From contig CACPDB010000003.1 in the NCBI GenBank assembly GCA_902632605.1, forward strand, positions 66,342 to 130,341: a DNA stretch of 64,000 nucleotides, written 5' to 3'. The DNA is from an uncultured SAR86 cluster bacterium. Its GTDB lineage: Bacteria > Pseudomonadota > Gammaproteobacteria > Magnimaribacterales > AG-339-G14. Position numbers and translations under genes: made by a program. Below are positions 1 through 64,000 of this stretch, in pieces. Under the pieces are notes generated by a model, which was given only the letters and a program-made list of their open reading frames with translations, did no database searches and was not told the origin of the DNA. The first letter of the stretch is position 1. Every line of letters starts with the position of its first letter.

Positions 1-2
1 GT

Positions 3-431
3 GAGGCAGCGGTAGGTTATTCAACTTTATATGGCGATACTGCAGGAGGGTTCTCTGTACTCAGAGATGTTTACAAAACAACCGTATATGATTTGGCCAG
101 ATACAGAAATTCTCTTAGCAAAGCCATTCCTCAAAGAATAATTGATAGAGAACCCAGCGCTGAGCTATCAGAAGATCAGAAAGATAGTGATTCTCTGCCA
201 ACATATGATTTACTTGATCCAATTATTGAAGCATATGTTGAGGACGACAAAACTAAAAAAGAAATTATTGACTCAGGTTTTAACTCAGACGATGTTCAAA
301 AGGTTATAGATTTAATCAATTTCAATGAATACAAAAGAAGGCAAGTACCACTTGGAATAAAGATTTCTGCCAGAAATTTTGGCAAAGACAGAAGATATCC
401 AATTACCAACTTCTGGAAAAACAATATATAG
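3..431 (+). CDS. nadE: NAD+ synthetase, C-terminal part (5' truncated by window edge)
   Basis: Frame open from base 3: EAAVGYSTLYGDTAGG...KTTVYDLA; PSAEL, DSDSLP and NEYKRRQ motifs. Confidence 0.93.
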   Translation, partial: EAAVGYSTLYGDTAGGFSVLRDVYKTTVYDLARYRNSLSKAIPQRIIDREPSAELSEDQKDSDSLPTYDLLDPIIEAYVEDDKTKKEIIDSGFNSDDVQKVIDLINFNEYKRRQVPLGIKISARNFGKDRRYPITNFWKNNI

Positions 432-440
432 ACAATTTTT

Positions 441-479
441 AGCCTAAAAACACAATATTTTGTGTAATTTAGGCTTTTT
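441..479 (+). terminator. Putative intrinsic terminator after nadE
   Basis: AGCCTAAA(441-448)...TTTAGGCT(468-475) with inner CACAA/TTGTG pairing, followed by TTTT. Confidence 0.5.
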
Positions 480-502
480 AAACTATAATTGCGCTTTATG
501 TT

Positions 503-1318
503 ATGAAAAAAGAGCAGGAAAATAACCCGAGGCAATCGGAGTTTAATCTAGCTACGGTCAATGGTGAGCAAATATTACTTCCTCACGACGACCTTTATAT
601 TCCGCCAAACGCTTTAAAAATTTTTCTTGAATCATTTGAAGGTCCTTTGGACCTTCTTCTTTATTTCATTAGAAAACAAAATTTAGACATTCTTGATATC
701 AATGTCGCTGAAATCACAAACCAGTATGTTGAGTACATTGAATTAATGGAAAAATTGCAGTTTGATCTCGCCGGAGAATATCTCCTAATGGCAGCATATT
801 TAACTGAAATAAAGTCCAGAATGATGTTGCCAGTTGAAACGGCTGAAGATGAACTGGAAGACGATCCAAGAGCAGAACTTATTAAAAGACTTCAAGAATA
901 TGAGCGTTTCAAAACAGCATCCATGAAAATTGAGTCCATGCCAAGAATAAACAGAGATTTCTTTCCAGCAAGTACGGCTCTTCCCGAGTTTGAATCTAAA
1001 GAAGCTCTGCCATCATTAGAATTGGAGAAGTTATCAAATATTTTTTATGAGTTATTAGAAAAACAAAAACTTAGAGGCAGTCATATTATTGAGTTTGAAA
1101 AACTTTCTACTAGAGAAAAAATGTCCAATGTCTTAGAACTGCTGGTAAGCGAAAACTTTTTAGAATTTTACAATCTTTACAAGAAGGCCGATGGAAAGCT
1201 TGGCTTGATCGTAACTTTTTTAGCCGTTTTAGAGTTAGTTAAAGACTCTATGATTCAATTAGTTCAATCTGATTCCTTTGGACCAATTCATGTCAAAGCG
1301 AAGGATAAGGTGCATTAG
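503..1318 (+). CDS. scpA: Segregation and condensation protein A (SMC kleisin)
   Basis: FEGPLDLLL, EDDPRAEL and VTFLAVLEL motifs. Confidence 0.95.
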   Translation: MKKEQENNPRQSEFNLATVNGEQILLPHDDLYIPPNALKIFLESFEGPLDLLLYFIRKQNLDILDINVAEITNQYVEYIELMEKLQFDLAGEYLLMAAYLTEIKSRMMLPVETAEDELEDDPRAELIKRLQEYERFKTASMKIESMPRINRDFFPASTALPEFESKEALPSLELEKLSNIFYELLEKQKLRGSHIIEFEKLSTREKMSNVLELLVSENFLEFYNLYKKADGKLGLIVTFLAVLELVKDSMIQLVQSDSFGPIHVKAKDKVH

Positions 1319-1321
1319 AGT

Positions 1322-1897
1322 ATGGATAATTTATCTCTAATCATTGAGGCTTTACTTTTTTCTTCTTCAAGACCTTTGAGCGAAAAAGAAATATTATCTG
1401 CTTTTGACTTAAGAAGTCCTCCGACATCAAGCGAAATAAAGGAAGCTTTGAAATCCATTGAGCAAAAATATTCAGAAAATTCAATTGAATTAGTAAAAGT
1501 TGCGAGTGGCTATCGTCTAAGAATAAGACAGGAGTATTCTTCTTGGGTTGCAAAATTATGGGAAGCTAAACCTCAAAAATATTCTCGAGCGCTCTTAGAA
1601 ACCTTAGCTTTGATAGCCTATAAACAACCTATTACCAGAGGAGAAATTGAAGAGGTAAGAGGGGTTTCTGTTAGCAGTCAAATCATCAGGACACTTCTAG
1701 ATAGATCTTGGATCAAAGTTGTGGGGCATAGAGATGTCCCCGGAAGACCAGCATTATTTTCAACAACAAAAGATTTTTTAGATGATTTAAATCTTTCTAA
1801 ACTTTCAGACTTACCCGAATTACCAGAAATTCAAAATATTCCTGAGGAAGCCCAAATTTCCCTTTTGAACGAACCTTCTCCTAGCAATTCAGAATAG
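1322..1897 (+). CDS. scpB: SMC-Scp complex subunit ScpB
   Basis: LETLALIAYKQPITRGEIEEVRGV, PGRP. Confidence 0.96.
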   Translation: MDNLSLIIEALLFSSSRPLSEKEILSAFDLRSPPTSSEIKEALKSIEQKYSENSIELVKVASGYRLRIRQEYSSWVAKLWEAKPQKYSRALLETLALIAYKQPITRGEIEEVRGVSVSSQIIRTLLDRSWIKVVGHRDVPGRPALFSTTKDFLDDLNLSKLSDLPELPEIQNIPEEAQISLLNEPSPSNSE

Positions 1898-1902
1898 AAG
1901 CG

Positions 1903-2607
1903 TTGTCTAAAGAAAGGATTCAAAAAATATTAGCTCAAAATGGATACTCATCAAGAAGAAAAGTTGAAAGTCTAATCAAAGAAGGCAGGGTATTCATCAA
2001 TGACATACCAGCTAAGTTAGGAGATAAAATTTCTGATGAGGATAAGGTTTATATTGATGGCAAAGTAATAAACATTTCCGAGAGAATTTCACCCGAACTA
2101 TTAATGTATAACAAACCAGTTGGGGAAGAATGCTCACATGCTACATTAAAGAGAAACATATTTGAGAATTTACCTAAACCAAAATCAGGAAAATGGATAT
2201 CCATAGGAAGATTGGATATTAATACTAGCGGACTATTGTTAATCACAAATGATGGAAAATTAGCAAATGACATAATTCATCCATCTAAAGAAATTGAAAG
2301 AGAATACATTGCTAGAGTTCGAGGTAAGCCCTCGGATTCAAACCTCAAAAAATTAATGTCAGGTATTTTAATTGACAAAGAAAAAGTATTTTTTACCGAT
2401 CTTGTAAAGGGTAAGGAAACCTCATCTCATTCTTGGTTTGCTTTGGTCATCATGTCTGGCAAAAATAGATCTGTAAGAAAGTTATGGGACTCAATAGGTC
2501 ATGAGGTATCCAGGCTAAAGAGAGTAAGGCTAGGAAAGCTATTTTTACCAAAAGAGCTTAAGGAAGGAAAATTCAAAAGAATTAGCCCTGATGAAGTATT
2601 AGGTTAA
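1903..2607 (+). CDS. rluB: 23S rRNA pseudouridine synthase (RluB/RsuA family), TTG start
   Basis: N-terminal S4 domain (ERIQKILA...SRR), GRLD catalytic motif, conserved position after scpAB. Confidence 0.85.
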   Translation: MSKERIQKILAQNGYSSRRKVESLIKEGRVFINDIPAKLGDKISDEDKVYIDGKVINISERISPELLMYNKPVGEECSHATLKRNIFENLPKPKSGKWISIGRLDINTSGLLLITNDGKLANDIIHPSKEIEREYIARVRGKPSDSNLKKLMSGILIDKEKVFFTDLVKGKETSSHSWFALVIMSGKNRSVRKLWDSIGHEVSRLKRVRLGKLFLPKELKEGKFKRISPDEVLG

Positions 2608-3257
2608 ATATAGTTTATTAAATCTTCTATTTGATTTATTTGTGTGGTTGGTTTCAAAAGAGAAGCGTCTTTTTTATCTATGTAACCGTATAAAGCAAGT
2701 GCTGAGTCTATTCCAGAGTTATTTGCTGCTTCTATATCTCGCCAATTATCTCCAATGTAAATAGATTGTTCTTTTTTTATTGATGTTTTTGTTAAAGCTG
2801 CATCTAAGCTCGCTGGATCTGGTTTTCTTTTGCCATTTACATCTTCTGGAGAAACCATTGCCATTGCATATTTATGCCATTCAAATTTCTGACAAATTTC
2901 TTCAAAGAACTTTTTTGGCTTATTAGTTACTATCATCCAATCGATCTTATTTTTGGATAATTTATAGAGAAATTCATCGACGCCAGGAAAAGTTTTAGAA
3001 AGAAGATAGTTCTTGTGATATTCAGCTAAAAGATCATTTCTTAATGCTTCAAACTCAGAATGATTTTCATCAATGATGAAGCTATCTTGAATCAATCTTC
3101 CTACACCATCAGAGACTCTATTTCTGACAAAATCGTAAGTAACTGACTCCTTTTTATTTTTCTTTAGTAATGCGTTCAAGCAATTTAAAAACTCCGGTGC
3201 TGTATCTAAAAGAGTGCCATCTAGATCAAATAGGAAACATTTATATTTTTTTTGCAT
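2604..3257 (-). CDS. gph: HAD phosphatase (phosphoglycolate phosphatase/MupP-like)
   Basis: FDLDGTLLD, KPDP and GD..RD motifs; conserved neighbour of ubiG. Confidence 0.8.
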   Translation of the reverse strand: MQKKYKCFLFDLDGTLLDTAPEFLNCLNALLKKNKKESVTYDFVRNRVSDGVGRLIQDSFIIDENHSEFEALRNDLLAEYHKNYLLSKTFPGVDEFLYKLSKNKIDWMIVTNKPKKFFEEICQKFEWHKYAMAMVSPEDVNGKRKPDPASLDAALTKTSIKKEQSIYIGDNWRDIEAANNSGIDSALALYGYIDKKDASLLKPTTQINQIEDLINYI

Positions 3258-3933
3258 GGATCAGATAATTAACATCAACATTTTTACCTAACCAATAATT
3301 TTTAGTCAGAGGGTTATAACTCATACCTGTTAATTCTTTTATTGTAAGGCCATTATTTTCCATCATTTGTATGAGCTCAGATGGCTTTATAAATTTTTCA
3401 TAATCATGAGTTCCTTTAGGTAACAAATTCAAAATATATTCAGCCCCAATAATTGCAAAAAGAAATGACTTTGGATTTCTATTTATAGTTGAAAAGAAAA
3501 TATCACCATTTTTTTTACAAAGATCGGAACATGTTTTCACTAATTGATTAGGATCAGGAACATGTTCAATAGCCTCGAGGCAGGTTACAACATCAAAATG
3601 TTCTTTTTTTTCAGGAAGTAAATTTTCCGCTTCCCCCAAAATATAGTTGATATCAATATTATCTTTTTTTGCATGTTTTTTGGCCGTATGTATCGCAACG
3701 TCTGATATATCAACTCCCGATACATTAGCTCCTTTTACATGAAGGGCTTCAGCCAACAAGCCACCACCACAAGCGACATCTAGAATCTGCTTATTTTCTA
3801 GTTCAGTTCTGTCAGAGATATAATTTGCTCTGAGAGGATTAATTTTATGTAAAGGTGCAAATTTTCCAGATGAATCCCACCATTCCTCAGCTATTTTATT
3901 AAATTTTTCTTTTTCTTTTGGATCTATGTTCAT
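3241..3933 (-). CDS. ubiG: Ubiquinone biosynthesis O-methyltransferase
   Basis: WWD...PLHKINPLR, LDVACGGG, STINR, PKGTHDY. Confidence 0.96.
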   Translation of the reverse strand: MNIDPKEKEKFNKIAEEWWDSSGKFAPLHKINPLRANYISDRTELENKQILDVACGGGLLAEALHVKGANVSGVDISDVAIHTAKKHAKKDNIDINYILGEAENLLPEKKEHFDVVTCLEAIEHVPDPNQLVKTCSDLCKKNGDIFFSTINRNPKSFLFAIIGAEYILNLLPKGTHDYEKFIKPSELIQMMENNGLTIKELTGMSYNPLTKNYWLGKNVDVNYLIHAKKI

Positions 3934-3991
3934 TTTCGTATCATTATGTTTGATTTACACTGCTTTTCAAATTAAAGTCTAAGAATCTTAT

Positions 3992-5119
3992 ATGAATATT
4001 TTTTTCCCAAAAGAACCTGATTTTGAGACCAGAGTTTCTTTAACTTTGGAATCTGCTAAAAAATTCTTGGATAAAGGCTTAAATATTTCAATAGAAAAAT
4101 CTTTCGCTGAGCATCTCGGAAGTAGCGATAAAGAATTTGAAGATCTTGGAGTGAAAACATTAAACCGTGATGAAGGTTTTGCTTCAGCAGAAATAGTTTG
4201 TAGTGTTAGAAATCTTACTAAGGATGAACTGGATAAAGTCAATGAGGGAACCTTGTTGGTAAGTTTTCTTGACCCTTTTAACGAAAAATCTCTTGTTGAA
4301 AAAATAAGAGAAAAAAACATATCTGCTATCAGTATGGAACTTGTTCCCAGAATCACCAGAGCTCAAAAGATGGATGCCTTAAGCTCACAAGCAAATTTAG
4401 CTGGGTACTCTTCAGTCATAATTGCCTCTCAAGAACTTCAGAAAGCATTACCCATGATGATGACTGCTGCAGGTACAATCTCTCCTTCAAAAGTATTTGT
4501 CATCGGTGTTGGAGTCGCTGGACTTCAAGCAATAGCAACGGCGAAAAGATTGGGTGCAAAAGTAGAAGCTTTTGACACTCGACCGGTAGTAGAAGAACAA
4601 GTTAAGTCTTTGGGAGCTCGTTTCGTAAAGATCGATATTGGAGAAACGGGGGAGACTGAACAAGGATATGCAAAAGAATTAACTCCAGAACAAATAGAAA
4701 TGCAAAGAGAAGGTATGAAAAAAGTATGTGCTTCCTCTGACATTGTAATTACTACAGCACAGGTCTTTGGAAGACCAGCTCCCACACTTGTCACAAGTGA
4801 AATGGTTTCTGCTATGAGTCAAGGTTCTGTTATTGTGGATATGGCAGTAGGAACAGGAGGAAATGTTGAAGGGTCTGTTCCAAATGAAACCATTGATTTA
4901 AATGGTGTAAAAATAGTAGGGAATACTAATCTACCTGGTGAACTTCCATATCACTCAAGCCAAGTTTACTCTTCAAATATATTTAATTTGATAGATGAGT
5001 TTTGGAATGAAGAAGAGAAAAAATTGAATCTTGATATTAAAGATGAAATCTTATCAATTTGTCTTGTATCTCATGAAAAAGAATACATAAACGAAACTAT
5101 AAAGGAGATAATGAATTAG
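3992..5119 (+). CDS. pntA: NAD(P) transhydrogenase alpha subunit part 1 (domain I)
   Basis: PRITRAQKMDALSSQANLAGY, GVGVAGLQ, GGNVE. Confidence 0.95.
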   Translation: MNIFFPKEPDFETRVSLTLESAKKFLDKGLNISIEKSFAEHLGSSDKEFEDLGVKTLNRDEGFASAEIVCSVRNLTKDELDKVNEGTLLVSFLDPFNEKSLVEKIREKNISAISMELVPRITRAQKMDALSSQANLAGYSSVIIASQELQKALPMMMTAAGTISPSKVFVIGVGVAGLQAIATAKRLGAKVEAFDTRPVVEEQVKSLGARFVKIDIGETGETEQGYAKELTPEQIEMQREGMKKVCASSDIVITTAQVFGRPAPTLVTSEMVSAMSQGSVIVDMAVGTGGNVEGSVPNETIDLNGVKIVGNTNLPGELPYHSSQVYSSNIFNLIDEFWNEEEKKLNLDIKDEILSICLVSHEKEYINETIKEIMN

Positions 5120-5410
5120 ATGGAGTCCCAAGCTTTATTAGTTTTGCTTTTGTTTGTTCTTGTGCTCTCAATTTTCTTGGGTTTCGAGCTAATCAATAAA
5201 GTGCCTTCAACACTTCACACGCCTTTGATGTCAGGAGCAAATGCGATCTCAGGAATTACTATTGTTGGAGCTCTTTTAGCTTCAGGAGCAGGAGAAGAGG
5301 TTACTACATCAATATTAGTTGGAACTTTTGCAGTTTTCTTTGCCTCTATAAACGTGGTTGGAGGTTATTTAGTAACGAATAGAATGTTAAAAATGTTTAA
5401 GAAAAAATGA
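5120..5410 (+). CDS. pntA: NAD(P) transhydrogenase alpha subunit part 2 (membrane)
   Basis: LHTPLMSGANAISG, NVVGGYLVTNRML. Confidence 0.95.
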   Translation: MESQALLVLLLFVLVLSIFLGFELINKVPSTLHTPLMSGANAISGITIVGALLASGAGEEVTTSILVGTFAVFFASINVVGGYLVTNRMLKMFKKK

Positions 5411-6810
5411 TCGCTTTTTTTCAATCTTCAATTTTCGTAAATCTAGCTTACATATTTGCTTCTATTTTATTTATTTTTGGTTTGAAAATGCTGAGCTCCC
5501 CGGAGACAGCTCAAAGAGGAAATCTTGTTTCTGCTTCAGGAATGTTGATTGCAATCCTAGTTACTCTAGCTCAAAACGAAATTGTTGCCTATGAATATTT
5601 ATTGGTTGCTCTTATTGGTGGTTTGCTTGTTGGAGTAGCGGCTGCTTCTCTCGTCAAAATGACTTCGATGCCGGAATTAGTGGCTTTATTTAATGGTTTT
5701 GGAGGAATTGCAAGCTTGCTAGTTGGTGTTGCTGAATTCATTAATCCATCAAGCTCAACTCTTATTCAGATTATCGCAATTTCCTTTACTGTTTTAATTG
5801 GCGGAATAACTTTTTCAGGAAGTCTTGTAGCTTTTGGAAAATTATCCGAAATTATTTCTGGTAAGCCACTTATCCTATTTGGTCAAAGATTTGTTTTATC
5901 GGCTTTATTACTAATTGCATTGCTATTAGCTCTTGAATTAATCATATCAACGGGCCTATTAAATATTTCTTCTCAAACTATTCTCTTTATTCTAATTGGC
6001 GTGACTCTGATATTGGGTGTGCTTTTAACTGCTCCAATAGGTGGAGCAGACATGCCAGTGGTCATCGCCTTGTTAAATAGTTACTCCGGTCTTGCAGCTT
6101 CTTCAGCAGGTTTCGTAATTAATAACAACGTGCTTATAGTTGCTGGTGCTTTGGTTGGAGCAAGTGGACTTATTCTTACAAATATCATGTGTAAGGCAAT
6201 GAATAGGTCATTATCAAATGTTCTGTTTGGCGGCTTTGGAGCAGCTACTTCTTCCTCAGAAGGTGGCGGACAGATTCAAGGAGAGGTTAAACCAATTACA
6301 GCCGAGGATGCTTATCTTATTTTAGAAGCTGCAAATTCTGTTTTAGTGGTTCCTGGTTATGGAATGGCTGTGTCTCAAGCGCAACATGTTGTCAGGGAAT
6401 TAGGTGAACTATTGGAAGATAATGGCTGTGAGGTCAAATACGCTATTCATCCTGTGGCTGGCAGAATGCCCGGACATATGAATGTTCTTCTCGCAGAGGC
6501 TAATGTTTCTTATGATGTTTTAGCTGAACCAGATGATGTTAACCCTTTAATGGATACCGTTGATGTATGCATTGTCATAGGGGCAAATGATGTTGTAAAT
6601 CCTGATGCAAGAGAAAACGAAGGAAGTCCTATATACGGTATGCCGGTTATTGAAGTTGATAGAGCAAAGACGGTATTTATTTTGAAAAGAAGTATGGCTG
6701 CAGGGTTTGCAGGCATAGATAATCCGCTTTTCCTCAAAGAAAATTCAAGAATGTTGTTTGGCGATGCTAAAGAATCCATTTCAACTTTAGTCTCTGAATT
6801 TAAGACTTAA
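5407..6810 (+). CDS. pntB: NAD(P) transhydrogenase beta subunit
   Basis: IGGADMPVV, PGYGMAV, HPVAGRMPGHMNVLLAEA, GANDVVNP. Confidence 0.97.
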   Translation: MIAFFQSSIFVNLAYIFASILFIFGLKMLSSPETAQRGNLVSASGMLIAILVTLAQNEIVAYEYLLVALIGGLLVGVAAASLVKMTSMPELVALFNGFGGIASLLVGVAEFINPSSSTLIQIIAISFTVLIGGITFSGSLVAFGKLSEIISGKPLILFGQRFVLSALLLIALLLALELIISTGLLNISSQTILFILIGVTLILGVLLTAPIGGADMPVVIALLNSYSGLAASSAGFVINNNVLIVAGALVGASGLILTNIMCKAMNRSLSNVLFGGFGAATSSSEGGGQIQGEVKPITAEDAYLILEAANSVLVVPGYGMAVSQAQHVVRELGELLEDNGCEVKYAIHPVAGRMPGHMNVLLAEANVSYDVLAEPDDVNPLMDTVDVCIVIGANDVVNPDARENEGSPIYGMPVIEVDRAKTVFILKRSMAAGFAGIDNPLFLKENSRMLFGDAKESISTLVSEFKT

Positions 6811-6844
6811 AGCCCTATTTTTAAGAGCTAAAATATCCATAAAA

Positions 6845-6853
6845 TGTTAAAAT
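6845..6853 (+). promoter_or_regulatory. Possible extended -10 promoter for the gyrA operon
   Basis: TGtTAAAAT in the pntB-gyrA gap; the same 9-mer occurs at 17497-17505 before lapA. Confidence 0.35.
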
Positions 6854-6917
6854 AATGGCATTAAATGAGCCACTATTTTTACTATAAATTTCATTAGTTT
6901 TTCATTAATTTTTCTCT

Positions 6918-9440
6918 ATGGATGACATAACAGAAGATGTAATTCCCGTTAATATAACGGACGAATTAAAGAGTTCCTATATGGATTACGCAATGAGTGT
7001 AATTGTAGGAAGAGCTTTGCCTGACGCAAGGGATGGTTTAAAACCTGTTCACAGAAGAACTCTTTACGCCATGTTCAGACTTAATAACGAATGGAATAGA
7101 CCTCATTTGAAATCTGCAAGAATTGTTGGTGAGGTGATGGGTAAATATCACCCTCATGGAGATTCAGCAATCTATCAAACAGTAGTCAGAATGGCTCAAG
7201 AATTTAGCCTACGCTATCCTCTTGTCGACGGCCAAGGAAATTTTGGTTCTATGGACGGCGATGGTGCTGCAGCCATGAGATATACCGAAGCTCGGATGGC
7301 AAAAATTAGTAATGCTCTTCTGAACGATATAAATAAAGAAACAGTCGATTATGTTGAAAATTACGACGGTACAGAGCTTATTCCAGAAGTACTTCCTGCA
7401 TCATATCCCAACTTATTGGTTAATGGATCTTCTGGTATAGCTGTTGGATTAGCCACCAATATTCTTCCCCATAATTTGAGTGAAACAATTGATGGAGCTT
7501 TGGCAATTTTAAAAAACCCAGAAATATCCATTGATGAATTGGTAACTATAATTCCTGGACCTGACTTTCCTACAGGAGGAATTATAAATGGAAAGGCGGG
7601 TGCTATTGAAGCTGCAAAGACTGGAAGAGGAAAAGTTGTTCTAAGAGCCAAAGTAGAAATTGAAAATGAGAAAAATGAAAAAAGTAGATTAATCATTTCT
7701 GAAATTCCCTATCAGGTAAATAAGGCCAACTTGGTAGAAAAAATCGCAGACCTTTCAAAAGACAAAAAAATTGACGGCATATCTGAAATTCGAGATGAAT
7801 CAGATAGGGAAGGGGTCAGAATAGTTGTAGATCTCAAAGCCGGTCAAAATCCTGAAGTAATTTTGAATAATTTGTATGCTCAGTCGCAGCTAGAAACCTC
7901 TTTTGGCATTAATAATGTTGCTATCGTTGACCGAGTTCCTAAAGTTTTAAATTTAAAAGAGCTTCTTGATATCTTCTTAAGTCACAGACGGTCTGTTGTT
8001 TCAAGAAGAACAGCTTTTGACTTAGCAAAGTCAAAAGATAGAGGTCACATTTTAGAAGGTTTAACAATTGCCCTTTCAAACATTGATCCAATAATTGATT
8101 TAATAAAAAAATCCAAAGATCCCACTGAAGCTAAACGCAAACTACTAGCTAAAAAATGGAAATCCACTTTGATAAACAATTTATTAAAAAAAGCAGGTTC
8201 AATAGATACTCGTCCTGAGGATGTGTTCGAAGAATTTGGTCTTGCAGGTTCCAGCTACAAACTTTCTTCAAAACAAGCTCAAGCTATTCTAGATTTAAGG
8301 CTACAAAGACTTACAGGTTTAGAGCAAGATAATTTAATTAAAGAGTATGAAGAGGTTCTTCAAGACATAGCTGCCTTAAATGAAATTCTTGAAAATCCTG
8401 AAAGATTGCAGGAAGTAATTGAAGAAGAACTAATATCCGTTAAGGAAGAATTTGGTGATGAAAGAAAAACTCCTATTGAAGATAAATTAGATCTTTCCAC
8501 CGAAGATTTGATCAAACCTGAAGATATGGTAGTTACCATTTCGAATATGGGTTACGCAAAAACTCAACCGCTTGAGGTATATCAATCTCAAAGAAGAGGT
8601 GGAATGGGTAAAACAGCGGCATCAGTAAAAGATGAAGATTTTGTCGAACAATTAATAGTTGCCAATACTCATAGAACTCTTTTATGTTTTTCGAACCTTG
8701 GAAAAGTTTATTGGCTTAAAGTTTATGAAATTCCTCAAGCCTCCAGAACAGCAAAAGGAAGACCGCTTGTAAATTTAATTGATTTGGATGAATCGGAAAG
8801 AGTTACCAGCCTTTTAGATGTAGAGTCTTTTGAAGGGGAAGCTTATGTATTCATGGCTACCCAAAATGGGATAGTTAAAAAAACACCACTATCGGAATTT
8901 AAGAAACCTAGAAAGACTGGCAAACGAGCAATAAAACTTGACGAAAATGATGAGCTTGTCGGTACTCTTTTAACAGATGGCAGCGCCGATTTAATGGTTG
9001 TTTCTAATGCAGGAAAAGCAGTATTTTTCAATGAGGTAGATGCCAGATCTATGGGAAGAGATACTCGAGGAGTTAAGGGCATTACTCTTGATGGTGATCA
9101 AAAAGTAATCTCTTTATTAAAACCTTCTAAAGAATCTGAGATATTAACCGTTTCAGAAAATGGATATGGGAAAAGATCAAAAGTTAATGATTTTAGAAAA
9201 ACCAAAAGAGGAGCTAAAGGCGTTATAGCCATGCAGACTTCTGATAGAAATGGAGGCTTAATTTCTGCAAAGGAAGTAAGCGAAATGGATGAAGTTATTC
9301 TTATTACTAACAAGGGAATGCTTGTAAGAACCAAAGTATCAGAAATTAGTTTGATTGGTAGAAATACTCAAGGGGTTAGAGTGATCAAGCTCAAAGAGGA
9401 TGAGGCTCTTAATGGACTTGCATTAGCTATTGATTCGTAA
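6918..9440 (+). CDS. gyrA: DNA gyrase subunit A
   Basis: [23 protein letters not shown], GyrA-box QRRGGMG, beta-pinwheel repeats. Confidence 0.98.
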
Positions 9441-9451
9441 ATAATTTAATT

Positions 9452-10534
9452 ATGTCAAGAAATTACAACTTTTGTGCAGGACCTGCAGCACTTCCAAATG
9501 AAGTTTTGGATCAACTAAAAGCTGAAATACCTGATTGGCAAGGAAAAGGTTTATCCGTTATGGAAATGAGCCATAGAAGTAAAGAGTTTGTCGAGATCGC
9601 TGAAACTGCAAAACAGGATTTTATCGATTTAATGGAAATAAATGATGACTACGACGTTCTCTTTATACAGGGAGGTGCTTCTCTTCAATTTTCAATGATT
9701 CCAATGAATTTCTTAGAGAATAATCAAGCTTTATGCAGTTATCTTGATGTTGGGCAGTGGTCTAAGAAAGCAATTAAGGAAGCAAAGAAATTTGGACAGG
9801 TAGAAATTTCTGCATCTTCAGCAGATTTATCTTACAAAAAATACCCAAAACCAGATACTTGGAAAATCCATCCTAATTCTATTTTCACTCATCTTGTATT
9901 GAACGAAACAATCGATGGAGTTTGTCTTAGAAAGCTAGATAATCTTCCAAAGAAAAATCTTATTGCAGATTGCTCTTCTTGTATTCTTTCCGAGCCTCTC
10001 GATGTTACAAAATTCAGTATGCTATATGCGGGGGCTCAAAAAAATATTGGTCCTTCTGGACTGGCCATTATTGTTATAAAAAAAGAACTTCTGAAGGAAA
10101 AAGATAATTTGCCAGCTATGATGCAATATAAGACTTATGCTGATTCTGATTCAATGTATAACACTCCGCCTACATTTGCATGGTACTTATCGGGCATGGT
10201 TTTTAAATGGCTAAAAAAGAATGGAGGTCTTTCGAACCAAAAGAATGTTAATGAGTCAAAAGCTAACAAACTTTACTCTTATATCGACCAAAGCGATTTT
10301 TATAAAAATGATGTTGATAAAGAATCTAGATCTCTAATGAATGTTCCATTTCTTTTGGGAGATGATTCTTTAAACAATAAATTCTTAGAAGAGTCTGAAG
10401 GTAACGGATTATTAAATCTTGCCGGTCACAGATCTGTTGGTGGTATGAGGGCAAGTATTTACAATGGAGTTCCGGAAGAGGGAGTAGATGCTTTAATAGA
10501 TTTTATGAAGGAATTTGAAAAAAATAATGGCTGA
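9452..10534 (+). CDS. serC: Phosphoserine aminotransferase
   Basis: NFCAGPA, EMSHRS, AGAQKNIGP, GHRSVGGMRASIYN. Confidence 0.97.
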   Translation: MSRNYNFCAGPAALPNEVLDQLKAEIPDWQGKGLSVMEMSHRSKEFVEIAETAKQDFIDLMEINDDYDVLFIQGGASLQFSMIPMNFLENNQALCSYLDVGQWSKKAIKEAKKFGQVEISASSADLSYKKYPKPDTWKIHPNSIFTHLVLNETIDGVCLRKLDNLPKKNLIADCSSCILSEPLDVTKFSMLYAGAQKNIGPSGLAIIVIKKELLKEKDNLPAMMQYKTYADSDSMYNTPPTFAWYLSGMVFKWLKKNGGLSNQKNVNESKANKLYSYIDQSDFYKNDVDKESRSLMNVPFLLGDDSLNNKFLEESEGNGLLNLAGHRSVGGMRASIYNGVPEEGVDALIDFMKEFEKNNG

Positions 10535-11615
10535 AAAAAATCTACCAAAAGATCTAACTGAGAATAGAAAAGAAATTGATCAAATTGACCAAAAACTTCT
10601 AAACCTCATCCACGAAAGATCCAAGCTCGTTATAAATGCTGGAAAAATAAAAAAGAAATCAGGCGATAAAACATTCTACAGGCCGGATAGAGAAGCAAGT
10701 TTAATTAAGACTCTGCAAAAGAAAAACAAAAGTTCTATCCCTGCGGAAAATATTAAATTTATTTTCAAAGAAATTATTTCTGCATGCTTTACCCTTGAAA
10801 AAAAAATTAAAGTTTATTATTTAGGTCCTAAAGGTACTTTTTCAGAAATTGCAACAACAACGCATTTTGGAAGCTCTGTTGAAAAGGTAGAAACACGAAA
10901 TATTAGAGATATTTTTAAAGAAGTAGCCAAAAACAAAAATTCCTATGGAATGTTACCTTTTGAAAATTCAATAGAAGGCATGGTGAATCAATCTTTAGAT
11001 AATCTCATAGAAAGTAATTTAAAAATTTGTTCAGAATTGGAATTACCTGTAGAGCACTGTCTTATTTCATCTGAAAAAAATATAAATAAACTTAATACCA
11101 TTTATGGACATCCTCAAGCTATTGCGCAATGTCGTAACTGGCTAAGTAAAAATCTTCCTAGAGCTAAGATTGTCGAAACTGAGAGTTCTGCTAAAGCAGC
11201 CCAGCTGATTAAGAATAAATCAGGAAAAGGCTCTATAGGACCAAAACAAATATCTGAGATATATTCATTAAATTTATTGAAAGAAAAAATTCAAGATCAA
11301 ATAACCAACACAACGAGGTTCTTAGTGATTGGAAACGAATTTCCAGGAAAAACCTTTGATGATAAAACGTCAATAAGTTTAAGTTTAAAAAATGAACAAG
11401 GAGCCTTGTTAAAAGTTTTACAGATAGTTAATAAGAATAAAATCAATCTCACAAATATTTTATCTAGGCCAGTTAAGAAAAATAAGTGGCAATATTCTTT
11501 CTTTTTAGAATTCTCGGGACATGCCTCAGATACGAATGTTTTAAAATTATTCAAAGAACTTCAAAAAGTTAGTTATGACCTAAAAGTCTTAGGTTCCTAT
11601 CCAGCAGCTTACTAA
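10527..11615 (+). CDS. pheA: Chorismate mutase/prephenate dehydratase (likely ATG start at 10527)
   Basis: CM domain (R..ID.ID), LGPKGTFS, ENSIEG, HPQAIAQC, NTTRF, ACT domain ending LGSYP. Confidence 0.95.
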   Translation: MAEKNLPKDLTENRKEIDQIDQKLLNLIHERSKLVINAGKIKKKSGDKTFYRPDREASLIKTLQKKNKSSIPAENIKFIFKEIISACFTLEKKIKVYYLGPKGTFSEIATTTHFGSSVEKVETRNIRDIFKEVAKNKNSYGMLPFENSIEGMVNQSLDNLIESNLKICSELELPVEHCLISSEKNINKLNTIYGHPQAIAQCRNWLSKNLPRAKIVETESSAKAAQLIKNKSGKGSIGPKQISEIYSLNLLKEKIQDQITNTTRFLVIGNEFPGKTFDDKTSISLSLKNEQGALLKVLQIVNKNKINLTNILSRPVKKNKWQYSFFLEFSGHASDTNVLKLFKELQKVSYDLKVLGSYPAAY

Positions 11616-11618
11616 TTC

Positions 11619-12746
11619 ATGAAAAATTCCTTTTTAGAAAATCTAAATCAAGGTGTTCTTGGACTAAAACCATATGAACCAGGATTGCCGCTAGAACATA
11701 CTCAAAAGAAATTAGGCCTGGAAAAAATGATCAAATTGGCAAGTAATGAGAACCCTTTGGGACCAAGTCCAAAGGCTTTGGATTTACTTCAGGGAAAAAT
11801 GAATAGCTTTTCATCCGAATTAAACAGATACCCTGATGGAAATGCTTATGAATTAAAAGAAGCAATATCAAAAAAATACTCTGTAGATCCGAACCAAATA
11901 ACAATAGGTAATGGTTCTAATGATTTAATTGAGTTTGTATCTAGATGTTTTTTGGGAGAAGGAAAAAAAGCAATTTATTCTCAACATGGTTTTGCCATTT
12001 ACCCGTTAGCCATAAAAGCAACTGGAGCTCATCCAGTTAAATCTAAAGCAAAAAATTGGGGTCATGATTTAGAATTAATGTCAGATTTAATAGATGATAA
12101 GACAAAAGTTGTTTTTATAGCTTCTCCAAATAATCCTACTGGAACAGCAAAAACTCTTCTAGAGATTAAAGATTTTTTGAATAATTTACCTGATGATATC
12201 TTGGTCTTTCTTGATCAAGCTTATTATGAGTATATAGAAGGCTCAGATTTTGATATTCCCTTTTCATTAATTGACGATCATCCTAATTTAGTCATCTCAC
12301 GAAGCTTCTCTAAAGCCCACGGATTAGCAGCATTAAGATTGGGCTTTTGCGTTTCAAATCCTGAGTTGTCTGACTATCTTAATAGAGTCAGACAGCCTTT
12401 TAATGCAAACTCACTTGCTTTAGATTTGGGAAAAGTTGCTCTTTCTGATCAAGAACACATAAGCAAATCTGTAAAAATTAATTCTTCCGGTATGGATAGG
12501 GTAAAAAAAGCCTTCAATAATCTTGATTACGACTTTATCGAATCTTGGGGAAATTTTATTTCTTTTGATGCCAAGCAAGACTCTGATGATGCTTTTCAAT
12601 ATTTTTTAGAAAAAGGGGTTATCCTCAGATCTTTAAAAGTATATGAAATGCCTCAGCATCTGAGGGTTTCCATTGGTACTGAAGAGGAGATGGATTTTTT
12701 TCTTCAAGTATTAGAGGACTATGAAAAAGACCTTTCTAAAAAATAA
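11619..12746 (+). CDS. hisC: Histidinol-phosphate/aromatic aminotransferase
   Basis: KLASNENPLG, YPD, PNNPTG, RSFSKAHGLAALRLG. Confidence 0.95.
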   Translation: MKNSFLENLNQGVLGLKPYEPGLPLEHTQKKLGLEKMIKLASNENPLGPSPKALDLLQGKMNSFSSELNRYPDGNAYELKEAISKKYSVDPNQITIGNGSNDLIEFVSRCFLGEGKKAIYSQHGFAIYPLAIKATGAHPVKSKAKNWGHDLELMSDLIDDKTKVVFIASPNNPTGTAKTLLEIKDFLNNLPDDILVFLDQAYYEYIEGSDFDIPFSLIDDHPNLVISRSFSKAHGLAALRLGFCVSNPELSDYLNRVRQPFNANSLALDLGKVALSDQEHISKSVKINSSGMDRVKKAFNNLDYDFIESWGNFISFDAKQDSDDAFQYFLEKGVILRSLKVYEMPQHLRVSIGTEEEMDFFLQVLEDYEKDLSKK

Positions 12747-13581
12747 AAAAAACATCCAGTTTTTAATTATTGGTCTTGGTTTAATTGGAGGTTCTGTAGC
12801 AAAAAGACTATCAAAAAATGGTTTTGAGGTTTTAGCAATTGACAAGAAAAAGTCCCATTTAAATCATGCTAAAAAATCAAAAATCACTACTGGTAGTTTG
12901 GAAAAAATTGATAGCACAAAAAAACTTTTTGTTATTGTTGCTTTACCACCTAAGATTCTACTGCGTAATTTTGACAAATATTTAGATCTTTTTCATAAAG
13001 CTGACTTTGTAACCGACTGTACTAGTGTAAAAGGTCCTTTGATAAATATAATCAAAAAGAACAGACTTGAATCAAAATTTATCTTATCTCATCCAATTGC
13101 TGGGTCTGAAAAAAGCGGTTTTTTGAATTCAAATGAAGACTTGTTTAGAGATAAAATTTCAATAATTTCTAAGCATAAAGGACTGGCTAATTCTACATTG
13201 CAAAAATGCCAAGAACTTTGGTTCGAGTTGGGTTCAAAAACTCATAATCTAGATCTTAAATTACATGACAAGATATTTTCCTTAACAAGTCATCTTCCCC
13301 ATGTTGTGGCTTTTAGCTTGATTTCTTTATTTTCAAAGAGAAAAACATCTGAGTATAAAAAATTTATTGGAGGAGGCTTAAAAGATTTCACGAGAATCGC
13401 AGAAAGCGATCCAGCGATGTGGGAGAATATTTTTTCTCTAAATAAAAATAACTTACTAAAAGATATAAGTGAGATTGAAAAAGAAATTAATAAAATTAAA
13501 ACATTCATACTGCAAGACGACGGTAAGTTAGAAGGGCACTTAAAAAAAATTAAAAAGACGAAGGAATCTTTAAATAGATGA
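12721..13581 (+). CDS. tyrA: Prephenate/cyclohexadienyl dehydrogenase
   Basis: GLGLIGGS, SVK, HPIAGSE, SHLPH, DFTRIA. Confidence 0.93.
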   Translation: MKKTFLKNKKNIQFLIIGLGLIGGSVAKRLSKNGFEVLAIDKKKSHLNHAKKSKITTGSLEKIDSTKKLFVIVALPPKILLRNFDKYLDLFHKADFVTDCTSVKGPLINIIKKNRLESKFILSHPIAGSEKSGFLNSNEDLFRDKISIISKHKGLANSTLQKCQELWFELGSKTHNLDLKLHDKIFSLTSHLPHVVAFSLISLFSKRKTSEYKKFIGGGLKDFTRIAESDPAMWENIFSLNKNNLLKDISEIEKEINKIKTFILQDDGKLEGHLKKIKKTKESLNR

Positions 13582-14885
13582 AACTCATTTCTAAATCTGC
13601 CGAAGGACTCCATGGTGAAATAAAAATTCCAGGAGATAAGTCTATATCTCATAGAGCATTGATATGCGCTTCCATTTCAGATGGCACATCTAAGATTTCT
13701 AATCTTCAAGAGAGTGAAGATGTAATTAATACTCTTAACTCTTTAAAACAACTTGGGATAAATATCATAAAGGAAAACGAGTTTTATAAAGTAGAAGGCA
13801 AAGGATTTAGAGGATTAGAAGCATCTGAAAACCAACTTTATTTTGGAAATTCCGGAACAGGTATAAGACTAATGTCTGGATTATTATCAATACAGAATTT
13901 TTCTTCGAGTCTTATCGGAGACGAATCTCTTTCCAAAAGACCAATGAAAAGAATAATAGATCCCTTATCAAAGATGGGAGCGAACATATCTGGCTCAAAG
14001 GAAGATACTCTTCCCTTGCGAATAATTCCCTCTAAGAAAATATATGGAATAAATTACAGGATGCCAGTAGCAAGTGCCCAAGTAAAATCTGCAATTTTAT
14101 TTGCCAGTTTAGGCGCACAAGGCGATACAAAAATTATAGAAAAATCCATGTCAAGAGATCATACTGAAAGGATGTTTGAATATTATGGAGCAAACATTAC
14201 CTATTCTGAAAAAGAAACTTATTTAAAAGAAACAGATAAATTTACTTCTCAAAATATAGAAATACCCGGAGACTTTTCATCTTCTGCTTTCTTTATTGTT
14301 GCAGCTTTAATTTCAAAAAATTCTGATATTACCCTCAAAGAAGTTGGCATGAATCCTTCTCGAATTGCACTTTTGGATAAATTAATGGAAATGGGTGGGG
14401 ATATCCAAGTATTTAATCACTCTTTATTTGGGAAAGAGCCTATTGCAGATTTGAACATAAAGAGTTCTGTTCTAAATCCCTGTGAAGTGACACCAGATGA
14501 TGTACCGAATTTAATTGATGAACTTCCTATATTATTTATAGCTAGTTGTTTTGCAGAGGGCATCTCAAGTTTCATAGATATAGAAGAATTAAAACATAAA
14601 GAAAGTGATAGGCTGAAAGCTATGCAAGACGGTCTAAATAAAATGAGGATAAAAAATTTTTTGGATGGCAATGTTTTTTGTATTGAAGGTATGGGCAAAG
14701 ACTATAAATCACCAAATTTTTTAGCTGAAACTTACTATGACCATAGAATTGCAATGTCTTTTGCTATAGCTGGCTTGAATAGTAATTCTTCTATTGAAAT
14801 CGCCTCACCAGAAAGCATTAATACGTCTTTTCCAGAGTTCATAGAACTGGGTAAAAAGCTTGGATGTAATTTTGAAATTAGTTAA
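13578..14885 (+). CDS. aroA: EPSP synthase
   Basis: PGDKSISHR, GNSGT, SAQVKS, RDHTE, KESDR, DHRIAM. Confidence 0.97.
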   Translation: MKLISKSAEGLHGEIKIPGDKSISHRALICASISDGTSKISNLQESEDVINTLNSLKQLGINIIKENEFYKVEGKGFRGLEASENQLYFGNSGTGIRLMSGLLSIQNFSSSLIGDESLSKRPMKRIIDPLSKMGANISGSKEDTLPLRIIPSKKIYGINYRMPVASAQVKSAILFASLGAQGDTKIIEKSMSRDHTERMFEYYGANITYSEKETYLKETDKFTSQNIEIPGDFSSSAFFIVAALISKNSDITLKEVGMNPSRIALLDKLMEMGGDIQVFNHSLFGKEPIADLNIKSSVLNPCEVTPDDVPNLIDELPILFIASCFAEGISSFIDIEELKHKESDRLKAMQDGLNKMRIKNFLDGNVFCIEGMGKDYKSPNFLAETYYDHRIAMSFAIAGLNSNSSIEIASPESINTSFPEFIELGKKLGCNFEIS

Positions 14886-15546
14886 AAATATAATAACTAT
14901 AGATGGCCCTAGTGGAGTAGGAAAAGGGACTCTAGCATTTTCGTTAGCTGAAAGGCTTGAGTGGAATGTTCTTGATAGTGGTCTTCTTTATAGACTTGTC
15001 GGATATTTGAGTTCGAATGAAGGATTGGAAACTTCGCAAGAAATTGTCCAATTTCTAAAAAAATCAAAAATCAAACTTATTACCAATCTTAACGAGAGTA
15101 TTTGTGAAATAGAGCTGAACGATAAGATTTTAGGAAAAGACCTTAGAAATGAAAATATAGCATCTAGAGCATCGGAACTTGCTAAGGAAACAGAAATAAG
15201 AAACGCGATAATCAAAATTCAAAGGGATGCTTATGATTCAGAAAAAGGTCTTATTGCAGACGGTAGAGATATGGGAACCATTATTTTTCCTGAAGCAGCC
15301 TTAAAAGTATTCCTTCAAGCATCCCCTGAAGTTAGAGCAGAAAGAAGAGCTAATCAGTTGAAAGAAAAGGGTATGAGCGTTATCATGCACGACCTTTTAG
15401 AGCAAATTCAGCAAAGGGATGAAGAAGACATAAATAGAAAGATATCTCCTTTAAAACCTGCTGATGATTCACTACTTATTGATACAAGTAACTTAAGTAT
15501 TAGGGAGGTAGAAGAAAAGGTAATGGAGAATTTTAGAAAATTATGA
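14860..15546 (+). CDS. cmk: Cytidylate kinase (TTG start at 14860 or 14872)
   Basis: TIDGPSGVGKGT, DSGLLYR, DGRDMGT. Confidence 0.96.
   Translation: MDVILKLVKNIITIDGPSGVGKGTLAFSLAERLEWNVLDSGLLYRLVGYLSSNEGLETSQEIVQFLKKSKIKLITNLNESICEIELNDKILGKDLRNENIASRASELAKETEIRNAIIKIQRDAYDSEKGLIADGRDMGTIIFPEAALKVFLQASPEVRAERRANQLKEKGMSVIMHDLLEQIQQRDEEDINRKISPLKPADDSLLIDTSNLSIREVEEKVMENFRKL
15358..15394 (+). promoter_or_regulatory. sigma70 promoter inside cmk, probably for rpsA
   Basis: TTGAAA(15358)-17 nt-TATCAT(15381), then GC-rich discriminator GCACGACC. Confidence 0.6.
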
Positions 15547-17216
15547 CAGAAACAGCATTTGAAAAACTTTTAGACGAAAGTCTAACAACTTTAAACTTTG
15601 AACAAGGGGCGCTGATCTCTGGAGTAATAGTAGACTTAACTTCTGATTGGGTGACTGTGCATGTAGGTTTGAAATCAGAATCTCTTATTCCTAGAACAGA
15701 ATTTTTAGCAGATGAAGCCGATGGAGAGCTATCAATAGGCGATGAGGTAAAAGTGTCTCTTGAAGCCGTCGAAGACGGACATGGCTCTACGAGAGTATCT
15801 AGAATAAGAGCAATGCATGATGAAAGCTGGAAAAACCTTGAAGAGGCTTTAGAAACTGGAGCATTGATCAAGGGTTATATTTCTGGGAAGGTAAGAGGTG
15901 GCATGACCGTTGATGTTGCTGGTGTAAGAGCTTTCCTTCCAGGATCTTTAGTAGACTCAAGACCTTTAGATAGTTTTGATCACTTGGAAAAGACTTTTCA
16001 AGATTTCAAAGTTATTAAGTTAGACAAAGAGAAAAGTAATGTCGTCCTTTCTAGAAAAGCAGTTCAAGAAGACCTAAATTCTGAAGAAAGAGAAAAGATA
16101 TTTGCTACAATCCAAGAAGGCTCATTGATTTCAGGAACAGTTAAAAATTTAACTGATTATGGTGCATTTGTTGATCTTGGCGGAGTAGATGGTCTGTTGC
16201 ATATTACTGATATTACTTGGAAAAGAATAAATCATCCTTCAGAAGTTCTTAATGTTGGAGACAAGCTTGACTTTAAAGTAACTAACTTTGACAAAGAAAA
16301 GTCAAGAATTTCTCTCGGACTAAAACAATTATCAAGCGACCCTTGGGAAAATATAAAGGATACTTTTCCAATTAATTCCATCCATAAAGCTAAAGTCTCC
16401 AGCATTGCTGAATATGGGTTTTTTGCAGAATTAGATTCAAACACAGAAGGATTGGTTCACATTTCTGAAATTGATTGGACTAATAAAAGTATTCACCCTT
16501 CCAAGGTTGTATCCTTAGGTGATGAAGTTGATGTAATGATTTTAGAAATTGATATAGAGAAAAGAAGGGTTTCTCTTGGAATGAAACAGTGCCAAGAAAA
16601 TCCTTGGCTCACTTTTTCTGAGAACAACAGCTTAGGAGATGTTGTAAAAGGAGAAGTAAGATCAATCACAGATTTCGGAATGTTCATAGGTCTAGATGGA
16701 AATATTGATGGACTTGTTCATTTATCTGATCTTTCTTGGAATCAATCTGAAGAAGAGGCGGTTAAATCTTTTTCTAAAGGGCAAGAAGTAGAAGCTGTTA
16801 TTCTTGGAATTGATCCTCATAAAGAAAGAATATCTTTAGGTATAAAACAACTTTCTGAAGATTTATTTGATACTTTCGCCACAAATAATCCCAAAGGAAC
16901 GGAGTTAACTGGTCCGGTAAGTTCAATTGGAGAAGACATGATTTTCATAAACCTTGCAGAAGATGTCATTGGAAAAATTAAGAACAAAGAATTTAAAGAT
17001 AATCTCCCATTAGAAGGTGATAATGTTACTTCCCTTGTAACTTCAATAGATAGAAAAAACAGACAAGTAAACTTATCAGTTTTTGCGCTAGAAAAATCTC
17101 AAGAAAAAGAGCTTATCAAAGAAAACATATCCAAAAACAAACAAATTGAATCAGAAACCAAAACTTCAATTGGTGATCTAATCCAAGAAGAATTAAGCGA
17201 TTCTCCAAAGGATTAA
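15543..17216 (+). CDS. rpsA: 30S ribosomal protein S1
   Basis: Repeated S1 domains (AFLPGS, YGAFVDLGGVDGLLH, EGLVHISE, DGLVHLSD). Confidence 0.98.
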   Translation: MTETAFEKLLDESLTTLNFEQGALISGVIVDLTSDWVTVHVGLKSESLIPRTEFLADEADGELSIGDEVKVSLEAVEDGHGSTRVSRIRAMHDESWKNLEEALETGALIKGYISGKVRGGMTVDVAGVRAFLPGSLVDSRPLDSFDHLEKTFQDFKVIKLDKEKSNVVLSRKAVQEDLNSEEREKIFATIQEGSLISGTVKNLTDYGAFVDLGGVDGLLHITDITWKRINHPSEVLNVGDKLDFKVTNFDKEKSRISLGLKQLSSDPWENIKDTFPINSIHKAKVSSIAEYGFFAELDSNTEGLVHISEIDWTNKSIHPSKVVSLGDEVDVMILEIDIEKRRVSLGMKQCQENPWLTFSENNSLGDVVKGEVRSITDFGMFIGLDGNIDGLVHLSDLSWNQSEEEAVKSFSKGQEVEAVILGIDPHKERISLGIKQLSEDLFDTFATNNPKGTELTGPVSSIGEDMIFINLAEDVIGKIKNKEFKDNLPLEGDNVTSLVTSIDRKNRQVNLSVFALEKSQEKELIKENISKNKQIESETKTSIGDLIQEELSDSPKD

Positions 17217-17492
17217 ATGAAGAAATCCGATTTCATATCTTTGCTTTCTAGGAACCTTAAGGATTATAACGAGATAGATATAAATCTTTCAGCTGACTTA
17301 ATCCAAAAAACGATTGTCGAGTCACTAAAAAAGAGAAATAGAGTAGAAATCAGAGGTTTTGGATCCTTTTGTATCAGAGATAGAAAATCCATTCGAGCTA
17401 GAAATCCAAAATCTGGTGAGTCCATAGAACTCCCGAAAAGGTCCATTCCATATTTTAGAGCTTCAAAGTTATTAAAACAAAGAATTAATTAG
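17217..17492 (+). CDS. ihfB: Integration host factor beta subunit
   Basis: RVEIRGFGSF, RNPKSGE; position after rpsA. Confidence 0.92.
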   Translation: MKKSDFISLLSRNLKDYNEIDINLSADLIQKTIVESLKKRNRVEIRGFGSFCIRDRKSIRARNPKSGESIELPKRSIPYFRASKLLKQRIN

Positions 17493-17511
17493 ATTGTGTT
17501 AAAATTTTAAT

Positions 17512-17754
17512 ATGAAATATTTTTATTTCATCTTATTAGTCCTTCTCGTTTCTTTCTTTTTTATATTCAGTAGTCTTAATCCTGACTTAATTGCATTGGA
17601 TTTATTCTTTGTAAAAATTGAAGGGGTTTCTGTAGGTTTTACTATAATTCTTTCTATTCTCATAGGGTCTATTATTTCTCTAATTCTTCAATTACCAAGG
17701 TTGCTTAGAAGAAAATCAAAAGTTATCTCTGATAAAAAGGATGAAAATCCTTAA
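17512..17754 (+). CDS. lapA: LapA/YciS-like small membrane protein
   Basis: Two TM helices separated by N...I.LD.FF, basic tail; located between ihfB and pyrF. Confidence 0.7.
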   Translation: MKYFYFILLVLLVSFFFIFSSLNPDLIALDLFFVKIEGVSVGFTIILSILIGSIISLILQLPRLLRRKSKVISDKKDENP

Positions 17755-18451
17755 ACCTAAGCAAATTATCGTAGCTTTGGATTTAGATTCCATCGAAGAA
17801 GCTGATTCTATTGTAAAGTTTTTAGATCCAGAAATTTTTAGATTAAAGGTTGGAAAGCAACTATATGCTAGCGAAGGTCCTAAAATTTTAGAAAATTTAA
17901 ATAAAAAAGGTTTTGATATCTTTTTAGATTTAAAGCTTCATGATATTCCAAATACTGTATATAAAGCCTTGAAAAACTTACTTAATGAGAAACTCTGGAT
18001 GACAAATATACACCTTCTTGGAGGAGAAGAAATGATGCAAGCTGCTAGAGAAGCAAGAGAACATGTAAAAAGCGATGCTCTTTTGATTGGAGTTACTGTT
18101 CTAACAAGTCTTGATGTAAATCATATTAAAAATATGGGTTTTGGTATTCAAATTTCAGAATTAGTAAATATCCTCTCTACGAGCGCTAAGCGAAATAACA
18201 TTGATGGTGTTGTCTGCTCAGCAAAAGAAGTCCCGGAAATAAAAGAAAATTTAGGTCAAGATTTTATTGCAGTAACTCCTGGTATAAGGATGCAGCAGAA
18301 TAAAGATGATCAATCTAGAGTAGCAACTTTAAAAGAAGCTATAAGAAATGGAAGTGATTATATTGTTTTAGGAAGAGAAATAACTGCTTCAGAAAATATT
18401 TCTAAAATGATAAAAAAAGTTGAATCATATATAATTCAAAATAATGAATAA
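17741..18451 (+). CDS. pyrF: Orotidine-5'-phosphate decarboxylase
   Basis: IVALD, FLDLKLHDIPNT, VTVLTS, TPGIR. Confidence 0.97.
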   Translation: MKILKPKQIIVALDLDSIEEADSIVKFLDPEIFRLKVGKQLYASEGPKILENLNKKGFDIFLDLKLHDIPNTVYKALKNLLNEKLWMTNIHLLGGEEMMQAAREAREHVKSDALLIGVTVLTSLDVNHIKNMGFGIQISELVNILSTSAKRNNIDGVVCSAKEVPEIKENLGQDFIAVTPGIRMQQNKDDQSRVATLKEAIRNGSDYIVLGREITASENISKMIKKVESYIIQNNE

Positions 18452-18773
18452 TGATTGGCATATAGTTAAAGAAGACGATAGATATGTTGTGTTAGACAAT
18501 AGTTCCTTATCGAAACTCGTCCCCAGCATAACTAAATTAAATCCAAAGAAAAGTACGTCTGGTCATAAACATGAAGGCCAAGAAGAAGTTTATGTGTTTT
18601 ATAAAGGTACCGGAATAATGCAAATTGATGACTCAAAATTTGAGGTCAAGCAAGGAGACGTTATTCCAGTTCCTGACGGAGCATTTCATAGAGTTTTCAA
18701 TGAGTCTAGTGAGATTTTAGAATTTGCTGCAATATTTAATGGTGAGAGGCATACTGAAGATAAGCCAAATTAG
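18444..18773 (+). CDS. Cupin-domain protein
   Basis: HKH...EEVY and GDVIPVPDGAFH cupin motifs. Confidence 0.85.
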   Translation: MNNDWHIVKEDDRYVVLDNSSLSKLVPSITKLNPKKSTSGHKHEGQEEVYVFYKGTGIMQIDDSKFEVKQGDVIPVPDGAFHRVFNESSEILEFAAIFNGERHTEDKPN

Positions 18774-20433
18774 CAAAATATATATCTCAAAATATCCACT
18801 AATAGCATTTCTCTTAATACTATTATTCTTTTATTCTTCACTTGTAAAAGCGGAATCTTATGCTGTTGCTTCAAGACATCATCTTGCGACAGACATAGGA
18901 ATGAAAGTTTTAAACGAAGGGGGAAATGCTATTGATGCTGCTGTAGCAGTAGCATTTGCTTTGGCTGTTGTTAACCCTTCTGCAGGTAATCTTGGCGGCG
19001 GCGGATTTATGCTAATTCACTTAGCTGAAAAAAATGAAACATTCTCAATTGATTATAGAGAACGAGCTCCGATTAAGTCTTTTGAGAAAATGTTTCAAGA
19101 TAAGTCTGGAAAAGTTATAAAGGGATTAAGTTTAAATTCTATTTTAGCTTCGGGAGTCCCTGGCACAGTATCGGGCATGTTTTATGCGTCAGAAAAATAT
19201 GGAACAATTAATATCAAAGCTTTAATTTCTCCATCAATCGAACTGGCAAGAAAAGGTTTTGTTTTATCTGAGTACCAAGCAAAAAACCTTAACAAATACA
19301 AACAAAAATTTTCTAAAAACCAAGAGGCAAAAAAAATTTTTACAAAACCTAATGGATTTTCTGAAGGGGATATTTTGGTTCAAACAAATCTTGCTAATAC
19401 CTTAGAGAGAATAAGCCAATATGGAGAGGAAGAATTTTATTCTGGAGAGACAGCAAAAAAAATTTCAAGTTTTTTTCAAATTAACGGAGGCATTTTAAGT
19501 CTAGAGGATTTGAATCAATACAAACTAAGGATTCTTAAGCCAGTATGTGGGAGTTATAGGTATTATGTAATTTGTTCTATGGCTCCTCCTAGTTCTGGAG
19601 GAATCGCCTTAATTCAGATTTTAAATGTTCTGGAAAATACTGACTTGGGAAAGCTTGACCATAATTCCGAAGAATATTTAAATCTCTTAATTTCCGCTAT
19701 GGATTATGCTTACAAAGATAGAGCAGAATATCTTGGAGACCCTGATTATTCTGAGGTGCCAAAAGATATCCTTACATCTAAAAAATATGCGGATGAAATT
19801 TTTAAGCAAATAAAAGAAAAGAAACTTCCTTCAAAAGCGAAGATAAATGTATTCGAAGGCGAGGAAACAACTCATTTTTCTATAGTAGATAAATGGGGAA
19901 ACGCAGTAAGTAATACTTACACGTTAAATACTGCATATGGATCTGGAATTATTCCTACAGGCACAGGTATTTTAATGAATAATGAAATGGATGATTTTTC
20001 ATCAAAACCCGGATATCCAAACGCTTATGGTTTAGTAGGTTCTGAAGCAAATAAAATAGAGCCAAAAAAAACGCCTCTATCTTCGATGTCCCCCGTAATA
20101 GTTTTTCTTCATAAAAAGCCTTATTTAATAACTGGGTCTCCCGGAGGATCAACAATTATCACAAGTGTATTACAAGAGATTATAAATGTTCTTGATTTTA
20201 AAATGTCGTTAGAAGAATCTTCAAAAAAAAGTAGAATTCATTTTCAACATTTACCGGATATTTTATTTCATGAACAACTTGATAACAGTCTTATAAAATC
20301 TCTAAAAAAAGATAAAAAACTTATTAATAGAAAATTAGGTGAAGTACATTCAATTTTGCTAAAAAAGGATGGAATTGAAGCATTTTCTGACAAGAGAAGA
20401 CCAGATGGAAAAGCAAGCTCAATTTACAAATAA
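18739..20433 (+). CDS. ggt: Gamma-glutamyltranspeptidase, exported (start uncertain)
   Basis: GGNAIDAA, GNLGGGGF, DYRERAP, catalytic ETTHFS, NNEMDDF, GSPGG; hydrophobic signal-like N-terminus. Confidence 0.94.
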   Translation: MVRGILKISQISKIYISKYPLIAFLLILLFFYSSLVKAESYAVASRHHLATDIGMKVLNEGGNAIDAAVAVAFALAVVNPSAGNLGGGGFMLIHLAEKNETFSIDYRERAPIKSFEKMFQDKSGKVIKGLSLNSILASGVPGTVSGMFYASEKYGTINIKALISPSIELARKGFVLSEYQAKNLNKYKQKFSKNQEAKKIFTKPNGFSEGDILVQTNLANTLERISQYGEEEFYSGETAKKISSFFQINGGILSLEDLNQYKLRILKPVCGSYRYYVICSMAPPSSGGIALIQILNVLENTDLGKLDHNSEEYLNLLISAMDYAYKDRAEYLGDPDYSEVPKDILTSKKYADEIFKQIKEKKLPSKAKINVFEGEETTHFSIVDKWGNAVSNTYTLNTAYGSGIIPTGTGILMNNEMDDFSSKPGYPNAYGLVGSEANKIEPKKTPLSSMSPVIVFLHKKPYLITGSPGGSTIITSVLQEIINVLDFKMSLEESSKKSRIHFQHLPDILFHEQLDNSLIKSLKKDKKLINRKLGEVHSILLKKDGIEAFSDKRRPDGKASSIYK

Positions 20434-22222
20434 AAAAATATTATTCAATAAAAGTACAGATTTTCCAGAGTTACCAGGAGTATATAAATTTTATAATTCA
20501 AAAAATGAAATAATTTACATTGGAAAAGCAAAAAATATCAAAAAGAGAGTCAAAAGTTATTTTCAATTAAGAAAAGGGGAAGGTAAAAGGATAGCTAAAC
20601 TTAAATCTTCAATAAAATATGTTGAAACAATTATTACAAAAACAGAATCTGATGCTTTGATTTTAGAACAAGGTCTAATTTCAAAAAAAAGACCACAATT
20701 CAATATTCAATTTAGAGATGATAAGTCTTATCCAGCAATTCATTTATCTACTTCTAAAGACTTTCCAGCAATTTATGTTTCTAGACAAAAAGACTCCAGC
20801 AACACACTATTTGGACCTTTTGCCAATGTTGGAGCTATGAGGATCAATGTCAGCTTGATTAGGTCTTTATTTAAAATTAGGAATTGTAAAGATATTAATT
20901 TTAAAAATAGATCTCGTCCTTGTATTGAGTATCAAATGAATAGATGTTCAGCCCCATGTGTAGGAAATATTTCTAAGGAAGATTATGCATTTGACGTAAA
21001 AAATGCCATAAATTTTCTTTCAGGAGATACAGCAAATGTAATTTTAGAACTCCAAAAAAAAATGGATTTTTATTCTAAAAATAAAGATTACGAAAGAGCA
21101 GCTATATATAGAGATAAAGTCCAATCCATTAGAGATACTCAAAAAAAACAAAATGTATTAACAGGATTTAATGATTTAGATGTTTTTGTAATAAAAAGAA
21201 ATAAATTCAATTGTTGTATTAGCGTCCTTAGGATTGAAGATGGGTGGATTACAAGTTCTCAAAATTTCTACCCGGATTCTAAAGATAATATATCTGACCA
21301 AGAGCTTTTGTCAGTTTTCTTAGAAAGTTATGTCATTGATAACAAAGACAGAAAAAAAATTAATTTACTCTTCCAGGAACAAATCTTGAAAGAAACGAAA
21401 GATTTTTTATTTGATTTATCTTCTCCTGAAGTCATTACTCACAAAGCTAATAAGCAAAATAAAAATTTAATTGATATCTGTTCTTCTCAGGCTGAAGATG
21501 CCTTATCAAGAAATAATAATTTTTCTTGGGTTAATATCAGTTTAGAGTCTTTAGCAAATTTTTTACAAATGGAAGTTATTAATAAAATAGAAGGTTTTGA
21601 TATTAGTCATACTTCAGGAAAAAATGTTTCAGCTTCCTGCGTATCAATTACAAAGGATGGACCCAATAAAAAAAATTACAGAATTATGAATATTAAAAAA
21701 GATTCTAATAATGATTACTTAGCACTTAGTGAGGCGATTCAAAGAAGATGTAAAAATTTACAAAAAAATGGTTTAAGCCTACCTGAAGTAATTTTGATTG
21801 ATGGAGGTAAAGGCCAGCTAAATACTGTTAAGAAGTATTTTGACGAAAAATTTTTAGAAAATATAAAATTTATTTCCGTTTCAAAGGGACCTAATAGAAA
21901 TGAAAAGTATGATGTTTTGCATGACGGTAAAAATAGCCACGAATTAAATAACTTTAAAGAGATATCGAAGCTTCTTCAACTTGTAAGAAATGAATCACAT
22001 CGATTTGCAATCAACCATCATAGAAAAAGAAGATCTAAAGATTTATTTTCTTCTAGCTTAGATGGAATTGATGGATTAGGTCCTAAATTAAAATTGAATT
22101 TAATTAGATTTTTCGGAGGTATGGACAAAGTTATTGAAGCTTCATTAGATGATTTAAAATCGGTACCTGGAATAGGAGAAGAAAAAGCTAAGAAAATTTA
22201 TTCTTACCTTAATAATAATTAA
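20405..22222 (+). CDS. uvrC: Excinuclease ABC subunit C (ATG at 20405 or 20369)
   Basis: PGVY, YIGKAKN, DDKSYP, C..PC, FDISH, IDGGKGQ, HhH motifs. Confidence 0.96.
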   Translation: MEKQAQFTNKKILFNKSTDFPELPGVYKFYNSKNEIIYIGKAKNIKKRVKSYFQLRKGEGKRIAKLKSSIKYVETIITKTESDALILEQGLISKKRPQFNIQFRDDKSYPAIHLSTSKDFPAIYVSRQKDSSNTLFGPFANVGAMRINVSLIRSLFKIRNCKDINFKNRSRPCIEYQMNRCSAPCVGNISKEDYAFDVKNAINFLSGDTANVILELQKKMDFYSKNKDYERAAIYRDKVQSIRDTQKKQNVLTGFNDLDVFVIKRNKFNCCISVLRIEDGWITSSQNFYPDSKDNISDQELLSVFLESYVIDNKDRKKINLLFQEQILKETKDFLFDLSSPEVITHKANKQNKNLIDICSSQAEDALSRNNNFSWVNISLESLANFLQMEVINKIEGFDISHTSGKNVSASCVSITKDGPNKKNYRIMNIKKDSNNDYLALSEAIQRRCKNLQKNGLSLPEVILIDGGKGQLNTVKKYFDEKFLENIKFISVSKGPNRNEKYDVLHDGKNSHELNNFKEISKLLQLVRNESHRFAINHHRKRRSKDLFSSSLDGIDGLGPKLKLNLIRFFGGMDKVIEASLDDLKSVPGIGEEKAKKIYSYLNNN

Positions 22223-22223
22223 A

Positions 22224-22751
22224 ATGAACCTTCCAAACATATTATCCATTTCAAGAATCTTTCTTTTATTTCCGATAATTTTTCTGTTTGAATTCGAATT
22301 CTATTTTGTTTCATTGGGCATATTTATAGTTGCTTCTATCACTGATTATTTAGATGGTTATTTTGCTCGTAAGAACAATCAAACTTCAAATATTGGAGCT
22401 TTGTTAGATCTTTTAGCTGATAAAGTGTTTGTTTCTACACTATTGATATGGATGACTTTTAATTTTGAAAGTTTGTTAATCTTAATTTCTTCAATTCTTA
22501 TAGTATCTAGAGAAATTTCTATTAGCTATTTGAGACTTTTTATTGTTTCTCAATCAAAATACATGGACGAGATTAAATCAGATTTGATTGGAAAATATAA
22601 AACTACCTTCCAAATGTTAGGATTAGGATTTTTATTAATTTCTCCCATTTTATCTAGTATCTTTTTCAATGTTAGTTTAGGTTTGATTTTTTTCAGCGCT
22701 TTAATGTCTTGGTATTCTTTAGCAAGGTATTTAAAAAAATGGATTGTTTAA
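22224..22751 (+). CDS. pgsA: Phosphatidylglycerophosphate synthase
   Basis: MNLPN.LS..R, TDYLDGYFAR, LD..ADK, GKYKT. Confidence 0.95.
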   Translation: MNLPNILSISRIFLLFPIIFLFEFEFYFVSLGIFIVASITDYLDGYFARKNNQTSNIGALLDLLADKVFVSTLLIWMTFNFESLLILISSILIVSREISISYLRLFIVSQSKYMDEIKSDLIGKYKTTFQMLGLGFLLISPILSSIFFNVSLGLIFFSALMSWYSLARYLKKWIV

Positions 22752-22775
22752 ACTAAATATATACAATAGCATTTC

Positions 22776-22849
22776 GGCTGAGTGGCAGAGTGGTCATGCA
22801 GCGGATTGCAAATCCGTCTACGCCGGTTCGATTCCGACCTCAGCCTCCA
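22776..22849 (+). tRNA. tRNA-Cys (GCA)
   Basis: GGCTGAG...CTCAGCC acceptor stem, anticodon arm GCGGA-TTGCAAA-TCCGT, TTCGATT loop, encoded CCA. Confidence 0.97.
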
Positions 22850-22916
22850 TTTTATTGCTGTTAATGAAACTATAAGAGCAATATAATATCTTTTTTTGCA
22901 TAATGTTAATGAATTT

Positions 22917-23003
22917 GCCCAGGTGGTGGAATTGGTAGACACAAGGGACTTAAAATCCCTCGAAGGCGACTTCGTGCCGGTTCAAGTCCGGCCCTGGGTA
23001 CCA
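22917..23003 (+). tRNA. tRNA-Leu (TAA)
   Basis: GCCCAGG...CCTGGGT acceptor stem, AGGGA-CTTAAAA-TCCCT anticodon arm, long variable arm, CCA. Confidence 0.97.
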
Positions 23004-23009
23004 CACTAA

Positions 23010-23948
23010 ATGACTGACTTAAACACAAATAAATCTTCAAACGATCAAATTGTTGAGGATGAAATTAATTTGCAAGAAATTGCTTCTGTTATTTGGTTAA
23101 GAAAGTATTTATTGCTTGCAGTTTCTTTTACGTTCTCTTTATTATCAGTTTTTTATTCATTACTTCTTCCGAATTACTATCAATCCGAGTCTATCTTGGT
23201 ATCGACAGATAAAAACAATTCTTCCCCTTTGGGTCAATATGCTGATCTTGCATCTTTAGCTGGACTATCTTTAAATGCTGGAGGTGAGAATGAAGTCTTT
23301 GAAACTATTGAACTTATCAAGTCAAGGGAGTTTGTAAAGCATATTCTAACTTTTCCCGACGTCTTACCATCAATCATGGCTGCTAAAGAATTTAGGAAAG
23401 ATACAAATGAATTAATTTATAAATCCGACATTTATGACCAATCGAGTAATGAATGGAAAGGAAATTCATTTAGATATGGTAAAAGCAAACCTTCATATCT
23501 AGAAGTTCACAAGATTTATTTATCTCAGCTTAATATTTTCCAGGATAAAAAAACTAATTTTATATCTATGAGTTTTGAACATATTTCACCAATTTTTGCT
23601 AAAGATTTTTTAAGTCTTGTTATCAGCGAAGCAAATAGTATTAAAAGACAAAGAGATTTGGATACAACCAATAATGCATTAAAATTTCTGACGGAAGAAT
23701 TCAAGAGAACTTCTTTAAAGGAAATTAGGATATCGATACAAAACCTTATAGAAAGTCAGTTAGAAACACAAATGCTTGCTAAGGTTAATGACGAATATAG
23801 TTTATCAATCTTAGAACCTCCTTTTGTTCCTGAGTTAAAATCAAGACCACAAAGATCCGTGATTGTAATTATCTCAACTTTTCTAGGCTTTTTGATGACA
23901 GTATTTTGTATACTTGTTTATCATTTTTTTTGGACTAAGAATAAATAA
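23010..23948 (+). CDS. wzz: Wzz-family polysaccharide chain-length determinant
   Basis: DEINL N-terminus, two TM segments, Pro-rich PPFVPELKSRP before the C-terminal TM. Confidence 0.85.
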   Translation: MTDLNTNKSSNDQIVEDEINLQEIASVIWLRKYLLLAVSFTFSLLSVFYSLLLPNYYQSESILVSTDKNNSSPLGQYADLASLAGLSLNAGGENEVFETIELIKSREFVKHILTFPDVLPSIMAAKEFRKDTNELIYKSDIYDQSSNEWKGNSFRYGKSKPSYLEVHKIYLSQLNIFQDKKTNFISMSFEHISPIFAKDFLSLVISEANSIKRQRDLDTTNNALKFLTEEFKRTSLKEIRISIQNLIESQLETQMLAKVNDEYSLSILEPPFVPELKSRPQRSVIVIISTFLGFLMTVFCILVYHFFWTKNK

Positions 23949-23970
23949 ATCCATTTCACTATAAATATTT

Positions 23971-24555
23971 ATGTCAGTTTTAGAAAATAAAATTCTTAAG
24001 AGAGCAAAGCTCTTAAAAACCAATGCAAGCTTACTTGAAACTAAAATTAAAGATATCTCAAAACTAGTTTCATCTGTAATAAAAAATAATGGAAAACTCA
24101 TGTTTTGTGGAAATGGCGGAAGCGCAGCAGAGTGTCAGCACATGTCAGCTGAATATTGTGCTACGTTAGATCATAAGAGGCCTAGACCCGGAATAGCATC
24201 AATATCTTTAACTACTGATTCATCCTTTCTAACAGCATGGACCAATGATTTCGGATATAAAGATATTTTTTCAAGGCAAGTTGAGGCCCTTGGAAAAAAA
24301 GGAGATTTACTTTTTTGTTATTCAACAAGTGGAAATAGTGAAAACGTTATAAACGCAGCAAAAACAGCTAAAAGGAAGGAAATAATAGTAATTGGCTTTA
24401 CTGGCAACCATAGAGCTACTAAATTAGAAAAATACTGCGATAAAGTATTTAAATCACCAAGTAAAGAAACACCCATTATTCAGGAATTTCATTCCTTGGT
24501 AGGACATGAAATTTGTTCTGAAGTTGAGAGCAAGCTATTTTTTAAAACCAAATGA
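23971..24555 (+). CDS. gmhA: Phosphoheptose isomerase (SIS domain)
   Basis: CGNGGSAA..QH..AE, NDFGY, FSRQV, STSGNS, IQE.H...H. Confidence 0.88.
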   Translation: MSVLENKILKRAKLLKTNASLLETKIKDISKLVSSVIKNNGKLMFCGNGGSAAECQHMSAEYCATLDHKRPRPGIASISLTTDSSFLTAWTNDFGYKDIFSRQVEALGKKGDLLFCYSTSGNSENVINAAKTAKRKEIIVIGFTGNHRATKLEKYCDKVFKSPSKETPIIQEFHSLVGHEICSEVESKLFFKTK

Positions 24556-25019
24556 AATATAAATTAATTGTTTATGATTTCGATGGAGTTATGACAAATA
24601 ATCAAGTTATCCTATCTGAAGATGGAAAGGAAAGTGTAATACTCAATAGGAGCGATGGTCTTGCAATATCTCTCATAAAAAAATTAAAAATAAATCAATG
24701 CATAGTTTCTTCAGAAACAAATCCTGTCGTTTCTAAAAGAGCAGAAAAGCTTGGAATAAGAACTTTCCAAAGCGTTTTCAATAAGTTAGAAACTATTAAA
24801 GCTTTATTAGAAGAAAATGATTTAAATCCCTCAGAAGTTGCCTTTATTGGAAACGATCTTAATGACTTAGAGGTTATAGAATTTCTTCCCCACTCATTCT
24901 GCCCAAAGGACTCCAACAAAAAAATCCTCGAATCGTCAACTTTTGTGCTCAATAAAAAGGGTGGAAAGGGTGTTATTATGGCCTTTTATGAGCACATAAT
25001 GGAGAATTCCTTTGGATAG
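24552..25019 (+). CDS. KdsC/KDN-9-phosphate-phosphatase-like HAD phosphatase
   Basis: DFDGVMT, SDG, GNDLND, GG.G motifs. Confidence 0.85.
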   Translation: MKYKLIVYDFDGVMTNNQVILSEDGKESVILNRSDGLAISLIKKLKINQCIVSSETNPVVSKRAEKLGIRTFQSVFNKLETIKALLEENDLNPSEVAFIGNDLNDLEVIEFLPHSFCPKDSNKKILESSTFVLNKKGGKGVIMAFYEHIMENSFG

Positions 25020-25845
25020 AATTTTTATAATTGGCGAGATCGGCATCAATCACAATGGGGATGTTGATATTGCCAAGCAATTAATAGATATTTCTGTTGA
25101 TGCGGGAGCAGATGCAGTTAAATTTCAAAAAAGGACTATAGATAAAGTTTATTCAACAGAAACTCTTGATGGTCCCAGGGAGAGTCCCTGGGGTAATACA
25201 CAAAGAGACCAAAAAGAGGGGTTAGAATTTGGTTTATCTGAATATCAGGAAATTGATAAGTACTGTAAATCTAAAAAAATAGAGTGGTTTGCCTCCGCAT
25301 GGGACTTAGAGAGTCAATTTTTTTTGAGACAATTTAACTGTAAGTATAATAAAGTCGCTTCTGCAATGATTGTATATGAAAATCTTTTAAGCGAAATAGC
25401 CTCAGAAGGCAAACATACTTTTATTTCAACCGGAATGGCTAAGATAGAAGATATTGATAAAGCGGTAGAAATCTTTCAAGAAAAAAAATGTCCTTTTGAA
25501 TTGATGCATACTGTTTCGACATATCCTATGAAAGATAGTGATGCAAACTTAAACATGATTACTACTTTAAAAGAACGATACTCATGCAGCGTTGGCTATA
25601 GCGGCCATGAGTCAGGCGTTGCTGTATCTGTAGCTGCTTGTGCCTTAGGTATCTCATCTCTAGAAAGACATATTACTTTGGATAGATCTATGTATGGATC
25701 TGATCAAGCTGCATCTTTGGAGCCTCAGGGCTGGAGAAACCTTATTGGGTCTGTTAGAAAAATCCCAGAGGCAATGGGAGATGGCATAAAGAGAATTCTG
25801 GATGAGGAGTTTCTCATTGCTAAAAAATTAAGAGAGCATCTTTAA
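25012..25845 (+). CDS. NeuB-family PEP-dependent ulosonic acid synthase lacking the SAF domain (TTG start)
   Basis: EIGINHNGD, KFQKR, STG, STYP, GYSGHE, ERHITLDR; ends at 277 aa. Confidence 0.92.
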   Translation: MDRIFIIGEIGINHNGDVDIAKQLIDISVDAGADAVKFQKRTIDKVYSTETLDGPRESPWGNTQRDQKEGLEFGLSEYQEIDKYCKSKKIEWFASAWDLESQFFLRQFNCKYNKVASAMIVYENLLSEIASEGKHTFISTGMAKIEDIDKAVEIFQEKKCPFELMHTVSTYPMKDSDANLNMITTLKERYSCSVGYSGHESGVAVSVAACALGISSLERHITLDRSMYGSDQAASLEPQGWRNLIGSVRKIPEAMGDGIKRILDEEFLIAKKLREHL

Positions 25846-25876
25846 GATTTTTCAACCTTATTAAATTAGCTTTGAA

Positions 25877-26614
25877 ATGAAAATCGTAGCTATCATTCCT
25901 GCAAGAAGTGGTTCTGAAGGTATTAAAAATAAAAACTTAGTCTTACTGGATAATCATCCTTTAATTGCTTACAGCATAGTTTTGGCAAAAGCGGTTCCCC
26001 AAATAGATAGAGTCATTGTTTCAACTGATTCAAAACGCTATGCAGAAATTTCCAAAAAATTTGGAGCAGAAGTTCCATTCTTAAGACCTGCTAAACTCTC
26101 TGGTAACAAATCATCTGATTATGATTTTATGCTTCATGCGGTAAAATGGTTCGAGAAAAACAGTAAGCCACCTGAATATTTTGTTCATCTTAGACCTACT
26201 ACTCCACTCAGAGATCCATCGATAGTAAAAAAAGCCATAGACCTTATGATTTCAAACAAAGAAGCTACAGCTTTAAGATCTTGTCACCTTGCTCCTGAGT
26301 CGCCATTTAAATGGTTTAGAATCAATAAAAAAGGATTTTTTACTAGTTTGTCAGGTAAAGATACAAATCTTGATGAATACAATGGTCCAAGACAAAATTA
26401 CCCAGACGTATTTATCCCTAATGGATATGTTGACATCGTTAAAAGTTCCGTAATAAAAGAACAAAAACTTTTGCATGGAAACAAAGTTTTGGCTTTTCAA
26501 ACACCCTTTTGTAACGAAGTAGATACGTTAGAAGAACTGGAACTGATTAAGTATCAACTAGAAACAAATGGTAGTAAATTAACAAAAAAACTTAATTTGA
26601 TCACAAAAAAATGA
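25877..26614 (+). CDS. Acylneuraminate-type cytidylyltransferase (NeuA family)
   Basis: IIPARSGS.GI.NKN, VSTDS, PFLRP, LRPTTPLR. Confidence 0.92.
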   Translation: MKIVAIIPARSGSEGIKNKNLVLLDNHPLIAYSIVLAKAVPQIDRVIVSTDSKRYAEISKKFGAEVPFLRPAKLSGNKSSDYDFMLHAVKWFEKNSKPPEYFVHLRPTTPLRDPSIVKKAIDLMISNKEATALRSCHLAPESPFKWFRINKKGFFTSLSGKDTNLDEYNGPRQNYPDVFIPNGYVDIVKSSVIKEQKLLHGNKVLAFQTPFCNEVDTLEELELIKYQLETNGSKLTKKLNLITKK

Positions 26615-27993
26615 GCGGATTTAATTTTAATCATAAGCCAGTAAAGGTTCCTCAAGTTAATAGCAAATTTAGAAAAATAGTTACAGATATTCCTGTACCT
26701 GAAGATCTTGAAATTCTTAAAAATGCTTATAAATTAGAATCTAGATCAATGCATGGTCAACTTCCGATTGTGTGGAGTAAAGCTGAAGACTTTCAAATCT
26801 ATGATTCCCATGGAAATTGTTGGCTTGACTTCACAAGTACAATTTTTGTCTCCAATGCAGGTCATGGAAATAGAAGAATCTTAGATGCTGTAAAAAGAGT
26901 TATAGATAAACCACTTATACATAGTTATACCTACCTTACTAAAGAAAGAAATGATTATCTAAAACTTTTGATAGAAAAAACACCGGAACAATTTGAAAAA
27001 GCTTTTCTTCTTTCAGCAGGAACAGAGGCTACAGAGTGCGCTCTCAAACTCATGCGCGAAAAAGGAATCAAAGATGGCAAAAGAAAAGGAGGAATAGTTT
27101 GTATTGAGGGAAACTGGCACGGAAGAACTTTGGGAGCACAAATGATGAGTTGGAATCCTCAACAGAAGGATTGGATTGGATATCATGACCCTAATATTTA
27201 TCACATACCTTTTCCTTATCCATGGGATGATGAAGCAATGTCTAAACCTGAAAAATTCTTTGAAGACTCAATTAAAAACTTATGTAAATCAAAAAACTTA
27301 GATCCTGAAAAAGACATTTGTGGTTTTATGCTAGAAACTTTTCAAGGATGGGGGTCTATTTTTTATCCAAAAGATTTTGTTAAAGCTATTTCTAATTATG
27401 GAAAAAGGAATGGAATCCTTCTGACTTTTGATGAAATGCAATCAGGCTTCGGAAGAACAGGAGAATTATTTGGCTATATGCATTACGATGTAGAACCAGA
27501 TTTAATTTGTTGTGGAAAAGGAGCAAGTTCGGGCTTTCCATTATCTCTTGTCTTAGGCTCTGCAGAAGTTCTAGATATTCCTGAAATTGGCTCAATGAGT
27601 TCAACTCATTCAGCAAACCCAATCGTATGTGCAGCGGGCAAAGCAAATTTAGAGTGTTTATTTGATGATGGACTTTTAGATAATTCAAAAATGCTGGGAG
27701 AAGTATTTATAGATAATTTAAATAGAATTAAACAAAGGTTCGGAAATCATATTAGTGATGTGCAAGGCAAAGGTCTCATTGGAGCTTTGATTTTTAATGA
27801 TGAAAACAGGACTCCTTTGGTTTCAATTTGCGATCAGGTTTCAGAACTATGTCTCCAGAGAGGCTTGCTTGTTGTGCATACTGGGAGAGAATCTATAAAG
27901 TTAGCTCCGCCCTTATCAATTACAGAGGAAGCTATGCTAGAGGGAATAAATGTTTTAGAACAGTCAATATATGACGTCATTTCAAAATTATGA
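26611..27993 (+). CDS. Class III PLP aminotransferase
   Basis: GHG, GTEATE, WHGRT, FDEMQSGFGRTG, CGKG. Confidence 0.92.
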   Translation: MSGFNFNHKPVKVPQVNSKFRKIVTDIPVPEDLEILKNAYKLESRSMHGQLPIVWSKAEDFQIYDSHGNCWLDFTSTIFVSNAGHGNRRILDAVKRVIDKPLIHSYTYLTKERNDYLKLLIEKTPEQFEKAFLLSAGTEATECALKLMREKGIKDGKRKGGIVCIEGNWHGRTLGAQMMSWNPQQKDWIGYHDPNIYHIPFPYPWDDEAMSKPEKFFEDSIKNLCKSKNLDPEKDICGFMLETFQGWGSIFYPKDFVKAISNYGKRNGILLTFDEMQSGFGRTGELFGYMHYDVEPDLICCGKGASSGFPLSLVLGSAEVLDIPEIGSMSSTHSANPIVCAAGKANLECLFDDGLLDNSKMLGEVFIDNLNRIKQRFGNHISDVQGKGLIGALIFNDENRTPLVSICDQVSELCLQRGLLVVHTGRESIKLAPPLSITEEAMLEGINVLEQSIYDVISKL

Positions 27994-28424
27994 TTCTTAA
28001 TACACGTCATGTTGGTTTGGTGGTAGAAGATATTGAGAAGTCTATAAAGTTCTATCAAGCTTTAGGGCTTACTGTTTGGAAAAGACAAATTGAATCAGGA
28101 GGTTTTATATCTACTGTAGTAGGTATAGATAATGTTGAGATTGAAACGGCTAAATTAAAAGTTTCTGATCAATCTATAATAGAGTTACTAGAATACAAGT
28201 CCCATAAAACAAAAAAAACAGCAGAATTCTATTCGTCAAACAAACATGGTTGTTCTCATGTTTCTTTTACTGTAGAAAATTTAGATGACATAGCGGGAAA
28301 AATAACTGAATTGGGAGGTTCTATTGTAAATTTACCATCCATTACAGACGATGGAGTATTTAAAGTCATGTATTGTCATGACTTAGATGGGATAATTATT
28401 GAGTTAGTTGAGGAATTGAAATAA
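27990..28424 (+). CDS. VOC (glyoxalase/epimerase-like) metalloprotein
   Basis: HVGLVVEDIE..IKFY, IELLEY, HVSF, D.DG..IELVE. Confidence 0.88.
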   Translation: MILNTRHVGLVVEDIEKSIKFYQALGLTVWKRQIESGGFISTVVGIDNVEIETAKLKVSDQSIIELLEYKSHKTKKTAEFYSSNKHGCSHVSFTVENLDDIAGKITELGGSIVNLPSITDDGVFKVMYCHDLDGIIIELVEELK

Positions 28425-29102
28425 ATGTCAAATTACTTAAAAGTTACCTATTCTAAAAAGAATCGACCTTATACTGATTATCCTCCAAAGTTAGTTAAAT
28501 TTTTATTTGATAAATTTTCATTAAAACCAGGTATGAAGATTTTAGAACCTGGTTGTGGCAGAGGAGAATTTTTAAAAATATTTAAGGATCTAGGATTGGA
28601 AGCTGTTGGTCTTGATATTTCAAACGAATTTGAAAAAGATTTTTCAAAAGATAGAATTAATTTAATTTTGGGCGATGTTGAAGACAAAAAAGGAATCCCT
28701 TTTCCAGATAATAGTTTCGATGTAATTTACAATAAAAGTTTTTTAGAACATCTCTCTAATCCAGATAAATTTTTGACTGAAGCATTTAGGATTTTAAAAC
28801 CTGGCGGTATTATTATCAGCTTAGTTCCCGACTGGGAATCAAATTATAAAACGTATTTTGACGATTTCACTCATAGAACTCCCTTTACAATGCCTTCTTT
28901 GAAAGACATATTAAAAATGACCAATTTTAGTGAAGTTGAAGTCAGTAAATTTAGACAACTGCCAATTGTTTGGAAATACCCTTTGCTTAATTATTTTTGT
29001 GCTTTTATAAGTCCTTTTATTCCAGTGAGAGTAAATAATAAGTTTTTAAGATGGTCTAGAGAGCTTATGTTGTTAAGCAGTGCAAGAAAAATTCTTAAAT
29101 AG
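28425..29102 (+). CDS. Class I SAM-dependent methyltransferase
   Basis: LEPGCGRG, DNSFD, LEH, LKPGG. Confidence 0.92.
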   Translation: MSNYLKVTYSKKNRPYTDYPPKLVKFLFDKFSLKPGMKILEPGCGRGEFLKIFKDLGLEAVGLDISNEFEKDFSKDRINLILGDVEDKKGIPFPDNSFDVIYNKSFLEHLSNPDKFLTEAFRILKPGGIIISLVPDWESNYKTYFDDFTHRTPFTMPSLKDILKMTNFSEVEVSKFRQLPIVWKYPLLNYFCAFISPFIPVRVNNKFLRWSRELMLLSSARKILK

Positions 29103-29103
29103 A

Positions 29104-29943
29104 ATGACAAAAAATATAGGGTTTATGCAAGGAAGGTTTTCTCCTATGGACGATGGAAAAATTCAATCTTTTCCATGGAAATACTGGCAAAATGAATTCG
29201 CTTTAGCATCAAAACATAACTTTGATTTGATTGAGTGGACAATAGACCAACATAAAATTATGCAAAATCCTTTAATGACTGAGGATGGCAGATATCAGAT
29301 CAAAAATTTATCAAATAAGTATAAGGTCAATATTCCTTCAGTGACTGGCGATTGCTTTATGCAATCTCCATTTTGGAAATTTTTTGGAGATGAAAAAAAA
29401 TCTAGAATAAATGATCTTTTAAGACTTGTTTTTGCTTGTTCAGATTTAGGAATAAGGATGATTGTCATCCCTCTTGTAGATGGAGGTTCTATAGAAAATA
29501 AAGACCAATTAAAATCATTATTGGATGTTTTAAATGAAATAGAACATAAGCTTAAAGATTTAGATTTAAAGATTCTTTTTGAATCAGATTTTAACCCTAA
29601 AGACTTAAAAAAATTTATAGACCAATTTAATCCAGAAGTATTTGGAATAAATTATGATATTGGTAATAGCGCATCGCTTGGCTACAATCACCAAGAAGAA
29701 TTACTATCTTATGGAAAGAATATTTATAATATCCATATTAAGGATAGGGTTTTAAATGGAGAAACTGTTCCTCTAGGAGAAGGACATGCTGACTTTTCTC
29801 TATTTTATAAAAGCTTAAGAGAAGTTAATTATTCAGGAAACTTTATTCTACAAACGGCTAGGTCAATAAATGGTGAACATGCCAAAGTATTAATAAAATA
29901 TAAGAAAATGACAGAGCTTTGCCTTAAAGAATATGGACTATAA
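29104..29943 (+). CDS. TIM-barrel sugar-phosphate isomerase/3-epimerase (xylose-isomerase-like/UlaE-like)
   Basis: IGFMQGR, E..D, YDIGN, HIKDR, G.G..DF. Confidence 0.8.
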   Translation: MTKNIGFMQGRFSPMDDGKIQSFPWKYWQNEFALASKHNFDLIEWTIDQHKIMQNPLMTEDGRYQIKNLSNKYKVNIPSVTGDCFMQSPFWKFFGDEKKSRINDLLRLVFACSDLGIRMIVIPLVDGGSIENKDQLKSLLDVLNEIEHKLKDLDLKILFESDFNPKDLKKFIDQFNPEVFGINYDIGNSASLGYNHQEELLSYGKNIYNIHIKDRVLNGETVPLGEGHADFSLFYKSLREVNYSGNFILQTARSINGEHAKVLIKYKKMTELCLKEYGL

Positions 29944-30691
29944 ATTAAAAGAAAAAAAAGTATTCATATCTGGCTCATCAAAAGGGATAGGTTTAAGTAT
30001 CGCTTTAAAGTTCATGAATGAAGGAGCAAATGTCATCATAAATTCAAGAAATTCGGATGATTTAATAGAATTAACCAATAAATATAAATCCTTAGATTAT
30101 ATTGAGGGAGATGTTTCTAAAACTGATGATGCTGTAAAGATAGCCTCTTTCATATCTCAAAAATTTAATCAATTAGATGTCTTAATTTGTAATGTTGGAT
30201 CTGGAAAGTCAGTACCTCAAGGAGAAGAAAACTATGAAGAGTGGCAAAAAACATTTTCCAAGAATTTTTTTAGTACAACTAATATTGTTGAAGCTACTAA
30301 GCATTTATTAGAAAAATCAAAAGGCTGTATTGTTTGTATATCTTCCATATGCGCTTTAGAACATATTCCTAATGCTCCAGTAACATATTCAGTTGCTAAA
30401 AACGCAATAAATTCTTACGTAAAGTTTCAATCTTTCCCCTTATCAAAGAAAGGAATCAGGATAAATTCTGTTGCTCCAGGGAACATAAATTTTCCTGGAT
30501 CTACTTGGGAAAAAAAAATTAATGAAAATCCACTCGAAGTAAAAAAAATGATCAAAGAAAATGTACCAATGCAGAGGTTGGGTTCAACAGATGATATTGC
30601 AAATCTCGTTCTTTTTTTATCTTCAGATTTATCTAATTTCACAACTGGCTCAATTTTCACATCTGACGGTGGTCAAACTCGTTCTTTATAG
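29933..30691 (+). CDS. SDR oxidoreductase
   Basis: SGSSKGIG, YSVAK, N..APG, DGG. Confidence 0.9.
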   Translation: MDYKLKEKKVFISGSSKGIGLSIALKFMNEGANVIINSRNSDDLIELTNKYKSLDYIEGDVSKTDDAVKIASFISQKFNQLDVLICNVGSGKSVPQGEENYEEWQKTFSKNFFSTTNIVEATKHLLEKSKGCIVCISSICALEHIPNAPVTYSVAKNAINSYVKFQSFPLSKKGIRINSVAPGNINFPGSTWEKKINENPLEVKKMIKENVPMQRLGSTDDIANLVLFLSSDLSNFTTGSIFTSDGGQTRSL

Positions 30692-30697
30692 AAAAAA

Positions 30698-31531
30698 ATG
30701 ACATTAGATAAATTTAGGTTAGAAAATAAAAATGTTCTAATCACAGGAGCAGCAGGTCTTTTAGGTAAAGAGCATGCATCTGCTATTTTAGAAGTAGGAG
30801 GTAAAGTTATCCTTACTGATGTTACAAAGAAGAAATTAGAAGATACAAAAAAAATTCTTTCTTCTCAATTTAATCCTAATTCTATTTTGATATCAAAAAT
30901 GGATGTTACAAAAAAGGAAGACATCCTAAAAGTTTCAAAGGATTTGTCTAAGTCCAAAATAAGAGTAGATGTTTTGATAAACAATGCAGCAATAAATCCA
31001 AAAGTTGGCAAGAAATTAAATCCTACAAAAAAATTAAGATTTGAAAATTTTTCTTCAGAAGATTGGAATCTGGAATTAGACGTAGGTCTTAAGGGAGCTT
31101 TTTTTTGTAGTCAAATCTTTGGAACAAAAATGGCCTCTGATTCCAAGGGCGGTGTTATTCTAAATATATCTTCTGATCTTTCAGTAATTTCTCCAGATCA
31201 AAGAATTTATCAACTTAAAGGAATTTCTGAAGATAATCAGCCCGTTAAGCCAGTAACTTATTCTGTTATTAAAAATGGTCTTATTGGCTTGACGAAATAT
31301 GTTGCAACGTATTGGTCTTTAAAAGGAGTAAGGTGCAATGCACTTTCACCTGGAGGGGTTTTAACAGATCAGGATAATGAATTCATTAAAAAATTAAATA
31401 GATTGATTCCTCTTGGAAGAATGGCAAGTAAAGATGAATACAGATCTACTGTTCAGTATCTTTGCTCGGAAGCTTCTTCGTATGTAAATGGACAAAATAT
31501 CGTAGTTGATGGGGGAAGAACAATTTGGTAA
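30698..31531 (+). CDS. SDR oxidoreductase (PtmA-like)
   Basis: TGAAGLLG, NNAA, YSVIK, SPGG, VDGG. Confidence 0.88.
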   Translation: MTLDKFRLENKNVLITGAAGLLGKEHASAILEVGGKVILTDVTKKKLEDTKKILSSQFNPNSILISKMDVTKKEDILKVSKDLSKSKIRVDVLINNAAINPKVGKKLNPTKKLRFENFSSEDWNLELDVGLKGAFFCSQIFGTKMASDSKGGVILNISSDLSVISPDQRIYQLKGISEDNQPVKPVTYSVIKNGLIGLTKYVATYWSLKGVRCNALSPGGVLTDQDNEFIKKLNRLIPLGRMASKDEYRSTVQYLCSEASSYVNGQNIVVDGGRTIW

Positions 31532-33282
31532 AAACTTTAGTTACAAGCTCACTAGAGTCAACTTGGCCAAAATCAGGAAAAATAATTTTTTTAGGTAAAT
31601 GGTGCTGTCTTTTTGATAGAAAAGATAAATGGTCTAAATTAGATTATCAAATATCAAATTTTCACTGGGATGATAGAAATAAACTTCAATCTGACTTTAT
31701 AAAACTTGAGACAACTTATGAGGAATTTCTTAATGAACTTCACCCTTATTTAAACAAACTACATAAAAAAAAATACTCAAAGAAATTCTGGAGAATTTTA
31801 ATTGGACCATGGTTATATACTTCCATAAATATTATTTATGACAGGTGGTTTATGCTTCAGAAAGTTATTTCTGAGGAAGGCAGCTTAAATAAGAGTATCT
31901 ACAAAGATTACAAAACCACTCTTATTTCTAGCGATATGGACGATTTCAATTCAAAAATTGAAACAGATCAATGGAATGAAGCATTATATTCTCTAATAAT
32001 TAATAAAATTTATAACTCGAATTTTTGCATTAATTTTTTAGATTCTAAAAAAGAAATGCCCCAAAAAGAGAGCAAAGTAGAGAAAAACTTTTTTTTAAAA
32101 TTTTTAAAGAAAATTTCAAATAAATTTGCGAATATTTTCTCAAAAGACTCAGATGTTTTTATTATTTCTTCTCATCTATCTTTATATAATCAGTTTTTAC
32201 TCTCTTTAAAACTAAATCAATTTCCAACTTTTAGGTTTAAGGACGAAAACAAATTGAAAATTAGTAAAGAATTTTCAGAAAGAGATGTTGGTTTATCTTT
32301 CTCATTAGACAAAACAGATGAATTCAATCGTGTCTTAAATAAAACTCTAATGCACTTAATTCCTCAAAGTTATTTGGAATCATTTGAAATTCTCCTTAAA
32401 AAAACACAAGTTCAAGGATGGCCTGAAAATCCAAAATCCATTTTTACTTCTAATGCATACAATTCAGACGATAAATTTAAATTGTGGGCTGGTTTAAAGG
32501 TTGAAAGAGGCTCAAAACTCATTATCGGTCAACATGGAGGAAACTTCGGCATGACTCCAATGGCAATTCATGAATCACATCAAATAGAAATTGCAGATAG
32601 TTGGTTATCTTGGGGGTGGAAAAATCCTGAAAAGAAAAACATTAATCCTGTTGGAAATTTCAAGTCTTCATTTAAAAGGGCAAAGTACTCACCTAGAGGT
32701 AGCATTCTTTTAGCTGGAATGACTTTGCCCAGATATAGTTATTACTTATATTGTGTACCAATAGCAAGTCAAGTTGAAGCTTACTTAAACGATCAAATAA
32801 AGTTTGCAAAATGTTTACCAAATGAAATGCTTAAATATTTAAATGTAAGGCTTTATTCTTTAGATAGAGGCTGGAATCAAAGAAATAGATGGGAATCTAA
32901 TTTTGGCAGACAAATATCTTTTGACAATAACAAAAAAAAACTAATTAGTTCATTTAAAAATTGCAGAGTATTTATAGGTACATATAATGCAACTACTTAT
33001 ATCGAGGCCTTTTCAGTAAACATGCCAACTATCCTTTTTTGGAACCCTCATCATTGGGAATTAAATAACGTAACAAAAAGTTTATTCCTAAATTTAGAAA
33101 ATGAAAAAATTTTTCATTCAACTCCAGAAAGTGCTGCGGAGCACCTTATTAAGATTTGGGATGATGTAGATTCCTGGTGGTTTAGTGCAAACGTTCAAAG
33201 TTCAATTAATGATTTTAAAAAAACCTTTTCTAAACAAAATCCCCAAGTTCTTAATTCCATAAAAACTTGTTTAACTTCATAA
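31525..33282 (+). CDS. Putative glycosyltransferase, LIC12162-like family (TTG start)
   Basis: FLG.WC, W.ILIGPWL, QHGG, SWGW, YNATT.E pattern recalled for this family; context. Confidence 0.7.
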   Translation: MVKTLVTSSLESTWPKSGKIIFLGKWCCLFDRKDKWSKLDYQISNFHWDDRNKLQSDFIKLETTYEEFLNELHPYLNKLHKKKYSKKFWRILIGPWLYTSINIIYDRWFMLQKVISEEGSLNKSIYKDYKTTLISSDMDDFNSKIETDQWNEALYSLIINKIYNSNFCINFLDSKKEMPQKESKVEKNFFLKFLKKISNKFANIFSKDSDVFIISSHLSLYNQFLLSLKLNQFPTFRFKDENKLKISKEFSERDVGLSFSLDKTDEFNRVLNKTLMHLIPQSYLESFEILLKKTQVQGWPENPKSIFTSNAYNSDDKFKLWAGLKVERGSKLIIGQHGGNFGMTPMAIHESHQIEIADSWLSWGWKNPEKKNINPVGNFKSSFKRAKYSPRGSILLAGMTLPRYSYYLYCVPIASQVEAYLNDQIKFAKCLPNEMLKYLNVRLYSLDRGWNQRNRWESNFGRQISFDNNKKKLISSFKNCRVFIGTYNATTYIEAFSVNMPTILFWNPHHWELNNVTKSLFLNLENEKIFHSTPESAAEHLIKIWDDVDSWWFSANVQSSINDFKKTFSKQNPQVLNSIKTCLTS

Positions 33283-33295
33283 ATGAGGCGCTGTT

Positions 33296-35071
33296 ATTTT
33301 TAAAACAATAAAAAAATCTTATTTTATTCTTCAGACTAATAAAAGAAAATTACCTTTGTTCTTCATATTGTTTTGTTTTCTATCGCTTCTTGACTTATTA
33401 GGGATTGGTTTGTTGGGTCCTTATATAGCTCTTTTTACAGATTCTTCAAAAATTAGCGAGCAGGAAATTTTTTTACTTGCATATGAGTTTATTGGAACAA
33501 ATCTTGAACCATTAACTTTAATGGGACTTTTTTTAATCACAATATTTGCATTTAGAACTGTTTCTGCAATCTTTGTTAATAGGTTTATTTTATTTTATTG
33601 TAGAGATATACAAATATCTCTGAGGACAAGCATGATGAAGTCTTATCAGAGTATGAACTATCAGAAATTTATTTCTTATGATAGTTCAGATGCCATATCA
33701 AATATAACCATACTTACAATGTATTTTACCAATAACGTGCTTTATATGACTTTGAAAGCTTCAGCAGAGCTGCTTTTAGCTTTTTTTATTATCTCTTTTC
33801 TGTTTTTTATAAATCCTGTGCTTGTACTGATTTTAATTGGAGGGTTATTTTTACTTATTCTTTCTTATAGCAGTTTTTTTAAAAATTTAATGAGCTCTTA
33901 TGGAAAAAAAATAAATCTTGCTAATGCAAGTGCAATACAAGCAGTAAAACAAGCTTTGGAAGGTTTAAAAGAAATAAGAGTTTTGGGAAAAGAAAATTTT
34001 TTTTACAACAGACTTGAAGATAACTCAAAGCAATACGCAAATTTACATGCTAATTCAGTATTAATAACCACTGCCTCTAAATATTTTATTGAATTTTCCG
34101 TAATGACATTTTTCATTGTCATAATATCTGCATCATCTTTTTTTGTTTCTAGTGAAACTTCTAACGTCTTAGGAGTAATAGGGATGTTTGCTTTTGCCGC
34201 AATAAGACTCCTACCTGGAGTTACCTTAGTATCATCAGCAATTCTTCAATTAAGAGCTCACAAGAATACTGTTGATAGACTTTTTGACGCTATACAAGAT
34301 CTTAATTTAGAGGTTGAAAAAGAAAAGTTAATAAAAGTTCAGGATTATTATGAACCTATAAAAGATAGTACTTTTAAGTCTATATCTTTAAAAGATATAA
34401 CCTATAGTTATCCTTCTTCAAAAAGAAAGGCCTTAATGAATATTTCTATGAAGATCGAGAAAGGAGAGTCTATTGGAATAATTGGCTCCTCTGGTTCAGG
34501 TAAGACAACCCTAGTTGATATTTTTTTAGGACTCTTGAAGCCTGATGATGGAACAGTTTTATTAAACGATAAGCCTATGGAAGATAATCTTGATTCTTGG
34601 AGAAAAATGACAGCATATATTCCCCAAGAGACACTAATGATAAATGAAAGTTTGAAATCAAATATTAAATTATCTGAAAAGTTTTTGGAAAATGATGAAA
34701 AAAAGCTTTCTGAGATAATTACTCAAGCAAAACTTGAGGATGTTGTAAAAAATCTCCCAGAAGGAATAGAATCAAATTTAGGAGAAGGAGGAATTAAGCT
34801 CTCAGGAGGTCAAAGACAAAGAGTTTCTTTGGCACGAGCAATATTTCATTCAAGAGAACTTTTGGTTTTTGATGAAGCTACGAGCGCCCTAGATATGGAA
34901 ACTGAAGACGAAGTTATGCAAGAGATAAAAAAGATAAAGGGAACTAAAACACTTATTTTAATTGCACATAGACAAGATACCTTAAGATTTTGTGACCGAA
35001 TATTTGAATTAAAGGATGGTAAAGTGATAAGAGAAGGAACCCCAAAAGAAATATTAAATAATATTAGTTAA
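33296..35071 (+). CDS. ABC transporter permease/ATPase, PglK/Wzk-like glycan flippase (true start uncertain)
   Basis: Six-TM N-half; GSSGSGKTT, LSGGQRQR, DEATSALD; frame open from 33287. Confidence 0.85.
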   Translation: MFKTIKKSYFILQTNKRKLPLFFILFCFLSLLDLLGIGLLGPYIALFTDSSKISEQEIFLLAYEFIGTNLEPLTLMGLFLITIFAFRTVSAIFVNRFILFYCRDIQISLRTSMMKSYQSMNYQKFISYDSSDAISNITILTMYFTNNVLYMTLKASAELLLAFFIISFLFFINPVLVLILIGGLFLLILSYSSFFKNLMSSYGKKINLANASAIQAVKQALEGLKEIRVLGKENFFYNRLEDNSKQYANLHANSVLITTASKYFIEFSVMTFFIVIISASSFFVSSETSNVLGVIGMFAFAAIRLLPGVTLVSSAILQLRAHKNTVDRLFDAIQDLNLEVEKEKLIKVQDYYEPIKDSTFKSISLKDITYSYPSSKRKALMNISMKIEKGESIGIIGSSGSGKTTLVDIFLGLLKPDDGTVLLNDKPMEDNLDSWRKMTAYIPQETLMINESLKSNIKLSEKFLENDEKKLSEIITQAKLEDVVKNLPEGIESNLGEGGIKLSGGQRQRVSLARAIFHSRELLVFDEATSALDMETEDEVMQEIKKIKGTKTLILIAHRQDTLRFCDRIFELKDGKVIREGTPKEILNNIS

Positions 35072-35089
35072 TTATATTTTCGTAATCAT

Positions 35090-36418
35090 ATGTGGCAAGC
35101 ATTATCAAATAATCCTGTTTTGCAATTATTTGTAGCAATCTTTATTTTAATTTTATTTTCATTTGATAGAAATTTACTCGTCACCCAATATCTATTTGGT
35201 GGAAGGTCGAATATTTGGTTGATAACAATTTTTGCTACTTTCCTAGTTATGTATTTTCTGTTTTTAATGACATTGCTCAAGGGTAGGTTAGTAATTAGAA
35301 AGAAAGATAGGGGATTAATGTTGATAACCTTTTTATTAGCTCTATATTTTTTATTACACGAATTGATTTTTAGCGACTCACTTGTTTCTATTAAATATAG
35401 CGTTTTTTTGTTTTTAATAAGTATTGCCCTTAGTATTAGATATAACTTTTTCTTCATTTTTAAAGTATTAGGTTACCTAGGAGGTGTGATAGGGTTTATA
35501 GTAATTTTTCAGCAAATTGCTCTTTATATTCTTACTAGTGGCAATATAAGTAGTTTTGACGTCGCTATCAGTGGCGAATTGTGGGGAAGGTCTCCATCAT
35601 GTGATTTTGTAGCCCCACTTGGCATTGGACTTTTTGAAAGATGTGCTGCATCTCCAGATTTTGTGGTTGGTGATTTCATAATAAATAGATCAATCTTTTT
35701 TTCCACTGAACCAAAATATGCCGCATCAATTCTTTTAGTAACATTTTCATGTCTTTTGATATCAACAACTAAGTCGTTTGCAAGAAATATCTTTATATTC
35801 TCGCATTTGCTTAGTTTCGTTTTTATTTTGGCTGGGAGTGCTTTTGTAATACTATTTTTATCTCCAATAATCGTTTACTTAAGATTTATTGGAGCTAAAT
35901 TTTACTCTGCTCTAATTTTTATTGCTCCAGTATTAATCTTGCCTACTTTAGTACAATTTTTTATTAGTGTTGCTGGTGAAGAAAATTTCATATTGTTTAG
36001 ACTTCTAGGCGCAGCAACTGATATAGGTGATGGAAGCTTTAATAGTTATTCTATATTTGGGGAATCATTTGGAAGTTCTTGTGATGGACAAGCCTGCAAA
36101 GACCAAGGCCTACTTGGAAGTTTAACATCAACCTACGGAGTGATTGGACTTCTTCTTTTTTGGTGGTTTTTCTATAAACTTGTCTGCCCTATGTTTGAAA
36201 GTTATAAAATTCAAAAAATTAATATATCGCAAAAAATTGGATTTATGATTCTTTTAAATACATACGTAGTATTTAATATTTATTTTTTTAGCGATATTTT
36301 TAACATGTTTGGGCTATTTATTATTCTGACTTTAATATTACTACCAGGTTATTTAGTTTCTAAGAACGAAGAAAAAATGCCTTCTCAAAATGAAACTGTT
36401 CTTAAAGGGGGAGTTTAA
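35090..36418 (+). CDS. Multi-TM protein, Wzy polymerase/ligase-like
   Basis: About 10-11 hydrophobic segments, R...F.TEP motif, two larger loops with Cys pairs. Confidence 0.55.
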   Translation: MWQALSNNPVLQLFVAIFILILFSFDRNLLVTQYLFGGRSNIWLITIFATFLVMYFLFLMTLLKGRLVIRKKDRGLMLITFLLALYFLLHELIFSDSLVSIKYSVFLFLISIALSIRYNFFFIFKVLGYLGGVIGFIVIFQQIALYILTSGNISSFDVAISGELWGRSPSCDFVAPLGIGLFERCAASPDFVVGDFIINRSIFFSTEPKYAASILLVTFSCLLISTTKSFARNIFIFSHLLSFVFILAGSAFVILFLSPIIVYLRFIGAKFYSALIFIAPVLILPTLVQFFISVAGEENFILFRLLGAATDIGDGSFNSYSIFGESFGSSCDGQACKDQGLLGSLTSTYGVIGLLLFWWFFYKLVCPMFESYKIQKINISQKIGFMILLNTYVVFNIYFFSDIFNMFGLFIILTLILLPGYLVSKNEEKMPSQNETVLKGGV

Positions 36419-37291
36419 ATGTCTAAAGTAATTGTATTTGGAGGAAGTGGCTTTATTGGCTCTCATGTTGCAGATGAACTGACTAAAGCTAACCATGATG
36501 TAACTATTTTTGATAAAAATAGTTCTACTTATTTAAAAGAAAATCAAAAAATGATTCTCGGAGATCTAAATGATGTGGATTTGGTAACTAAAGCAATAGA
36601 GGGAAAAGAAGTTGTATACAATTTTGCAGCTTTATCTGATTTAAATGTCGCAATGGAAAAACCCATTGAAGCAATTAAAAATAATATTTTGGGGAACTGC
36701 CACATTTTGGAAGGTTGTAAGACTAATTCTGTTAAAAGATTTATATATGCAAGTTCTGTGTATGCTAATAGCAGAGAAGGGGGATTTTATGGTTTGACTA
36801 AAAAGTCAGCCGAATCTTATGTAGAAGAATATCAAAGGCATTATGATCTAGACTTTACTATTTTAAGATATGGATCGCTTTATGGTCCAAGGTCAGATAA
36901 GCATAACGGCCTTAGAAAGATTATATCAACCGCAGTTTCTCATAAAGAATTAAAATATATAGGAAATAAAGATTCTGTAAGAGAATATATTCACGTTCAA
37001 GATGCTGCAATTGCTTCTGTTCAAGCTTTAAATAAAAAATATAAAAATAAAAAAATAATACTTACCGGTCATCAACCAATAAAAATAATTGATCTCTTGA
37101 ACATGCTTGCTGAAATAATGAATTACTCTAAAGATACTATAACTTTTTTAGATGAGAATTATGACGGTCATTACATTCAGACTCCATATCATTACGATTC
37201 AGATTTAGCTTTGAAATATGTTCCAGATTCATATGTTGATTTTGGAGAAGGTTTAATTGAATTAATCAAAGATTGTGAAGAAAATAAATAA
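36419..37291 (+). CDS. NAD-dependent epimerase/dehydratase (extended SDR)
   Basis: GGSGFIG, YGLTK, RYGSLYGP, REYIHV.D. Confidence 0.9.
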   Translation: MSKVIVFGGSGFIGSHVADELTKANHDVTIFDKNSSTYLKENQKMILGDLNDVDLVTKAIEGKEVVYNFAALSDLNVAMEKPIEAIKNNILGNCHILEGCKTNSVKRFIYASSVYANSREGGFYGLTKKSAESYVEEYQRHYDLDFTILRYGSLYGPRSDKHNGLRKIISTAVSHKELKYIGNKDSVREYIHVQDAAIASVQALNKKYKNKKIILTGHQPIKIIDLLNMLAEIMNYSKDTITFLDENYDGHYIQTPYHYDSDLALKYVPDSYVDFGEGLIELIKDCEENK

Positions 37292-37315
37292 AAATTATTT
37301 TAGCTACCAGGTACT

Positions 37316-38080
37316 ATGACCAGATTAAAAAAAATAAAATCAATAAGATCTAAATTAAGACTAGGAAAACTAAGTCTTGGAAGTTGGATGCAAATTCCTA
37401 ACTCTTCTGTTGCAGAAATAATGGGTTTTTCAGGATATGACTGGATAGCAATAGATTTAGAGCACGGTTCAATTTCCATAGATACTTTACCTGATTTGTT
37501 CAGAGCAATAGAGCTCGGAGGAAGTCTTCCATTAGTTAGACTAGCCCAAGCAAATGCAAAAGATTGTAAACAGGCATTAGATGCTGGAGCAGGGGGAGTT
37601 GTAGTCCCAATGATTGAATCTGCTGAACAATTAAAGTTTATCAAGGCTCAATCAAGTTGGCCTCCTATTGGAGCCAGAGGAGTTGCATACACAAGGGCAA
37701 ATCTTTTCGGAGGAACTTTCAAAGATTACATGAAAGAAGCTCAGTCCCCATTAATTATTGCAATGATAGAAACTAAACAGGGACTTGAAAACTTAGAAGA
37801 AATTCTTGAAGTAAAAGGGCTAGATGCAATAATGATTGGTCCTTACGATTTATCTGCCTCAATTGGTAAAACGGGTGATTTTAAAAGCATGAAGTATTTG
37901 GACGCCATGCGTATGATCCTAGATTTTGCAAAATCTAAAAATGTACCTTGTGGGATACATATAGTTGAACCATCTGAAACTGAATTAAAAAAAAGAGTCA
38001 AAGAAGGTTTTAGATTCATTGCATATTCTATGGATAGTGTGATGCTTCGAAATTCAGCTAAATTAAAGATTTCAGAATAA
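37316..38080 (+). CDS. HpcH/HpaI-family pyruvate aldolase
   Basis: DLEHG, LDAGAGG, PP.G.RG, MIET, GPYDLS. Confidence 0.92.
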   Translation: MTRLKKIKSIRSKLRLGKLSLGSWMQIPNSSVAEIMGFSGYDWIAIDLEHGSISIDTLPDLFRAIELGGSLPLVRLAQANAKDCKQALDAGAGGVVVPMIESAEQLKFIKAQSSWPPIGARGVAYTRANLFGGTFKDYMKEAQSPLIIAMIETKQGLENLEEILEVKGLDAIMIGPYDLSASIGKTGDFKSMKYLDAMRMILDFAKSKNVPCGIHIVEPSETELKKRVKEGFRFIAYSMDSVMLRNSAKLKISE

Positions 38081-38099
38081 AACGTTTTAGAAATACACA

Positions 38100-38837
38100 T
38101 TGAAAATTTTAGCAATTATACCGGCGCGCATGGGAAGTAGTAGATTTCCTGGAAAGCCTATGGCAAAAATTAATAATAAACCGATGATAGGACATGTTTT
38201 TGAAAGAGTGAATAAATGCAATCTCTTAGACAAGACAGTTGTAGCTACTTGCGATGAGGAAATAAGTGAGTATGTTAAAAGTATAAATGGAGAGGTAGTT
38301 ATGACTAGCGATAGTCATGAAAGAGCCAGTGATAGAGCCGCAGAAGCTCTTGTTTACCTTGAAAATAAATATAATACGACATATGACATTATTGTTATGG
38401 TTCAAGGGGATGAGCCAATGACTCATCCAGATATGATTAATGAGGCGGTCAAGCCAATGATGCAAGATTCATCAATTGGTGTTGTTAATTTATATGCTGA
38501 TATAAAGAATGATAGTGAATTTAATGATAGAAATTGTATAAAGGTAGTTTTAGATAGATATGATGATGCCATTTATTTTTCTAGAGAGCCAATACCCCAT
38601 AAAAAGAAGGGAAGCGATATTTCTATGAAAAAGCAAGTATGTATTATTCCTTTTAAAAGGGATTTTCTATTTGAATACCAAAACATGTCTCCTACTCCTT
38701 TAGAAGTTGCAGAATCTATAGATATGATGAGGGTTTTAGAAAATGGCTATAAAGTAAGAATGGTCCACACCCGACATGAAACTCAAGCAGTTGATACAAA
38801 GGAAGATCTAGAAAAAGTGCAGTTACTAATGTCTTAA
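38100..38837 (+). CDS. kdsB: KdsB-like CMP-ulosonate synthetase (TTG start)
   Basis: IPARMGSSRFPGKP, VATCD, QGDEP, YFSR.PIP, LE..E. Confidence 0.85.
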   Translation: MKILAIIPARMGSSRFPGKPMAKINNKPMIGHVFERVNKCNLLDKTVVATCDEEISEYVKSINGEVVMTSDSHERASDRAAEALVYLENKYNTTYDIIVMVQGDEPMTHPDMINEAVKPMMQDSSIGVVNLYADIKNDSEFNDRNCIKVVLDRYDDAIYFSREPIPHKKKGSDISMKKQVCIIPFKRDFLFEYQNMSPTPLEVAESIDMMRVLENGYKVRMVHTRHETQAVDTKEDLEKVQLLMS

Positions 38838-38860
38838 TAATTTTTATTTCATTTTTTTAA

Positions 38861-40678
38861 ATGTTTTGTGTATGGGACGATGTAAATTCCCCTGAAAATT
38901 TAGAGGGTTTAAGTTTTATCTATTGGAGTAAAAGTTTTAGCTTAGAAAATTCTTCTTTTTCAATTAAAGATATTTTAGAAAAAAACTCAGATAGATATAA
39001 ATCTTTTTATTTAGAATTCGTACTAGAATTAGGTCTCTCCGAGCACAACGGTAAATCAGTGATAGATTTACTTGCTTTTAAACCTGATTTTAGTTTTTGG
39101 TGGATGACATTAATTGCTCAAAAAAACAATTGGGCTAAATCACCTCAAATTAATCATATACTCAAGCTGATGGTCTTAGAAGATTGGCTAAACAGAAATA
39201 AATGCAAAAAATTATTCATAAATACTAGAAACTTTGAATTATTTAGATCTATAAGCAAGTTATGTAAAACAAAAGATATTAAATTAATAAATTTAAAGAA
39301 AAAAAATTATTTTTTAGCCCGTTTAAAAATAATTTATACAAATAAGTTTTTTTATCTTTTTAAATCCTTTTTTTGGCTTTTAAGGGAAACGGTCCTATCT
39401 ATTCCTTTTGCTATCACTTCCATCTCCATTAAAGAAATTTTTAAATCAAATGTTATTTTCATCAGTTATTTATCTCAAAATGAAATAGAAAATGATAAAG
39501 AACTTAATTCAGATTATTGGGGTCCTTTGCCTAGTTACATTAATAAAAATAATATTTCATCTAATTGGTTATATCTTCCCAATAGAAAATTAAGTTTTTT
39601 TAAAAATTTATTATTTTTTAAAAACATTAAAGAGCAGCAAATTAATCAAAATAATTATTTCAGCATATCCTCTTTTTTTAGCTTAACTTTGCTGGGTGAG
39701 ATTTTCAGAAATTTTCTATTCATTTTTCGACAATCTAGACTTGTCTCAACTTCAATAAAAAAAGAAAGCTCATATTATTGGGACCTTCTAAATAATGATT
39801 TAAAAAAATCATTATTTGGACCAGAAATGATAAGAAATCTATTTTATTTTTCTTTGTTTGGAAGGATTTCTAAAACTATTTCAGCAAACAACTTAATTTA
39901 TTTATATGAAAATCAACCTTGGGAGTTATCTGCCTCTTATTTTTTTGGCAAAAAGACTAAAAGAATTTTTGGATTTGCTCATTCTTCAATAAGATATTGG
40001 GACTTAAGATATTTTAATTCTCAGAGAATATACAAGAATAATTCTAAGACTCTCTTTCCTTTTTTTTGTGATCTTATCGTTCATGGTAAAAATGATTTAA
40101 AAAATATGACTGAATTTGGATTTCCTAAAGAAAAAATAAAAGAGGCAGAATCTTTGAGATATATATATCTGAATAAATATTTATCTACTTCAACAGAGCA
40201 TAAAATGTCTAATACTTTTTTAGTTTTAGGAGAATATTTAAGATCAGATACAAAATTTATGGTTGATTTATTAACATCAGAAAATGTAAAAGAAGTTCTT
40301 GAAAATTATAAAATCATATTTAAGCCACATCCCCTATGTCCTGTAAAAAAATCAGACTTTAAAGATTTGAATGTTGAGATTAATTTTTCTGCTCCGGGCA
40401 AACTTATATCTCAATCAGATTTAGTATTTGTAGGAAACGTATCTTCTATTGCGTCTGAAGTTATTACATTAGGAAAACAGCTAATTTGTGCTAAAGATTT
40501 AACTCTTTTAGATATGAGTCCATTGAGAGGGTATAAAGGAATTTCTTTTGCTGTTGATAGCGATAGCTTTTCAAAGGAATTAAGAAAAAAAACTTTTGGC
40601 CAAAAAGATACTTACCAAGAAAGTATTTTGAATTTAGATGAAAGCTTAAAATTATGGAGAAATATCTTAAAAATTTAA
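38861..40678 (+). CDS. Putative surface-carbohydrate transferase (LIC13510/TIGR04326-like)
   Basis: FSFWWMT, S.YWG.LP, YENQPWE, H..IRYWDLRY, E.LRY, KPHP; family assignment from memory. Confidence 0.65.
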   Translation: MFCVWDDVNSPENLEGLSFIYWSKSFSLENSSFSIKDILEKNSDRYKSFYLEFVLELGLSEHNGKSVIDLLAFKPDFSFWWMTLIAQKNNWAKSPQINHILKLMVLEDWLNRNKCKKLFINTRNFELFRSISKLCKTKDIKLINLKKKNYFLARLKIIYTNKFFYLFKSFFWLLRETVLSIPFAITSISIKEIFKSNVIFISYLSQNEIENDKELNSDYWGPLPSYINKNNISSNWLYLPNRKLSFFKNLLFFKNIKEQQINQNNYFSISSFFSLTLLGEIFRNFLFIFRQSRLVSTSIKKESSYYWDLLNNDLKKSLFGPEMIRNLFYFSLFGRISKTISANNLIYLYENQPWELSASYFFGKKTKRIFGFAHSSIRYWDLRYFNSQRIYKNNSKTLFPFFCDLIVHGKNDLKNMTEFGFPKEKIKEAESLRYIYLNKYLSTSTEHKMSNTFLVLGEYLRSDTKFMVDLLTSENVKEVLENYKIIFKPHPLCPVKKSDFKDLNVEINFSAPGKLISQSDLVFVGNVSSIASEVITLGKQLICAKDLTLLDMSPLRGYKGISFAVDSDSFSKELRKKTFGQKDTYQESILNLDESLKLWRNILKI

Positions 40679-40762
40679 TTTTTTCCTTTTTAAATAATCT
40701 AGTGAATTAGATTTTTTAAGCAAATTAAATTACGAGTAGAATTAGGTTTTAGGGTTGAAGAA

Positions 40763-41542
40763 TTGAAAACTGATAATTTTACTTTTTATTTAGACTTTGA
40801 CGGAGTTATTGCAGATTCTGCTCAAGAATGTATAAAAACATCTTTTGATGCATGGTTAAAATATAACAAAGAAATGCTTGAAATGAATATTAAAAAGGAT
40901 TTTGAATCTTTCCGAGATCTTGTAACTGAAAATGCTTTAAAGTATAGATTTTTAGTAACCCCCCCCGAGCACTATTATTGTCTTATTGACTTCATTGCAC
41001 AGGAAATACTTTCCACAAAAATAGAATTGACCAATAAATCCGCTCAAAAGAAATTTAGAAGAAGTACGCAAACTGTAAGCCCAAAACTCCTAGAAAAGTT
41101 CAAGGTAGATTTTTTTCTTACAAGAAAAGATAGATTAGAAAAGTATGGTAAGTCAAATTGGCTATTAGAAAACCCTCCAACAAAATTTCTAGAAAAATTT
41201 CTTAATTTAATAAAACAAATTAATTCAGAAATAATAATAATTTCTCGCAAAGATCGAAACTCTATTTCTTTATGGTTAGATGAGAAGAAAATAAATGTAA
41301 GTCAGATTTTCTGCAATGAAAAAATATCCCAATATGATAATAGTAAATTCAATCTTATAGAACATCTTCAAAGTCAAAAAAACTATAAAAAAGGAATTTT
41401 TATTGATGATTCTGCTGAAGAAATTATTTCAAAAGACTGGAAAAGCATTTCTATTACTCCAATACTTGCAGGATGGGGTTACAATCTTAAAAAAGATAAT
41501 TCGGAGAGTGTTTTAAATCAAATACAAACAGAAATCTTATGA
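40763..41542 (+). CDS. HAD-superfamily phosphatase (TTG start)
   Basis: DFDGVIADS, SRK, IDD, WGY. Confidence 0.8.
   Translation: MKTDNFTFYLDFDGVIADSAQECIKTSFDAWLKYNKEMLEMNIKKDFESFRDLVTENALKYRFLVTPPEHYYCLIDFIAQEILSTKIELTNKSAQKKFRRSTQTVSPKLLEKFKVDFFLTRKDRLEKYGKSNWLLENPPTKFLEKFLNLIKQINSEIIIISRKDRNSISLWLDEKKINVSQIFCNEKISQYDNSKFNLIEHLQSQKNYKKGIFIDDSAEEIISKDWKSISITPILAGWGYNLKKDNSESVLNQIQTEIL
40959..40966 (+). repeat. C8 homopolymer inside the HAD gene
   Basis: ACC CCC CCC GAG; longest G/C run seen in the window. Confidence 0.9.
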
Positions 41543-42519
41543 TCTTTATAACAGATTACATCAAAAATTTTGAAATTGAGGAAGAAATCTTAGGAAGTAA
41601 TTTTTCATCTTACAAAGAAGAACAGTTAGACAAATCTAAAATCAAAGTTTTGCTTGTATGGCATGCTGAAATAAATGAAATAACCCTTCAGGATTTTCCA
41701 AATCTACACTCCATTGTTAGATACGGGGTAGGAGTAGATAATATAGACATAGATTTCTGCAGGAAGAATCGTATCGAAGTTTTTAATAATCCAGATTATG
41801 GCGTTGATGAGGTAAGCGACACAACGATTGCAATGATTCTTGCTTTGGGAAGAAATATCGGAAAATATAACAATAAAGCTAAAGAGCTCATTAAAGCACC
41901 TAATATTGAAAATCCTTGGCAGGAAAATACTGATTTTTCTTCTATTAGATTTAAAGAGATTTCTCTTGGATTAATTGGCGTAGGAAGAATTGGAAGTTCT
42001 GTTGCCCTAAAGATGAAAAATATTGTAAGGAATTTAAATTTTTATGATCCTTATGTTCCTTTAGGATACGAAAAAGTTCTTGGAGCAAATAGATTTAATT
42101 CACTCGAGAAATTGTTGGAAAATTCTCAAATAATTTCCTTTCATGTACCTTTAAATGAGGAAACGAAAGGCATGATCAATCGATCTTTTATAAATAAAAT
42201 GCAAGATAATTCAATTCTTATAAACACCTCAAGAGGAGGAATTATTGACTCTTTAGATTGTTTGTACAATGGTTTATCTTCAGGAAAACTTTCATCATTA
42301 GGTTTAGATGTCTTACCTCAAGAGCCGCCATCATTGTCTAAAAAAGAAGAATTATTAACATCTTGGATTGCTGAAAATAATGAATTAAGTGACAAAATTA
42401 TAATTAACCCTCACACTTCTTATTATTCGCCTGAAAGCTACAAAGAAATGAGGGAAAAAGCAGCAACAATGGCTCTAAATTGTTTACATAAAAAACAAGT
42501 CGACAATAAGATTGTTTAA
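41539..42519 (+). CDS. D-2-hydroxyacid dehydrogenase (CtBP-like)
   Basis: RYGVGVDNID, GVGRIG, HVPL, NTSRG, DV...EP, PH. Confidence 0.9.
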   Translation: MIFITDYIKNFEIEEEILGSNFSSYKEEQLDKSKIKVLLVWHAEINEITLQDFPNLHSIVRYGVGVDNIDIDFCRKNRIEVFNNPDYGVDEVSDTTIAMILALGRNIGKYNNKAKELIKAPNIENPWQENTDFSSIRFKEISLGLIGVGRIGSSVALKMKNIVRNLNFYDPYVPLGYEKVLGANRFNSLEKLLENSQIISFHVPLNEETKGMINRSFINKMQDNSILINTSRGGIIDSLDCLYNGLSSGKLSSLGLDVLPQEPPSLSKKEELLTSWIAENNELSDKIIINPHTSYYSPESYKEMREKAATMALNCLHKKQVDNKIV

Positions 42520-42533
42520 AAAAATTTTAAGTT

Positions 42534-43592
42534 ATGAAAATTGGAATAAATGGATTAGGGAGGATAGGCAGATCTATTCTAAGGCAATCCTTAAACAACG
42601 AAGATATAAATATCTGCGTTATTAATGATTTAAACCCTGACATTAATAATATTTGTTACACAATTAATTACGATACGATTTACGGTCCTTTAAAAAATAA
42701 AGTTGCAGTATCTAACAATAAAATTCTTTTACCGAATGGAAATAAAGTAGAGGTACATAGTAAGAACTCTATAGAAGAAGTCCCATGGAAGAATTGTGAT
42801 GTTGATTACATTATAGATGCAACTGGTGTTCTGAAAAATGTACAAGATGCTAATAAACTTACTCAAGAAGATATTGTCAAAAGAATCTTTATCACCCATG
42901 CTCCAGAAAAATTTGTAGACTTTACAATGGTGTTAGGTTGTAACGAAGAAAATTTAAATGTTGATCAGCACTTTGTAATAGCCACTAGTATCTGTGATGC
43001 AACTGCTATAGCTCCGGTATTAGAGTTGTTAGATAGAGAAGTAGGTATAGATAGTGGGCAGATAACAACTCTTCACCCTTGGTTAAGTTATCAAAATTTG
43101 ATGGACGGTTCTTCAAGTAGTTGGTCAGTTCCTGGAGAAATTTATCATCATTATGCTTTGGGAAGGTCTGTCATAGGAAATCTCATTCCAAAACCTACTT
43201 CTGCTATTACAGCCACCACTCAAGTATTGAGTCGAATAAAGGAAAGCGACATTGGTTCCTTTTCATATAGAACACCTACGTCTATTGTAGGGAGTGCTGA
43301 TATGACCTTAAAATTATTAAAGAATATTAGGGTAGAAGATATTCATGATATCTTAGAGTCATTTAAGTCACAACAAAAATGGGACATCTTGAATCTAACG
43401 GAAGAACCTCTCGTATCTCTCGATTTTGTAAATACTAAGTACTCTGCAGTGGTAGATAAACGATGGACATCTATTCACGGTAAGGACCTGCTTAAATTAG
43501 TTCTTTGGTACGATAACGAAGCAGGTTACTCATCAAGAGTAATAGATCAAATTAAATATGTAGATACTATTTTACAAAATAAATCGAAATAA
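42534..43592 (+). CDS. Divergent GAPDH/erythrose-4-phosphate dehydrogenase family protein
   Basis: GINGLGRIGR, DATG, catalytic Cys in ATSICDAT, TTLH, WYDNE.GY. Confidence 0.88.
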   Translation: MKIGINGLGRIGRSILRQSLNNEDINICVINDLNPDINNICYTINYDTIYGPLKNKVAVSNNKILLPNGNKVEVHSKNSIEEVPWKNCDVDYIIDATGVLKNVQDANKLTQEDIVKRIFITHAPEKFVDFTMVLGCNEENLNVDQHFVIATSICDATAIAPVLELLDREVGIDSGQITTLHPWLSYQNLMDGSSSSWSVPGEIYHHYALGRSVIGNLIPKPTSAITATTQVLSRIKESDIGSFSYRTPTSIVGSADMTLKLLKNIRVEDIHDILESFKSQQKWDILNLTEEPLVSLDFVNTKYSAVVDKRWTSIHGKDLLKLVLWYDNEAGYSSRVIDQIKYVDTILQNKSK

Positions 43593-43593
43593 A

Positions 43594-44283
43594 ATGAAAA
43601 CTGTTGCTGTCATACCTGTAAAAAAAGTATCAGAAAGAGTAGAAAGTAAAAATTTTAGAAATTTTCATGAAGGAAAATCTCTTTTTGAGCTTTTGATAGA
43701 TAAGTTAATAGATTCAAAAAGTTTTGATGAAATATATGTTTCTTCAAATCTTTATAGTTTAAAAGATACCTTGAATGAAAAGGGTATAAATTTTATTTCT
43801 AGACCAGACGAATTTTGCAATAACGATGTTCCTTGGAGTGATGTAATTGCTCATGTAGCTGAAAGCATTCCAGAAGACGATGATTCTAATATTGCTTGGT
43901 GTCATACAACTTCTCCTACATTCAATAGATATAAGGAAGCTATAAGTAAGTATTTAAAGCAAAAGAAAGAACTTAAAAATGATGGTTTGATAACAGTAAC
44001 AAAATCATCAGACTTTATTATTTCAGAAAAACTTCAGCCTTTAAATTACAGCTGGGGACCATGGCATCAATATTCACAATTTTTAGAAAAGTTTTTTTAC
44101 ATTACTGGAGCCTTATTCATAACAACAAAACAAAACATGTTGAAAAATAGATATGTCATCTCAAGAAATCCATTCTTATTTGAAGTAAATAATTACGAAT
44201 CAATTGATATTGATTCTGAATATGACTTTGAGCTTGCTAAAATCCTTTTAGAGAATAAAAAAAAATTGATAAATAATGATTAA
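43594..44283 (+). CDS. Cytidylyltransferase (NeuA/KdsB superfamily)
   Basis: IPVK..SERV..KN, HTTSP, E.IDID...D. Confidence 0.85.
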   Translation: MKTVAVIPVKKVSERVESKNFRNFHEGKSLFELLIDKLIDSKSFDEIYVSSNLYSLKDTLNEKGINFISRPDEFCNNDVPWSDVIAHVAESIPEDDDSNIAWCHTTSPTFNRYKEAISKYLKQKKELKNDGLITVTKSSDFIISEKLQPLNYSWGPWHQYSQFLEKFFYITGALFITTKQNMLKNRYVISRNPFLFEVNNYESIDIDSEYDFELAKILLENKKKLINND

Positions 44284-45040
44284 AAAAAATTATTTAAAGG
44301 AAAAACTTTTAAATGGTGATACAACTATTGGTACTTGGCTATCAATTCCCTCTGAAATAAACACTGAGATTATAAGTCTTGCAGGCTTAGATTTTGTAAT
44401 TATTGACCAAGAGCATGGCCCTGTAGGTTTTGAAACTGCACAAAAAATGGCTATTTCAGCAGAGCTTCATTCCACATCTCCAATTTTGAGGCTCGGAGAT
44501 ATAAATAAGGCTTTTTTTCAAAATGCCCTAGATATTGGGATACATGGTATTCAAATTCCAAATGTAGAAAAAAAAGAAGATGCAGAAAGAATAATTAAAT
44601 ATTCCAAATTTCCTCCTCTGGGAGAGAGAGGACTATCTCCTTTTACCAGAGCTGGAGGATATAACAGAAATAATTCTGATGTTATTACTTCATCAAATAG
44701 CAATACCTTAGTTATCCTAAATATTGAAGGAAGCGGAGCTTTAGAAAATCTAGACCAAATACTTGAAATCCCTGATGTCGATATTATTTTTGTAGGACTT
44801 TATGATTTGTCAAAATCACTTGGCATTCCAGGTCAAGTAAATGATGTCAAAGTTCTAAAGCACTTAGAATTAATAACAAAAAAAGCCCTAGATTCAAAAA
44901 AATTCGTTGGCACAATCGCAACATCAAAAGATGCAATCAAAGACTTCATTAACCTAGGCATGACCTATCTAGTTTATTCTGTAGATTGCGATGTTTTAAG
45001 AAATTCTTATCATGAAATTGTAGAGTTTGTAAAAGATTAA
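44276..45040 (+). CDS. Second HpcH/HpaI-family aldolase
   Basis: DQEHG, LD.G, FPP.G.RG, IEG, G.YDLS. Confidence 0.92.
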   Translation: MIKKNYLKEKLLNGDTTIGTWLSIPSEINTEIISLAGLDFVIIDQEHGPVGFETAQKMAISAELHSTSPILRLGDINKAFFQNALDIGIHGIQIPNVEKKEDAERIIKYSKFPPLGERGLSPFTRAGGYNRNNSDVITSSNSNTLVILNIEGSGALENLDQILEIPDVDIIFVGLYDLSKSLGIPGQVNDVKVLKHLELITKKALDSKKFVGTIATSKDAIKDFINLGMTYLVYSVDCDVLRNSYHEIVEFVKD

Positions 45041-45105
45041 AAGTTTAATTTTTCCCTATTCTAAAAAACTGTCTCAGATATTTTATTTATAAAAATTTAT
45101 GGAAA

Positions 45106-47007
45106 ATGAATAAAAAAATTAAAAAACTAATTATCATTGAACATCCTTACCAAGCAGAGTACTTCGAGAAATATTTTCAAGAAAATAACTTTTCCGATAA
45201 TTTTCATGTCCTAGCCCTCCATCCAAAAGCTCAAGCACTACTTAAAAGTAAAAATATAAATTTTTTAAATACAAAAGATTTTTTCAAGAAAGAGGACCAT
45301 GAATCTATTTTGAAAAAAGGCACTGAGATTTCCAATTTTTTAAAAAAAGATTTTTTTCTGTCTGATTCTTTTGGAGTGAAAAATGCTTACAAATCCGATT
45401 TTTTTAGAATATTCCATCATCACTATTTGAACTATTGTTTATCAATAATCTCCATTATCAATAATGCGGTGACCGAATATAATCCATCTGAGTTAATACT
45501 CCCTGAGAAATTTAATCCAGAAAGTATAAATAGATTTGATTTAAATTCATCATTAGTTGGATTTATTGGAGCCTTATATTCAAAAACCAATAAATTAGAA
45601 TTTAAAAATGAAGGGACTAAATCCAAAAAAGCTTTAAAAAAAAGAGTCTTAAAAAGTTTTATCCATCGAACTATTTTTAAAGCTCAAATTATTTTGATGA
45701 GAATTTTTTCTTCTAATAAAAAAATTATATGGGCAACAAGTGCTTCTTATAATATTCCTCGATTAGTAGAAATATTCAAAAAAGAAATCAATCCATCTTT
45801 CATTATTGGCATATCCAGACCGAGGACAATAGAAAAGATATTATCTTTGTTTACAGGAAAAAATTGGAACTTTTATGATTTCCCGCCTCCTGCACCATTT
45901 CAAAAAACAAAAGATTTTCTTAAAAATTATGAAAAATTAATTTTGCTTTTAGAATCAAATATTAAATTAAATCCTGAGTTATTTTTATACAATAATATTT
46001 CTTTGATTGGCTTAGTTTTAGATTTTTTTACTAACGGATTAAAGAATGAAATTTTAAAAACTTTCAATGGTTCTTTTGCGTTTGACAAAGTTACATCAAC
46101 AAAAAAACCATTCCTTATAATTTCTAATCATGCATCAAGCTATCACTATGCAATAGGGGAACAATGCAAGTCAAAAAAGATAAAAGCAATTTTGGTGTCT
46201 CATGGAACCCATGTTCTTAGTAAAGATATTTTAGCGAAAGGTATTTGGCAAGATCATGCTGGTTATATGTTTCATTCAGACTTTCCATTCATTTCAGTTC
46301 AAACACCACAATCTCTAAATTTCTTAAATAGTATAAAAAATCTTTCGTCTATTCCTTTGAAAACAGGACCTTTAATATTTTCTGAGCAAAAAAATAAAGA
46401 AGAATCGTTAAAAATTAGAAAGAAATTATTTCCAAATAACTATAAGAATAAGATAGTTTTGCACGCTGCAACACCATACTCTTGGCAGTACTTTTTGCCA
46501 TATGTAAATTTAACTTTGGATGAGTATGTAGAATCTATAAACGATATTATCAAAGCAGTTGACGAAATTGAGAATCTTTATTTAGTTATTCGATTAAGGT
46601 TGAAAACTTTTCCTGGCATGTCAATAGATGAAATTAAATCACTTTTTATTAAATCAAAATCTTATGAAATTCGTCACGACGGAGAATTTGATGACTTTCT
46701 ATCAAGTTGTGATTTATTGATTAGTTATTCTTCTACTACAATTGAAGAAGCTCTTAATTCAAAAAAACCTGTCTTGCAATATGATCCTTACTCTAGATAT
46801 TCACATATTGAAGCATTAGATATGCAAGATAATAATTCTGATGAATTATCTACAATCTACTATTCAAAATCAAAAAAAGACTTAAAAACAAGTTTGAAAT
46901 GGATAAAAAATAATCATTTAGAAAAAGAAGGTTTGAATACTCTTTCTTGGGAGGCACATAAGCTGGAGTTTGATAAAAATTGGATATATAAAATAATCAA
47001 TAATTAG
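45106..47007 (+). CDS. Uncharacterised GT-B-like/capsule-synthesis protein (putative transferase)
   Basis: VSHG motif, C-terminal D.LISYSSTTIEEA....KPV; very AT-rich; context. Confidence 0.55.
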   Translation: MNKKIKKLIIIEHPYQAEYFEKYFQENNFSDNFHVLALHPKAQALLKSKNINFLNTKDFFKKEDHESILKKGTEISNFLKKDFFLSDSFGVKNAYKSDFFRIFHHHYLNYCLSIISIINNAVTEYNPSELILPEKFNPESINRFDLNSSLVGFIGALYSKTNKLEFKNEGTKSKKALKKRVLKSFIHRTIFKAQIILMRIFSSNKKIIWATSASYNIPRLVEIFKKEINPSFIIGISRPRTIEKILSLFTGKNWNFYDFPPPAPFQKTKDFLKNYEKLILLLESNIKLNPELFLYNNISLIGLVLDFFTNGLKNEILKTFNGSFAFDKVTSTKKPFLIISNHASSYHYAIGEQCKSKKIKAILVSHGTHVLSKDILAKGIWQDHAGYMFHSDFPFISVQTPQSLNFLNSIKNLSSIPLKTGPLIFSEQKNKEESLKIRKKLFPNNYKNKIVLHAATPYSWQYFLPYVNLTLDEYVESINDIIKAVDEIENLYLVIRLRLKTFPGMSIDEIKSLFIKSKSYEIRHDGEFDDFLSSCDLLISYSSTTIEEALNSKKPVLQYDPYSRYSHIEALDMQDNNSDELSTIYYSKSKKDLKTSLKWIKNNHLEKEGLNTLSWEAHKLEFDKNWIYKIINN

Positions 47008-47067
47008 ATTGCTTTTTAAATATAAGACTTTTTAATACATACCTAAATATTTTAAAAAAAGAAAAGC

Positions 47068-47868
47068 ATGAATCCTCTGATATCAATTATTGTACCTATT
47101 TACAACAGCGACTCTTTCTTAGACCAAACTATTAATAGCATCATTTCACAAACTTATACCCAATGGGAACTTATTCTTGTTAATAATGGCTCATCAGATA
47201 GATCAAAATTTTTAATGGATTCTTACGAAAAGAAAGATCAGCGTATAAAGTGCATACATTTTGAAAAAAATTCTGGAGGTCCAGCATTTCCAAGAAATGA
47301 GGGCATGAAAATATCTAAAGGAGAATACGTTGCATTTTTAGATGCAGATGATTTTTGGGAAAAGGAAAAGCTTGAAAAGCAAATATCTCTCATAGACTCA
47401 AACACAAAATTAATAATATCGTCCGAAGCTTACAAGGTAGACGAATTTAATAAAAACGTAGGAGAGTTTAATAGATCTTATCTTTTTAAAAGGCTGAAAA
47501 AATTCTTTGATTTTAAAAATATCTTTCTAATTTATAACCCTATAATTCTTTCAACAAGTCTAGTTAAAAATAGTCCTGATTTAAAATTTCAGGAGAATGA
47601 AAATTTGCAATCTATAGAGGATTGGGCCTTCTGGATAGATTTAGTGTCTACCGGGTATGAAATAAAGATTATTGATACTCCATTATGTTCATATCGAGTC
47701 CATAAAGATTCTCTGTCAAATAAAAACAATGAAAATCAATATAAAAAAGGCTATGTTTTATATAAAAATCTTTATTTAGAGGGAAGGATAGAGACTTATA
47801 AATATTACTTTTTAATAATGATTCAATCATTTAGATTGCTGAAATTTAAATTTTTAGGAAGAAAGTGA
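47068..47868 (+). CDS. Glycosyltransferase family 2
   Basis: SIIVP.YN, GS.D, RN.G, FLDADD, ED. Confidence 0.93.
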   Translation: MNPLISIIVPIYNSDSFLDQTINSIISQTYTQWELILVNNGSSDRSKFLMDSYEKKDQRIKCIHFEKNSGGPAFPRNEGMKISKGEYVAFLDADDFWEKEKLEKQISLIDSNTKLIISSEAYKVDEFNKNVGEFNRSYLFKRLKKFFDFKNIFLIYNPIILSTSLVKNSPDLKFQENENLQSIEDWAFWIDLVSTGYEIKIIDTPLCSYRVHKDSLSNKNNENQYKKGYVLYKNLYLEGRIETYKYYFLIMIQSFRLLKFKFLGRK

Positions 47869-47910
47869 ATTTATTTGTTAAGTTTTAATAAAAACTAAAC
47901 CATAAAAGTA

Positions 47911-48825
47911 ATGAAAGTATTAATTTCAACATCTAGTTTTTGCGAATTCTCTAGTTCTCCAATGGAGTTATTATCAAAGAAAAAATGGGATTTAACTTTA
48001 AATCCTCATGGAAGAAAGATGAAACATCAAGAGATAATAGATTTGGCAAAAGATGCAAATTACATAATTGCTGGCACTGAGACTTATGATAAAAGGCTAT
48101 TGAATAAATTAACTAATCTTAAAATTATCTCAAGAGTAGGTGTTGGATTAGACAATATCGATATTGATTATGCCAAAAAAAAAGGAATTTTAGTACTTAA
48201 TACACCTTTATCGCCTTCTTTAGCCGTTGCCGAGTTTACAATATCTTTAATGCTAAATTCTCTGAAAAAATTAAATGAAACTTCTCTCGATGCGATGAGA
48301 GGCTTATGGAATAAAAAATCAGGATTTTTATTATCAAAGAAAACAATCGGAATCGTCGGGGCGGGAAATATAGGAAAGAAAGTAATTAAATTGATGTCAA
48401 ACTTTAAGAATAATTTTTTGGTTTTTGACGAGTATGAAGACAAAGAATTAAAAAATAAAAAGAATATTTCATATGTTCCTTTAGAGGATGTTTTCAGTAA
48501 ATCTGATGTAATTTCACTCCACTTATCTTTATCTAAAAAAACTAAAAACTTAGTAAATAAAAATCTGCTTAACCTGATGAAGAAAGATGCTTTATTAGTG
48601 AACACATCTAGGGGAGAAATAATTAATGAAATAGATTTATATAATTTTTTAAAAAAAAATAAAAACATTCAAGTTTCCCTAGATGTCTTAAAAAAAGAAC
48701 CCTATCAAGGTCAGCTTCTAGAGCTTCCCAATATATTCATCACTCCGCATATTTCAGCTTACGCAAAAGAAACAAGAGTAGAAATGGAAATAGAAGCAGT
48801 GAAAAACCTTATTAAATCTATTTAA
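47911..48825 (+). CDS. Phosphoglycerate-dehydrogenase-like D-2-hydroxyacid dehydrogenase
   Basis: RVGVGLDNID, AVAE, GAGNIG, NTSRG, TPH. Confidence 0.88.
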   Translation: MKVLISTSSFCEFSSSPMELLSKKKWDLTLNPHGRKMKHQEIIDLAKDANYIIAGTETYDKRLLNKLTNLKIISRVGVGLDNIDIDYAKKKGILVLNTPLSPSLAVAEFTISLMLNSLKKLNETSLDAMRGLWNKKSGFLLSKKTIGIVGAGNIGKKVIKLMSNFKNNFLVFDEYEDKELKNKKNISYVPLEDVFSKSDVISLHLSLSKKTKNLVNKNLLNLMKKDALLVNTSRGEIINEIDLYNFLKKNKNIQVSLDVLKKEPYQGQLLELPNIFITPHISAYAKETRVEMEIEAVKNLIKSI

Positions 48826-48834
48826 AAAAAATTA

Positions 48835-49482
48835 ATGAAGAATATTCAGGCTCTCATTTTTGATTACGATGGTGTTATTGCAGAATCAAACGAAATCAAA
48901 CTTTCAGCGTTCAAAGAATTATTTAAGGATGAGAAAAAAGAGGATATCCAAGAACTTATAAATTTTCATGTTAACCATGAAGGCATATCTAGAATAAAAA
49001 AAATAGAACATTTTTATAACCAAGTATTAAAAAAAGAAATTTCTAATGAAGACTTAGAATTAAAATCAACTCATTTTTCAAGGTTGGTTGTGAAGAAGGT
49101 CATAGAATGTAAAAAAGTGAAAGGTGTGAGAAAATTTTTAAAAAATAATTCTGATAAATATAAATGTTTTATATCTACTGGCACTCCAACAGAGGAAATT
49201 AAAATGATTTTAAAAGAAACTAAAATGTATGATTTTTTTCAAGAAATTTATGGCTCACCAGAAACAAAAATCCAGCACATTTCAAGCATAATCCAAAAAT
49301 ATAAATTTAATCAGGATAATTTGCTATTTGTAGGAGACTCTAATACAGATCTATTGGCTGCTAAAAAATGCAAAATAAAATTTATCTTGAGGTCTCATAA
49401 ATCTAATCAGGAAGTAGACTCCTCATTTAGCGGTATCAAATTTAAAAACTTCTATCAACTTCAAGAGTATTTCGATAATTAA
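48835..49482 (+). CDS. HAD-superfamily phosphatase
   Basis: FDYDGVI, G.SR..K, GSP..K, VGDS..D. Confidence 0.88.
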   Translation: MKNIQALIFDYDGVIAESNEIKLSAFKELFKDEKKEDIQELINFHVNHEGISRIKKIEHFYNQVLKKEISNEDLELKSTHFSRLVVKKVIECKKVKGVRKFLKNNSDKYKCFISTGTPTEEIKMILKETKMYDFFQEIYGSPETKIQHISSIIQKYKFNQDNLLFVGDSNTDLLAAKKCKIKFILRSHKSNQEVDSSFSGIKFKNFYQLQEYFDN

Positions 49483-49524
49483 AATCATATTTCGATAAGA
49501 AGGTTATCGACAAAATAAATAAAG

Positions 49525-50715
49525 ATGTTAAAAGATAAAAAAATTATTTTTCTCATAAATCATGTTTCCTTCTTTATATCTCACAGACTCCCTATAGCTC
49601 TGAGAGCTATAGAAGAAGGCTGCAATGTAGAACTTATTACAGGTAAAGCCGGAAGCGAAACTATGGAAAAAGAAGCTTTAAAGACTCTTAAAAGATATGA
49701 TATTAAGCATACAAGAGTTAGTTTTGAAAGTTCTAGTTTAAATATTTTTAGAGAAACAAAATCTTTAATCGAGTTATATAAATTATTAAAAACTAAGGAA
49801 CCAGATATTCTGCATATGGCATCTCCAAAGGCAGTTACATATGGAGGAATTATTTCTAACTTTTTAACCATACCTGGATTAGTTTTTTCAATTTCAGGAT
49901 TGGGATTTATATTTACTGAAACTAAAAATAATTCTTTATTTAGAGACTCAATAAAGCTAATTTTCAGAATTTTTTCTAAATTTATAATTGATCGAAATAA
50001 AAATATTAAAATTATTGTTCAAAATAGTGATGATCTTAATTTTTTCATAGAAAAAAAAATAGGAAAGCCAAGTCAAGTATTGTTGATTAAGGGTTCTGGT
50101 GTGGATTTGAATGATTTTGCTGATATTACATTTGAAGAAAAAGATAAGATAATTGTGTTCCCTGCAAGAGTTATTTTGGATAAGGGCATTAGAGAATTTA
50201 TATTGGCTGCTAATAAGCTGAAACTAATCCATCCTGACTGGGATTTTTTGGTTGCTGGAGCTTATGATTATAAAAATCCAACATCTATTTCATTTAAAGA
50301 GATTCAAAATTTAGTTTCAAATAATTCTGTAAAGTTTTTAGGACATGTGAACAATGTCAATGAGCTGTTTAGGAGATCGTCTATTGTGTGTTTGCCTTCT
50401 TATCGCGAAGGAATGCCCAAAGCAATTCTTGAAGCACAAGCAGCGGGGTGTGCAATTGTTACAACAGATGTTGTTGGTTGTAGAGAGTCGATTGAAAGAG
50501 ATAAAACAGGCTATTTAGTAAGTCCCTATAATGTCAATGAACTTATTGAAGCTTTAGAAAAATTGATATCCAACAAAAAGAAAAGAGAAGATTTTGGAAG
50601 TTTTGGGATTGAATTTGCAAAGAAAAACTTCGACTTAAATGTTGTTCTTGATAAAGTGATGGGAACTTATGAACTTTTGCTTAAAAAAAATTTGAATGAC
50701 AAAAAAGAATTTTAA
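49525..50715 (+). CDS. Glycosyltransferase family 4
   Basis: F..HR, GSGVD, R...DKG, PSYREGMP..ILEA, TTDV.GC. Confidence 0.93.
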   Translation: MLKDKKIIFLINHVSFFISHRLPIALRAIEEGCNVELITGKAGSETMEKEALKTLKRYDIKHTRVSFESSSLNIFRETKSLIELYKLLKTKEPDILHMASPKAVTYGGIISNFLTIPGLVFSISGLGFIFTETKNNSLFRDSIKLIFRIFSKFIIDRNKNIKIIVQNSDDLNFFIEKKIGKPSQVLLIKGSGVDLNDFADITFEEKDKIIVFPARVILDKGIREFILAANKLKLIHPDWDFLVAGAYDYKNPTSISFKEIQNLVSNNSVKFLGHVNNVNELFRRSSIVCLPSYREGMPKAILEAQAAGCAIVTTDVVGCRESIERDKTGYLVSPYNVNELIEALEKLISNKKKREDFGSFGIEFAKKNFDLNVVLDKVMGTYELLLKKNLNDKKEF

Positions 50716-51970
50716 CAAAAATATTTCAGTAATAGGTCTGGGTTATGTCGGCTTACCCCTTGCAATAGAATTTTCAAAAAAATTCAATGTAGTCGGTTTC
50801 GACCTTAATAAAAATAGAATTGAAGAATTAATCAATTGTGTAGACCGAACTAGCGAAATTTCTAAAGAGGAATTAAAAAAAACAGACATTAAGTTTACTT
50901 CTTTTGAAGACGATCTTCTAAAAACAAACATTTATATTGTTACAGTTCCAACACCAGTTGATAGGTATAAAAATCCAAATCTTCAAAATTTAAAGGCAGC
51001 CTCTGAATTAGTTGGATCTTTACTTAATAAAAATAATCTTGTTATTTACGAATCTACTGTTTTTCCGGGTGCAACAGAGGAACTTTGCATTCCTATTTTA
51101 GAGAAAGCAAGTGGTCTAAAGTTAAATAAAGACTTTTATTGTGGCTATAGTCCAGAAAGAGTTAATCCGGGAGATAAAGATCACAAATTAATTGACACAT
51201 TAAAGATAACTAGTGGCAGTAATAAAAAAGCATTAAAAATGGTTGATGATCTCTATCAAGAAATAATCAATGCTGGTACTTACAAAGCTGAAAGTATAAA
51301 AGTAGCAGAGGCAGCAAAAGTAATTGAAAATACTCAAAGAGATTTAAATATAGCTTTGATTAACGAGTTGAGTTTGATTTTTAATAAAATGAATTTAGAC
51401 ACTAATTCTGTAATAAACGCAGCTTCAACGAAATGGAATTTTATGAAATTTACTCCTGGTCTTGTAGGAGGACATTGTATTGGGGTGGATCCATATTATC
51501 TTACTTATAAAGCTAAAAAGTTAGGTTACTCTCCAGAGATAATTTTAGCTGGCAGAAGTCTCAACGATAGAATGCCTAAGCTTGTTACCCAGAAAATTTT
51601 TGATTTGATGAAAACTAAAAAAATAAATATCTCTAAAAGTAGAGTTCTTATTCTCGGAGCCACTTTCAAAGAGAACTGTCCAGATATAAGGAATTCAAAA
51701 GTAATAGAATTGATTAATTATCTATCAAAGAAAGTAAAATCTGTACACTGTTTTGATCCATTAGTGTCAAAAAACGATCGTTTTAGTATCAAAGTTTCTT
51801 GGTTAGATACATTAAAAGAATCAAAAAAATATGATGCTATTGTTTTTGCTGTTCCGCATAAAAAGATAATAGATAAAAAAAAATATATCCTAAACCTGAG
51901 AAAAAAGAAGGGAGTTATATATGATTTAAAAGGCTTTCTTTCTGTTAATGAAAGTGATGGGAGGCTATAG
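50696..51970 (+). CDS. UDP-N-acetylhexosamine 6-dehydrogenase (TviB/WbpO family)
   Basis: GLGYVGLP, VPTP, ESTV, SPER, GGHCIGVDP, TFKENCPD.RNS. Confidence 0.92.
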   Translation: MTKKNFNKNISVIGLGYVGLPLAIEFSKKFNVVGFDLNKNRIEELINCVDRTSEISKEELKKTDIKFTSFEDDLLKTNIYIVTVPTPVDRYKNPNLQNLKAASELVGSLLNKNNLVIYESTVFPGATEELCIPILEKASGLKLNKDFYCGYSPERVNPGDKDHKLIDTLKITSGSNKKALKMVDDLYQEIINAGTYKAESIKVAEAAKVIENTQRDLNIALINELSLIFNKMNLDTNSVINAASTKWNFMKFTPGLVGGHCIGVDPYYLTYKAKKLGYSPEIILAGRSLNDRMPKLVTQKIFDLMKTKKINISKSRVLILGATFKENCPDIRNSKVIELINYLSKKVKSVHCFDPLVSKNDRFSIKVSWLDTLKESKKYDAIVFAVPHKKIIDKKKYILNLRKKKGVIYDLKGFLSVNESDGRL

Positions 51971-51975
51971 GAAAA

Positions 51976-53289
51976 TTGAAGAAACTTACTCTTATTGAAT
52001 TAAATGAAATAAATTTAGATATAGCTGATTCTTACATTGAAAAATTAAACTTAGAAGGTTTTAAAAAGCTTAAACTTTTAAATTCTTTAAAAACAAATTC
52101 TGAAAAAGAATACGAGTTATTAGAGCCTTGGATTCAATGGCACTCAATTCATACGGGATTATCAGCTCAGGAACATGAATTATTTAGACTTGGAGATATA
52201 ACAAATAATAAAAACAAAAATATTTTTGAGCATTTAGATTCTAAAGGTCTAAAAATTGGTGTAATTAGCGCTATGAATATTTTAAATAATTTTGAGCATG
52301 CTGCTTTTTTTATCCCAGATCCATGGACTTCAACTCATTCTGGAGAGACATTTTGGGAGAAGAAAATATCCAAATTTTTAAATCAAACAGTTAACGATAA
52401 TTCTAAAAATGAGATTCGCTTAGTAAATTATTTATATATTCTTCTAACTTTTTTAAGATTTGCTAGATTTAAAAATTATCTAAAATTTTTCAAATTAGCT
52501 TTTTCTTCCTTCAAAAAGCCTTGGAGAAAAGCTCTATTTTTAGATCTGCTGCTAAGTGAAGTTTTTTTTAATTTATTAATTAAGCACAATTTAAATTTTG
52601 GAACTCTTTTCTTAAATGGAGGAGCTCATATTCAACATCATTATTTTTTTAATTGTTCTCTTGGAGTAGAGAAAAATAAAAAGCAAATAAATCCAGAATG
52701 GTATGTCAGTCATAAATACGATCCTTTTGCAGAAATGCTCATAGTTTATGACGAAATAATTAAAGAAGCAGTCAACTTAGAAAATAGAAATTTAATCGTT
52801 GCCACAGGGTTAACACAAGAACTAGATGATAAGGCTGTCTTCTATTACAGACCAAAAAATCATGAGGATTTTTTAAATAAGATTGGAATAAACTTCAAAA
52901 GGGTTTTACCAAGAATGTCTAGAGACTTTCTCATTGAATTTTCTTCGGAAGGGGAAGCAAGCAATGCAGAAAAATTACTAAGTTCAATAAAACTTAATGA
53001 TAAATATTTTTTTTTAGAGCCTGATAACAGAGGAACATCGATATTTATGTCTATTGGATACGATAGAGAAATATATGAAAGCGATAAAATTCAATTGGGC
53101 GAGAAGAGTATTGAAATATTTAAGGAGCTTTCTTTTGTGGCTATAAAAAATGGCAAACATTCTGAAAAAGGTTATCTATTTTTAGATAAAGATATTCAAA
53201 CCAAGGATTCCTATTTAGAGAATGGGACTATCAATGTTAAAGATATTTTTTTTATCATTAATGATTTTTTTAAAAAAAGTGATTTTTAG
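51976..53289 (+). CDS. Hypothetical protein, possibly alkaline-phosphatase-superfamily fold (TTG start)
   Basis: IELNEIN, EPWIQW.S.HTG, AH.QHHY, VATGL, C-terminal G.H. Confidence 0.5.
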   Translation: MKKLTLIELNEINLDIADSYIEKLNLEGFKKLKLLNSLKTNSEKEYELLEPWIQWHSIHTGLSAQEHELFRLGDITNNKNKNIFEHLDSKGLKIGVISAMNILNNFEHAAFFIPDPWTSTHSGETFWEKKISKFLNQTVNDNSKNEIRLVNYLYILLTFLRFARFKNYLKFFKLAFSSFKKPWRKALFLDLLLSEVFFNLLIKHNLNFGTLFLNGGAHIQHHYFFNCSLGVEKNKKQINPEWYVSHKYDPFAEMLIVYDEIIKEAVNLENRNLIVATGLTQELDDKAVFYYRPKNHEDFLNKIGINFKRVLPRMSRDFLIEFSSEGEASNAEKLLSSIKLNDKYFFLEPDNRGTSIFMSIGYDREIYESDKIQLGEKSIEIFKELSFVAIKNGKHSEKGYLFLDKDIQTKDSYLENGTINVKDIFFIINDFFKKSDF

Positions 53290-54266
53290 TAATAACTTTT
53301 GTACCAATCAATAAAACTTTTTATTCCTTCATTGATAGAAGTTTTAGGAGAAAAGCCATAATGTTTTTTTATTTTTTTTATATTAGATACAGTCTTTTTT
53401 ACGTCTCCCATTTGAAGTGGCATTAAATTTCTTTTAGCTTTTTTCCCTATATTTTTTTCTATTTCTTTGATCAAGTTATTTAGAGTAATAGGATGATCTC
53501 CTCCTATGTTATATATTTCAGAATAACTATTAGAAAGGTATTTATTTTTTTTCAAGGAGACCAAAGAAATACCTTCTACTACATCATCGATGTAGGTAAA
53601 GTCCCGTGAGTGCTTACCATAATTAAATACATCAATTGGTTTGTTATTTATTATCAAATTCGTAAATTTATGAATTGACATATCTGGTCTTCCCCAAGGT
53701 CCGTAAACGGTAAAAAACCTAAGCCCAATAAAACTTATTTTGTATAAATCGTTATATGCATTTGCCATTAATTCATTCGTTCTTTTTGTAACAGCATAAA
53801 ATTGAAGAGGGTTGTCCACTCTATCATTTTCAGAAAATGGAAAATCTGTGTTTCCACCGTATACTGAACTCGTAGAAGCATAGACAATCTTTTCTACTCC
53901 ATAATCCTTTGCATATTTAATTATGTTTAGGAAAGATGAAATGTTATTTGATACGTAGTCTTCTGGGTGATCTAGAGAGTGTCTTACACCAGCCTGTGCT
54001 GCTAAATTAACAATAATGTCTGGCTTAAATTGTTTTAAAGTTTTAATGATTTTTTTATTAGATATATCTTCTATTTTGGAAATATAGTTACCATTTATTC
54101 CATCCAAAACTTTTCCTCTATCTTTTTTTAATTTCTGAGAATAATAATTATTTAGAGAATCTACCCCCATAATTGTGTGACCTTCATGAATAAGTCTTTT
54201 AGCTAAATGAAATCCAATAAAGCCTAGATGACCTGTTATGAGAATTTTTTTGTCTTTTTTCTGCAT
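53286..54266 (-). CDS. UDP-glucuronate/uronate 4-epimerase family
   Basis: G..GFIG, LAAQAGVR, YAVTK, RFFTVYGPWGRPDM, RDFTYIDD. Confidence 0.92.
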   Translation of the reverse strand: MQKKDKKILITGHLGFIGFHLAKRLIHEGHTIMGVDSLNNYYSQKLKKDRGKVLDGINGNYISKIEDISNKKIIKTLKQFKPDIIVNLAAQAGVRHSLDHPEDYVSNNISSFLNIIKYAKDYGVEKIVYASTSSVYGGNTDFPFSENDRVDNPLQFYAVTKRTNELMANAYNDLYKISFIGLRFFTVYGPWGRPDMSIHKFTNLIINNKPIDVFNYGKHSRDFTYIDDVVEGISLVSLKKNKYLSNSYSEIYNIGGDHPITLNNLIKEIEKNIGKKAKRNLMPLQMGDVKKTVSNIKKIKKHYGFSPKTSINEGIKSFIDWYKSYY

Positions 54267-54415
54267 TACACAAGATAAATTTTTTTCTTCATAAGAGTTT
54301 TAGATTCAAAATCAAAAATTTATATAAAATTATTTTAAATCGGATAGAATCAAAATGAACATGTAAATTTCTATTTGTCTATTCTAATCGAGTTCAATTA
54401 TTTGAAGTTAAAAAA

Positions 54416-55300
54416 ATGAAAAATAGCTTAAAAAAAATAGTCATACCAATCGCTGGATTAGGAACTAGGATGTTACCAGCTACAAAAGCTATTCCAAAAG
54501 AAATGCTTCCAGTTGTTGATAAGCCTATAATTCAATACATAGTTGAGGAGGCTGTCGAAGCTAAGTTTAACGAAATAATTTTGATTACTCATTCGAGCAA
54601 GGCATCTGTAGAAAACCATTTTGATAAAAGTTTTGAATTAGAGGCAACTTTAGAAAAAAGAGTAAAAAGAGGTTTGTTAAAAGAAATAAAATCAATTTCA
54701 AGGTTAAATGTAACTATACAAAGCATCAGGCAAGGAGAAGCTAAGGGCTTGGGTCACGCAATCTTGTGTTCAAGGTCAATTGTAGGGGATGAACCTTTCG
54801 CAATAACTCTTCCAGATATGCTGATTTCATCTGATAAAAAATCTTCTAGTTTATTAGAAATGAAAAATGAATTTGAGATTTCAGGTGACTCTTCAATCTT
54901 ACTAGGGAAAGCAAAAAAAACAGAAATATCTCGATATGGAATAGTAAAACTAAGTAATAAAAAAAATAAAAGAGGGTTTAGAAAAATAGAAAAAATTATT
55001 GAAAAGCCTAAAATGAATATAGCTCCTTCAAGCTTATTTGCTGCAGGAAGGTATATCTTTACAAACAAAATATTCAATAGCTTGTCGAGAGTAAAACCAG
55101 ATAAATCTGGAGAAATACAGCTCACTGACGCAATTCAAGATTTTTTATTAAATGAAGAAGTAATTTGTTTTAATCTCAAAGGAGACCTTTTTGACTGTGG
55201 AGATAAACTCGGATACTTAAAGGCAATTGTTCATAAAGCACAAGAGGATGAAGATATTGGGAAAGAATTTAAAAAATATATAAAAAAATTATCTTATTAG
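54416..55300 (+). CDS. galU: UTP-glucose-1-phosphate uridylyltransferase
   Basis: AGLGTRMLPATKAIPKEMLP, GLGHA, EKP, EIQLTDA. Confidence 0.96.
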   Translation: MKNSLKKIVIPIAGLGTRMLPATKAIPKEMLPVVDKPIIQYIVEEAVEAKFNEIILITHSSKASVENHFDKSFELEATLEKRVKRGLLKEIKSISRLNVTIQSIRQGEAKGLGHAILCSRSIVGDEPFAITLPDMLISSDKKSSSLLEMKNEFEISGDSSILLGKAKKTEISRYGIVKLSNKKNKRGFRKIEKIIEKPKMNIAPSSLFAAGRYIFTNKIFNSLSRVKPDKSGEIQLTDAIQDFLLNEEVICFNLKGDLFDCGDKLGYLKAIVHKAQEDEDIGKEFKKYIKKLSY

Positions 55301-55926
55301 AGTTCTAAGTCACTAATTACTGTAATTTTTTTCTTTTTCTTAAAAAACTCATCTGAATGGGTTCCTCTTCCATCAAATAAATCTTTTAAAGCTTGTTTTT
55401 TTTCTGTTCCAAATGCAGTTAAGAATATTTTTTTTGATAAAAAAAGCTTTTCAACTTTATAACTTAGTCTTTTTCTGGGCGGTTTCTTAGCATTATCGGT
55501 TACACAAAAAAAGTCATCATAACTTTTTGAATTACTAAAGTGACCCGCCAAGTGCCCGTCGTTTCCTATGCTTAAGAAGCAAATATCAAAGTCTGTATAA
55601 AAAACGTTATCAAGACTTTTTTCTTCGAAGTTTTGCGGGAAATAGTAAAGTTCATTTTGTTTTAGAAAATGATTTTTATTTAGAATTTCGCGCAGTGACT
55701 CAGAGTTCCTAAGTTCTTTTTTTGAACTGATTCTTTCGTCGGTCAAAAAAAATTTTTTCCCCAATATGCTTTTATTTTCAGCAAGAAACATTGCAAATCT
55801 CTTACCAAATCTCCCGCCTGTAATGCCAATATTTATTTGTTTTTTATCTGTAAATATAGAATTTGAGAAATCAAAAATTTTCTTTACACCATCATCTAAA
55901 TCTTTAACTTTAACAAAATTATGCAT
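55297..55926 (-). CDS. Divergent 6-phosphogluconolactonase-like protein
   Basis: TGG, TDER, SIG.DGH.A, PP..R.S, G.EK motifs of the NagB/Pgl family. Confidence 0.7.
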   Translation of the reverse strand: MHNFVKVKDLDDGVKKIFDFSNSIFTDKKQINIGITGGRFGKRFAMFLAENKSILGKKFFLTDERISSKKELRNSESLREILNKNHFLKQNELYYFPQNFEEKSLDNVFYTDFDICFLSIGNDGHLAGHFSNSKSYDDFFCVTDNAKKPPRKRLSYKVEKLFLSKKIFLTAFGTEKKQALKDLFDGRGTHSDEFFKKKKKITVISDLEL

Positions 55927-55982
55927 TTACATATGCTATCTTAATAGATTATAAAAATTAAATTCACGACAAGAAATCTTTT

Positions 55983-56759
55983 ATGAACAAAATCGTTGTA
56001 GTAAGCGGTGGATTTGATCCCCTTCATTCAGGACACATTGACTCTTTCAAAGAGGCAGCAAAATTAGGAGATTACCTGATCGTTGCTTTAAATAGCGACC
56101 AATGGCTAATCAATAAGAAAACAAAATATTTGCTACCTTTTGAAGAAAGAAAATCAATTATTGAAAATTTATCAATGGTTGATGAAGTTATCAGTTTTGA
56201 TGATGATGAGTATGGAAGTTGCATCAACGCTTTAGAAAAGATAAAGAAAAGATTCAAAAATAATGAAATATTTTTTTGCAATGGAGGAGATCGTAAAAAA
56301 TCAAATATTCCAGAGATGCAAGTTCAAGGAATTAAATTTAAATTTGGTATAGGAGGAGATTTTAAAAAAAATTCTTCCAGTTCAATTCTAAAAAAATGGA
56401 ACTTCACTAGAGAGGAAAGAATTTGGGGAAGCTTTTACAATCTGTTTTTTGATAAAAAAATTAAAATCAAAGAATTAATTATTAATCCAAAAAAAGGTAT
56501 GAGTTTCCAGAGGCACTTTTATCGAAGTGAAGTTTGGTTTGTGAGTGAAGGTTCCTGTCTAGTAAAGCACAAAAAAAAGGGAGATAAACTTGAAACAGAA
56601 TATAACCTTAAAAAAAACGATATTTTTCAAGTACAAAAAGAAGATTGGCATCAAATAATAAATTTATCTAACGAAGTTTGTAAAATTATAGAAATTCAAT
56701 ATGGAGAGCAATTAAGAGAGTCAGATATTGAAAGAGAAAGTTTTTACGAAGGCAATTAA
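55983..56759 (+). CDS. HxGH nucleotidyltransferase fused to a type-II mannose-6-phosphate-isomerase-like cupin
   Basis: GGFDPLHSGH, NSD, NGGDR, SSS; then R.WG, S.QRH..RSE.W, WH, IEIQYG, DIER. Confidence 0.85.
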   Translation: MNKIVVVSGGFDPLHSGHIDSFKEAAKLGDYLIVALNSDQWLINKKTKYLLPFEERKSIIENLSMVDEVISFDDDEYGSCINALEKIKKRFKNNEIFFCNGGDRKKSNIPEMQVQGIKFKFGIGGDFKKNSSSSILKKWNFTREERIWGSFYNLFFDKKIKIKELIINPKKGMSFQRHFYRSEVWFVSEGSCLVKHKKKGDKLETEYNLKKNDIFQVQKEDWHQIINLSNEVCKIIEIQYGEQLRESDIERESFYEGN

Positions 56760-56770
56760 TAATTCAAAGT

Positions 56771-57631
56771 ATGAGAATATCATCTTTTTTTAGAAGACAA
56801 TTTAAAAAAAAAAGATTGGCTCAATATATCTCTAAGAGTTCAGAATTACATTATTTGGACAAAGAACTTTTTAAAAGTGACATTATTGGTATAGATACTG
56901 AGTTTGACTGGCGAACAACTTACTTCCCAAAGCTTTCTCTCATTCAAATTGTTACCTCTGACAAGATATTTATTATCGATTTTCTAAATATTCCTTCAGC
57001 ATCTTCATTGATATCTTTTTTAGAAAATCAAGATTGTCTCAAAATTTTCCATTCCGTTAGAAGTGATGCAACAGTTTTGAGTAAATGTCTAAATTGTAAA
57101 TGCAGGAATGTATTTGATATTCAAATTGCTGAAAAGCTACTACTAAATGGTGAAATACAGTCATATGGAAAAATTGTAGAGAAATACTTTGGTTTAAAAC
57201 TAGATAAAATGGAGACTAACTCAAACTGGTTGAAAAGACCTTTAACCGAAAATCAAGTGATTTATGCTCAAGATGATGTAGATTACTTAATTGAAATTTA
57301 TGAAATCCAAGAAAAAATTCTTAAAAAGAAGGGTCTTTTAGACCAAGCTTTTATGCTATCAGAAAGTGAAGCAATTTTAGGAAATCAACCTCTCATAAAT
57401 TCGAGGTTGAAGAAAAGGAGCAAAAAATTTAGCAAAAGAGATAAGGAAGTCTTTATTTGGAGAGAAAATCAGGCAGAGAATGAAGACGTTCCGCCTAGTT
57501 TTATTTTTAAAGATAAATATATAAATCTTTTGTCAAAAATTTTGCCTAAAGATACTTCTGCTAAAAAGAAGGTGATGAAAATTATTGGCGATTCAGAAAT
57601 ATCAGAAAGATTTATAAAGAAATTCTTATGA
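56771..57631 (+). CDS. rnd: Ribonuclease D-like exonuclease (start may be TTG near 56816)
   Basis: DTEF, LIQ, KIFH, FD.Q, W..RPL, YA..DV, HRDC-like WRE..A. Confidence 0.85.
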   Translation: MRISSFFRRQFKKKRLAQYISKSSELHYLDKELFKSDIIGIDTEFDWRTTYFPKLSLIQIVTSDKIFIIDFLNIPSASSLISFLENQDCLKIFHSVRSDATVLSKCLNCKCRNVFDIQIAEKLLLNGEIQSYGKIVEKYFGLKLDKMETNSNWLKRPLTENQVIYAQDDVDYLIEIYEIQEKILKKKGLLDQAFMLSESEAILGNQPLINSRLKKRSKKFSKRDKEVFIWRENQAENEDVPPSFIFKDKYINLLSKILPKDTSAKKKVMKIIGDSEISERFIKKFL

Positions 57632-57918
57632 TCTTTTGGTTAATTTATTTAATTTTAACAATTGTAATAAGTTTTATTTTTTCTTTTATGGTTAAAAATA
57701 GATTTTTAAAAATATTAATTTTTAGTTTTACATTATCTTTATTTACCACCTTTTGGTTTAAAAATCCTGGAAGTGAATCTTTGGCGCCAATATTTTCTAT
57801 ATTTTTAGTTGAATCAATAATAGTTGAGAGCAATGGGTTGACTAGGATTTTAAGACCTTTTTCTTTTATCTTTAGTTTAGTATTTATTGTGTCTTTGTTG
57901 TTTTGGAAAAAAGATTAA
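57628..57918 (+). CDS. Small hypothetical membrane protein
   Basis: Mostly hydrophobic; ATGA overlap with rnd. Confidence 0.6.
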   Translation: MIFWLIYLILTIVISFIFSFMVKNRFLKILIFSFTLSLFTTFWFKNPGSESLAPIFSIFLVESIIVESNGLTRILRPFSFIFSLVFIVSLLFWKKD

Positions 57919-58403
57919 AAACTCAATAACTTAGTATTTAAATTTTTAACATCTAAAATACCTATTTTATTTTTTCCTTGCATCAATCCAGCACACTCTC
58001 CTGGATTGAAAATTAAACATCCGTTTATCTTCTCATCTCTATGCATATGAGTATGCCCATGAAGTATCACATCACTTTTTTCTAACATTTCTTCATTTAT
58101 AAGTTCAGGATGATGAATAAGAGTAATTATCCTATCTTCAATTTCAATGGTATGAGGTTCACAAAAAATCTCACATCTAAATTCTTTAGATGCTTCTCTA
58201 AGATGCTTTTCATCACCTATATCATTATTCCCTAGAACTGCAATTATTGGGCAATTCAACTCTTTAAAAGCCAATAATGATTTTGGAAGCGAAATATCTC
58301 CGGTATGTAATACTAAATCTGCTCTATTCTCATTGAAAATAGAGCAGATGGTTTGTATATTTTTGAGATTATTATGCGTATCTCCTGTTACGCCAATAAT
58401 CAC
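57915..58403 (-). CDS. YfcE-family metallophosphoesterase
   Basis: DTH, GD, GNND, GHTH, NPG. Confidence 0.92.
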   Translation of the reverse strand: MIIGVTGDTHNNLKNIQTICSIFNENRADLVLHTGDISLPKSLLAFKELNCPIIAVLGNNDIGDEKHLREASKEFRCEIFCEPHTIEIEDRIITLIHHPELINEEMLEKSDVILHGHTHMHRDEKINGCLIFNPGECAGLMQGKNKIGILDVKNLNTKLLSF

Positions 58404-58407
58404 CGAT

Positions 58408-59547
58408 TTAGACTTTTTCTAAAATATGTATGCCGCAGGCAGTACCAAGCCCAATCACATGAGTCATTCCTAGTTTTGCGCCTTCAACCTGTCTTTCTCC
58501 TGCTTCGCCTCTTAAGTGAGTACAAACTTCATAAATATTTGCTATTCCAGTAGCTCCTAAAGGATGCCCTTTTGAAAGAAGACCTCCAGAAACATTAACA
58601 GGTACTTTCCCCCCAAGCTCGACATGACCTTCATCAATCATTTTCCCTGCTTCTCCATCTTTACAAAGTCCTAGGTTCTCATAATGAAGCATCTCAGCTG
58701 TTGCAAAACAATCATGCAGTTCTACAAGATTAATATCTTCAGGACCTACTCCAGCCATTTCATATGCCTGTTCAGCAGCTAACCTTGTACAAGCATTTAC
58801 GTCAGGCATGACCAAGTCTCTATCTGTATAGGGATCACTTGCTAGTGCAGAAGCTTTAACTCTTACAGCACGTCCCATTCCTAACTCTTTTGCTTTCTTT
58901 TCTGAAACAAGGACTGCAGCAGCAGATCCATCAACGTTAACAGAACACATAAGTTTTGTATTTGGGTAAGAAATCATTTCTGCATTCATTACAACATCCA
59001 AAGGAGTTTCAATTTGATACATTGCTTTTGGATTCATTGTCGAATGATGATGATTTTTTACTGAAATCTTTGCAAATTGCTCAAAGGTTGTTCCGTGATC
59101 TTTTGAATGTTCCATACCCGCTTCTGCAAAAACACAGGGCATAGTACCTGATCCTAAAAGACCTTCTTTTGGAATACCATCTCCGCCACCTGCACCACCT
59201 AAAAGACCTTTACCCATTTGTTCAACTCCTACAGCAAGCACTACATCATAAATTCCGGCTTTAATTGACATCCAAGCTTCTCTAAAAGCTGTAGCACCAG
59301 TTGCACATGCATTTGCACAATTAACTACAGGAATACCTGTTTGTCCTATCTCTTGAAGGATTCTTTGCCCAACCATAGCATTTGCTTGACCAAGGTTCCC
59401 ACAATACATTGCTTGCATATCCTTAATAGTTAAGCCGGCATCGTCTAATGCCATCAACGCTGCTTCAGCACCTATATTTGGAACAGTTCTGTCTGGAAAC
59501 CTTCCAAATTTAATCATATCGACCCCTAAAACGTATACATCACTCAT
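58408..59547 (-). CDS. SCP2-type thiolase-family protein
   Basis: NACATG, DGSAA, ELHDCF, GHPLGATG. Confidence 0.93.
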   Translation of the reverse strand: MSDVYVLGVDMIKFGRFPDRTVPNIGAEAALMALDDAGLTIKDMQAMYCGNLGQANAMVGQRILQEIGQTGIPVVNCANACATGATAFREAWMSIKAGIYDVVLAVGVEQMGKGLLGGAGGGDGIPKEGLLGSGTMPCVFAEAGMEHSKDHGTTFEQFAKISVKNHHHSTMNPKAMYQIETPLDVVMNAEMISYPNTKLMCSVNVDGSAAAVLVSEKKAKELGMGRAVRVKASALASDPYTDRDLVMPDVNACTRLAAEQAYEMAGVGPEDINLVELHDCFATAEMLHYENLGLCKDGEAGKMIDEGHVELGGKVPVNVSGGLLSKGHPLGATGIANIYEVCTHLRGEAGERQVEGAKLGMTHVIGLGTACGIHILEKV

Positions 59548-59568
59548 AATTTCTCCTTTTTGTATATT

Positions 59569-59982
59569 TTATGCTGGTTCGAAGAAATAACTCAAGTAAG
59601 AGTTTCCTTCTTTATCTTTTCTTCCTAAAGCGTCCTGATATGTAAGTTTTACTTTCATGCCAAAGTTTATTTTTTCTGGATCAGGTTCAATATTTATAAG
59701 ATTCCCCTTTACAGTTCCACCACCATCTAAATCAACAATTGCAGATACATAGGGAACATCAATACCAGGAAAAGATCTATAAACGACTGAAAAAGAATAT
59801 AAGACCCCAGTTTCTTCGAGCTTTACAGTTGATATTTTGTCTCTAGCAAAACATTTAGAACAAACTGTTCTCTCACCAAGAAAAACAGCTCCACATCCTC
59901 CACACTTATGACCCTCTAGATAAGGATCTCCATCGTCCGGGATTTTTAGATAACTTACTGCTGGTAAACTTTTTTCTGACAC
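59569..59982 (-). CDS. DUF35 Zn-ribbon/OB-fold thiolase partner (likely GTG start at 59982)
   Basis: C..C and C..C Zn ribbon, G.LYSF, PY; AAGGGGG SD upstream. Confidence 0.88.
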   Translation of the reverse strand: MSEKSLPAVSYLKIPDDGDPYLEGHKCGGCGAVFLGERTVCSKCFARDKISTVKLEETGVLYSFSVVYRSFPGIDVPYVSAIVDLDGGGTVKGNLINIEPDPEKINFGMKVKLTYQDALGRKDKEGNSYLSYFFEPA

Positions 59983-60050
59983 TTGTTCATCCCCCTTTTT
60001 AAAAGTACATTGAACCAAAAAAAAAAGGAAATTTAAACAACTAAATAATT

Positions 60051-60782
60051 ATGAGTATTTGGGGCGGCATCACTGGTGGTTTTCTTGGATTTGTGGTTCT
60101 GGGACCAATTGGAGCATTAGTAGGAAGCGTTATTGGCTCGAATATATCCTCTAGTTCAAAAAAAAGAAGACCCAATAATTTTGATCAACAGGTAGCTTTT
60201 TTTGCAGCTTTATTTGCTTGCCTTGCAAAAATAGCAAAAGCTGATGGAAGAGTTGACGAAGCTGAGGTAAAGAAAATTGAAGAATTCATCTCTACTAAGT
60301 TAAATCTGAATAGAGAACATAGAAATTTTGCAATTAATATTTTTCAAAAGGCAAAAGATGATAACGTAAGTTTTGAAGCTTATGCTTCCAATCTTTATCA
60401 GATTCTTTCTTCAAGCCCGAATTCATTATTAGTTTTTTATGAAATGCTTTTTGAACTAGCCCTTGCTGATGGCATACTTCATCCGAACGAGGACTATCTT
60501 TTAAAAAAAATCCCAAAGATTTTCAGATTTGATGAAAATGTTTATAAGTCTTTGTACGAAAAATTTATTGAAAAAACAAATGATTACTATAAAACTTTAG
60601 GGATAAATGAAAATGCCTCTTTCAATGAAATAAAAAAAGCTTACTATAAAAAAAGAAAAGAGTTTCATCCTGATACTCTAATTGGGAAAGGACTTCCAGA
60701 AGAGTTTGTTGAAAAAGCAAAAGAAAAATTTATTGAAATACAGGAAGCTTACGAAGAATTAGAAAAAAGATGTCAAAAGTGA
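60051..60782 (+). CDS. djlA: DjlA-like co-chaperone (TM-TerB-like-J domain)
   Basis: Gly-rich TM, AKADGRV..E, ADG, J domain with HPD. Confidence 0.85.
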
Positions 60783-60794
60783 TAGTTTAGTCTT

Positions 60795-61283
60795 ATGAAC
60801 TTCATTAAAACTATTCTCTTCAAAACTGACGACTTTCTAAAAAGTCTTGGTTTTCTCGATTTTGTGATTTTATTCATTGTAAGAATTTATCTTTTTTTTA
60901 TTTTTTGGGGAGCAGGAACTTCGTCTAATAAACTTTCTTGGAATGACAGAGTACCAAGCGTAAATCCAAGATTTTCTGAATTCTTAGGTCCTGGAGGGTC
61001 TGATAATTTAAACTTTATCTTCCCAACTCTCTTTGCATGGCTTGTAATACTTGCAGAAGCTGGAGGAGCAATTCTTTTATTGTTAGGTCTTTTTACCAGA
61101 TGGGCTAGCGTTCCCATTATCTTCGCAATGTTTGTTGCGGCTTATTTTCATTTTCCAAATGGATGGAATGCAGATGCAGGAGGATATGAAATGGCAGCTA
61201 CTTATATTGTAATTCTTGCCATACCTCTTATTTATGGAGGTGGTAATTATCTTTCTTTGGATTACTGGGTAAGAAGAAAATAA
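60795..61283 (+). CDS. DoxX-family membrane protein
   Basis: AE.GG..LLLGLFTR, H..GW, G.E, G.G..SLD. Confidence 0.88.
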   Translation: MNFIKTILFKTDDFLKSLGFLDFVILFIVRIYLFFIFWGAGTSSNKLSWNDRVPSVNPRFSEFLGPGGSDNLNFIFPTLFAWLVILAEAGGAILLLLGLFTRWASVPIIFAMFVAAYFHFPNGWNADAGGYEMAATYIVILAIPLIYGGGNYLSLDYWVRRK

Positions 61284-61883
61284 GTGATTGAGAAAGGTAA
61301 AATTTCTCAAGAACCATTCATTGAGATATTAAAAATTCTTGAAGAAGCTGAATCTGCAAATCTTGTTGATTGGAATGCCATGAATATTGCGTCTGTTGAC
61401 CAAATGAATCAACCCAGCTCAAGAATGGTTCTTTTAAAAAAAATATCCGATGACGGATTAGTATTTTATACAAATTACAATAGCCGCAAAGGAAAAGAGA
61501 TTGAGCTGAACAGCAAAGTAGCAGTTAATTTTTGGTGGAGAGAATTAAAAAAACAAATCAGAATAGAAGGCTTTATAGAAAAAGCATCAGAACAAGATTC
61601 TGATGATTACTTTAATTCAAGGCCTCTAAAATCTAGAGTATCTGCAATCATTTCTAACCAAAGTTCAATAATTTCTTCCTATGAAGATTTAAAAATTCAA
61701 ATAGATAATTACCTTGAGCAAAATGATGAATTTTCAATAGAAAGACCCGATCATTGCGGCTTATATAATGTAATTCCAAATGCAGTAGAATTTTGGCAGG
61801 AGCGTGAAAATAGGACTCATGAGAGACTGAAGTACCTTCTTGGAGAAAATCAAAAGTGGAGTAGTTATCTTTTATCACCTTAA
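61284..61883 (+). CDS. pdxH: Pyridoxamine 5'-phosphate oxidase (GTG start)
   Basis: RMVLLK, FYTNYNSRKG, Q.RIEG, YF.SRP, EFWQ, R.H.R. Confidence 0.95.
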   Translation: MIEKGKISQEPFIEILKILEEAESANLVDWNAMNIASVDQMNQPSSRMVLLKKISDDGLVFYTNYNSRKGKEIELNSKVAVNFWWRELKKQIRIEGFIEKASEQDSDDYFNSRPLKSRVSAIISNQSSIISSYEDLKIQIDNYLEQNDEFSIERPDHCGLYNVIPNAVEFWQERENRTHERLKYLLGENQKWSSYLLSP

Positions 61884-61892
61884 TATTTTGTT

Positions 61893-61926
61893 TATAATCA
61901 CCACCAAGGCCCCTCGTATAGGTCAC
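61893..61926 (+). promoter_or_regulatory. -10 box plus putative thrS translational operator (tRNA-Thr anticodon mimic)
   Basis: TATAAT at 61893; GGCCC-CTCGTAT-AGGTC hairpin at 61908-61924 with CGT in a 7-nt loop. Confidence 0.6.
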
Positions 61927-61930
61927 ATTT

Positions 61931-63859
61931 ATGGTAACAATCACACTTCCAGATAATTCTAAAAAAACTTTTGATTCGCCTGTTTCAATTGAAGATGTTG
62001 CTGCAGATATAGGCAAAGGACTTTTTAAAGCAACTGTTGCTGGAAGAGTAGATGGTTTCTTGAAAGATGGTTCAGATCTTTTAGAAAATGATTGCTCTTT
62101 AGAATTAATAAGAAATTCTGATCATGAAGGCTTGGAAATCATTAGGCATTCCTGTGCTCATTTATTTGGTCATGCTCTGAAACAAATTTATCCAGAAGCA
62201 AAGATGGCTATAGGTCCTGTTATAGAAGATGGTTTTTACTACGATATTGATTTTGAAAAAAAATTAACTGACGAAGATTTACTAAACATAGAACAAAGAA
62301 TGAAAGAGCTTGCTTCAAGCGAGTACAAGGTTGTAAAAAAAATAGTCTCTAGAGAAGAAGCAAAAAAAGTCTTTAAAGAAAGAAAAGAAAAATACAAACT
62401 CAAAATCATTGACGATATTCCTCAAGACGAAATTATTGCTCTTTATTATCATGAAGAATATATCGATATGTGTAAGGGACCTCATGTTACTTCAATGAGG
62501 CACTTAAAAAGTTTTAAATTGTTAAATGTTTCTGGAGCATATTGGCGAGGTGATTCAAAAGGAAAAATGCTCCAAAGAATATATGGAACTGCATGGAATA
62601 CAGATAAAGAATTAAAGCAATATATCTCAAATTTGGAAGAAGCCTCTAAAAGAGACCATAGAAAATTAGGTCAAAAATATGACTTATTTCATTTTCAAGA
62701 AGAAGCACCAGGAATGGTTTTTTGGCATCCAAAAGGATGGACTATTTTTAGGATATTAGAGGACTACATTAGAGAAAAACTTAGAATCTCAGGTTATGAG
62801 GAAATAAAAACTCCTGAAGTTGTAGATCGAAAACTTTGGGAAAGATCCGGTCATTGGGATAAATACCGAGAAAATATGTATATTACTGAAATTGATGAGG
62901 AGCATGCCAATGAAAAAAGAGTAAATGCCTTAAAGCCAATGAGTTGTCCCTGTCATGTTCAAGTTTACAATCAAGGTTTAAAGTCCTATAGAGATTTACC
63001 TATCAGATATTCAGAATTTGGTTCTTGTCATAGATATGAACCTTCAGGTACTTTGCATGGTTTGATGAGAGTAAGACAAATGACTCAGGATGACGGACAC
63101 ATCTTTTGTTCAGAAGATCAAATTGAAGATGAGGCTGGTTCATTTATAGATATTCTCTCAGAAATATATAGGGAATTAGGTTTTGCTAAGCTGGATATAA
63201 AGTTATCAACTAGACCTGAGCATCGAGTCGGAACAGATAAAATTTGGGATAAGGCTGAAAAAGCTTTAGAGGCAGCGATAAATAATCAAGGCATATCTTA
63301 TGAAATTTCAGAAGGTGATGGAGCTTTTTACGGTCCAAAAATAGATTTCGTTCTTACCGATTCTTTAAATAGAGAGTGGCAGTGCGGTACATTGCAAGCA
63401 GATTTTAATATGCCGGAGAGATTGGGTGCCTCTTATGTTGGAACAGATGGGGAAAGACATGTCCCGGTAATGTTACATCGAGCTTTTTTAGGTTCTTTTG
63501 AAAGATTTATAGGAATACTTATCGAGCAATATGCAGGAGAATTTCCTCTATGGTTGGCACCAATTCAAGCTGTTGCAATAAATATATCGGAAAAACATAC
63601 TGAAAAAACCAAAGAAATCACCGATTTTCTTAAAAATAAAGGATTTAGAGTAAATTCAGACTTGAGGAATGAGAAGATCGCTTATAAAATCCGCCATCAC
63701 TCTATGCAAAAGGTTCCTTACATCATTGTTTTGGGTGATAAGGAGATAGAAACTTCCACATTGGCAATTAGAGACAGACAAGGTTCTGACTTGGGTTCGA
63801 TGTCGATAGACGCATTTAGTGAAATTTTAATTAAAAAAATTGAATCTAAGGAGGTTTGA
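61931..63859 (+). CDS. thrS: Threonyl-tRNA synthetase
   Basis: TGS domain, HSCAH, DHRKLG, KPM.CP.H, QDD.HIF, GAFYGPK, HRA..GS.ERF. Confidence 0.98.
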
Positions 63860-63900
63860 TTGGTACATAAAAGATCTTTTTCTTTTTTAGCTAACTAGAT

Positions 63901-64000
63901 ATGGCTTTAGCAAAAAGAAATTATAAAAAAGAAAATAAACAACCTATAAATAAGTTTATTAAAGCAGACAAAGTTAGGTTAATTTCAAATTCTGGAGAAC
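63901..64000 (+). CDS. infC: Translation initiation factor IF-3, 5' part (truncated by window edge)
   Basis: MALAKRNYKKENKQPINKFIKADKVRLISNSGE matches IN..I....VRLI...GE; follows thrS. Confidence 0.9.
   Translation, partial: MALAKRNYKKENKQPINKFIKADKVRLISNSGE

Follow-up and report, generated by a model that had tools for sequence, protein, structure and literature searches.

The locus considered here raises the question of which sugar may be assembled when a GmhA-like isomerase is encoded directly beside a NeuB-family synthase. In the window, i.e., the whole stretch of 64,000 nucleotides that was analysed, four plus-strand open reading frames were called at 23971..26614, precisely where the original prediction had placed four coupled genes. 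These encode a GmhA-type SIS isomerase (23971..24555, 194 aa), a KdsC/KDN-9-P-phosphatase-type HAD phosphatase (24552..25019, 155 aa), a NeuB-family synthase with no SAF domain, assigned here to clade A (25012..25845, 277 aa, TTG start), and a NeuA/PseF-type CMP-ulosonate synthetase (25877..26614, 245 aa). The genes of this front end are intact and tightly joined, with, in order, a 4-base overlap, an 8-base overlap and a 31-base gap, and the coupled run extends as far as 33282 through seven further genes, forming an 11-gene operon. The island border, at 22776..23948 on the same strand, consists of tRNA-Cys, tRNA-Leu and then a wzz chain-length regulator (23010-23948). In phage and plasmid collections, the best matches reached 43% and 59%, and nothing was found at or above 60% identity. 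In a related strain, the contigs of one RNA run cover 25 of 30 bins, an observation that is not proof of transcription.

The best explanation, with a probability of about 0.7 and with support of a comparative kind, is that heptose-7-P and PEP would be condensed to 3-deoxy-dec-2-ulosonate 10-phosphate, which would then be dephosphorylated, tailored and CMP-activated. To our knowledge, the ulosonic acids of known pathway have 7, 8 or 9 carbons. In open-licence PubMed Central and bioRxiv, a search for a NeuB pathway fed by heptose found none, and in the available text of the reports concerned, ten-carbon ulosonates are so far mass-spectrometric signals without genes (PMC8157484; bioRxiv 10.64898/2026.04.20.719630).

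The enzymes of the front end

In the isomerase, the positions that are catalytic in GmhA, its best solved match (E 1e-43), are occupied by His57, Glu61, Gln171 and His179, which bears out the H/E/Q/H pattern first read from the sequence; Asp93 and the STSG loop are also present. The catalytic E-Q-H by which GmhA is recognised in the available text of PMC4697000 is found here as well, with Glu at the catalytic position where DiaA-like proteins have Gln. Besides matching PF13580, the protein scores 159.7 bits against TIGR00441, below the cut-off of 209.45, a value reached by just one match across the gmhA genome surveys combined; GmhAs from loci that encode HddA and GmhB likewise score just 159-174, and it is as the sister of GmhAs from such loci that the window protein is placed in the tree. 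It is thus likely, as judged by family and residues, that it converts sedoheptulose-7-P, which would be supplied by the transketolase encoded elsewhere in the source genome, to D-glycero-D-manno-heptose-7-P.

One residue deserves separate attention, namely Thr65, which lies four residues past the catalytic Glu, where Arg is found in 91% of the 53 clade-A-linked GmhAs and in 97% of those linked to a second NeuB type, clade C. In E. coli, GmhA can do without this Arg. Thr65 recurs in the GmhAs of 4/4 loci of a third NeuB type in which a transaldolase is accompanied by an HddA-like kinase and by a phosphatase, and an eight-carbon substrate is therefore possible. The isomerase would in that case act on octulose-8-P, for which lincomycin LmbN provides a precedent, and the product would be an eleven-carbon ulosonate. 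This is nevertheless distinctly improbable, given that the source genome has no transaldolase, that only one of 80 clade-A loci has one, and that the GmhAs of the cassettes nearest to that of the window (L236, L263 and L276) are ordinary and bear Arg.

The synthase matches PF03102 alone (233 bits) and, as had been noticed at the outset, ends at 277 aa without a SAF domain. Truncation or assembly error was ruled out as the cause, since the best 120 relatives are 272-294 aa long, the predicted structure shows the barrel in full (mean pLDDT 95.8), and an independent metagenome contig spans the stop codon without gaps. In structure comparisons, this model gives a Z of 35.6 to 6NCS and of about 35 to meningococcal NeuB, compared with about 23 for KdsA-type enzymes, and in a test of the metal and PEP sites, Glu9, Lys37, Gln39, Lys114, His199, Glu218, His220 and Asp231 proved invariant across 96 sequences. 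The scores against TIGR03569 (244 of 399.65 bits) and TIGR03586 (176.5 of 340.25 bits) fall below the cut-offs.

Clade A is widespread and monophyletic (support 99) and is sister to another SAF-less group, clade B; at 15 positions, clade A has a fixed residue that differs from clade B, and seven of these positions lie within residues 46-71. Its kin include an actinobacterial CMP-transferase-HAD-NeuB fusion (50% identity), and SAF-less NeuBs have already been recognised as a group, at least in the available text of PMC8208679. The original prediction took the missing SAF domain as a pointer to a ten-carbon product; this has to be abandoned as a marker, because clade B and the actinobacterial relatives lack both SAF and gmhA. 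Condensation of PEP with heptose-7-P is nonetheless the likely reaction of the window enzyme, giving the ten-carbon phosphate, whose stereochemistry would be D-erythro-D-galacto if face selectivity matches that of KDN synthesis.

The phosphatase scores 103.9 bits against NF058599 and 101 bits against TIGR01670, both below cut-off. With the marker site placed via the solved 4HGQ variant, its Glu55 and Lys66 align with Glu56 and Lys67 of the Bacteroides KDN-9-P phosphatase, whereas the first of these two residues is Arg in Kdo-8-P phosphatases; Glu55 is present in 40/40 such HADs from clade-A loci. We take this Glu/Lys pair to be a marker of KDN-9-P phosphatases. Family and marker residues make it likely that the enzyme strips the terminal phosphate from the condensation product. 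In seven of 80 clade-A loci, a KdsC-type HAD is fused to GmhA (four of these fusions were profile-scanned). The CMP-transferase (PF02348; TIGR03584, 114.9 bits), which would activate the sugar, reaches at most 47 bits with KdsB models, and its closest solved matches are CMP-Neu5Ac synthetases.

A SIS isomerase, a KdsC-like phosphatase and a CMP-transferase also form the outline of Kdo synthesis, so that the isomerase might yield arabinose-5-P for a second Kdo pathway. That this is the case is extremely unlikely: the synthase is of NeuB type rather than KdsA type by the Z values given above, the phosphatase has Glu in place of the Arg of Kdo-8-P phosphatases, and the CMP-transferase is NeuA/PseF-like, i.e., the module contains no KdsA-type synthase, no Arg-marked KdsC and no KdsB-type transferase. 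Apart from DAHP synthase, moreover, the genome encodes another member of the DAHP/KdsA family, and it has a KdsB that scores above cut-off.

Heptose and hexose genes around clade A

Among the 20 open reading frames scanned with profiles between 23010 and 42519, no match was found to neuC, gmhB or the hldE kinase, and the epimerase at 36419-37291 matches legB, pseB and hldD weakly, far under cut-off; the absence of all these genes, as predicted at first, thus holds over this range, and the frames beyond 42519 were scanned in part. The pathways to ADP- and GDP-heptose (GmhA, HldE or HddA, GmhB, HddC) share with the window their first enzyme, a GmhA with its catalytic residues. Unlike them, the source genome (92.6% complete) has no hldE over cut-off, no hddA and no GT9 heptosyltransferase, its gmhB- and hddC-like matches are weak (29% or less), and the one further candidate for the nucleotidyltransferase of these pathways is a weak RfaE-domain-II-like one, fused to a mannose-phosphate-isomerase cupin (55983-56759 in the window).

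The last of these, together with the mosaic nature of glycan islands and the 38 of 80 clade-A loci that have no gmhA in the available sequence (many of these sequences being short), might suggest that gmhA is a passenger serving a separate heptose glycan, while central metabolism provides the synthase with its substrate, be it Man-6-P or some other hexose phosphate. This reading is very unlikely, given the absence of a kinase, a GT9 and a clear GmhB from the source genome, the existence of HAD-GmhA fusions, and the finding that none of the 13 other genomes of its genus has gmhA. It is also opposed by the distribution of kinases in clade A, as follows.

A sample of 301 genomes of one family (that of genome G011) was surveyed, with strong gmhA defined as E<=1e-42; the counts are given without phylogenetic correction for genomes that are not independent. 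Clade A was found in 21 of the 301, and gmhA lies on the same contig as the synthase in 21/21, abutting it in 13 and within 3 kb in 18. By comparison, gmhA occurs in 2/18 genomes with the sister clade B and in 12/262 of the remaining genomes. A heptose kinase of the HddA or HldE type is present in one of the 21 clade-A genomes, and thus missing from 20, versus 12 of the 14 other genomes with strong gmhA. The genome survey proposed with the original prediction therefore came out in its favour, with gmhA accompanying this clade and heptose kinases not doing so, and clade-A NeuB appears, on this comparative basis, to replace the heptose kinase as the consumer of the GmhA product. Where clade-A loci lack gmhA, 20 of 26 genomes have the gene elsewhere and six have no clear gmhA, their completeness not being given; in 12 loci without strong gmhA, no replacement gene was found near the synthase (61 of 64 candidate reading frames scanned).

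The chief rival, in which the GmhA-like enzyme would convert Fru-6-P to Man-6-P, with the same stereochemistry and one carbon fewer, and the product would be KDN-9-P and then a tailored CMP-KDN, has to be weighed against these data. The synthesis of KDN-9-P from Man-6-P is established, according to the available text of PMC6200933. The phosphatase carries the markers described above, the sister group of clade A consists of SAF-less synthases without gmhA, the actinobacterial fusion is a further relative, and the source genome has neither manA nor a full GMP-PMI, which leaves room for a local supplier of Man-6-P. On the other hand, type II mannose-phosphate isomerase is about equally frequent in clade-A (18/21) and clade-B (14/18) genomes, yet gmhA is retained in A alone, which weakens the hexose part of the hexose or pentose supply that had been offered as a conservative alternative. 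The clade-A-linked GmhAs, furthermore, retain the canonical residues and lie dispersed in the GmhA tree instead of grouping together, and supply of Man-6-P by this isomerase is accordingly regarded as unlikely. The role of clade B as a maker of KDN is an assumption.

A putative, exchangeable tailoring cassette

Seven genes on the plus strand follow the front end. The first encodes a class III PLP aminotransferase (26611..27993, 460 aa; PF00202, 282 bits), for which no sugar-specific solved relative was found at E<=1e-40 and which is likely to aminate a keto intermediate of the sugar; such a gene occurs next to both A and C synthases, and in the loci examined is partnered by SDRs or by a radical-SAM/SPASM enzyme. 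It is accompanied by a VOC/glyoxalase-fold protein (27990..28424, 144 aa; PF00903). A SAM methyltransferase (28425..29102, 225 aa; PF08241), likely to perform N- or O-methylation, precedes a xylose-isomerase-like TIM barrel (29080..29943, 287 aa; PF01261), whose best solved match is the L-ribulose-5-P 3-epimerase UlaE (E 2e-7) and which is likely to be an epimerase acting adjacent to a keto group. Two SDR oxidoreductases follow, the first at 29933..30691 (252 aa; PF13561) and the second, PRK09186-like, at 30698..31531 (277 aa; PF13561; NF006619, 172.8 bits). These six proteins could together carry out oxidation, epimerisation, amination and methylation.

The run ends with a LIC12162-family putative transferase (31525..33282, 585 aa; TIGR04331, 454 bits, over cut-off), a type of gene that is the last of the cassette in both A and C loci and whose product likely joins the CMP-sugar to a polysaccharide, presumably at the cell surface. 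Given the seven tailoring and transfer genes, the pathway probably does not stop at the bare deculosonate; the ten-carbon condensation of the original prediction is thus supported comparatively, and the bare deculosonate as end product is not.

Further loci, marine and freshwater, have the same cassette supplied by another synthase, clade C (NeuB-SAF-TIM), which lies between hddA and gmhA. It adjoins hddA in 73/80 loci, and in 40/40 of those flanked on each side by 3 kb or more; gmhA is present in 66 of the 80 loci and hddC in 58, none has a KdsC-type HAD, and the cassette then follows. Genome G181, for example, has the cassette of the window in the same gene order (50-72% identity) behind a C front end. 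The aminotransferase tree requires at least three A/C changes, with the window grouped with C loci at 100/99; the two front ends have been swapped repeatedly. That the interchangeable C front end includes HddA, GmhB and HddC also counts against the supply of Man-6-P by the isomerase. The heptose nucleotide of clade-C loci could itself be a separate building block, a point that counts against the ten-carbon reading.

Clades A and C each have a gmhA-free sister group, and the link to gmhA therefore arose twice. It seems slightly better than an even bet that ten-carbon sialic-like sugars are common and overlooked, with at least two NeuB lineages having switched independently from mannose to heptose (heptose-7-P with a phosphatase in one, heptose-1-P or GDP-heptose in the other), a third, transaldolase-linked lineage that may reach eleven carbons, and all of them feeding one exchangeable cassette in marine bacteria and archaea.

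Relation to known systems

The closest known system is the synthesis of CMP-KDN via KDN-9-P, described in the available text of PMC6200933 for Bacteroides thetaiotaomicron (BT1714/BT1713) and Prymnesium parvum. It shares with the window a NeuB-family synthase acting on an aldose phosphate (predicted for the window), an adjacent phosphatase of KdsC type that bears the Glu/Lys markers, and a NeuA-type CMP-transferase; unlike it, clade A shows the tight GmhA link and fusions, the absence of SAF, and the tailoring cassette. NeuB, LegI and PseI have in common with the window enzyme the barrel fold and Glu9, His199, Glu218, His220 and Asp231. These synthases differ in their C-terminal SAF domain with Arg314, both missing here, and meningococcal NeuB has Glu134 and Phe288 where the window has Met119 and Lys272; the operon, unlike those systems, contains no amino-sugar precursor genes.

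If the heptose-fed route is correct, a C10 ulosonate would for the first time have a defined biosynthesis, through four small enzymes that would also provide a biocatalyst for making sialic-acid analogues with an extended chain. Thousands of proteins labelled "N-acetylneuraminate synthase" would then need correction, and abundant plankton would bear a further class of sugar on their surfaces. That sugars of this length can occur is indicated by Magnetospirillum gryphiswaldense, for which a C10 backbone on CMP has been proposed from mass spectrometry (PMC8157484; bioRxiv 10.64898/2026.04.20.719630, in their available text). The formula given in PMC8157484, C16H26N2O9, corresponds to a legionaminic-like sugar plus CH2, with two N-acetyl groups and one O-acetyl group. 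It probably arises by another route, because the best matches to KDN-type synthases in the authors' BLAST table are only 28-33% identical, and neither that table nor the formula supports it as a product of the pathway in the window.

Finally, the acinetaminic acid modules aciA-E also place SDRs after the ulosonate synthase, as in the layout of the window, and these are predicted in the available text of PMC5595891 to alter side-chain stereochemistry. Unlike what is proposed for the window, they act on CMP-legionaminic acid, and the likeness noted here is one of gene placement.

The four-gene front end and its short NeuB

The original prediction placed four coupled genes at 23971-26614, where four neighbouring ORFs do overlap or nearly abut, and these belong to the SIS_2/GmhA-like, KdsC-like HAD, SAF-less NeuB, and NeuA/PseF-like CMP-transferase families. 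The 277-aa NeuB, in which a family search found no SAF domain, is intact, and its short size is real: its 120 best relatives have 272-294 aa, its structure model (pLDDT 95.8) shows a complete barrel closed by a helix at the C-terminus and matches NeuB structures at Z about 35, and an independent contig crosses the neuB stop codon without a gap. Past the CMP-transferase, the gene run continues unbroken up to 33282, with, in this order, a class III aminotransferase, a VOC protein, a methyltransferase, a xylose-isomerase-like TIM barrel, two SDRs, and a LIC12162-family transferase (hereafter, the cassette). The operon is the first block behind wzz in a polysaccharide island, which starts behind tRNA-Cys and tRNA-Leu.

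In the proposed pathway, GmhA would convert sedoheptulose-7-P to heptose-7-P, which the NeuB of this SAF-less clade (clade A) would join with PEP to yield a 3-deoxy-dec-2-ulosonate 10-P, and the HAD would dephosphorylate this product prior to its putative tailoring, CMP activation, and transfer. This is a real, widespread, and uncharacterised pathway variant, which probably makes a ten-carbon ulosonic acid, and we give this C10 product a probability of roughly 0.7. The data establish the families to which the genes belong, their integrity, their co-occurrence, and the swapping of front ends, and from these each reaction is inferred.

The clade-A NeuB retains the equivalents of the meningococcal Glu25, Glu234, and both histidines (metal ligands); Met replaces Glu134, Trp replaces Phe112, and Lys272 stands at the position of Phe288. 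Of fifteen positions that are fixed in clade A and differ in its SAF-less sister clade (clade B), seven fall within residues 46-71, Tyr to Gln67 and Lys to Gly70 among them, and these changes may enlarge the NeuB pocket. In the available text of PMC8208679, which provides the meningococcal residue naming, the alpha2-beta2 loop of the human enzyme favours a phosphorylated substrate, and SAF-less NeuBs are a known environmental group with no chemistry assigned to them there.

The source genome (G000, 92.6% complete) has one NeuB, one gmhA, and a transketolase, while no GT9 heptosyltransferase was found in it, no hldE match exceeded the cut-off, and searches of it recovered neither hddA, nor a close gmhB or hddC, nor transaldolase, manA, or a full GMP-PMI. 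Heptose-7-P is without a known sink in this genome, yet Man-6-P is without a clear source too, so the genome by itself is not decisive. It is the only one of the 229 genomes of its order with a clade-A NeuB (0 of the 228 others; best identity 39%), and gmhA was found in none of the 13 other genomes of its genus.

Co-occurrence of GmhA and the clade-A NeuB

Clades A and B were compared in 301 related and mostly incomplete genomes of a single family (that of G011), which were grouped by NeuB identity only, with 21 genomes in clade A (at least 59% identity; two with partial genes) and 18 further genomes in clade B (43-54%). All 21 clade-A genomes have gmhA (E<=1e-42), every time on the contig of the NeuB, abutting it in 13 and within 3 kb in 18, in contrast with 2/18 clade-B genomes and 12/262 of the remainder. 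A heptose-type kinase is present in only one of the 21, in which gmhA is next to hddA at a distance of 22 kb, and in 12 of the 14 other genomes with a strong gmhA. The association of gmhA with a short neuB in the absence of a heptose kinase, for which a survey had been proposed, is thus borne out, and the counts indicate that the partner of GmhA in this family is either a heptose kinase or the clade-A NeuB.

This dependence on gmhA speaks against the chief rival, a KDN pathway in which GmhA would act as a mannose-phosphate isomerase, and which we consider unlikely. A type II mannose-phosphate isomerase occurs in 18/21 clade-A vs 14/18 clade-B genomes, so the supply of Man-6-P is not missing in the former. 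In its steps, the operon would resemble the KDN-9-P route described in the available text of PMC6200933.

On a broader scale, the 80 clade-A loci examined (59-76% identity; the best 80 of 560 confirmed loci) carry 20 phylum-level labels, archaea included, and for 10 of these labels there are loci that contain gmhA. Scored by BLAST thresholds, gmhA is found in 42/80 of these loci (37 times within 1.5 kb) and a KdsC-type HAD in 40/80, with hddA and hddC each in 0/80. Gene order differs between loci, and there are HAD-GmhA fusions in seven of the 80 and CMP-transferase-HAD fusions in four; the fused HAD is of the KdsC/KDN type, not the GmhB type, in the four HAD-GmhA fusions scanned. When gmhA was sought genome-wide in 50 of the 80 genomes, 26 of them picked for a locus without it, a strong gmhA was found elsewhere in 14 of the 26 and a full-length copy retaining His/Glu/Asp/Thr/Gln/His in six more, the remaining six having only divergent SIS proteins (three) or none (three). 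The GmhAs linked to clade A retain the canonical residues, with Thr65 in place of Arg in that of the window, and are dispersed over the GmhA tree (at least nine changes forced), a pattern in keeping with the repeated recruitment of ordinary GmhAs. We consider it very improbable that gmhA is a mere passenger. The GmhA criteria follow the available text of PMC4697000.

By the features tested, the window operon is neither a Neu5Ac/Leg/Pse synthase module, nor an ADP/GDP-heptose pathway, nor a Kdo pathway, the last of which we hold to be scarcely credible. At its marker position, the HAD carries Glu, as KDN-9-P phosphatase does, and not the Arg of Kdo-8-P phosphatases, in 40/40 cases.

Some loci depart from this layout. 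A Prochlorococcus clade-A neuB (L028) stands alone amid housekeeping genes, and the only gmhA of that genome, located elsewhere, is a distant one. In a record of Nonomuraea gerenzanensis (L085:6633-8825), a region left unannotated encodes a three-domain CMP-transferase-HAD-SAF-less NeuB fusion (about 730 aa), and gmhA is absent from the 8 kb around it. In six clade-A loci without SDRs (L009, L013, L033, L040, L052, and L059), a radical-SAM/SPASM protein, likely an alternative oxidant, accompanies the aminotransferase, which is of class III except in L040 and L052 (class IV).

A second front end on the same cassette

Five genomes of the order of G000 have, near gmhA, a NeuB-SAF-TIM protein of 628-649 aa (clade C), 36-39% identical to the window NeuB, and no GT9 was found in these five. 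One of them, G181, has the cassette of the window in unchanged order (50-72% identity), with gmhB, CBS-hddA, and the clade-C NeuB in place of the HAD and the short NeuB. The A and C front ends have been exchanged ahead of the same cassette. Of the window cassette genes, 9/9 have their best match in a C rather than an A locus, a result favoured by the use of a query from the same order to collect the C set. In the aminotransferase tree (36 rows), the window groups with five C rows (100/99), and no fewer than three A/C changes are required. The GmhAs of G152, G178, and G124, in whose loci HddA and GmhB are present, form the sister group of the window GmhA.

Among the 80 best of 578 clade-C loci from metagenomes, which form 62 clusters at 90% identity and 18 at 80%, hddA is present in 73/80, gmhA in 66/80, hddC in 58/80, and the KdsC-type HAD in 0/80; where both flanks extend to 3 kb or more (40 loci), hddA reaches 40/40, the TIM barrel 34/40, and SDR2 35/40. 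The operon (L236-L240, L256-L335) reads gmhB-hddC-CBS/hddA-neuB(SAF,TIM)-gmhA, with no close hddC in G181, G152, and G178. The NeuB tree (98 sampled rows) recovers A and B as sister groups, and likewise C and a 748-aa type that is seen in L254 without gmhA; given that A and C are each sister to a gmhA-free type, the heptose link arose twice. In L254, this sister type is CBS-NeuB-SAF-TIM, with the CBS domain on NeuB instead. The residue matching Arg314, which the SAF-less clade A lacks, is absent from clade C too. As the available text of PMC9000132 links KDN in Serratia to a NeuB with a COG1082 domain, the TIM domain of clade C may, by analogy, release a free aldose.

A third type of NeuB, 354-365 aa long and extended at its C-terminus past the barrel, occurs in G306, G532, G329, and G153. 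In 4/4 loci fetched (L362-L365), it is accompanied by GmhA, a transaldolase, a kinase resembling HddA, and elements of the cassette, and in three by an inositol-monophosphatase-like or GmhB-like phosphatase. In these loci, the supply of sedoheptulose-7-P may be raised, or an octose phosphate may be formed and from it a C11 acid. The GmhAs beside this type have Thr65, as does that of the window; for the window, we judge a C11 product from an octose phosphate, along the lines of LmbN/LmbR of lincomycin biosynthesis, to be rather improbable.

Tailoring, known sugars, and neighbouring modules

The CMP-transferases of loci that include this aminotransferase are closer to that of the window (41-67%, n=35) than those of loci without it (27-58%, n=47), which hints that amination may precede CMP activation of the putative C10 acid. 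A precedent for SDR-driven epimerisation, itself predicted, exists in the acinetaminic acid modules (PMC5595891, available text). Putative C10 ulosonates were recorded by MS in Magnetospirillum gryphiswaldense (PMC8157484; SugarBase preprint), with, in the available text of these sources, a legionaminic-like formula plus CH2 and no genes assigned, so the size class exists and the route of the window is not thereby confirmed. No heptose-fed NeuB pathway was found in open-licence PubMed Central and bioRxiv.

The window includes two further modules. The second CMP-sugar module (36419-40678), with an NAD epimerase, an HpcH-type aldolase, a KdsB-type transferase (over the cut-off), and a LIC13510-type protein, may represent an aldolase-based pathway to a different ulosonate. 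The third module (40763-47007) comprises an unassigned HAD-like ORF, a 2-hydroxyacid dehydrogenase, a GAPDH-like ORF (assigned by eye), a CMP-transferase, another HpcH-like aldolase, and an orphan of 633 aa that matched neither Pfam nor NCBIfam. Finally, at 55983-56759, a CTP_transf_like nucleotidyltransferase (weakly RfaE-II-like) is fused to a mannose-phosphate-isomerase cupin, and a 69% identical copy of this fusion is present in the clade-C locus L236.
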